A stretch of DNA of 32,195 nucleotides from Sedimentisphaeraceae bacterium JB056 (GTDB lineage: Bacteria; Planctomycetota; Phycisphaerae; Sedimentisphaerales; Sedimentisphaeraceae). The DNA is taken from positions 1 through 32,195 of the forward strand of contig JBITAJ010000001.1 in NCBI GenBank assembly GCA_044440125.1, written 5' to 3'. Below the pieces are notes generated by a model. It was not told the DNA's origin. It did not search any database and saw nothing but the letters and a program-made list of their open reading frames with translations. A program made the position numbers and the translations under genes. Each line of letters begins with the position of its first letter. Position 1 is the first letter of the stretch. Of the stretch, positions 1-32,195 are shown piece by piece.

Positions 1-230
1 CTCAAAATTAGTCAAAATGCTTCCTGTAATGGAAAAAACAAGTTTTTTAACCAGACGATCAATGAATACCATGCGAAATATCAATGCCTGTCAAAACAAA
101 GGCAAACTAAGACTCGAAAACCTTGCAAACGGAATAACTCATAGCCGATAGTTTAGAAACCTTTCTTGACTTACGAGCTGAAAAACCAATAATTACTGGA
201 AATCTAATTTAATATCAAATCGTAAGAAGG

Positions 231-1202
231 ATGTTGCTGATGAAATTCAAGATGATTTCTGTAATGGTGTTAGTTTGTTCGGTATTGCTTCTGGCTGTAG
301 AGCCTGTTGATTATTCTTTGGACTCAAACTGGGCGGTAAAAACATCAGATATTTCACATAAGGTGGACGTTTTCTTTGTGCACCCGACGACTTACGGTTC
401 TCCATCAAACGGACAACTCAATGCTGATCTGAATGATCAAAAGCTTAACAAAAGAACCGATGGGACCATACAGCGGCAGGCCTCAGCTTTTAACGACACG
501 GCAAACCTCTTTGCTCCCAGATACAGGCAAATGAATATAGAGGTGCTTTCGATGTCAGAGGAGAAGAAAAATCACTATATTGAAATGCCGGTAGCTGATG
601 TAAAGGCTGCATTTGAGTATTATCTTGAAAATCTCAATGGCGGACGTCCTTTCATACTTGCAAGTCACAGTCAGGGATCGAATGTACTTCAATTAGTATT
701 GCTTGAAAATCCGAAACTGATAGATTATGACAAAATTGTAGCAGCATATCTAATAGGCTGGACTTTTACTGATAAGCAAATCAAAGAAATTGGATTAGAG
801 CTTTGCGATTCTCCTTCACAAACCGGTTGCCTGATAACATGGAATACAATAGCGGCAGACGGCAAATCCCCTACGCTTCTCGAAGGAGCAAGAGGTGTTA
901 ATCCTCTTTCATGGACTAATGATACAAAACAATATCCAGCGTCAATGAATGAATGCTCACGGGTGTTGACAAACTCTGGCAAATATGAGAGTTACACAAA
1001 TCTTACTTCGGCGAGAATAAACTCATGCGGCGGACTTGAAATTGCAGAGTTAGATTCGCAAATTAAGGCGAAATTAAGCATGAACATGGGGCCAACCTGC
1101 TATCATCCATACGATTACGATTTCTTCTACTGCAACATAGCAAAAAACGCCGCTTTAAGATGCAAAGAGTATCTCGGTGGCGGCAGTATTTCCGAAGATT
1201 AA
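231..1202 (+). CDS. DUF3089-like secreted alpha/beta hydrolase (putative esterase)
   Basis: Signal peptide, DVFFVHPTTY, FAPRYRQ, nucleophile elbow ILASHSQGS, NPLSW, YHPYDYDFFY. True start may be the ATG at 240. Confidence 0.8.
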   Translation: MLLMKFKMISVMVLVCSVLLLAVEPVDYSLDSNWAVKTSDISHKVDVFFVHPTTYGSPSNGQLNADLNDQKLNKRTDGTIQRQASAFNDTANLFAPRYRQMNIEVLSMSEEKKNHYIEMPVADVKAAFEYYLENLNGGRPFILASHSQGSNVLQLVLLENPKLIDYDKIVAAYLIGWTFTDKQIKEIGLELCDSPSQTGCLITWNTIAADGKSPTLLEGARGVNPLSWTNDTKQYPASMNECSRVLTNSGKYESYTNLTSARINSCGGLEIAELDSQIKAKLSMNMGPTCYHPYDYDFFYCNIAKNAALRCKEYLGGGSISED

Positions 1203-1203
1203 T

Positions 1204-3486
1204 TCATTCAGGCGGATTGTTTAGCTTTTGTTTCTTCTTGTTTCCGTTTTTCTTTTTATTGAGAGTAAGCTGGCAGCAGTAAAGACCAAGTATTATGTAC
1301 TCTATTCGGTTCAACCCAAACTCCTTGAGCTTTTTTGAGCATTCCTGCAGGATTTTCTCTACAGGTTTTCTGCCAGTTTTCTTTGATACAGAATCTGCTA
1401 ATTCAGACATCAGCTTAGCGGCTTGCTCGTTGTCTGCCCGGGCAAAGGCATTACAGGTTTTGGCGGCAAGGTCTTTGAGTTCGCTGTCAACAAAGGAAGA
1501 GTTTGTGACATCACTTTTGAGTGAAAGTGTAATTTTTGCTGCTGATGTTTCCAGATCGTTTTTAAGTTGCCGCCATATAGATATATAGTCGCTTTCATTG
1601 CCGATTATACGAGCCAGTGCAAGCCCCATCTCTGATCTGATTAAAGGGTCTTCCAATGAACAAAGATACTCAAGCATCTCATCAATTATTTGTGGGTAAC
1701 GGAGCTTCCCAAGACTTTGTGCATATGCTATTTTAAGTCCGGGATCCTCTTCGCTACGGAAAAGTTCGATGAACAAAGGTATACTGGCTTTATCACCTAA
1801 TGTTGCAAGTGCCCTTGCGCTTCTGGCTTTCAAAAGTGGGTAATCGGAAAGAAGCGTTTCTCTGAGAGCAAAAACGGCGGTTTCGTCGCCTATTCTTCCA
1901 AGTGCCCATGCAGCATTAACACTGAGATCAGGCTCGTTTCCTCCCAATACCAATACCAGCGCATCAACCAGTTCGGGTGCTGGACGACTGTTGGCTATAG
2001 CTATTATGGCTTCATAGCGAACGTTGAAACTCGGATCATTGAGCGCCTCTATAAGCTCGTGATTACTAAGTGGGCTGTTGGCGAACCCAAGTCTGTTTGT
2101 TATTGATACTCGCACTTCCTCATCAGGAGCTTTGTAATATCGCAGGAGACTTCCGACCGCCATGAAGGGGTTGCCCTGGATGAACATGCCGACGAATCGT
2201 TTCATTGGTAATGCACCGTCAGCCCTTATTTTGCTCACAAAAAAGGCTCCTATCAGCAATAATACTATTGACAGGGCGAATAATGGGGTGTATGAGTCAA
2301 CTGTAAAAAACAGGAATTTTGTATTTATAGAGGCTCCCGCTTTAAGCAGCCGGCCGGCAAGAAGCGGTGCTATTCCGCCCGCAAGGCCGGCCCCCGCATA
2401 AAAAACAGCCATATAAGCTGTTTTTTTTGCTGCCGGGACGGCGTTGACATATAAGTAGCGACCTAAACCTATACCCCAAGCAGTGTTAGCAACGCCAAGA
2501 AGAAATGTGATTATTACTGCTACCTGTGAGGCTGCCATTGAATTACGGGGCATGATAAAGCACAAAAGCGGCAAAGGAAGCATCAGATAAGGCCCTGAAA
2601 GCATTACCGGTTTTGAGCCAAAACGATCGGAAGTCCATCCCCACATAAAACTCGATAAAAGGGCTCCAGAGTACATACCTATATCCAGCCATACAACGTA
2701 TTCGCTTGAAAGCCCGACCTGTTCTTTCATATACAGAGGAATGAATGCAGCGGTAGAGCATATTCCTACAGTGACGAATGCCAAGCCTGTCATGTAGTTA
2801 CGGAAATTATTGTCTTTTAGAGGGCTGAGCATCTCTTTCAAGCTGCTGCCGCCTTGAAGGGGTAGAGGTGCGGGTTTGCCGCCCGGGACAAAAAAGAAGC
2901 ACCAAACAGATACAAGTCCGCAGAGAACACCGGCTGCTATTATACATACAAATTTGTTTATGCCTTCGTAATGGCCTATTATATAACCACTTATGGCAAT
3001 AGTTATTACGGATAAAAGTTGGTTTATTATGTTTGAAAATGAACTGAATTTGCCGCGAATATTATCGGGTACAACTTCTTGCATCCATGGGAAAATTGCT
3101 GTTTCAGATATTGCGCGGCACATGGCAAAGCCAAAAATGCAGCACGAGACCCAGACAAATCCTGTCTGACTTCCAAAAGCGCTTATGATCAGAGGTGTGA
3201 AAAGTAAACTGGCGGTAAATATTTTTCTTGCGCCAAAAAAGATCAGGAAGATACGTTTGTATCCGAATTTTGCCACGTAAGGAGCTGTGAATATAGCACT
3301 TATACCACAGAATGGGAGCAGTGAAAGCAAAAAACCAATCTTCGCTTTGTCAAGACCAAGTTCGTTTAGGAACAAAATGAAAACGGAGCCCGCTGCTGCG
3401 GTTACCCAGAATACCATATTGAATGCATTGCCTGCAAGTTGCCATGGGAGGCGACGTATCTTCTCAAGATTAGTCAATTCAGACAT
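1204..3486 (-). CDS. MFS transporter fused to C-terminal HEAT repeats
   Basis: About 12 hydrophobic segments in the first ~420 aa, MFS motif A (WGWTSDRFGSKP), then HEAT-like repeats (LIEALNDPSFNVRYEAIIAIA; NAAWALGRIGD; SARALATLGD). Confidence 0.85.
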   Translation of the reverse strand: MSELTNLEKIRRLPWQLAGNAFNMVFWVTAAAGSVFILFLNELGLDKAKIGFLLSLLPFCGISAIFTAPYVAKFGYKRIFLIFFGARKIFTASLLFTPLIISAFGSQTGFVWVSCCIFGFAMCRAISETAIFPWMQEVVPDNIRGKFSSFSNIINQLLSVITIAISGYIIGHYEGINKFVCIIAAGVLCGLVSVWCFFFVPGGKPAPLPLQGGSSLKEMLSPLKDNNFRNYMTGLAFVTVGICSTAAFIPLYMKEQVGLSSEYVVWLDIGMYSGALLSSFMWGWTSDRFGSKPVMLSGPYLMLPLPLLCFIMPRNSMAASQVAVIITFLLGVANTAWGIGLGRYLYVNAVPAAKKTAYMAVFYAGAGLAGGIAPLLAGRLLKAGASINTKFLFFTVDSYTPLFALSIVLLLIGAFFVSKIRADGALPMKRFVGMFIQGNPFMAVGSLLRYYKAPDEEVRVSITNRLGFANSPLSNHELIEALNDPSFNVRYEAIIAIANSRPAPELVDALVLVLGGNEPDLSVNAAWALGRIGDETAVFALRETLLSDYPLLKARSARALATLGDKASIPLFIELFRSEEDPGLKIAYAQSLGKLRYPQIIDEMLEYLCSLEDPLIRSEMGLALARIIGNESDYISIWRQLKNDLETSAAKITLSLKSDVTNSSFVDSELKDLAAKTCNAFARADNEQAAKLMSELADSVSKKTGRKPVEKILQECSKKLKEFGLNRIEYIILGLYCCQLTLNKKKNGNKKKQKLNNPPE

Positions 3487-3964
3487 CGATCTTCTCTCAA
3501 ATTCTAAAAATAAGCTGTTTTTACTTCTCTTTTAATTATGGCTTTAAAAGCCTCGATACTTAAAAATATACTGGACGAGTCCTTCTTGGGCAGTTTTAAC
3601 TTGCCTTTAAACGCGCTATTATACAAAAAAGATTCATATTTAAAGAAGTAATAATGAAATTAGGTTTTTTTTTAGATTATTGCTAAAAAAGCTTGTGTTT
3701 TGGGCCGTGTCTAAGGTTGTTTTTGTAAAAATATTTCACTAACAGTGAACACATGATGTTCTAACAGCGTATTTTGTGTGTTGTTTAGGTGGAGTCAAAT
3801 CACTTTAAAGGCAATTTGCCCGAGTTTTTTTTGCTCTTTTTGTGGTTTGATTTGTGGTTGAAGAGTAGGATTCAACTTAAATAGATAACTCCATTTGTGA
3901 TTAATCTTTTTGTTGTAAGTTCTTTTTATGCAACACTTTGCATTGTGTGTGTCTTAAAAAAAGC

Positions 3965-3993
3965 TTGACAAAACATACTTTTTATGATAGAAT
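3965..3993 (+). promoter_or_regulatory. sigma70-type promoter of folC
   Basis: TTGACA (3965-3970), 17-bp spacer, extended -10 TG-a-TAGAAT (3988-3993). Confidence 0.8.
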
Positions 3994-4000
3994 ATTTGCG

Positions 4001-5458
4001 ATGGCTACTAAAAATACAAAATCAAAAGTTAAAAAGAAACCGGCAAAAACTGCCGTTGGAAATAAGAGTAAGAAGGCAAAACCTTTTGAGACATACGATG
4101 AGTCTCTCAATTATCTGTTTACGATGACAGATTACGAGAAGCAACGTATGATCAGATATAATGTGACTACCTTTGATCTTACCAGGATGTATGAACTTCT
4201 TGGTGAGCTTGGTAATCCTCATGAGAAGCTTAAGGCTGTTCATATTGCGGGTACCAAGGGCAAGGGGTCTACATCTACTATGGTTGCGAGAATGCTTGAG
4301 GCTAACGGCTACAATGTTGGTCTTTACACATCTCCGCATATCACTTCTTTACATGAAAGAATTGCAATCAATTCCTGTCACATGAGCAAGGAAGACATGG
4401 TTGCACTTGTCAATACTGTACGTCCTGCAGTTGATAAGCTCACAGAAAACGGGCGTAAGCCTACCTTCTTCGAGCTTTTTACCGCGATGGCGTTTGTTCA
4501 TTTTGTAAACAATGGTGTTGATTTTGCGGTGCTTGAGACTGGCCTTGGAGGTCGTCTTGACAGTACCAACGTTGTTACTCCTGTTGTCTCGGCTATAACA
4601 AGCATAAGTATCGACCATCAGCGTCAACTTGGTAAGACACTGGATCGTATTGCTTCAGAGAAGGCCGGTATAATAAAAAAAGGTGTTCCGGTAGTAACAG
4701 TAGTTCAGGAAGAAGAATCTCTTAATGTCATAAAAGCAAAGGCTTTAGAGGCCAATGCTCCTATAAAGATCGTAGGTGAGGATGTTGATTTCTCTTGTCG
4801 TTTTGAAGCATCAAGAGAAGATGGGCCTCATACGAGAATATGCGTTCTTACGCCAACCAGCAAATTTGAGCATTTGAAAGTGCCTCTGCCTGGTGAGCAT
4901 CAAGCGATGAACTGTGGTTTGGCCTTGGTCGTCCTTGATTGTTTAAAGAATCTTGGCTTTGAGATCGATGATGAGAAGTCTGTAGAAGGTCTGGGGATGG
5001 TTCGTATGCCTGGCCGTTTGCAGGTAGTTTACAATAATCCTCGGGTTGTTGTTGATATGGCTCATAATGCGGCAAGCATTAAGGCACTTATACAGACAAT
5101 AGGTCAGCACATACCTTATGATTCGATGGTTATGATCTTTGGCTGCAATGCTGACAAGGATATTGTAGGTATGCTTGATGAGCTTCAGTACGGAGCCGAT
5201 AAGGTTATATTTACACGAAGCTCTTCACCAAGAGCGGTGAGGCCTGATGAACTGGCTGAGATGTACTCAGAGCAGTCCAACAGGATGTGCCAGACGGCGC
5301 TCTCGCTTGGGGATGCTCTCAAGATAGCGAAGAGTGCTGTGACACGCGAAGATGTTATCTGCATCACGGGTAGTGTTTATCTTGTAGGTGATGCTATCAA
5401 GCGTTTCAACAAGATTCGCGAGCAGGAAGCTAAAGCCGCCGCTGCGGCAGCTAAATAA
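4001..5458 (+). CDS. folC: Folylpolyglutamate synthase/dihydrofolate synthase
   Basis: HIAGTKGKGST P-loop, GLYTSPH, ETGLGGRLDSTNV, IASEKAGIIK, PGRLQ, DMAHN, TGSVYLVG. Start moved from TTG 3938 to ATG 4001 because the promoter lies inside the longer ORF. Confidence 0.95.
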   Translation: MATKNTKSKVKKKPAKTAVGNKSKKAKPFETYDESLNYLFTMTDYEKQRMIRYNVTTFDLTRMYELLGELGNPHEKLKAVHIAGTKGKGSTSTMVARMLEANGYNVGLYTSPHITSLHERIAINSCHMSKEDMVALVNTVRPAVDKLTENGRKPTFFELFTAMAFVHFVNNGVDFAVLETGLGGRLDSTNVVTPVVSAITSISIDHQRQLGKTLDRIASEKAGIIKKGVPVVTVVQEEESLNVIKAKALEANAPIKIVGEDVDFSCRFEASREDGPHTRICVLTPTSKFEHLKVPLPGEHQAMNCGLALVVLDCLKNLGFEIDDEKSVEGLGMVRMPGRLQVVYNNPRVVVDMAHNAASIKALIQTIGQHIPYDSMVMIFGCNADKDIVGMLDELQYGADKVIFTRSSSPRAVRPDELAEMYSEQSNRMCQTALSLGDALKIAKSAVTREDVICITGSVYLVGDAIKRFNKIREQEAKAAAAAAK

Positions 5459-5613
5459 TTGATTCGGTGGTGTTTAGGTCGTTTCTATATGAATAATGAG
5501 CGGCCAGATTTTATCAGGATATTGCGGCTGATTAGAGGCCGCTAAAAAAACTGCCTTTTTCCTAAAAAAAGGCTTGCTATCTTTGATGATTCTTATAAAA
5601 TACCCGTCTCAAT

Positions 5614-5698
5614 GCCCAGGTGGCGGAATAGGCAGACGCGCTAGCTTGAGGGGCTAGTTTCCGTTTAGGAAGTGCTGGTTCGACTCCAGTCCTGGGCA
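5614..5698 (+). tRNA. tRNA-Leu(GAG)
   Basis: Acceptor stem GCCCAGG/CCTGGGC, discriminator A, anticodon arm CTAGC-TT GAG GG-GCTAG, long variable arm, GGTTCGACTCC T-arm. CCA not encoded. Confidence 0.97.
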
Positions 5699-5794
5699 TT
5701 TTTTTCATCAATGCTTTTAGACGCAACAAGAATTTTTTACTAAAGACAGCTGCTTGAGGTTCGCTATAACCTCGCAACTGATTACCATATAAAC

Positions 5795-5831
5795 AGGCTG
5801 TGGATGGGCTTCATCCGCAGCCTCATTTTTT
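5795..5831 (+). terminator. Intrinsic terminator downstream of tRNA-Leu
   Basis: AGGCTGTGGATG-ggctt-CATCCGCAGCCT hairpin followed by CATTTTTT. Confidence 0.7.
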
Positions 5832-6066
5832 GCGCTCATATGCAGGCCCGTCAGCCATAAGTTAGCGGTGTTGCATTTACGCTTTTTTTGACATTATTTC
5901 TGGTGATACTGGCGAGCAAATAAACTTTTAGCTTTGATGTTAAAAATAACTTTATTTTGAAGAAATTTCCTTGCAATTAGCTCGTTTTTCTGTAAATTAT
6001 CGCACACTGTTCTCTTTTACTGACGGCATCATTTGCCGCGGTTTGGAAGAATCGTAAACAGAAGCT

Positions 6067-6158
<92 letters not shown>

Positions 6159-6164
6159 GCATTT

Positions 6165-6205
6165 AAAAGTGACGCTGCTGATTATTGGCAGCGTTGCTTT
6201 TTTTT
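6165..6205 (+). terminator. Intrinsic terminator after tRNA-Ser
   Basis: AAAAGTGACGCTGCTG...TGGCAGCGTTGCTTTT hairpin with a T8 tract. Confidence 0.8.
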
Positions 6206-6386
6206 ATTTCAAGTTTACCAAAAATGACTCTTTTTTACTCCTTTCCATGTTTATATCGGGTTAAGTTCATTTCACCAAAATACCTAAACAGCTATATTAC
6301 TATCCCAATTATGTTTATTGGGTATAATAAGAAATGTGTGGGTACAATACTTGCCGATCTTGTTTGATTTTTAAACACATAATATG

Positions 6387-6415
6387 TTGACTTGAAGTAG
6401 CATAACTGATACAAT
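6387..6415 (+). promoter_or_regulatory. sigma70-type promoter of the glycogen cluster
   Basis: TTGACT (6387-6392), 17-bp spacer, TG-a-TACAAT (6410-6415). Confidence 0.7.
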
Positions 6416-6505
6416 CATTTTTAAGTTTGAGTGGTTGCTTTTATTTGGAAAATATAAAAAAGTAAGTAAACGAGGGAATTTCTGCTCAAATATAGGAGAA
6501 AATTT

Positions 6506-6805
6506 ATGGGAATTAGTACAAAAAAGTCCAAATCAACAACAGGACGCAAGCGCATAACGTTTAAATTCAAGGCCAACCCCGGATCCACGGTAACAGTTGC
6601 CGGTAATTTCAATGACTGGGATTCAGATTCCAAGGTGTTGAAGGATAAAGGGTCTACCGGTGATTATGAAGTTACAATGCTTTTACCCAAAGGTGTTTAC
6701 GAATATAAATTCTGCGTTGACGACAAGTGGTGTGTTGACCCGGAGAACCCCAATTTCATAACTAATGCTCACGGCACGCTCAACAGTGTCATCGAAGTAA
6801 ATTGA
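6506..6805 (+). CDS. Stand-alone glycogen-binding CBM48/AMPK-beta-like domain protein
   Basis: VTVAGNFNDW, LPKGVYEYKFCVDDKWCVDPEN, GTLNSVIEV; AGGAG RBS. Confidence 0.9.
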   Translation: MGISTKKSKSTTGRKRITFKFKANPGSTVTVAGNFNDWDSDSKVLKDKGSTGDYEVTMLLPKGVYEYKFCVDDKWCVDPENPNFITNAHGTLNSVIEVN

Positions 6806-6910
6806 GCCTTTCTTAACGATAAATTTCTAACAAATTTCAAAGATCGTTGATAATCATATTGGTTTGGGCGAAATTTGGGGTGCGTAGTTTGTTTTATAAG
6901 GTGGTAGATC

Positions 6911-9454
6911 ATGCACAAATATAAAATTTTAGAAGTTGCTCCGTGTATGCCGGAAAATCTCTGCTTTTTGGAGGAACTGTCCAACAATGTTTGGTGGTGC
7001 TGGCAGCCCGATGCTATAGAGTTGTTTCGCAGGATGGATTATAACTTGTGGGACAGCAGTAACGGTAACCCAAGAGTTGTGCTGCGAAGCATGCGACAGG
7101 ATAGGCTTGAGGAGCTTTCTTATGATGAGGGTTTCATCAACCATCTTGAGAGAGTCAAAGAAGCCTATCAAGAGTCTATATCGGCCAATCATCTTCCCAT
7201 GACAGATCGTCATATTGGCTATTTTTCTCTTGAATATGGAATTCATGAAGCGTTATGTCTTTATTCTGGCGGTCTTGGCATTCTTGCGGGTGATCATCTT
7301 AAGTCTGCTTCTGATATGAACTTACCTCTTGTGGGAGTAGGTCTGCTTTACAGGCAGGGATATTTCAGGCAATCTATAAGTGATAATGGTTGGCAGAATG
7401 AGATATATTCAGAGAACAACATCGATGAGATGCCTTTGAAACGAGCATGTGGTCCGGATGGCAAAGAAATAACATTTTATCTTCGCTTACTTGATCAGCA
7501 GGTCAAGGTTATAGTCTGGCGAATGGAAGTAGGCAATGTGCCTTTGCTCCTTTTGGATACAGAGCTTCCTGAAAATAATGAAGAGATGCGCCGAGTTACC
7601 TGGCGGCTTTACGGTGGAGATCGTAAGATGCGTCTGCACCAAGAGTTACTGCTTGGTGTTGGCGGTTTTCAAGCTCTTGTAGCGGCCGGTTGTGATCCTT
7701 CTGTTTGTCATATAAATGAAGGTCATGCCGCATTTTTGAGTATGGCAAGGCTGTCTCACATAATGAAAACGCAGAATATTGATATTGAATCAGCCCTTGA
7801 GATGGTATGGAGGACAAATATCTTTACTACTCATACGCCTGTTCCTGCAGGAAATGAGGTGTTTGATATGAATCTTCTTAAGCCGCATATTGAGGCGATC
7901 AAAAATGATCTGGGTATTGATGTCGACAGGATACTTAAGTGGGGGGTACCTTACGGAAGCCAGAATATCAATCAGTTTTCGATGACTATTCTTGGGTTGA
8001 GGATGTCCTACTATAATAACGGAGTCAGCAAGCTTCATGGCGAAGTTGCCAGGAATATGTGGTCTTATTTGTGGTCTGAAATTCCTGTTGACGAGGTGCC
8101 GATAGGTCATATAACCAATGGTGTTCACATTAACTCATGGATATGGGACAGTAAAAAATCTATATACGATAAATATCTTACTCCCGACTGGGCGGTGAAT
8201 TCTTCGGGAAGTTTCCTTTCCGATCATATTGCCCTTATACCTGAGATAGAGTTGTGGCAAACTCATGAGACAGGCCGTGCCAGACTGGTGAGACACACGA
8301 GAAATAAGCTTGTTAAGGAGCTTAGGTCGCACAAAGCGCCTTATGCGAGAATCAATGAAGCAAGAGGTGTGTTGGATCCGAATATTCTGACAATAGGTTT
8401 TGCGAGAAGATTTGCGACTTATAAGAGAGCTACACTGCTTCTTAATGACAGGGAAAGACTTCTTAAGATACTTCGTGATGAGGAAAGACCTGTACAGTTT
8501 GTCTTTGCCGGCAAAGCGCACCCGGCTGATGAATATGGTAAGCATCTTATCAAGGAGCTGATTGACTTTGCCAAAGAAAATAATGTGTCTCATCGTTTTG
8601 TGATGCTTTCGGATTATGATATCAAGCTTGGCCGTCTTATGGTTCAGGGTGTTGATGTGTGGCTCAATAATCCATTGAGACCGCAGGAAGCCAGCGGTAC
8701 ATCAGGAATGAAAGCCGCGATAAACGGTGTTCTGAACTTCAGTGTTCTTGACGGCTGGTGGGTTGAGGGATACAACAGTAACTCAGGCTGGGTTATTGAT
8801 TCGCAGGAAGACATTACAGATCCCGTATTCCGTGACAGAATGGAGGCATTGTCTCTTTACAATATTCTTGAAAGTGAAATCATTCCATGTTTCTATGATC
8901 GCCGCGGTGGTAATATGCCTGAACGCTGGGTGAGCATGATGAAAGAATCTATCAAGGTTGGTATTGCCGGTTTTTCAAGCCATAGAATGGTCAAGCAGTA
9001 TTATGATAATTTTTACAGACCTGCAATGGACAGATATCATGAATTGATAGAGAATGAATGCTCGCAGGCTAAAGCACTTGCTAAGAAGAAGATATTTTAT
9101 AAGCAGGGTTTGCCGATGGTAAGAGTGGGCTACCCGGAAATATCTCAGAATGTGGAAGATCTTCATGTTGGCGATTCGGTTGAAATGGTTTCAGAGATAT
9201 ATCTCGGTTCAATTTTGCCTGATGATGTATCTGTTGAAGCTTATTACGGGCCGGTCGATAACAGGCAAAATGTACTCAGCAGTAATACACGTACAATGCA
9301 CGTGAAAGAAGAGCTTGGCAATGGCCGATATTTGTATACTGTAAAAGTTTCCTGGGAGAAAGCGGGGCGCTTTGGAATAACTGCCAGAGTAATCCCTGCC
9401 GGTTCGGAATGGAAGCATTGTATGCCCGGTTTCATTGTGTGGGCAAAAAGTTAA
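6911..9454 (+). CDS. glgP: Alpha-glucan (glycogen) phosphorylase, GT35
   Basis: YFSLEYG, YSGGLGILAGDHLKSASD, HINEGH, FTTHTPVPAG, GFARRFATYKRA, PLP site EASGTSGMK. Confidence 0.96.
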   Translation: MHKYKILEVAPCMPENLCFLEELSNNVWWCWQPDAIELFRRMDYNLWDSSNGNPRVVLRSMRQDRLEELSYDEGFINHLERVKEAYQESISANHLPMTDRHIGYFSLEYGIHEALCLYSGGLGILAGDHLKSASDMNLPLVGVGLLYRQGYFRQSISDNGWQNEIYSENNIDEMPLKRACGPDGKEITFYLRLLDQQVKVIVWRMEVGNVPLLLLDTELPENNEEMRRVTWRLYGGDRKMRLHQELLLGVGGFQALVAAGCDPSVCHINEGHAAFLSMARLSHIMKTQNIDIESALEMVWRTNIFTTHTPVPAGNEVFDMNLLKPHIEAIKNDLGIDVDRILKWGVPYGSQNINQFSMTILGLRMSYYNNGVSKLHGEVARNMWSYLWSEIPVDEVPIGHITNGVHINSWIWDSKKSIYDKYLTPDWAVNSSGSFLSDHIALIPEIELWQTHETGRARLVRHTRNKLVKELRSHKAPYARINEARGVLDPNILTIGFARRFATYKRATLLLNDRERLLKILRDEERPVQFVFAGKAHPADEYGKHLIKELIDFAKENNVSHRFVMLSDYDIKLGRLMVQGVDVWLNNPLRPQEASGTSGMKAAINGVLNFSVLDGWWVEGYNSNSGWVIDSQEDITDPVFRDRMEALSLYNILESEIIPCFYDRRGGNMPERWVSMMKESIKVGIAGFSSHRMVKQYYDNFYRPAMDRYHELIENECSQAKALAKKKIFYKQGLPMVRVGYPEISQNVEDLHVGDSVEMVSEIYLGSILPDDVSVEAYYGPVDNRQNVLSSNTRTMHVKEELGNGRYLYTVKVSWEKAGRFGITARVIPAGSEWKHCMPGFIVWAKS

Positions 9455-9547
9455 TGAAGAAACTGTTTGGGAATAATATGCTTGGTTTATCACGGAGAAA
9501 CTCTGCGATGAAGTATTTTGTATTTTAAAAGAAAAGATGTTTGTTAT

Positions 9548-11107
9548 ATGTTTGGACAAAAGCGAAACCCAAGAATTTTAGTAGTAACACCTGAGATAAC
9601 ATATCTTCCTAATGGTATGGGGAATATGGCTAATGCCATGACCGCAAAGGCAGGGGGACTTGCTGATGTTTCCTCTTCATTGATATCGGTGCTTTATGAA
9701 AAGGGTGTTGATGTTCATGTGGCTCTTCCAAACTATCGACGTATGTTCAACGTCAATGCGATGGGTCTTGTTGCCGATGAGCTTCGTATGTATATGAGCA
9801 GGCTCAGTGACAGGCGAATCCATCTTGCGGAAGATCGCATTTTTTATTATCAAAATCAGGTTTACAGTAATTACCTTGACCACAGTATCAAGATAAGTCT
9901 TGCGTTTCAGAGGGAAGTCATATCTCATATAATTCCACAGGTGCAGCCGGACCTTATTCACTGTAATGACTGGATGACAGGTTTGATTCCCGGTTTTGCC
10001 CGTAGAATAAATGTGCCTTGCTTGTTTACTGTTCATAATATTCATACGCAAAAAATAACGCTTGAACATATTGAGGATATGGGTATTGATGCTGCCAATT
10101 TCTGGCGTCATCTTTATTATTCAAGAATACCGGCAAATTATGAAGAAACCCGTTCGGATAATCCGGTTGATCTTTTGAATAGCGGAATATTCGCATCGCA
10201 CTTTATAAATACGGTTAGTCCTACTTTCCTCAAGGAGATCGTGGCGGGTATGCATTCAAATATTATGCCTGAGATACGTTATGAAATAAGCTGCAAGGAA
10301 AAAGCTGGTTGTGCAGCTGGTATCCTTAACTCTCCCGACCCTTCATATAATCCTAAAACTGATAAAGCATTAAAGTATAATTATGATTCGACGGATTTTT
10401 ATGAAAAGAAGAGAAAGAACAAACTTGCTTTCCAAAAGAAGGCTGGGTTGATACAAAATGCCGATGCGCCATTATTTTTCTGGCCTTCGCGGCTTGATCC
10501 TATTCAAAAAGGGTGCTCACTTCTGACAGATATTCTTTATAAGATAATATCTGAATATTGGGATGATAACCTCCAGGTTGCGATTGTAGCCAACGGTCAA
10601 TACCAGAGACATTTTCACGACATAGTATATATGCATAATCTTAAGGGCAGAGTCGCTGTTTGTGATTTTAATGAAAATCTCTCAAGGCTTGGTTTCGCCG
10701 CTTCTGATTTTATGCTTATGCCTTCTTTATTTGAGCCTTGCGGTTTGCCGCAAATGATGAGTCCGATATACGGCGGACTGCCTATCGTGAATGATACCGG
10801 CGGCCTGCATGATACGATAAAGCATATCAATGTTAAGGAATCAACTGGAAACGGTTTTGTTTTCAATGTATATGATTCCAAAGGTTTGAACTGGGCGATT
10901 GACAGTGCCATGGAGTTTTACAAACTTGATGATGATGTTAAATTGCCGCAGATAAAAAGAGTCATGGAAGATGCGGCTTCTCAATTCAATCATTCTGTTA
11001 CTGCGCAAAAGTATATCGATGTCTATGAGCAGATGCTCCAACGTCCGTTACTGAAAAGTTTCAATAATTATGACAGCAATACCAGCTATCCGGAAAAAGT
11101 TGAATAG
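9548..11107 (+). CDS. glgA: Glycogen/starch synthase, GT5
   Basis: KAGGLADV, IHCNDWMT, FTVHN, TVSPT, SRL..QKG, MPSLFEPCGLPQM, TGGLHDT. ATG 9548 preferred over TTG 9518. Confidence 0.92.
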   Translation: MFGQKRNPRILVVTPEITYLPNGMGNMANAMTAKAGGLADVSSSLISVLYEKGVDVHVALPNYRRMFNVNAMGLVADELRMYMSRLSDRRIHLAEDRIFYYQNQVYSNYLDHSIKISLAFQREVISHIIPQVQPDLIHCNDWMTGLIPGFARRINVPCLFTVHNIHTQKITLEHIEDMGIDAANFWRHLYYSRIPANYEETRSDNPVDLLNSGIFASHFINTVSPTFLKEIVAGMHSNIMPEIRYEISCKEKAGCAAGILNSPDPSYNPKTDKALKYNYDSTDFYEKKRKNKLAFQKKAGLIQNADAPLFFWPSRLDPIQKGCSLLTDILYKIISEYWDDNLQVAIVANGQYQRHFHDIVYMHNLKGRVAVCDFNENLSRLGFAASDFMLMPSLFEPCGLPQMMSPIYGGLPIVNDTGGLHDTIKHINVKESTGNGFVFNVYDSKGLNWAIDSAMEFYKLDDDVKLPQIKRVMEDAASQFNHSVTAQKYIDVYEQMLQRPLLKSFNNYDSNTSYPEKVE

Positions 11108-11167
11108 TGTAACATCTGAATTTTTTATGAAATTAGTTGGCTTGACAATTCTTTAAGTGATCACATA

Positions 11168-13186
11168 ATGATAGAACATTGCAAATTAAAAAAAAACGAT
11201 CTTCTTGATGATGAATATCTCAAGCCTTTTTATTCTAATATCGAAAGGCGCAGGGATCGGATAATTCTGACAAAAAAACGCTTTGAAAAGCAAGCCGGTT
11301 CGCTAAAAGAATTTGCGGGCGGTCATCATTACTTTGGACTTCATAAGAGTAAAGATGGCTGGGTTTTTCGAGAGTGGGCGCCGAATGCAAAAAATATTTA
11401 TATCGTCGGTGAATTTTCAAATTGGTTAAGATCGGAAAAGTTTGCTCTCAGAAGACTCAACGATCATGGCAACTGGGAAATTAAACTTGCTCCTGATATT
11501 TTGAAACACGGCATGCAGTATTGCATCAGCATCCACTGGAAGAATGGTGATGGGCAGAGACTGCCATCATATGCAAGGCGAGTCGTTCAGGATCCTGATA
11601 CAAAAATATTTGATGCGCAAGTTTGGTTTCCTGAAGAACCGTATAAATGGAAAAATAAATCACCAGAAAATAATACAGCTCCTTTGATATATGAGTCTCA
11701 TGTTGGAATGGCACAGGAGTATGATGGTGTTGGCAGTTACAAAGATTTTTCTGAAAAAATGCTGAAGAGGATTGTTGATGCCGGCTATAACACTGTTCAG
11801 CTTATGGCACTGATGGAGCATCCTTATTATGGTTCATTTGGTTATCATGTGTCAAATTTCTTCGCCGCATCATCACGGTTTGGAACTCCTGAGGAACTTA
11901 AAGATTTGATCGATAAAGCTCACGGCATGGGACTTCGGGTGATAATGGATCTTGTTCATTCTCATTCTGTTCGTAATGAGAATGAAGGACTCGGTTGTTT
12001 TGACGGCACAAATTATCTGTATTTTCACGAAGGCCCCAGAGGTGTTCATAAACTCTGGGATTCTTATTGCTTTGATTACGGTAAATCAGAAGTGCTTCAT
12101 TTCCTGCTTTCTAACTGTCGCTTCTGGCTTGAAGAATATAATATAGACGGTTTTCGTTTCGATGGCATAACGAGCATGCTCTATACGCATCATGGCATGA
12201 GTAAGGTTTTTACCAGCTATAATGATTATTTTTGTGAAGATGTTGATGAAGATGCTTATGTTTATCTGGCACTTGCCAATGAATTGATACATGAAGTCAA
12301 GCCGTCGGCAATTACCATTGCTGAAGATGTGAGCGGTATGCCGGGGCTTGCCGCCTCTACAGAACAGGGCGGCTGCGGTTTTGATTATCGTATGGCGATG
12401 GGCGTTGCTGATCTATGGTTCAAGATGATGGATATCAGTGATGAACACTGGCCTATGAGTTCACTGGCCTATGAGCTTTTCAATCGCAGGAAAGAAGAAA
12501 AGACGATAAGCTATGTTGAGTGTCACGATCAGGCACTGGTAGGTGGCAAAACGGCTATCTTCACGCTGCTTGATTCCGCTATGTACTATGACATGCATAA
12601 GAACATTGAGAGTATGGTAATTGACAGAGGCATAGCCCTGCATAAGATGATGCGGATTGCTACTGCCGCATCTGCCGCAGGCGGGTATCTGAATTTCATG
12701 GGTAATGAATTCGGTCATCCTGAATGGATAGATTTTCCGCGGGAAGGTAATAACTGGTCGTATCATTATGCCAGAAGGCAGTGGTGTTTGCAGGATGATA
12801 AGAATTTAAAATATCATTATCTCTCTGATTTTGACAAAAGTATGATTTCTTTTTTGAATGAGAAGAATCTTATAGAATACAGACCGCAATTGCTTTATGT
12901 TAATGATCATGATAAGATAATTGCTTTTGAGCGAGGCGGCTATTTCTTTTTCTTCAATTTTAATCCTGTACAATCTTTTACTGATTACGGGATAGTAACA
13001 TTGCCGGGAGAATATCGTCTTATTCTTGACAGTGATGAAAAACAATTTGGCGGCTTTGGCCGGTTGATGCCGGGTCAGTCCTATTATACTATGACACTGG
13101 AAAAAGAAAATGAGATAGTGGATATTCTGAGATTATATCTGCCGGCAAGATGCTGTCTGGTTTTAGAACGAGTTTCCGGCGATTAG
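11168..13186 (+). CDS. glgB: 1,4-alpha-glucan branching enzyme (GH13, eukaryote/Bacteroidota-like type)
   Basis: FREWAPNA, IYESHVGM, EHPYYGSFGYHV, DLVHSH, GFRFDGITSM, IAEDVSGMP, YVECHDQALVG, LNFMGNEFGHPEWIDFPR. Confidence 0.95.
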   Translation: MIEHCKLKKNDLLDDEYLKPFYSNIERRRDRIILTKKRFEKQAGSLKEFAGGHHYFGLHKSKDGWVFREWAPNAKNIYIVGEFSNWLRSEKFALRRLNDHGNWEIKLAPDILKHGMQYCISIHWKNGDGQRLPSYARRVVQDPDTKIFDAQVWFPEEPYKWKNKSPENNTAPLIYESHVGMAQEYDGVGSYKDFSEKMLKRIVDAGYNTVQLMALMEHPYYGSFGYHVSNFFAASSRFGTPEELKDLIDKAHGMGLRVIMDLVHSHSVRNENEGLGCFDGTNYLYFHEGPRGVHKLWDSYCFDYGKSEVLHFLLSNCRFWLEEYNIDGFRFDGITSMLYTHHGMSKVFTSYNDYFCEDVDEDAYVYLALANELIHEVKPSAITIAEDVSGMPGLAASTEQGGCGFDYRMAMGVADLWFKMMDISDEHWPMSSLAYELFNRRKEEKTISYVECHDQALVGGKTAIFTLLDSAMYYDMHKNIESMVIDRGIALHKMMRIATAASAAGGYLNFMGNEFGHPEWIDFPREGNNWSYHYARRQWCLQDDKNLKYHYLSDFDKSMISFLNEKNLIEYRPQLLYVNDHDKIIAFERGGYFFFFNFNPVQSFTDYGIVTLPGEYRLILDSDEKQFGGFGRLMPGQSYYTMTLEKENEIVDILRLYLPARCCLVLERVSGD

Positions 13187-13201
13187 AAAAGCGAGGTTGA
13201 G

Positions 13202-16200
13202 ATGCAGCATAACCTGAACATAAAACAAACTCCTGCTCCTGATTCGAATTTACTTGTAAATTGCGGAGAGTGTATTACTTTTACTCTTTCTATTCCCAAA
13301 GACCTTCACGGCAATGCTTATTTACGCACGAATCTTGGCAAGGCGAGTTTAAGACGCATGGAAATTATCCGGGCTACTGAAACAGAAGGAACTCTGATTG
13401 GTAAAGACTGGTGGGATATTCCTATGAGTCGTGTTTCCGAGGGAGAGTACAGACTCAAAGTTGCAGTTACGGAAACAGGTTGGTTTGCCGCAAAGACATT
13501 ATTTATAAAGCCTGATGGTAAAGTTGACTGGCCTGCCGGTAAGAATGTATATATTAAAGTAGAGCCTGCCGATACGGCATGTAATAATACTATATATACT
13601 GTATTTCCAAGGCAGTTTGGGGAAATGTCAAAGAATTTTCTATATTCTCAAGTCAAGAATCATTCAGGTAATATGAAAGAGCTTGACAATAATGGTTATA
13701 TAGTAATACCGCCTTCAGGAAAATTTCGCGATGTTATAGAAGAGCTTGATTTCATAATCGGCCATATGAATTTTAATATCATCCAGCTTCTTCCTGTGCA
13801 TCCTGTTCCAACGGTATTCGCGAGGATGGGCAGGTATGGAAGTCCGTTTGCCTCTACTGATTTTTTCAATGTTGATCCGGCCTGCGCTTCTGAGGTTCGT
13901 GATGCGACACCAATGGAACAGTTCATTGAACTTGTTGATCAAGTTCACATGAGACTTGGCAAAGTGTTTATCGATTTGCCCGCTAATCATACCGGCTGGG
14001 CGTCTTTGCTTCAGATACATCATCCCGATTGGTTCAAACGTCTTGAAGATAAAAGGTTTAAAAGTCCCGGAGCTTGGGGCGTTGTATGGGAGGATCTATG
14101 TGAACTGGATTATACCAAGACTGAGCTTCAAAATTTCATGACAGATGTTTTTTTGTATTGGGCAAGGCAGGGCGTTGATGGTTTCCGGTGCGATGCCGGT
14201 TATATGATACCTGCTGAGGCTTGGAGATTCATCACCGCAAAAGTTCGTAATGAATTTCCTGATACAATATTTATGCTTGAAGGCCTTGGTGGAAGTTTGT
14301 CAATTACTGAAGAGTTGCTTTCCAGCTCAAATCTGAACTGGGCATATTCAGAGTTGTTCCAAAATTATTCTGCCGAGCAGATAGTCGGCTACCTCAATTA
14401 TTGTGATAATGTTTCGTCAACTCAAGGTACGATGGTTCACTTTGCAGAAACTCATGACAATAATCGCCTTGCAGCTACATCCAAAACATATGCCAAAATG
14501 AGAACCGCAATGAGTGCATTGTTTTCATCAGCGGGTGCGTTCGGTATAACTAACGGCGTTGAATGGTTCGCAGAGGAGAAGGTTGATGTTCATGAGGCTT
14601 CCGGTCTGAACTGGGGCAGTGAAGACAATCAGGTAGAAGCAATCAGAAGACTGAATATTCTTTTGAAGAATCATCCGTGTTTCGAGGCTGGTGCTCAGCA
14701 GAAATTTGTTCACAGCAGCGGCGATCAGACTATGGCTCTTTTGCGTAAAGCCGGAAAAGAAAGCATGAAGAGATGGGCTGCTGAGCTGAGATCTCCTGAT
14801 GGTAAGATACTTGCAGTTGTGAATCTTAATTGTGAAAAGAAAGCAACTGTAAGCTGGAGTGAAGAAGAGTTCAGACCGCAAAAAGATCTTGAGCTGTTTG
14901 ATTTGCTTAGCGGTAATAAAATAGATTGTTGGATTTCCGATGGTCAGGTGTATTGCGAGCTGCCTGAGGGTGCAGTATATGCGCTTGTGAAGGATCGTTT
15001 GTATTTTGATATACTTCTTGAATGGGAAAAGATCGAAGGCTTCAATCTTTCACCTGCTGTATATTGGCGAAGGCTGAATACTATTGTTCAGCAGGCGATA
15101 ATAAATGTCGATGGATTTGTTGATTTCAGTGGCTATGATATTCAGAATCTTGCGAAAAAATTCAAAAAGAATCCGAGAGCCTTTTTCTATGAGATATGTC
15201 ACAATGATGGTTACCTGCCGGTTATATCATGGGATTGTGCTGAAGATAAAGAGCGTGAGGTAATGCTGCCTCCTGAGCATTTTCTTCTTGTATCGGCTCG
15301 TGAACATTTTCTTTGTGAATTGACTGATGAAGATGGTCAGGTTGTTGAACGTGCTTACAGTCTTAAAATAGATGACGGCAGACATATTGCTGTTTTAAAT
15401 TCATTTGAAATATCGCAAGAATATAACACTGATTATAAACTCAAGGTCAGGCTTTATAAGCGTGAGGGAGTTGAGTATATTGATGGTCCGGTGAAAGTGC
15501 TTGCCAAATCCAACGATTCTGTATGCATCGATATTTCTGGAAGCCGACTTCGGCACAATGATGACTATGCTCTGTGCTGCAATGAACTTGGTGCTATTGG
15601 ACAAGTTAGAGCAAAATGGGGTTCGATCAGAAGTAAATATGATGCGTTTCTTTCAGCTAATCTGAATCCGGATTTTCCAGTAGATCGCCATATAATGCTT
15701 ACCCGTCTTCGCGGATGGGTCGTGTATCGCGACTACTCACGTGAGATATCGGTTGAATGCCAAAGTTCTTTCACTACTGATATGAATAATAAGGTTTCGT
15801 GGCGGTTTGATCTTCCTGTTGGTATGGGCAAGCGAATACCATTTGTTATTACACTTGATTTCTCCAAGACAGATAATTCCGCTCAGATAATTTTTACGAG
15901 ACTTGCGGCTCATTGTGAAGATTGTCTTGATGATGGTGAAATTGTTAAATTGATAATTCGGCCGGATATTGAGGATAGATGCAGTCATTGTGTTACAAAA
16001 GCTTATGAAGGCCCTGAGTTCAGTTTCCCCAAAACGATTGAGCCATGGGATAATGGATTTGCATTCAATGCCGAGAATAAAAGAGAGCTTACCATAAAAT
16101 CTGATTCGGATGGTAAGTTTATAAACGAACCGGAGTGGAACTATATGGTGAATCTTCCGGTTGAATATCAAAGAGGACTTGAAAGCTCTACAGATCTTTT

Positions 16201-17527
16201 CAGTCCTGGATATTTCAAATTCAAACTTGGAAGCGGCCGGTCAGTTGTTCTAAATGCGGAAATATCTATTCCAGGATTTGAGCCGGCGCCGATAAAAACA
16301 GATTTGATGTCTGCGCAGACAGACAAGAAATGGAATGTAAAGGATCTGCTTGCTGAGGCGATGAAATTTTATATGGTCAAGAGGGGGCGTTTAAAAACTA
16401 TCATTGCAGGTTATCCATGGTTCCTTGACTGGGGACGCGACACCTTCATATCTTTGCGAGGTTTCATTGCCGCTGGATTTACTGATGAATGCAGAGAGAT
16501 TATAGGGCAGTTCGCAAGATTCGAAGAGAATGGAACCCTGCCTAACATGATACGAGGCGATGATGTATCGAATCGTGATACAACCGATGCTCCGCTCTGG
16601 ATGTTCACGGCGGTAAACGACTATATCAGTAAGACAGGTGATAATTCGATATTGTTAGATGATTGTGATTCAAGGACTTTGCTTGAAGTGCTTATCTCGA
16701 TTGCTAACGGTTATATTGCTTCAACGCCTAACGGCATAAAAGTCGATCCGGAAACTATGCTTGTATTCAGTCCGCCGCATTTTACATGGATGGATACAAA
16801 TTATCCTGCCGCTACTCCTCGCGAGGGTTATCCGATTGAGATACAGGCGTTGTGGTTTGCCGCCTTGAATCTGCTTGGACATTATGATAAGGAAAATGGT
16901 TATAAGTGGCTTTCATTAGCCGATCAGGTTTCTAAGTCTGTTGCCAGATTGTATCCTTCGTCTGATGGAATCGGGTTGACCGATTGCTTGAATGCTCGAA
17001 GCGGAGTCAGTGCGAATATTGCGCAGAAGGATGAGATTCTCAGACCGAATCAGCTTTTTGCGATAACACTTGGCTTGATAGATGACAAGAACTACGCTGC
17101 CGATATTATAAATGCATGTTCGAAGCTGATCATACCCGGAAGTATCAGGAGCCTGGCAAACAGGAAAATCAAAAATAAAATGCCGGTATATAACAATGGC
17201 CGGTTATTGAATAATCCTGATAATCCGTATTTCGGTATTTACGGCGGCGATGAGGATATGTCGAGAAAGCCAGCTTACCATAACGGAACAGCGTGGGGTT
17301 GGGTGTACCCTTCTTACTGTGAAGCGATGGTGAAAATTTATGGTGATTATGCTAAGCCCGCCGCAAATTCGTTGATGCTTTCAATCTATGAAATGTTAAA
17401 GACAGGCTGCATAGGTCATCTTCCGGAAATATGCGATGGCGACTATCCGCATACTCAGAGAGGGTGTCAGGCACAAAGCTGGAGCGTAACAGAAGCATAC
17501 AGAATCCTCGACCTGCTGGAGAAATAA
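13202..17527 (+). CDS. Glycogen debranching enzyme: GH13 domain fused to amylo-alpha-1,6-glucosidase (GH133-like)
   Basis: GH13 motifs QLLPVHP, NHTG, GVDGFRCDAGY, FMLEG, ETHDN; C-terminal IIAGYPWFLDWGRDTFISLRG, TWMD, RPNQLFA, YHNGTAWGW, GCQAQSWS. Confidence 0.9.
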   Translation: MQHNLNIKQTPAPDSNLLVNCGECITFTLSIPKDLHGNAYLRTNLGKASLRRMEIIRATETEGTLIGKDWWDIPMSRVSEGEYRLKVAVTETGWFAAKTLFIKPDGKVDWPAGKNVYIKVEPADTACNNTIYTVFPRQFGEMSKNFLYSQVKNHSGNMKELDNNGYIVIPPSGKFRDVIEELDFIIGHMNFNIIQLLPVHPVPTVFARMGRYGSPFASTDFFNVDPACASEVRDATPMEQFIELVDQVHMRLGKVFIDLPANHTGWASLLQIHHPDWFKRLEDKRFKSPGAWGVVWEDLCELDYTKTELQNFMTDVFLYWARQGVDGFRCDAGYMIPAEAWRFITAKVRNEFPDTIFMLEGLGGSLSITEELLSSSNLNWAYSELFQNYSAEQIVGYLNYCDNVSSTQGTMVHFAETHDNNRLAATSKTYAKMRTAMSALFSSAGAFGITNGVEWFAEEKVDVHEASGLNWGSEDNQVEAIRRLNILLKNHPCFEAGAQQKFVHSSGDQTMALLRKAGKESMKRWAAELRSPDGKILAVVNLNCEKKATVSWSEEEFRPQKDLELFDLLSGNKIDCWISDGQVYCELPEGAVYALVKDRLYFDILLEWEKIEGFNLSPAVYWRRLNTIVQQAIINVDGFVDFSGYDIQNLAKKFKKNPRAFFYEICHNDGYLPVISWDCAEDKEREVMLPPEHFLLVSAREHFLCELTDEDGQVVERAYSLKIDDGRHIAVLNSFEISQEYNTDYKLKVRLYKREGVEYIDGPVKVLAKSNDSVCIDISGSRLRHNDDYALCCNELGAIGQVRAKWGSIRSKYDAFLSANLNPDFPVDRHIMLTRLRGWVVYRDYSREISVECQSSFTTDMNNKVSWRFDLPVGMGKRIPFVITLDFSKTDNSAQIIFTRLAAHCEDCLDDGEIVKLIIRPDIEDRCSHCVTKAYEGPEFSFPKTIEPWDNGFAFNAENKRELTIKSDSDGKFINEPEWNYMVNLPVEYQRGLESSTDLFSPGYFKFKLGSGRSVVLNAEISIPGFEPAPIKTDLMSAQTDKKWNVKDLLAEAMKFYMVKRGRLKTIIAGYPWFLDWGRDTFISLRGFIAAGFTDECREIIGQFARFEENGTLPNMIRGDDVSNRDTTDAPLWMFTAVNDYISKTGDNSILLDDCDSRTLLEVLISIANGYIASTPNGIKVDPETMLVFSPPHFTWMDTNYPAATPREGYPIEIQALWFAALNLLGHYDKENGYKWLSLADQVSKSVARLYPSSDGIGLTDCLNARSGVSANIAQKDEILRPNQLFAITLGLIDDKNYAADIINACSKLIIPGSIRSLANRKIKNKMPVYNNGRLLNNPDNPYFGIYGGDEDMSRKPAYHNGTAWGWVYPSYCEAMVKIYGDYAKPAANSLMLSIYEMLKTGCIGHLPEICDGDYPHTQRGCQAQSWSVTEAYRILDLLEK

Positions 17528-17556
17528 AGGAAGTATAAATTATTTCAGTTTTTATC

Positions 17557-18069
17557 ATGAGATTTTTGAAAATAATTATCAAAATCTTGTTTTGCAGAAA
17601 ATCCCGTAGGAGTTTTTTTATATATTTTAAAGCTCTTAGGGTATCTATCTTTCGATATGATTACGAAATGGCGATTGATTTATATTTAGAATTACTTGAA
17701 TATAATGTTATAAAACCCTATTTGGTATATAAACATCTTGGACAAACATACTATTGGAATAAAGATTATGATAAAGCAGAAATAGCCCTAAGAAAGTCTC
17801 TTGAATTGGGAATGGAAATTAAAAGGCACGACCCAGAACTATACTATCTTCTTGGTTCTATGTGTATTAAGCAGGGAGAATATCAAGATGCATTAATGTT
17901 TTTTGATAAAGCAGTTAAGTATGGGAAAACCAGGAAACATTATAAACTTTTATTTGATATTGATAACGCAAGAGATATGCAGACAGCATTACGTGAAAAT
18001 GAGGATAAGCTTCCATATTTGAGTGCATATTTTAAACAAAACATAAAAAGAACATCTGGTCAGCAGTAA
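17557..18069 (+). CDS. Small TPR-repeat protein
   Basis: TPR-like helices (LGQTYYWNKDYDKAEIALRKSLEL; YYLLGSMCIKQGEYQDALMFFDKAV); visibly AT-rich. Confidence 0.75.
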   Translation: MRFLKIIIKILFCRKSRRSFFIYFKALRVSIFRYDYEMAIDLYLELLEYNVIKPYLVYKHLGQTYYWNKDYDKAEIALRKSLELGMEIKRHDPELYYLLGSMCIKQGEYQDALMFFDKAVKYGKTRKHYKLLFDIDNARDMQTALRENEDKLPYLSAYFKQNIKRTSGQQ

Positions 18070-18189
18070 CGTTTCAAAGGAGCATAATATCATAGGCAGT
18101 GGCAATCGCCTTGTGTAGGAAATTGCAATGAGTATTTCCAAAGTTGTTTTGCGTTTCGTTTTCATCCGCATTCTACATACAAAAAACAC

Positions 18190-18228
18190 AAATCTCAAAT
18201 TCTGAATTCAGGATTTGAGATTTTTTTT
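18190..18228 (+). terminator. 34-bp near-perfect palindrome with T tract (terminator)
   Basis: AAATCTCAAATTCTGA-AT-TCAGGATTTGAGATTT followed by more T; separates the glycogen/TPR genes from the head module. Confidence 0.7.
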
Positions 18229-18334
18229 ATCATACCTAAACCACTGATGGTATTAAATTTAATTTGTCCTCATTAAAAAACTTTCTGTTTAAATTCGCAC
18301 AAAAGCGCAAGCTCTTTTACAGGTGTATATTAAT

Positions 18335-18362
18335 TCAGTACCGCAACCGGTAGGGAGTGGGC
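18335..18362 (+). repeat. 28-bp REP-like repeat, copy 1
   Basis: TCAGTACCGCAACCGGTAGGGAGTGGGC; similar copies at 20478, 21713 and (inverted) 21775. Confidence 0.8.
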
Positions 18363-18406
18363 TGATTACGAACTGCGAACTAAGAACTATATTTCGGGAG
18401 ATAAAG

Positions 18407-19888
18407 ATGGCTTTTGATTTTAGCGGATTCAGTTTGGAACTTGAAGAGGACTTTGTCAAGTGGCTGGTTGAAGATCACTATTCTGTGATCAATGAAAAAT
18501 ATTCAAAATTCTGGGACTATTATCAGAATACCTCTTTGCCTGTTTCAAGAGCCGGTTTGCCTATTGGTAAGGTTAATGACTTTAGTCGTGATTATGTGCA
18601 GGCACAGGAGATTGGTTTGCCGGCGAGGATCACAGGCTTTAACAGACTTTCGAATCTTAGCACTGCGGGTAAAAATGTGCAGCGGAAAGAGATTGTCATT
18701 GAGAATGATATTGCCTGGCGAATAAATGCGATGGTTGATTATCTTTTTGGCAAGGGCTTGACGATTTCTTCAAAGGCACCCGATGGCAAACGCAAAGAAA
18801 AGATTGACGCTATAATAAAGAAAGTCTTCGATTCTGCGGGAGGTATTGAGTTTTTCCAGAACATGTCGGTACTCGGAAGTATCTACGGGTTTGTTGATTG
18901 TATAATTAGGACGGATACATTATTCGATCATTCAAATTCTGTTAGAGATTTTGAGGATGTTTTGAATGCTGCCGCGAAAATAGAGATCGACCTGCTTGAA
19001 GCCACTCACTGCCTACCCGTGTTAAATGAAACAAACTACAAGAAGATAGATTACTATATCCAGCATTTTCCACAGGAAAGAAATTTAGTCTCAGATAAAA
19101 ATTCTTTCCTCTCACGAATAATTGGGTCATCTGGCAGTTCCAAAAGGCAGTTGTCATATGTTACCGAGATTATTTCGGATTCTTCAAGGCAGCTTTATCG
19201 TGATGGCCGGCTCGTAGAGCAAACTCAAAACTTACTTGGCGTGATACCTGTAGTTCATATTCAGAATATTGCTCAGCCTTGCTGCTATGAAGGATTGAGC
19301 GATGTTGAACCTTTGATGCCTCTTCAGGATGAGCTGAACACACGTCTCAGTGATCGCGCCAATCGGATAACGATGCAGAGTTTCAAGATGTATCTTGCGA
19401 AAGGAATAGAGGCTTCGGGAGAGAAGGAGATAATGCCCGGCAGGATGTGGTGTACGGATAATGAACAGGCACAGATCTGCGAGTTTGGAGGGGATGCGGC
19501 AGCTCCTGGTGAAGATTCTCATATTCAGGAGATTCGTGAGGCACTTGATAAGGTTAGCGGAGTTACACCCGTTGCGGCAGGAGTCATACGGGGTAAACTC
19601 GGCAACCTTACAAGTGCTGTCGCATTGAAGATGACGTTGATGGGAACATTGGCCAAGACCGAACGAAAGCGATTGACATTCGGTGAAGGCATAAAACAGA
19701 TTTGTCGTCTGATACTTCTTGCACTCGATGAATCTGATTTGTTTAAGACAAAAGAGTCTGAGCGTGATTTTGAAATTCGTTTTCCAAATCCATTGCCGGA
19801 AGAGCCTGTTGACAAACTCAATGAAGCAAAGATAAAGCTGGAGATAGGCGTGTCGCAGAACAAAGTGCTTGAGGAACTTGGATATTAA
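18407..19888 (+). CDS. Phage portal protein (SPP1 gp6-like)
   Basis: KFWDYY, IVIENDIAWRINAMVDYLFGKG, NLLGVIPVVHIQN, GLSDVEPLMPLQDELN, GNLTSAVAL, IRFPNPLP, SQNKVLEELG; GGGAG RBS before ATG 18407. Confidence 0.85.
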   Translation: MAFDFSGFSLELEEDFVKWLVEDHYSVINEKYSKFWDYYQNTSLPVSRAGLPIGKVNDFSRDYVQAQEIGLPARITGFNRLSNLSTAGKNVQRKEIVIENDIAWRINAMVDYLFGKGLTISSKAPDGKRKEKIDAIIKKVFDSAGGIEFFQNMSVLGSIYGFVDCIIRTDTLFDHSNSVRDFEDVLNAAAKIEIDLLEATHCLPVLNETNYKKIDYYIQHFPQERNLVSDKNSFLSRIIGSSGSSKRQLSYVTEIISDSSRQLYRDGRLVEQTQNLLGVIPVVHIQNIAQPCCYEGLSDVEPLMPLQDELNTRLSDRANRITMQSFKMYLAKGIEASGEKEIMPGRMWCTDNEQAQICEFGGDAAAPGEDSHIQEIREALDKVSGVTPVAAGVIRGKLGNLTSAVALKMTLMGTLAKTERKRLTFGEGIKQICRLILLALDESDLFKTKESERDFEIRFPNPLPEEPVDKLNEAKIKLEIGVSQNKVLEELGY

Positions 19889-19990
19889 CAGAAAACAGTA
19901 AACAGTTCGCGGTTCGTAGTACATAGAAAAGATAGGGCAAAGCCAAGACGAACAGGTTGTTTCGAATTACGAACCACGAACTAAAACCTA
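19887..19990. repeat. Heptamer-based inverted repeat between portal and scaffold genes
   Basis: Tandem AACAGAA/AACAGTA/AACAGTT; AGTTCGCGGTTCGTAGT (19904-19920) is inverted relative to ATTACGAACCACGAACT (19966-19982), 15/17 match. Confidence 0.7.
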
Positions 19991-20014
19991 TTTATTATTA
20001 ATCAGGAGAAAAAA

Positions 20015-20419
20015 ATGGAAAAAGAAAAGACCGAGCAGCAGCCAACAGATGACTTTCAGATTAATGCTTTGAAGCAAAAGCTGAAACTGGCCAGGATCGA
20101 AAATCAGATTACTGTTGAGCTGGCTCAAAATGGAGTGAGTGATCTTGAGACCGCATCTCTTGTCGCAAAGTCGAGGATGAAGGCTTCGGGAAGCTTGGAT
20201 GTAAAGGAAATTGTGGAAAAGATCAAGGATGATAAGCCGTTTCTGTTTGCCAAATCTCAAACGCATGCCACCAGAACTCAGCCAGTGAAAAGTGACAGAG
20301 CTGTAAGCAAGGACGGCCTTTCGAAAGCGGCAAAAAAAGCAGCTAAGAACGCGAGTCGTCAGAACGTTTTCGAATATATGAAAGCCAGGAGAGGCTGGGA
20401 GGTTGAGGTAAAAAGGTAG
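20015..20419 (+). CDS. Putative phage head scaffolding protein
   Basis: Small, charged, helical protein between portal and capsid; ELAQNGVSDLETA and IVEKIKDDKPFLF resemble scaffold motifs; AGGAG RBS. Confidence 0.65.
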   Translation: MEKEKTEQQPTDDFQINALKQKLKLARIENQITVELAQNGVSDLETASLVAKSRMKASGSLDVKEIVEKIKDDKPFLFAKSQTHATRTQPVKSDRAVSKDGLSKAAKKAAKNASRQNVFEYMKARRGWEVEVKR

Positions 20420-20441
20420 GGGCGAAACAATGTTTTCACCC
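20416..20441 (+). repeat. Degenerate GTAG-type REP hairpin
   Basis: GTAG-GGGCGAAA-caatgt-TTTCACCC, overlapping the scaffold stop codon. Confidence 0.45.
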
Positions 20442-20477
20442 GTTGACTTCTGGCCACAAGGAATCCGGCAAACCCTA

Positions 20478-20505
20478 TCAGTACCGCGACTGTGAAGGAG
20501 CGGGC
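20478..20505 (+). repeat. 28-bp REP-like repeat, copy 2
   Basis: TCAGTACCGCGACTGTGAAGGAGCGGGC. Confidence 0.8.
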
Positions 20506-20552
20506 AATATTTGAAATCGAAATAACTAACAAAATTTTACAGGAGAATAATT

Positions 20553-21704
20553 ATGAGTTTTACAGGAAAAGCAACATATTCAAGCGGAGCATCTTTACCT
20601 TCAATAGCAGAAGATGTTTCAGATATTATCGGAATCGTATCGCCTTATGAAACCCCTTTGCTTGATGCAATTGGTGATCCGCTCCGAAACGCGACAAGTA
20701 CTTATCATGAATGGCTTGAGGATGGGCTGCTTCCAAATCGTGATCAGATTGTGACTACTGTTTGGGATGATCCGGCCGATGACAGCCTTTTCAATGTCGC
20801 CAATTCTTCGCGTTTCCGAGTTGGTGATCAAATTCAGGTTGAAGGTTCAAAAGAGCTTATGCTTGTGACCGGCATCGGCAGCGGTTCGCTCACAGTCGTA
20901 AGAGGCTATGGGGCAACGACGAAAGAGAGTTTGTATGATGATGCCACGCTCAACATCATTGGCGGGGCGGCTCTTGAGGGAGAAGACAAACCGGAGAATC
21001 GTTTTACCATAAGACAGAGAAAGGGGAATTACACGCAGATCTTTACCGCGGCGGTTGAGGTGAGCGGCAGTGATCTTGCGGCAAACCAAATAGGGCTTGC
21101 TGACGAGATGGATTATCAGAAACAGGAAAGGCTTCGTGAGCTTATCCGTGATCTGGAGAATACCGTGATAAACGGCGGCATGGCTGTGAGCAATCCTGAA
21201 GGTTCTTCAACTACAAGGCGAACAATGAATGGTATTATTCAGAGCTGCCAGAGCAATCTCTTTACTGCCGGAGATTCGGGGTTGCCAAGCGGCACTGTTC
21301 TCAATGAGGAGCTTGTTAATTTTATGCTCAAACGAATCTGGGAAAACAGCAACTCCGGTGTTGATACGATTGTTGTAGGCGGAGCTCAGAAACGAAAGAT
21401 AAATACTTTCCTTTCCGGTTCACGTGTTTACAGTCCTGATGATACCGCCTACAGAAGTCTTGTTGATCTCTATGAAAGTGATTTCGGTTTGTGCCGAATC
21501 ATTCTTACAAGATGGATGCCTGCTGACAGTGTACTGTTTCTCGATTCTTCAAGGCTGAGCGTGTTGCCGCTTGCGGGCAGAAGCTTCCATTTCAAACCGC
21601 TTGCGTCAACGGGTGATTATGATTCCGGCGAAATTATAGGTGAGTATACTCTTGAGATGAAAAATGAACAAGCTCATGGTTTGCTCAGAGGTCTTTCTGT
21701 GTAA
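20553..21704 (+). CDS. Major capsid protein, DUF5309/SU10-like (HK97 fold inferred)
   Basis: EDVSDIIGIVSPYETPLL, STYHEWLED, NYTQIFTAAVEVSGS, ELIRDLE, RRTMNGI, YESDFG, IIGEYTLEMKNEQAHG; AGGAG RBS. Confidence 0.85.
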   Translation: MSFTGKATYSSGASLPSIAEDVSDIIGIVSPYETPLLDAIGDPLRNATSTYHEWLEDGLLPNRDQIVTTVWDDPADDSLFNVANSSRFRVGDQIQVEGSKELMLVTGIGSGSLTVVRGYGATTKESLYDDATLNIIGGAALEGEDKPENRFTIRQRKGNYTQIFTAAVEVSGSDLAANQIGLADEMDYQKQERLRELIRDLENTVINGGMAVSNPEGSSTTRRTMNGIIQSCQSNLFTAGDSGLPSGTVLNEELVNFMLKRIWENSNSGVDTIVVGGAQKRKINTFLSGSRVYSPDDTAYRSLVDLYESDFGLCRIILTRWMPADSVLFLDSSRLSVLPLAGRSFHFKPLASTGDYDSGEIIGEYTLEMKNEQAHGLLRGLSV

Positions 21705-21712
21705 TGCGACTT

Positions 21713-21802
21713 TCAGAGCCGCGACCGTAAGGAAGCGGGCAAAGCGGTTACTATAAATTTAGACCACACGTATTACCCGCTTACTGACGTGCGCGGCTCG
21801 GA
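21713..21802. repeat. Inverted doublet (REPIN-like) of the 28-bp repeat
   Basis: TCAGAGCCGCGACCGTAAGGAAGCGGGC (21713-21740) and inverted TCCGAGCCGCGCACGTCAGTAAGCGGGT (21775-21802), 34-bp spacer. Confidence 0.85.
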
Positions 21803-21841
21803 TATAATGAGTAAGCTTCTACTAAAAGGGGAGAGGTTATT

Positions 21842-22507
21842 ATGAGAATTTTTTGCAGTGACAGAGATCTGCTTAAATATGAAAGTGAAATATTCAGCGG
21901 CCAGACATTCAGTCAGTTCGTACTTTGCAAAGGGACCAATGCGACGATATCGAATTCGTATCTTTCTGCAAACAATGTAGATTTCATTGCGTCGGGTGTG
22001 GGCGAGGGTAACGTGATATTTGTCAGTGATGAAGTTAATGGGTGGCAGGCTGTTTACGAAGTGGTGCAGTGCGTTCTGGCAGGTCAGATCAGGCTCAGCG
22101 TGATACGTCCTTCAAGTGATGATACGGTTGTGCCTGTCAATGATGGAGTCGGCCTCAGTTTTCAAGTAGTGAGTTTCAAGCCTGTGATGTATGAAGTGTC
22201 GTATGAGCTTGCGAGATATTTTTCTCTTGTTCCCGCTGTAAGTGAATCTCAATATAGTGTTGATGATATCTCGGATGCTTCTGTGTTGCGGGATGCGGCA
22301 ACTTTCGGTTCTCTTGCAAGACTTTACGCAGTCATGCCGTTTGGTAATGACGAAATTAAAAACAGAAGAATTTCTGATAAACATTCTTATTATCTTCAGA
22401 GATATTATCGCTCACGTGAAACGACTTGCGTGTCGATTGATACCGGAGATGACGGCAACAGTGATGCAGTAATTGCCGGCGGCCAAATTGAAATGAAAAG
22501 AGGATGA
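21842..22507 (+). CDS. Hypothetical protein, putative head-completion/connector protein
   Basis: Directly after the capsid gene; N-terminal FCSDRDL, helical LRDAATFGSLARLY...YYLQRY and a short C-terminal beta-tail suggest a gp15-like adaptor with an inserted beta-domain; strong RBS. Confidence 0.5.
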   Translation: MRIFCSDRDLLKYESEIFSGQTFSQFVLCKGTNATISNSYLSANNVDFIASGVGEGNVIFVSDEVNGWQAVYEVVQCVLAGQIRLSVIRPSSDDTVVPVNDGVGLSFQVVSFKPVMYEVSYELARYFSLVPAVSESQYSVDDISDASVLRDAATFGSLARLYAVMPFGNDEIKNRRISDKHSYYLQRYYRSRETTCVSIDTGDDGNSDAVIAGGQIEMKRG

Positions 22508-22530
22508 TTAAATTGAGAGGAGAATTGAAG

Positions 22531-23112
22531 ATGAAGAAAATATTTATGATGATTTTGATGTTGAGTGTTTTACTTGGCGGATGTTCTGTTTTTAAGACGG
22601 CTCCGGATGCATCTCAAAAAACGAACGCTTATTTGCTGAGCAAGACAATCGGCAAGGTTTCTGATGCGGCATGTGAAAAAGAAGGGTCTGAGGAAATCTG
22701 TCAGCTTGCCAGGCTTGCTGATAAACAAACCGATGCAGTGCTTGAGTATTATGGCGTAACAAAAGACGAGACAGAACTCGCTGCCGGGCAGCTTCTTGAT
22801 GCAAGAGTGAGAGAGATTTCTCAAACGGCATACGAAAATGCTTCGGCCTCAAACACTGCAACCGGTTCAGTAAACGAATTACTTGATATAGCAATTGGTA
22901 TCTGCGGACTTTGCGGCGGTGCTTTCGGAATCAAAGCCGTTTCATTTTTGAATAATGCAAAAAACAAAGCAGTGGCTCTCGAGGAAATTATATGCGGTAA
23001 TGAAAAATTCAAAGCAGAATATCCTAAATACAGCGAACTCTTTAAGCAATCGCAAAGCGGCCAATCCAAAACAACAAAAGAACTTGTAACAAACATCAAA
23101 GATAACGCATAA
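22531..23112 (+). CDS. Lipoprotein with internal hydrophobic segment, unknown function
   Basis: GAGGAG RBS at 22517-22522; MKK-hydrophobic-LLGG|C lipobox; IAIGICGLCGGAFGIKAVSFL hydrophobic stretch. Confidence 0.7.
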   Translation: MKKIFMMILMLSVLLGGCSVFKTAPDASQKTNAYLLSKTIGKVSDAACEKEGSEEICQLARLADKQTDAVLEYYGVTKDETELAAGQLLDARVREISQTAYENASASNTATGSVNELLDIAIGICGLCGGAFGIKAVSFLNNAKNKAVALEEIICGNEKFKAEYPKYSELFKQSQSGQSKTTKELVTNIKDNA

Positions 23113-23117
23113 ACAAC

Positions 23118-23156
23118 AAGCCGGAAGACGTAAAAGTTTTCCGGCTTTAATTTTTT
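23118..23156. terminator. Terminator between convergent units
   Basis: AAGCCGGAAGAC-gtaaaa-GTTTTCCGGCTT hairpin, then TAATTTTTT. Confidence 0.75.
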
Positions 23157-23943
23157 ATTCAATAAGCCAATTTTCTGCAATGGCGGCAAAATCTGTCAAA
23201 TCAACATTTCCATCTCTGTTAGTATCAGCCCTTTCATAAAAATCATTTTCACGGCTGCCTTGAGTTTCCAACCAGTAATCAGCGAAATAAAGCAAGTCTT
23301 TCGAATCGGCAATATCATCTATATAAAGATCACCTGAGATAGGAGCGGTGTTGAACACAATTGTGAAAGGCTCTGATGATAAATACTGCGAGCCGTCATC
23401 GAGCGTATCGTGCAGTTGCCATGTAATCCATTTGAGGCTTGTTTTATCTGTTGCCTGAAATGAAAGGTGTATATGAGGGTTGTTGCGTGCTTTATGTATA
23501 TAGCTGTAATCAAAAGATTCTCCAGCCTCATCAATTGTGAAACTTGTGCCGCTACTGTATACTACTCTCAAGCCCGGTGAGATGTTTATGCATTCAATTA
23601 TTATCTGGTAGTCATCGTTAGGGTCTCCAGCCAATGCGTATGCTGGATTATATGTGTAGGCGGCGTTAGAGTCTGTTGCCTGAAACATATCAAATCCCGG
23701 TTCACCAATCCGATACTTGTAGTCAGTGAAGAAACTTGAGTTGAGTGGATAATACCAAGTTTCAAATGAGATGCTGCCGCTGTTGCGATATTTTTGGCTG
23801 CAGTCGGAGAATAGTTTGTTGTCATCACTTGTTCCGCTGATGCCATCCTGATTACACCCAACTATTAAGTGGTCAAGTGAACATTCTGCTAATGAGAGAG
23901 AGCTGAATATTAAAATTAGTGTTAATGTTTTTTTCATAATCAT
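23155..23943 (-). CDS. Secreted His-motif protein with dockerin-like C-terminal repeats
   Basis: Signal peptide, EPGF, HIHLSF; tail GDLYIDDIADSKDLLYFADYWL...ADTNRDGNVDLTDFAAIAENWL. Confidence 0.75.
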   Translation of the reverse strand: MIMKKTLTLILIFSSLSLAECSLDHLIVGCNQDGISGTSDDNKLFSDCSQKYRNSGSISFETWYYPLNSSFFTDYKYRIGEPGFDMFQATDSNAAYTYNPAYALAGDPNDDYQIIIECINISPGLRVVYSSGTSFTIDEAGESFDYSYIHKARNNPHIHLSFQATDKTSLKWITWQLHDTLDDGSQYLSSEPFTIVFNTAPISGDLYIDDIADSKDLLYFADYWLETQGSRENDFYERADTNRDGNVDLTDFAAIAENWLIE

Positions 23944-23954
23944 CCTTTTTTGTT

Positions 23955-24695
23955 TTATGGATTTGCCGGCCAGCCGGGAGCGGCTTCAGGATACCATAGG
24001 CATTTATCCGGATAGTTATAGGTTTCTTCAAATTCAAGCCAATCGGCATGGCAGTCCGCGAATAGATAATTTGACTTTTCGAGATGCCTGTCGTAATCTA
24101 TGAATCTTTTTGCATAATCAATAGAGCCTTGCCATTGTTCGGGGTGTATATGGTCGGCGAGTAAGAAGTTTTCAGTGTTTGGTGCTTCTGAAATCCAGAT
24201 ACAGCTCATTGGCTTACGTATTTTAATTGTCTTGTTATAGGGATTCGATCCGTAGCCGTAGCGATCATTTTTAGGATCGAGCAAAGCATTTACAGCAAAG
24301 CTTGAGTAACGTTTGTCTGTTTGCTCGCTGAGGGGTTTGTCCCAGTCCACAAAATTCGAAGCTTTATCAGAAGGACATTGAAAGAGCAGTTCTTGTCCTG
24401 AATATTTCGATAATACATTAATCCAGAATTTTTCAGGATTACTTATGTTACATGAGCTTGGCGGCAGCTTTCTTTCATTTTCCATCAGGAAAGCTTCTAA
24501 AGCAATTCCTGTTTGCCGCATGTTACTAAGGCAGACTATTTTTTTTGCCTGCATTCTCGCTTTTGTCAAAGCTGGCATCAATATCCCCATAAGTACAGCT
24601 ATTATAGATATCACCACCAACAATTCTATCAAGGTAAAGGCCGGCAGCCTTGTTTGTTGAAGACTGCCGGTTGTTTGTTTGGTTTTATGATACAT
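23955..24695 (-). CDS. Prepilin-type N-terminal cleavage/methylation protein (DUF1559-like, H-X9-DG family)
   Basis: A|FTLIELLVVISIIAVLMGILMPAL, CLSNMRQ, FQCPSD, RHLEKSNYLFADCH. Confidence 0.9.
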   Translation of the reverse strand: MYHKTKQTTGSLQQTRLPAFTLIELLVVISIIAVLMGILMPALTKARMQAKKIVCLSNMRQTGIALEAFLMENERKLPPSSCNISNPEKFWINVLSKYSGQELLFQCPSDKASNFVDWDKPLSEQTDKRYSSFAVNALLDPKNDRYGYGSNPYNKTIKIRKPMSCIWISEAPNTENFLLADHIHPEQWQGSIDYAKRFIDYDRHLEKSNYLFADCHADWLEFEETYNYPDKCLWYPEAAPGWPANP

Positions 24696-24696
24696 A

Positions 24697-25563
24697 TCAG
24701 TTTCCGTTATAGATTCCTGACTTTAGCCAGTTACCTGCCATTTCCTTCAGATCAATGATATTAACAATGCAATCACCATTTATATCACCATCAATGGGAT
24801 CGCAGACTTCCGGTGCAAATCTGATTATAAAATTTGCTGATTCATCATACATTCCACCTGTATCAAAGGCTGAAAAAGTAACAGTAACTTCATCTTCAAA
24901 TTCTGGAAGAAGCCAGAAATAAAATGTCATATGCTGATGAAAGCCCCAGGCATTTTTGTCGACAAGCCATTCTTTGGGCATTTCATAGGTGTCGCCGTTT
25001 GCGGTCAGCACTGCGGTATCATCGTGCAGTGCCATTAGAAAATCGTCTTCCGGCAAGCTTGTTGATTTTCTGCGGATATTTATTACCCATGCAGGTTCTG
25101 TGTTTTCATCGATGCTTTCCAGATTCCATTTGCCTTGTGGTCCGTGAGCTGAATGCCAGCCGTTGATATGAGTCAGTCCGATCGATGCGCCGTAGCCTTC
25201 TTCATTTCCGTAAGTAAAGTTGCATGTCCATAGGATTTTTCCTGAGCCATCACCTTTACTTATTTGTGAGCCGCTTTCTTCTACTGGTGTTATCAGCAAA
25301 AAAACATCACTTTTGCTGTTGAGCCAATTTGGCCAACCTCCTGTTGCGGCAGTTCCGTGTACTGGTGGTACAGAGAAAAACCACAATCTGTTATCGTCTG
25401 TAGAGTCTGTGTCTGTTGCTTTTTCCGAATTCGTTGGGTCTGACCAGTCAGGTCGCCATGTTGGATTTATACCAATATGTGTGTGCGCAAAATCGCAATC
25501 AGCGATAACGCATGCGGTAAGTGCGCATACGATAACCGCTACGTATACTTTGTGTGTAAACAT
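24697..25563 (-). CDS. Secreted His-rich protein with dockerin-like tail
   Basis: Signal peptide; AHTHIG, HINGWHSAHG, FHQHMTF; tail GDINGDCIVNIIDLKEMAGNWL. Confidence 0.75.
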   Translation of the reverse strand: MFTHKVYVAVIVCALTACVIADCDFAHTHIGINPTWRPDWSDPTNSEKATDTDSTDDNRLWFFSVPPVHGTAATGGWPNWLNSKSDVFLLITPVEESGSQISKGDGSGKILWTCNFTYGNEEGYGASIGLTHINGWHSAHGPQGKWNLESIDENTEPAWVINIRRKSTSLPEDDFLMALHDDTAVLTANGDTYEMPKEWLVDKNAWGFHQHMTFYFWLLPEFEDEVTVTFSAFDTGGMYDESANFIIRFAPEVCDPIDGDINGDCIVNIIDLKEMAGNWLKSGIYNGN

Positions 25564-25647
25564 ATTATTCCTGTTCTATTTAAAATTAGAATTGCTTACG
25601 ACTACATGAAAGTCGCATTAGTCGTTTGTGAAAATATTTTTGATTGA

Positions 25648-25992
25648 TTATAGAACAGGAGGTGCTCTTGGAGAAATTGATAGAATCGAGAGATCATTCA
25701 GCAAAGTATCTGAATGATAAAAGAATTTTGTTATGAGAATATCAAATGTGATATGTGAACTTGAAGATGGTATCAAACTTTTGTTTGTACCGATGAATGT
25801 GTTCTGGCAAACAGAACAATTCTGACTGTCATGATTGTTGCAGCTATGCGAAAGATGAATATGCCATGCAAAAAGCACACCGGTTATGTTCAGCATGAAT
25901 ACAAATAGCATCAATGCTGAGAGAAATTTGTTTATATTTTGACGGCAGTTGTTTTTGCCGACAAAAAGAATTTTGTTTAATAGTGTGTACAT
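25648..25992 (-). CDS. DUF2946-like leader protein (His/CxxC/RAPP)
   Basis: Hydrophobic segment, HIHLSHSCNNHDSQNCSVC, C-terminal SPRAPPVL-stop. Start uncertain. Confidence 0.75.
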   Translation of the reverse strand: MYTLLNKILFVGKNNCRQNINKFLSALMLFVFMLNITGVLFAWHIHLSHSCNNHDSQNCSVCQNTFIGTNKSLIPSSSSHITFDILITKFFYHSDTLLNDLSILSISPRAPPVL

Positions 25993-26022
25993 AAAAAAAT
26001 AATCATAATCCGCTATTATCGA

Positions 26023-26051
26023 ATTTTACGACAATTCATTAATATTGTCAA
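26023..26051 (-). promoter_or_regulatory. sigma70-type promoter of the RAPP-leader unit
   Basis: Minus strand TTGACA (26051-26046), 17-bp spacer, TAAAAT (26028-26023). Confidence 0.75.
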
Positions 26052-26062
26052 GTTCAGATTAT

Positions 26063-26950
26063 TTATTTCAGGTCAAACAGTGAGTTGTTGTCAGGGCCGA
26101 ACCAACCGAGCGACATCTCTGTTGTTTCTTTTTCTGTCATGATTGCGTGTGTTACATATGCGGCCGAGAGTTCCATTGTCTCGTTTGAGGTGTGTCCGTC
26201 CGCCCATACAACGTTTGTGAATTTGCCGTGTCTGAAATGTATTGTCGGGTCGGGTCTGCCGTTTATCCCGGAAGATGAAGAACCTGCTTTTGCAAACTCA
26301 AGATACCATGTCCAGTAGGGTGGGTGTGCGAATGAATATTCAATAAATGTATCTTGTCCGCCGCTTAATTGTTGACGGAATGCTGTGTCTGTAAACATTA
26401 CCGAGCTTGCCGGATTTTTGATTTCAAAATCTCTTGCGCTGTGGGTTGCCGCTTCATTACCCATTCCGTAAAGATCGCTTCTGGCTCCGATGTATTCATC
26501 GTTGTATCCATAGCCGCCGCATCCGGCTTCAAAGTTGCTTGAGTTTTGCCCTGCCTGTTCATAGTAGTTTCGTTTTTTGAATTCAGGACATCTCTTGATT
26601 TCTCCATCTCCAAGATAATTTTTCAAAGGACTCTTTGCTGGATCGAATGATTTGTTTACGCTTGTTCTTGTGCCGTGCCATCTGTGCAGATTGTTGCCCC
26701 ATATATCTTTTGCCGCCAATACATACTGATGATTGTTTTCGTTTGCGTATCCGGTGTTTGCCAGAAACAATTGCCGAATATTTGATGTGCAGACTGCACG
26801 TTTAGCGAGTTGGCGTGATTTTGCCATAGCAGGCATTATTACGCTCATCAAGACTGCAATGATAGATATAACCACCAGAAGCTCTATAAGAGTGAAAGCA
26901 CTTCTGGCGGTTGTTTTTTTAGTCGTAATTTTATTTGTGAGTTTTCTCAT
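26063..26950 (-). CDS. Prepilin-type H-X9-DG (DUF1559-like) protein
   Basis: A|FTLIELLVVISIIAVL, CTSNIRQL, GCGGYGYN, HFRHGKFTNVVWADGH; overlaps the upstream gene by 4 bp. Confidence 0.9.
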   Translation of the reverse strand: MRKLTNKITTKKTTARSAFTLIELLVVISIIAVLMSVIMPAMAKSRQLAKRAVCTSNIRQLFLANTGYANENNHQYVLAAKDIWGNNLHRWHGTRTSVNKSFDPAKSPLKNYLGDGEIKRCPEFKKRNYYEQAGQNSSNFEAGCGGYGYNDEYIGARSDLYGMGNEAATHSARDFEIKNPASSVMFTDTAFRQQLSGGQDTFIEYSFAHPPYWTWYLEFAKAGSSSSGINGRPDPTIHFRHGKFTNVVWADGHTSNETMELSAAYVTHAIMTEKETTEMSLGWFGPDNNSLFDLK

Positions 26951-28194
26951 TCGTTCAATAAATCATAGAGCCAGTTTTCTGCTAACAAGAACATATCGTG
27001 TTCATCGACATATCTATCTTCATTAAAATCACCTTGCGGCCAGTTTCCATATTGCTTCCAGCGTGAGGCAAGTCGTATGAAATCCATCATATCTACTATG
27101 CCGTCAGAGTTGGCGTCTCCATAGATTTGCTGAATAGCTCCTATTGCCTCAAGATCGAAACCGCCTGAGCCCCATGTTACCCATGCATCGTGTATGCCGT
27201 GATTCTTTTCATATAGTGTTCCGCCGGTTCCGGTTGATTCATCTATTGAGTTAGGCTCTATTATAGTAGAAGCGTTATCCTGAAAGAAACCATTTCCGGG
27301 GATGTCAATGATTCTTACATAGTTAATATTGTTAATGTCTACAGTGCCGGTTATTACTTGTTCAAAAGTTTCGATATCTTTCAGGTTGAACGGAGTTCCC
27401 CAACTGCTTTCATATGCGTTGACATGTTTACCTGCAAGATTGTAAACGTTGCTTGGGTCTATTGTACCATAAGCTCCTACATCATCGGGAGTGAGAGAGA
27501 CGCTTGGGAATCTGACAAAGTCAATACCGTTTGTTGAAACTTCAACGTAGGCAAGCTCCGCAAAAATCTGTCCGCCAACTCCGGCTCCGCCTGCTGATAT
27601 AAATCCGTTTTCAAATACCGCAAAGTCTGGGCCTGGTCCATTGGTTATCGGTTCATCAAAGCTAAGTGTGATTTGTCCGGGTTGTATTTTGTTGGGGTCA
27701 TCATCTGCCAAAAGATAATTATACATGTAGCCGGAGTTTTCTGGATTTAAAACAGCTAATTGTTCCAGCCATAAATCGCCAAGTACGCATACATTGAAAT
27801 TGTCACCGGTTACATGTCCCAAGGCTTCTTGCGGCTTTCTCCATATATCCGGTACACCACCAGTAGGAGAATAAACCTCATTTCCAATCAGACTCTGATC
27901 CATTGCGGGAGCAGGAATATAGTTTGCGTAATTTGATGCCCAGTTTTTGAATACGGGGTTTATGTAGTTGCTTGTGGTGTCTCCAGATGGCTCTTCGTCA
28001 TTTACTCCAGGGTTGCATATGCCTCTGCCTGAGGAACCAATGAAACCGGCAATCGCGGCATCAGATGCGAGTGGATTGAAATTTTCCATGGCGGTAGAGT
28101 ATGGCCCGCTGAAAGTTTCAGATTCAGCTCCGTTATAAGCAAGAGTGAAGTTTGTAAATAATATTAGTAAGGCTGATACAGTTTTTTTTATCAT
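26947..28194 (-). CDS. Secreted dockerin-tailed protein, candidate cobalamin-binding surface protein
   Basis: Signal peptide; ITLSFDEPITNGPGPDFAVFENGF, AELAYVEVSTNG, YVRIIDIPG, GFDLEAIG; two dockerin-like repeats; downstream of the B12 riboswitch. Confidence 0.7.
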   Translation of the reverse strand: MIKKTVSALLILFTNFTLAYNGAESETFSGPYSTAMENFNPLASDAAIAGFIGSSGRGICNPGVNDEEPSGDTTSNYINPVFKNWASNYANYIPAPAMDQSLIGNEVYSPTGGVPDIWRKPQEALGHVTGDNFNVCVLGDLWLEQLAVLNPENSGYMYNYLLADDDPNKIQPGQITLSFDEPITNGPGPDFAVFENGFISAGGAGVGGQIFAELAYVEVSTNGIDFVRFPSVSLTPDDVGAYGTIDPSNVYNLAGKHVNAYESSWGTPFNLKDIETFEQVITGTVDINNINYVRIIDIPGNGFFQDNASTIIEPNSIDESTGTGGTLYEKNHGIHDAWVTWGSGGFDLEAIGAIQQIYGDANSDGIVDMMDFIRLASRWKQYGNWPQGDFNEDRYVDEHDMFLLAENWLYDLLNE

Positions 28195-28215
28195 ATTATT
28201 TTTTTCTGTAAAATG

Positions 28216-28248
28216 CGGCGGCAGAAAATTGTGGTTATTCTGCCGCCG
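28216..28248 (-). other. Intergenic hairpin (partial terminator or mRNA stabiliser)
   Basis: Perfect 11-bp stem CGGCGGCAGAA/TTCTGCCGCCG between the first and second genes of the riboswitch unit. Confidence 0.6.
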
Positions 28249-28253
28249 ATAAA

Positions 28254-29387
28254 TTATTCCATATCCATTTTGTATTCAAGACCGTCAGTGAGCCATTGTG
28301 ATGCGAATGTTGCAAAGTCGTCTATTGAAACTCTGCAATCGCCATTAGCATCCATTGATGGGCGATTAACGCATGCTGGAATTGCGATAGCTGTTATCGG
28401 GCCATAGAAGTTATATGAGCCATAAAGCGCATCACCTTTTGTGAAGTCGCCTTCTATTGCCAATCCGCCGAACCAGCCGTATGCCGCTGATGATTCACCT
28501 AAGATTGTGTAGTTGTCGCCATCACCGCTTGTGCCGTTCCACATCATCAGATAGCTTGAGTTGTTTACTGTAACAAATACATGACCACCGTCATCAACAG
28601 TTAAACCGTTTGCTCCTCCAGGCAGATCGGTTAATTTTTCTCCGTCCTCAAGAGTAAGATATTCATCTATTTCATCGTTAGCTATATCATCAATTACGGT
28701 TTCTACTTGCGAACTTGTCCATTTATAAAGACCGAGGTCGCCGCTGTTGTAAACGGCATAATAGAAGTTACCGTCCTTATCTATTGCCATGTGCGCAGAG
28801 TTGCCGGCTGTTTCGATAAGGGAATCGTGAAGCTGCAATCCACCTTCTATATCATTGTAAGTATGTGGAGAATCTGGTACGAACCTTGAAATAAACGTTG
28901 TCTGGCCTACTGAGCCGTTCCATGGTTCATTAAGACCGCTGAAATAAAGTTCGCCGTTGTATACTTGGCCGCCATAGAAGTTTACGGCTGAACCTTCTTC
29001 TGTCCACTGTTCTGTGGATTCATCATATTTATATAGATAGCCGTCGCTCATTGCATCGCAGGTTGCTCCATAAAAATATCCGTTCTCGGAATCGTATGCT
29101 CCGAAAGGGTCTCCATAACCATTGCTGTTGATGTTTTCGGGTTTGCCAACAACGGTTATATCACCCGTTGATACATCAAGCTTACTGTAGCCGGTTGAGG
29201 CGTTCCAGTAGTGTACGAATCCGTCATGATAGCTGAATCCGCCTTCTATCATGATGCTGTAATCTGCACCGTAGTCTTTGGCGGCCAGTTGATTGTCAAA
29301 GGCATCGGTAAGATCCAGCTGTGTTGTTGCGCCAAAAATAAGCGGGCTTATCATGGCAATAGTAATGATTGTTCTTCTGATAGACAT
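28254..29387 (-). CDS. Secreted, probably beta-propeller protein with dockerin-like tail
   Basis: Signal peptide; blade-like strands (HMAIDKDGNFYYA, GLTVDDGGHVFVT); tail DANGDCRVSIDDFATFASQWL; GGAG RBS. Confidence 0.7.
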   Translation of the reverse strand: MSIRRTIITIAMISPLIFGATTQLDLTDAFDNQLAAKDYGADYSIMIEGGFSYHDGFVHYWNASTGYSKLDVSTGDITVVGKPENINSNGYGDPFGAYDSENGYFYGATCDAMSDGYLYKYDESTEQWTEEGSAVNFYGGQVYNGELYFSGLNEPWNGSVGQTTFISRFVPDSPHTYNDIEGGLQLHDSLIETAGNSAHMAIDKDGNFYYAVYNSGDLGLYKWTSSQVETVIDDIANDEIDEYLTLEDGEKLTDLPGGANGLTVDDGGHVFVTVNNSSYLMMWNGTSGDGDNYTILGESSAAYGWFGGLAIEGDFTKGDALYGSYNFYGPITAIAIPACVNRPSMDANGDCRVSIDDFATFASQWLTDGLEYKMDME

Positions 29388-29434
29388 TAAAAAATCTCCA
29401 ACTTAAAATAATAAAAATGATTATACGCGTCATT

Positions 29435-29467
29435 AAAAAAACCTGCTCTCCCGAAAGGAAAAGCAGG
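29435..29467 (-). terminator. Riboswitch expression-platform terminator
   Basis: Minus strand CCTGCTTTTCCT-TTCG-GGAGAGCAGG-TTTTTTT between aptamer and first gene. Confidence 0.85.
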
Positions 29468-29529
29468 CTGAGATTTTTAATTCGTAACTTATCAGAAGTG
29501 TCGGAATACCGGTACCGCAGTTTGCTGTG

Positions 29530-29714
29530 AGTTCCAATCGCGAGAACTATCAATGCACAATTAAGGTATTCTGACTTTCACTCTGCCTGAAAACGCCTTC
29601 CCGCTTTGACAGCAGTGGCATAAGTTTTCAGGGTTTTCCTTTTTGTGAGGAAGCGAGCGATCACAGCGGCGCGACCGTCACGGATTTTAACCGTGTTCCC
29701 TTATTTTATATTGT
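29530..29714 (-). ncRNA. Cobalamin riboswitch
   Basis: Minus strand AAGGGAACACGGTTAAAATCCGTG, CCGCTGTGA, GCCACTG...GGGAAGGC, B12 box AAGTCAGAATACC; L5 TCGCG is complementary to CGCGA in the loop of the hairpin at 29530-29548 (kissing loop). Confidence 0.95.
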
Positions 29715-29739
29715 CTCAATTTTGAAAGAACGGTTTGGG

Positions 29740-29767
29740 ATTCTAACAGCTAATTTTTTGAAGGCAA
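29740..29767 (-). promoter_or_regulatory. Promoter of the riboswitch unit
   Basis: Minus strand TTGCCT, 16-bp spacer, TG-t-TAGAAT just upstream of the aptamer. Confidence 0.6.
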
Positions 29768-29905
29768 GCATATAGCAAGATTTTTATATCTTTTAGCTGT
29801 TTTGTTTCAATTTTTTTGTGGAGTGCTTAATTAACGACCATTGGGAGGCCATTAAGCTTTGGAATCTCCCATTGGTTGGTTTGGGTGTGATTATGATTTT
29901 CGTAT

Positions 29906-29934
29906 TTGACTTTTAATTGACGCTGTGTTAATAT
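29906..29934 (+). promoter_or_regulatory. sigma70-type promoter of the sulfatase
   Basis: TTGACT, 17-bp spacer, TG-t-TAATAT. Confidence 0.6.
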
Positions 29935-29987
29935 GGCACTACCCCTAAAATGTGTTCATTACTCGTTTTTAACAAGGCTGAAAAATA

Positions 29988-31571
29988 ATGAACAATACAA
30001 AAAAATATTCAAGACGGAACTTTATGAAAATTTTCGCGACAGCAGCGGCCACCTCTTCTGTTATAAGCGGATGTGAAAGTCAGTCTATGAGCAAAGCTCA
30101 AAATGGCAGCGGTATTAAGCATCCTAATATACTGATAATAATTGCCGATCAGCTTTCTCAGAAAGCTCTTCCTTCTTATGGTGATAAATATGCCGATGCT
30201 CCAAACATAGAGAGCATAATGAAAAATGGCGTTCGTTTTTCTCAGGTTTACACGCCTTGCCCGCTTTGTCAGCCTGCAAGGTCGGCATTCTGGACGAGCC
30301 ATTATCCGCATCAGACTAATGTTACAACCAATCTTCCTACTGAGCCGCAGGAAATACTCGGTTCTCAGATAACCAAGGTTTCGCCGATGACAGAGCCATC
30401 TATGACTACTCTTGGCGATGTTTTCTCAAGCTCCGGTTATATATGTCGTCATTTTGGTAAGATGCATGATGCCGGTGCGCTTCGCGGTTTTGAGTGTGAT
30501 GATCCGGCTCAAACTCTGCCCGTTGAGCGGACTCATCCGGCCTGGCCTGTAAATCTTGATACTACTCGCGACAGATACACGGCTCAAAGGTGCGTCGATT
30601 TCTTGGAATCAGAGCATGATAAGCCATTTATCGCGGTTGCCGATTTCAATAATCCGCATAATATCTGCGGCTGGGTTGGTGAAAATCAGGGTGAGCATAC
30701 CGATGTCGATATAGATAGCAAGCTGCCTGAGCTTCCAGATAATTTTGAAGTTGAGGATATGGAGACAAGGGCTCCGGGAATTCAGTATCTTTGCTGTACT
30801 CATCCAAGGCTCAATCAGGCTGCGCATTGGAATAAAGAAAACTACCGCCATTATCTTGCGGCATATTATCACTACCTTAAGGTGGTTGATGATGAGATTG
30901 GACTTGTGTTAAACGCTTTGAAACACGGCGGTTATGATGATAATACACTGATTGTCTTTATGGCCGATCACGGTGACGGCATGTCTTGCCATCGTATGAC
31001 AACCAAGAGACTTAGTTTCTATGATGAGACAACGAGAATTCCGTTTGCTTTTGCCGGTCCTGGAATAAAGGATAAAGATATGCTTATTGAGAAGCCGCTT
31101 GTCTCTACGCTTGATCTTGTACCGACATTGTGCGATTATGCAGGTGTAGCAAAACCTCAAAGCCTTGAGGGACAAAGCCTTATGCATTATCTAAACGGCA
31201 AGGGAGAGCCAGTTGAAAGAGATTATCTAATAAGTCAGTGGCATGCGGAATGGAATTTTACCTATGAGCCGGGCAGGATGCTGAGAACCGACCGCTATAA
31301 GTATATAAAATACGCGGAAGAAAGGGCTGAGGAGTTTTATGACCTCGAAAAAGACCCCGGCGAGAAGAAGAATCTTATAAATGATGCCTCATATAAGGAT
31401 ATTATAGATAAGCATCGCAAGATGTTTGCGTCCTATTTAAAGGATAAAGAAGATCCGTTCGAAAGTATGCAGGCAGTGGTTGATCCAAGATGGAGAAGCC
31501 ACAAACTTGGATATCAAAATCACGAAGGCGGCAGCATAAAAGATTTTCCGCCGCCGAAAGAGCTTCAGTAA
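29988..31571 (+). CDS. Formylglycine-dependent (S1) sulfatase, Tat-exported, probable lipoprotein
   Basis: SRRNFMK twin-arginine, ISG|C, PNILIIIADQ, CQPARS (CxPxR), GKMH, NPH, ADHGD, EFYDLEKDPGEKKNL. Confidence 0.93.
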   Translation: MNNTKKYSRRNFMKIFATAAATSSVISGCESQSMSKAQNGSGIKHPNILIIIADQLSQKALPSYGDKYADAPNIESIMKNGVRFSQVYTPCPLCQPARSAFWTSHYPHQTNVTTNLPTEPQEILGSQITKVSPMTEPSMTTLGDVFSSSGYICRHFGKMHDAGALRGFECDDPAQTLPVERTHPAWPVNLDTTRDRYTAQRCVDFLESEHDKPFIAVADFNNPHNICGWVGENQGEHTDVDIDSKLPELPDNFEVEDMETRAPGIQYLCCTHPRLNQAAHWNKENYRHYLAAYYHYLKVVDDEIGLVLNALKHGGYDDNTLIVFMADHGDGMSCHRMTTKRLSFYDETTRIPFAFAGPGIKDKDMLIEKPLVSTLDLVPTLCDYAGVAKPQSLEGQSLMHYLNGKGEPVERDYLISQWHAEWNFTYEPGRMLRTDRYKYIKYAEERAEEFYDLEKDPGEKKNLINDASYKDIIDKHRKMFASYLKDKEDPFESMQAVVDPRWRSHKLGYQNHEGGSIKDFPPPKELQ

Positions 31572-31730
31572 TCCATGACCAATCAACAAACAGCGGAGAA
31601 TGCCCTAGGCAGAAGCCCCTATATTCCATATTCATGTAGTTTGTGAAGTAGAATCCGTTGGCTTAAACTTAAAGTCAACTTGGTGTTATTATGTTTTTAT
31701 AGGCAAAATATAGTTTGACGGGAAGATGAT

Positions 31731-32129
31731 TTGAATAATTCATTGTCAAAGAAGATATTGAATTGCTGTGCTATTGTCTGCGTACCGATAGCAATGCTTA
31801 GTTTTTTTAGTTTGATTTCTTTTTTTATGGCAGTAACGTCACAAGAAGCAATACAACAATATGATAAACCATTACCGGAAGATTGGGTTGCTGGAGCTAT
31901 GAATCACGGTGATTATTATAAGTGGTGGACAATTTCGGAGAATATGTCATTATTTATATTGGCATTAATTGCTCTTCTACTATCAGTTGTTACTATAATA
32001 TTATCTGTTATTTTGCCAAAATTAATTGAGGAAAAAGGAGAGAACGAAACGGGGTCAAGAGAACGAAACGGGGTCAGGTCTCTTTTATCTCTTTTGATAA
32101 CAGGTGTTTATGTTTTGGTAAAGAGGTAA
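31731..32129 (+). CDS. Hypothetical membrane protein whose 3' end runs into a repeat element
   Basis: TTG start, two hydrophobic segments, AT-rich; the last ~30 codons are repeat-derived. Confidence 0.5.
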   Translation: MNNSLSKKILNCCAIVCVPIAMLSFFSLISFFMAVTSQEAIQQYDKPLPEDWVAGAMNHGDYYKWWTISENMSLFILALIALLLSVVTIILSVILPKLIEEKGENETGSRERNGVRSLLSLLITGVYVLVKR

Positions 32130-32142
32130 CTGTCCCCTGTTT
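32039..32142. repeat. REP-like GGGG(T/A)CAG element with 19-bp tandem duplication
   Basis: AGAGAACGAAACGGGGTCA twice (32039-32076); AAACGGGGTCAGGTCTCTT is imperfectly inverted to AAGAGGTAACTGTCCCCTGTTT (32121-32142). Confidence 0.7.
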
Positions 32143-32151
32143 GAGATGCGA

Positions 32152-32180
32152 TTGCTTTGGTCTGGATGTGCTGATATAAT
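32152..32180 (+). promoter_or_regulatory. sigma70-type promoter reading out of the window
   Basis: TTGCTT, 17-bp spacer, TG-a-TATAAT. Confidence 0.65.
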
Positions 32181-32195
32181 GTTTAAGTTTGAATA

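Follow-up and report, generated by a model that had tools for sequence, protein, structure and literature searches.

To our knowledge, only very few lineages possess GTAs, and the family studied best does not extend beyond the Alphaproteobacteria. RcGTA of Rhodobacter capsulatus, a member of this class whose particles are counted among the viriforms, is encoded by chromosomal, phage-derived head and packaging genes that lie in more than one locus, are inherited vertically over a deep clade under purifying selection, and are not accompanied by integrase or replication genes. The system analyzed here shares all of these features; its head genes lie in a stretch of 32,195 nucleotides of Sedimentisphaeraceae bacterium JB056 (hereinafter, the window). 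It differs from RcGTA in its ancestry (a capsid of the SU10/DUF5309 type and a portal of the SPP1 type), in its host phylum (Planctomycetota), and in the absence of a tail from the window's genome.

Other described systems share part of this inventory. The cf-PICIs are mobile islands that encode an integrase along with regulators and rely on a helper phage; like the system of the window, they possess their own capsid, portal, adaptor, and terminase and no tail, which would yield tail-less capsids. However, the system described here is split over two contigs, shows no integrase among the window ORFs scanned, and is inherited with the host across a class, its distribution following host taxonomy. 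The SU10/DUF5309-type phages have in common with the module the capsid family PF17236 and the order portal-scaffold-capsid-adaptor; the module differs from them in having no phage genome around it and in that the capsids of cultured phages are at most 31% identical to its own. Lastly, encapsulins resemble the module as host-owned HK97-fold shells, and shells with this fold are reused as compartments. Encapsulins lack portal, scaffold, adaptor, and terminase, whereas all four are conserved in the system of the window (with both TerS and TerL), and the genes flanking the module are not. Nothing on this element was found in the published literature.

Structure and Genomic Context of the Head Genes

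An earlier note on this DNA had described five co-oriented, uninterrupted ORFs in head-gene order, the last one encoding a lipoprotein. The ORF list and the family matches confirm this description: positions 18407-23112 harbor five intact, co-oriented genes coding for a portal, a scaffold, a capsid, an adaptor-like protein, and a membrane lipoprotein (Table 1). The bounds in the ORF list are those of the table, except that the first ORF spans 18323-19888. Its mechanical start is a GTG at 18323; the gene probably starts at the ATG at 18407, because the alignments with its orthologues (46-55% identity) begin at residue 29 and a GGGAG lies 7 nt upstream of this ATG. The strong ribosome-binding sites mentioned in the same note were also recovered, in the form of AGGAG-type sites before the scaffold, capsid, and ORF4 genes, in addition to the GGGAG of the portal gene. 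The likely start of the lipoprotein gene is the ATG at 22531.

Table 1. Features of the head gene cluster and of its leaders and borders (positions refer to the window).
Feature	Positions	Strand	Evidence or remarks
Terminator-like hairpin, 15-bp stem and T run	18190..18223	+	Ends upstream TPR gene; 5' edge of the module
Host promoter/regulon-type motif CAAAAGCGCAAG	18300..18311	+	About 105 nt 5' of the portal ATG
Portal leader	18332..18390	+	One D1 copy and one D4 copy
D1, genome-wide 33-nt hairpin repeat	18332-18364	+	Portal leader copy
D4, ACGAACT-type heptamer repeat	18365-18390	+	Portal leader copy
Portal protein, SPP1 gp6-like	18407..19888	+	PF05133, E 3.8e-20; phrog_64, E 8e-26
D4, second copy	19966..19991	+	Upstream of the scaffold gene
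Head scaffolding protein	20015..20419	+	Weak family match plus position
D1 copy	20475..20507	+	Scaffold-capsid spacer
Major capsid protein, SU10_MCP/DUF5309 type	20553..21704	+	PF17236, E 3.3e-86; phrog_1328, E 2e-80
D1 copy	21710..21742	+	Capsid-adaptor spacer
Head-to-tail adaptor-like protein (ORF4)	21842..22507	+	AF2 fold and place after the capsid gene
Membrane lipoprotein (ORF5)	22504..23112	+	Lipobox; last gene of the cluster in long-form and short-form relatives
Terminator-like hairpin, 12-bp stem and T run	23118..23147	+	Common to the convergent downstream gene

The portal falls within the SPP1 gp6-like family (PF05133, 72.7 bits vs. a curated cut-off of 25.5) and the capsid within PF17236 (289.9 bits vs. 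a cut-off of 24.1, over profile positions 11-291 of 292); each is encoded by one copy in the genome. The scaffold, whose orthologues are 27-37% identical, matches PF06810 with an E-value of 2.7e-5, which lies under the Pfam cut-off, and phrog_194 with one of 1e-3. ORF4 and ORF5 gave no family in the Pfam and PHROG profile searches. The AF2 model of ORF4 (pLDDT 91.1) is a helical bundle with an inserted beta-barrel; in a VIA-wide search, phage neck/adaptor chains made up 19 of the 50 matches listed, over about residues 1-221, with middling Z-scores of 5.6-8.1 (the tool warns that values of 7-8 are common by chance). Head-to-tail adaptors of the HK97 gp6, Mu neck, and podovirus type are helical bundles. 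Foldseek against the PDB returned no match at E <= 0.001, and the PDB profile search was also empty. In the loci compared, this gene always follows the capsid gene. The label "connector-like" given to ORF4 in the earlier note is thus backed by a predicted fold, at Z-scores that are middling.

In the lipoprotein, the Gly-Cys of the lipobox is invariant; the protein further comprises a helical region, a hydrophobic segment rich in Gly (about residues 125-149), and a C-terminal tail, and its only match among the PHROG spanins had an E-value of 0.32. Spanins combine the signal of an outer-membrane lipoprotein with an inner-membrane anchor, bridge the envelope, and act in lysis. Many relatives encode a 95-aa partner of the lipoprotein, consisting of an N-terminal TM helix and a coiled-coil-like remainder. 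No endolysin or holin was recognised.

The flanks of the module are cellular, as had been claimed: upstream lie the genes for glycogen phosphorylase, synthase, branching enzyme, and debranching enzyme, followed by a TPR gene, and downstream lie dockerin and N-methyl pseudopilin-type genes. The GC content and GC skew of the module agree with those of its flanks. A profile scan of 21 window ORFs revealed no terminase, integrase, or tail family, and the window contains no att repeat and no replication gene. Both bounding hairpins are real, in a region where 11 terminator-like sites were observed vs. 5.1 +/- 2.4 in shuffles. The two-block motif of CAAAAGCGCAAG also precedes the portal gene in relatives, and its core occurs 15 times in the window's genome, upstream of host genes. 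The presence of host-wide repeats and of a host motif in the leaders of the module is a sign of long residence.

Packaging and Tail Genes

The claim that the module has no terminase holds within the window and fails genome-wide. The search for an orphan terminase revealed a locus on another contig of the same genome (C12:144895-149761) that encodes a sigma-r4-like HTH protein, an ABC-type ATPase pair, TerS (phrog_2538, E 8e-8), and TerL (phrog_2, E 3.6e-22). The small, sigma-region-4-like HTH gene beside TerS and TerL is reminiscent of GafA, the RcGTA activator. The divergence of TerL is correlated with that of the capsid (pairwise distances, r 0.92; Mantel test on 13 genomes, with none of 2000 permutations as high). 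TerL was found in 38 of the 41 genomes of the order and matched in 206/301 genomes of the class (E <= 0.001, weak matches included); TerL and the capsid gene are jointly absent from three families (f11, 0/12; f20, 0/18; f23, 0/12). In 17/17 TerL sequences, the motifs that we take to be the Walker A, the Walker B, and the acidic residues of the nuclease show no variation. Defects were found in two relatives, namely an in-frame TAG in G026 and a split gene in G030. The capsid gene was not found in 8/41 genomes of the order; as five of these (93-97% complete, with the Pfam capsid family also absent) keep TerL, this protein may be of use even where the capsid is missing.

In G001, G003, G008, and G048, the ATPase pair is found in synteny with TerL. 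In the last of these, which belongs to a family of another order, they abut the portal gene, and in G057, the other genome sampled from that family, the distance between the TerL match and the capsid gene is about 2.6 kb; on the basis of this proximity, the ancestor was probably one contiguous cluster.

Most relatives exhibit a long form of the module, in which the adaptor and lipoprotein genes are separated by 9-10 additional genes, among them those for a tail fibre and a VgrG/gp27-like hub. The N-terminus of the fibre matches PDB 8kec, "Long tail fiber" (E 1e-6), and a 608-aa protein of the relatives has the fold of a hub/spike (61 PDB matches at E <= 0.001, best 6e-12). Tail-module genes were detected in 61/80 related loci; the long form has hub and fibres, and neither a tube nor a tape measure was recognised in it. 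Nine tail-module families of the relatives gave no tblastn match (E <= 1e-3) in the 99.77%-complete genome of the window, and none was significant with profile HMMs (best E-values 0.0041 and 0.15). On the evidence of these searches, this genome has lost the tail-tip genes, and the expectation that a tail would be encoded elsewhere is not borne out. The earlier note had offered two alternatives, a split GTA-like agent with terminase and tail elsewhere, or a tailless portal-containing particle. The first is supported for the terminase and not for the tail, and the two merge into a system both split and tail-less, because the packaging genes lie elsewhere and the tail genes are absent from the genome.

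Distribution, Selection, and Phylogeny

The capsid gene is present, in single copy and with 62-71% identity, in 33/41 genomes of the order (31/36 among the high-quality ones) and in 165 of the 301 genomes sampled from the class Phycisphaerae, over which the module is conserved at 51-71% identity; full-length capsid matches (46-51% identity) were found in 18 further genomes of other classes of the phylum. Among the fetched loci, 16/16 contain the capsid and adaptor-like genes and 15/16 the portal gene; G034 has no portal beside its scaffold gene. Profile matches to portal, scaffold, capsid, and adaptor occur in that order in 70/80 named Sedimentisphaerales/Phycisphaerae loci. The order of the head genes is thus fixed and the flanks vary between genomes; in a strain with about 96% nucleotide identity, the module occupies the same locus, a further sign of long residence.

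The dN/dS values of the tail-less pair G003-G005, computed at a dS of 0.6-1.1, are 0.105 for the portal, 0.104 for the scaffold, 0.087 for the capsid, 0.079 for the adaptor, 0.139 for the lipoprotein, and 0.093 for TerL, that is, about 0.1 throughout, which indicates purifying selection. The capsid tree tracks taxonomy, with 18 label changes vs. a minimum of 15 (shuffled mean 29.2, with 0/200 shuffles as low), and the members of the order group in one clade (SH-aLRT 95). Outside the host clade, the nearest phage capsids lie at the end of a long branch and show only 35-36% identity; those of viral contigs are at most about 39% identical, two host-clade copies excepted, and the best cultured-phage capsid, that of Sporosarcina phage Lietuvens, is 31% identical. 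The order- and class-wide vertical conservation, the low dN/dS, and the orphan TerS/TerL locus with its correlated divergence support the idea of a retained host module advanced in the earlier note.

The two excepted copies belong to complete DTR phage genomes, G601 (62,460 bp, CheckV 100%) and G602; they are 64% identical to the capsid of the window and nest inside the host clade. Judging by this placement, the inheritance of the module is not purely vertical. The phage-borne copy sits among early/DNA-metabolism genes (DnaB, RuvC, RecT, PD-(D/E)XK, and methylases), and G601 also has a late module of its own, with TerL, a 693-aa portal, and fibres. The occurrence of host-clade capsid copies in phage early regions hints at a phage-host conflict.

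Discussion

We consider it likely that the module is the head operon of a GTA-like or "viriform" particle system of the Phycisphaerae that is ancient, derived from a phage, and inherited vertically, and that occurs here in a reduced version without a tail. Structural and packaging genes of phage origin reside in the genome without integration or replication genes and, with the exception of the two phage-borne capsid copies, are vertically inherited and under purifying selection; neither a tail nor another delivery device was found in the window's genome. Since tail-less particles cannot deliver DNA, the activity that defines a GTA, whose particles carry and transfer random pieces of host DNA smaller than the element, may not exist in this genome. 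According to the mechanism that we propose, portal and scaffold would nucleate the capsid shell, TerS and TerL would cut DNA and pump it into the shell, the adaptor would close the portal, and the lipoprotein would act at the envelope, perhaps in a spanin-like release. Without hub and fibres, the particles could not inject DNA by themselves, and the benefit for the host might be a donor-only DNA release, the use of foreign tails, or a role in phage conflict.

Different explanations have to be weighed against this one. The loss of the tail genes, the broken TerL of two relatives, and the lack of the capsid gene in some genomes would fit a functionless remnant of a decaying prophage; nevertheless, five intact genes and an intact TerL, dN/dS values of 0.08-0.14, and a class-wide conservation at 51-71% identity with a fixed gene order contradict a dying prophage, to which we give hardly any credit. 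It is very improbable, too, that the module is a mobile satellite or a (pro)phage that is still active, for instance a capsid-forming island mobilized by a helper phage. Head genes and terminase without a tail do resemble those of capsid-forming satellites, the position of the locus differs between genomes, and the capsid gene is common to phage genomes. However, integrase, att repeat, and replication gene are absent from the window, the packaging genes lie on a separate contig, the genes occur in single copy, the tree agrees with host taxonomy down to the level of the class, the strain about 96% identical has the same locus, and the leaders carry host repeats and a host motif. As for a DNA-free protein shell, i.e., an encapsulin-like nanocompartment in which the portal is incidental, the window indeed lacks tail, lysis enzyme, and terminase; on the other hand, the head genes are inherited together with TerS and with a TerL whose catalytic motifs are invariant, the purifying selection on the capsid gene acts equally on portal and adaptor, and no cargo gene is conserved beside the operon, since the flanks differ between genomes. 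Such a compartment is very unlikely, because portal, adaptor, TerS, and a TerL catalytically intact by its motifs have all been kept.

The last explanation concerns the use of the particles. A host-run capsid and terminase might be kept for phage conflict, as a device for abortion or hijacking that would package or cut DNA during infection or borrow the tails of infecting phages, as capsid-forming satellites do, and phages might answer with decoy copies of the host capsid gene. The host-clade copies among the early genes of complete phages, the late module (TerL, portal, and fibres) that G601 also owns, the retention of the adaptor after tail loss, and that of TerL in genomes without a capsid gene would be in agreement with this idea. 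Yet the gene after the portal of G601, coding for 377 aa, is only a candidate capsid gene, and the host-like copy could therefore be the working capsid gene of this phage; moreover, no family of defence systems was noted beside either locus, and the long form, which is ancestral and has a hub and fibres of its own, looks self-sufficient as a particle. On balance, we regard this explanation as unlikely. There might be a slightly better, still small, chance that the tail-less set of capsid and terminase serves as a host weapon or bargaining chip against phages, countered by decoy capsid copies in their early regions that would poison or redirect it.

If the GTA-like, viriform origin that we favor is correct, the Planctomycetota would host an independent domestication of comparable depth to that of the alphaproteobacterial GTAs, from a different phage lineage. 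The extant loci form a natural series, from contiguous (G048) to split with a tail tip (most Sedimentisphaerales) to split and tail-less (the window's genome and its family). A remaining question, raised by the strong selection on head and terminase genes after the loss of the delivery device, concerns the use of a DNA-packaging capsid without a tail. The host capsid copies carried by phages point to an arms race not previously described and, if the phage-conflict explanation were true, the domesticated virion would have a new role. This bacterium seems to build DNA-packaging virus shells that serve its own ends.

Structure and Flanks of the Head Operon

The window, 32,195 bases long, opens contig C1 of a 4.54 Mb genome (G000; 33 contigs, 99.77% complete), in which the capsid and portal genes are each single-copy. 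The stand-alone head operon of five co-oriented genes, bounded by hairpins and set between cellular genes, that had been described in the earlier note is borne out by the open frames, the family scans, the hairpins and the flanking genes. Upstream, a TPR gene follows a glycogen gene set; dockerin and pseudopilin-type genes lie downstream, and in GC content and skew the module matches its surroundings. Since the portal orthologues align only from residue 29 and GGGAG sits ahead of an internal ATG, this ATG is most likely the true start of the portal gene; the scaffold, capsid and fourth genes each have an AGGAG-type site ahead of them. No family match was obtained for ORF4 and ORF5 in the family scans.

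The last gene of the glycogen set encodes a protein of 1441 aa, in which an alpha-amylase-type domain is fused to N- and C-terminal glycogen debranching enzyme domains. There are two tRNA genes 12 kb ahead of the module, no integrase being near them, and a perfect tandem duplication lies close to the end of the window.

Features of the window and of the packaging locus on contig C12
Feature	Coordinates	Strand	Description
tRNA-Leu(GAG), tRNA-Ser(GCT)	5613-5699, 6067-6157		
Glycogen gene set	6911-17527		last gene 13202-17527
TPR gene	17557-18069		very low-GC stretch (0.325)
Hairpin	18190-18223		terminator-like, confirmed
CAAANGCGCAAG copy	18300-18311		
Five open frames	18323-23112		co-oriented
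Portal	ORF from 18323, probable ATG 18407	+	SPP1-type, PF05133, E 3.8e-20
Scaffold (second frame)		+	weak: PF06810, E 2.7e-5, below Pfam cut-off
Capsid (third frame)		+	SU10/DUF5309-type, PF17236, E 3.3e-86
33-nt REP-like hairpin repeat	18332-18364, 20475-20507, 21710-21742		25 copies genome-wide within 5 mismatches
ACGAACT-type heptamer repeat	18365-18390, 19966-19991		11 copies genome-wide
Hairpin	23118-23147		terminator-like, confirmed
19-nt tandem duplication	32039-32076		
C12, first gene of the locus (farthest from TerL)			161 aa, sigma-70 region-4 HTH
C12, second gene			219 aa, ABC-type P-loop ATPase
C12, third gene			235 aa, partner of ATPase, phrog_886
C12, fourth gene (TerS)			131 aa, small terminase, phrog_2538, E 8e-8
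C12, fifth gene (host rpiB)	region C12:147354-148255		
C12, sixth gene			23S-IVP four-helix gene
C12, seventh gene (TerL)	C12:148283-149758 (L039:1249-2727)		492 aa

The model of ORF4, built on an alignment of 21 orthologues (mean pLDDT 91.1), has a beta-barrel inserted in a helical bundle. Foldseek against the PDB gave no match at E <= 0.001, a PDB profile search nothing significant, and BFVD matches with a TM of only 0.2-0.3. In the exhaustive VIA-wide search, phage neck, connector or adaptor chains made up 19 of the 50 rows listed, each over about residues 1-221; the comparisons with the Mu neck subunit 5ydn (Z 8.1, rmsd 3.5, 101 residues aligned), the GP4 portal-tail complex 8jov_2 (Z 7.8) and HK97 gp6 (Z 5.6) gave Z values of a size that the search tool's own warning treats as middling. 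Because of the predicted fold, the fixed place after the capsid gene and the conservation, we consider ORF4 adaptor-like.

ORF5 combines a lipobox with an invariant Gly-Cys, a helical part, a hydrophobic stretch rich in Gly (about residues 125-149) and a tail at the C-terminus; family libraries and the ESM Atlas, where only unnamed planctomycete and viral clusters were matched, offered no explanation for it. In many relatives, the lipoprotein gene has directly 5' of it a gene for a 95-aa protein, which consists of a transmembrane helix and a coiled-coil-like rest and whose gene is absent from the window; among long-form loci, those with extra genes between adaptor and lipoprotein, an example of the two neighbours is L033:1214-1501 and L033:597-1175. 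The two proteins look like a candidate i-spanin/o-spanin pair.

Host Motif and Repeats in the Leaders

In roughly 55 of the 75 loci, a two-block motif (CAAAnGCGCAAGTT ... AATTATAGAGG) lies 40-170 nt 5' of the portal gene; the top 9-mers are shared by up to 39 sequences out of 75, vs at most 12 after shuffling. The core CAAANGCGCAAG is present in 15 copies in G000, against about 0.3 expected by chance; besides the copy in the window, the other 14 lie upstream of host genes, which, reading their N-termini by eye, we take to be ychF-, smpB-, clpC-type ATPase-, glmM- and der-type GTPase-like. The motif was not found 5' of the packaging operon, TerS or TerL. CAAANGCGCAAG is a motif of the host promoter or regulon kind, which stands at the head of the capsid operon as well. 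The hairpin and heptamer repeats fill the leaders of portal, scaffold, capsid and adaptor, and we read motif and repeats as signs of host integration.

The Packaging Genes

The absence of a terminase, reported in the earlier note, holds for the window only, and the orphan terminase whose search had been proposed there was found as a TerS/TerL pair on contig C12. While Pfam Terminase_3 and TerL_ATPase gave no usable match in 5 genomes, Terminase_6N did (23.1 bits), leading to TerL, which also matches phrog_2, the large PHROG terminase family (E 3.6e-22). Invariant in 17/17 aligned TerLs are the P-loop, the Walker-B acidic pair and three nuclease acidic positions, together with a four-cysteine cluster. 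The four cysteines (C242, C247, C250 and C256) lie between the ATPase and nuclease parts and could be a metal site. No LexA/cI-type repressor was found beside the packaging locus in G000. In this genome and in G001, G003 and G019, belonging to several families, the host rpiB lies between TerS and TerL or adjoins TerL; G000 has, besides, an inserted 23S-rRNA-IVP four-helix gene.

TerL is present in 38 of the 41 genomes sampled from the order Sedimentisphaerales (48-60% identity) and was matched in 206/301 genomes of the class Phycisphaerae at E <= 0.001, some of these matches being weak. The families f11 (0/12), f20 (0/18) and f23 (0/12) have neither TerL nor the capsid gene, and in f13 and f22 TerL was found and the capsid gene was not. 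Synteny between the ATPase pair and TerL is seen in G001, G003, G008 and G048. In the last of these, from another order, they lie directly 5' of the portal gene, and in G057, of the same family, the TerL match and the capsid gene are about 2.6 kb apart; hence, the head and packaging genes probably once formed one contiguous cluster. The pairwise distances of capsid, portal and TerL are correlated (r 0.89-0.96; Mantel, 0/2000 permutations as high) across 13 related, non-independent genomes.

Tail Genes in the Relatives

Many relatives carry 9-10 additional genes between adaptor and lipoprotein. This long form is found in 61 of the 80 named loci, and about 10 have a short one (adaptor, 95-aa gene and usually lipoprotein); one runs from portal to adaptor only and 8 are uninformative. 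The conserved N-terminus of a 262-aa family matches PDB 8kec, 'Long tail fiber' (E 1e-6). The model of a 608-aa protein (pLDDT 76.9) gave 61 PDB matches at E <= 0.001, the best (6e-12) to contractile-injection-system baseplates, and the predicted structure is that of a gp27/VgrG/Mu gp44-like hub or spike. PDB profile searches with the 608-aa and a 261-aa protein returned nothing significant, the ESM Atlas provided only leads for the former (DUF5048 and Prophage_tail at 0.92), and none of the 80 named loci had a full-length 608-aa orthologue in its 6-kb flanks.

The idea that tail genes might reside elsewhere in the same genome was not supported: none of the nine tail-module families has a homologue in G000 by tblastn (E <= 1e-3), and profile HMMs run over its six-frame ORFs reached best E values of 0.0041 and 0.15. 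Families f1 and f2 show exactly the form of the window, in which the lipoprotein comes directly after the adaptor, and f7 retains the 95-aa gene; since the capsid tree sets f1 plus f2 apart from f7, the tail was probably lost at least twice.

Distribution, Descent and Selection

The capsid gene was found in 33/41 genomes sampled from the order (31/36 high-quality ones; 62-71% identity) and in 165/301 from the class (51-71%). In a sample of the phylum Planctomycetota, 40/301 genomes matched at E <= 1e-10, 25 of them outside the class, and of these 18 have full-length matches at 46-51% identity. Of the 33 genomes of the order with the capsid gene, 32 have one copy, the sole double match being one gene split across two contigs. 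Among the record titles of the 80 best-matching genomes are the names Sedimentisphaerales, Anaerohalosphaeraceae, Phycisphaerae and Planctomycetota; many other titles are a submitter's placeholder label. The order portal-scaffold-capsid-adaptor is repeated across 16 fetched 20-kb loci with varying flanks, capsid and adaptor being present in 16/16 and portal in 15/16. Presence and synteny across Phycisphaerae thus agree with the retention of the module put forward in the earlier note.

A strain about 96% identical at the nucleotide level carries the module at the same locus, with 142 differences over 18171-21738, and the only thing missing from it is the TPR gene. As 45 letters stand there in place of window 17527-18170, this gene was gained or lost recently next to the module.

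For dN/dS, the cleanest pair is G003-G005, from the window's family and with the same five-gene form (dS 0.6-1.1), which gave 0.105 for portal, 0.104 for scaffold, 0.087 for capsid, 0.079 for adaptor, 0.139 for lipoprotein and 0.093 for TerL; values near 1, which had been named as a sign against a retained module, were not seen. Other pairs gave 0.08-0.39 or were saturated, many cross-genus pairs having a dS undefined or above 2. The portal value of G012-G031 (dN 3.75) was left out as an ORF or frame artefact, and TerL of G038-G026 gave no value, owing to an in-frame stop.

The family labels on the 38-row capsid tree require 18 changes, vs a minimum of 15 and a shuffled mean of 29.2 (0/200 shuffles as low), in agreement with congruence between gene tree and taxonomy. 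If the module were prophage material, its closest homologues might all be expected inside complete prophages. Against this, the copies of the order form one clade (SH-aLRT 95), the closest phage capsids outside the host clade are 35-36% identical and lie beyond a very long branch, and those of cultured phages are at most 31% identical to the window's capsid. Two phage genomes from IMG/VR with direct terminal repeats, G601 (L192-L194; 62,460 bp, CheckV 100%) and G602 (L063, L191; 41,165 bp), each hold a copy of the capsid gene that has 64% identity to that of the window and nests inside the host clade; the descent of the capsid gene is therefore not purely vertical. These phage copies are placed among early and DNA-metabolism genes (DnaB, RuvC, RecT, PD-(D/E)XK and methylases). 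In G601, a TerL, a 693-aa portal and fibre proteins matching the profile of a 462-aa family make up a late block of their own, the 377-aa gene after the portal being a candidate capsid gene. The phage-borne copies may represent the capture by phages of the host's domesticated capsid gene, and hence a conflict.

Other findings point the other way as well. TerL is kept and the capsid family missing in five genomes (93-97% complete). Three genomes of family f5 deviate: G026 has an in-frame TAG in TerL, G030 a split TerL, and G034 no portal gene adjoining the scaffold gene although the flank is long enough, its locus being the only one without portal among the 16 fetched. These f5 loci (L053 in G026, L040/L097 in G030, L037/L172 in G034) show signs of local decay.

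Relation to Published Data

The element is not described in the accessible parts of the literature on gene transfer agents/viriforms in the phylum, on Phycisphaerae capsid and terminase and on Sedimentisphaerales prophages. The terms phage, capsid, prophage, gene transfer and terminase are absent from the accessible text of a 2024 paper on Phycisphaerae genomics (PMC11266412), and that of a 2025 review (PMC12673574) mentions phage genes once, on plasmids. According to the accessible text of PMC10945688, a Phycisphaerae isolate shed hexagonal particles without lysing once nitrate or ammonium had been added, and a 21.9-kb genome not in the host chromosome was ascribed to them; these particles offer a lead for induction conditions, not evidence on the element. 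As for the module itself, the comparative data indicate a split, GTA-like particle system that belongs to its Phycisphaerae hosts; the module would be its head operon, here in a tail-less form.
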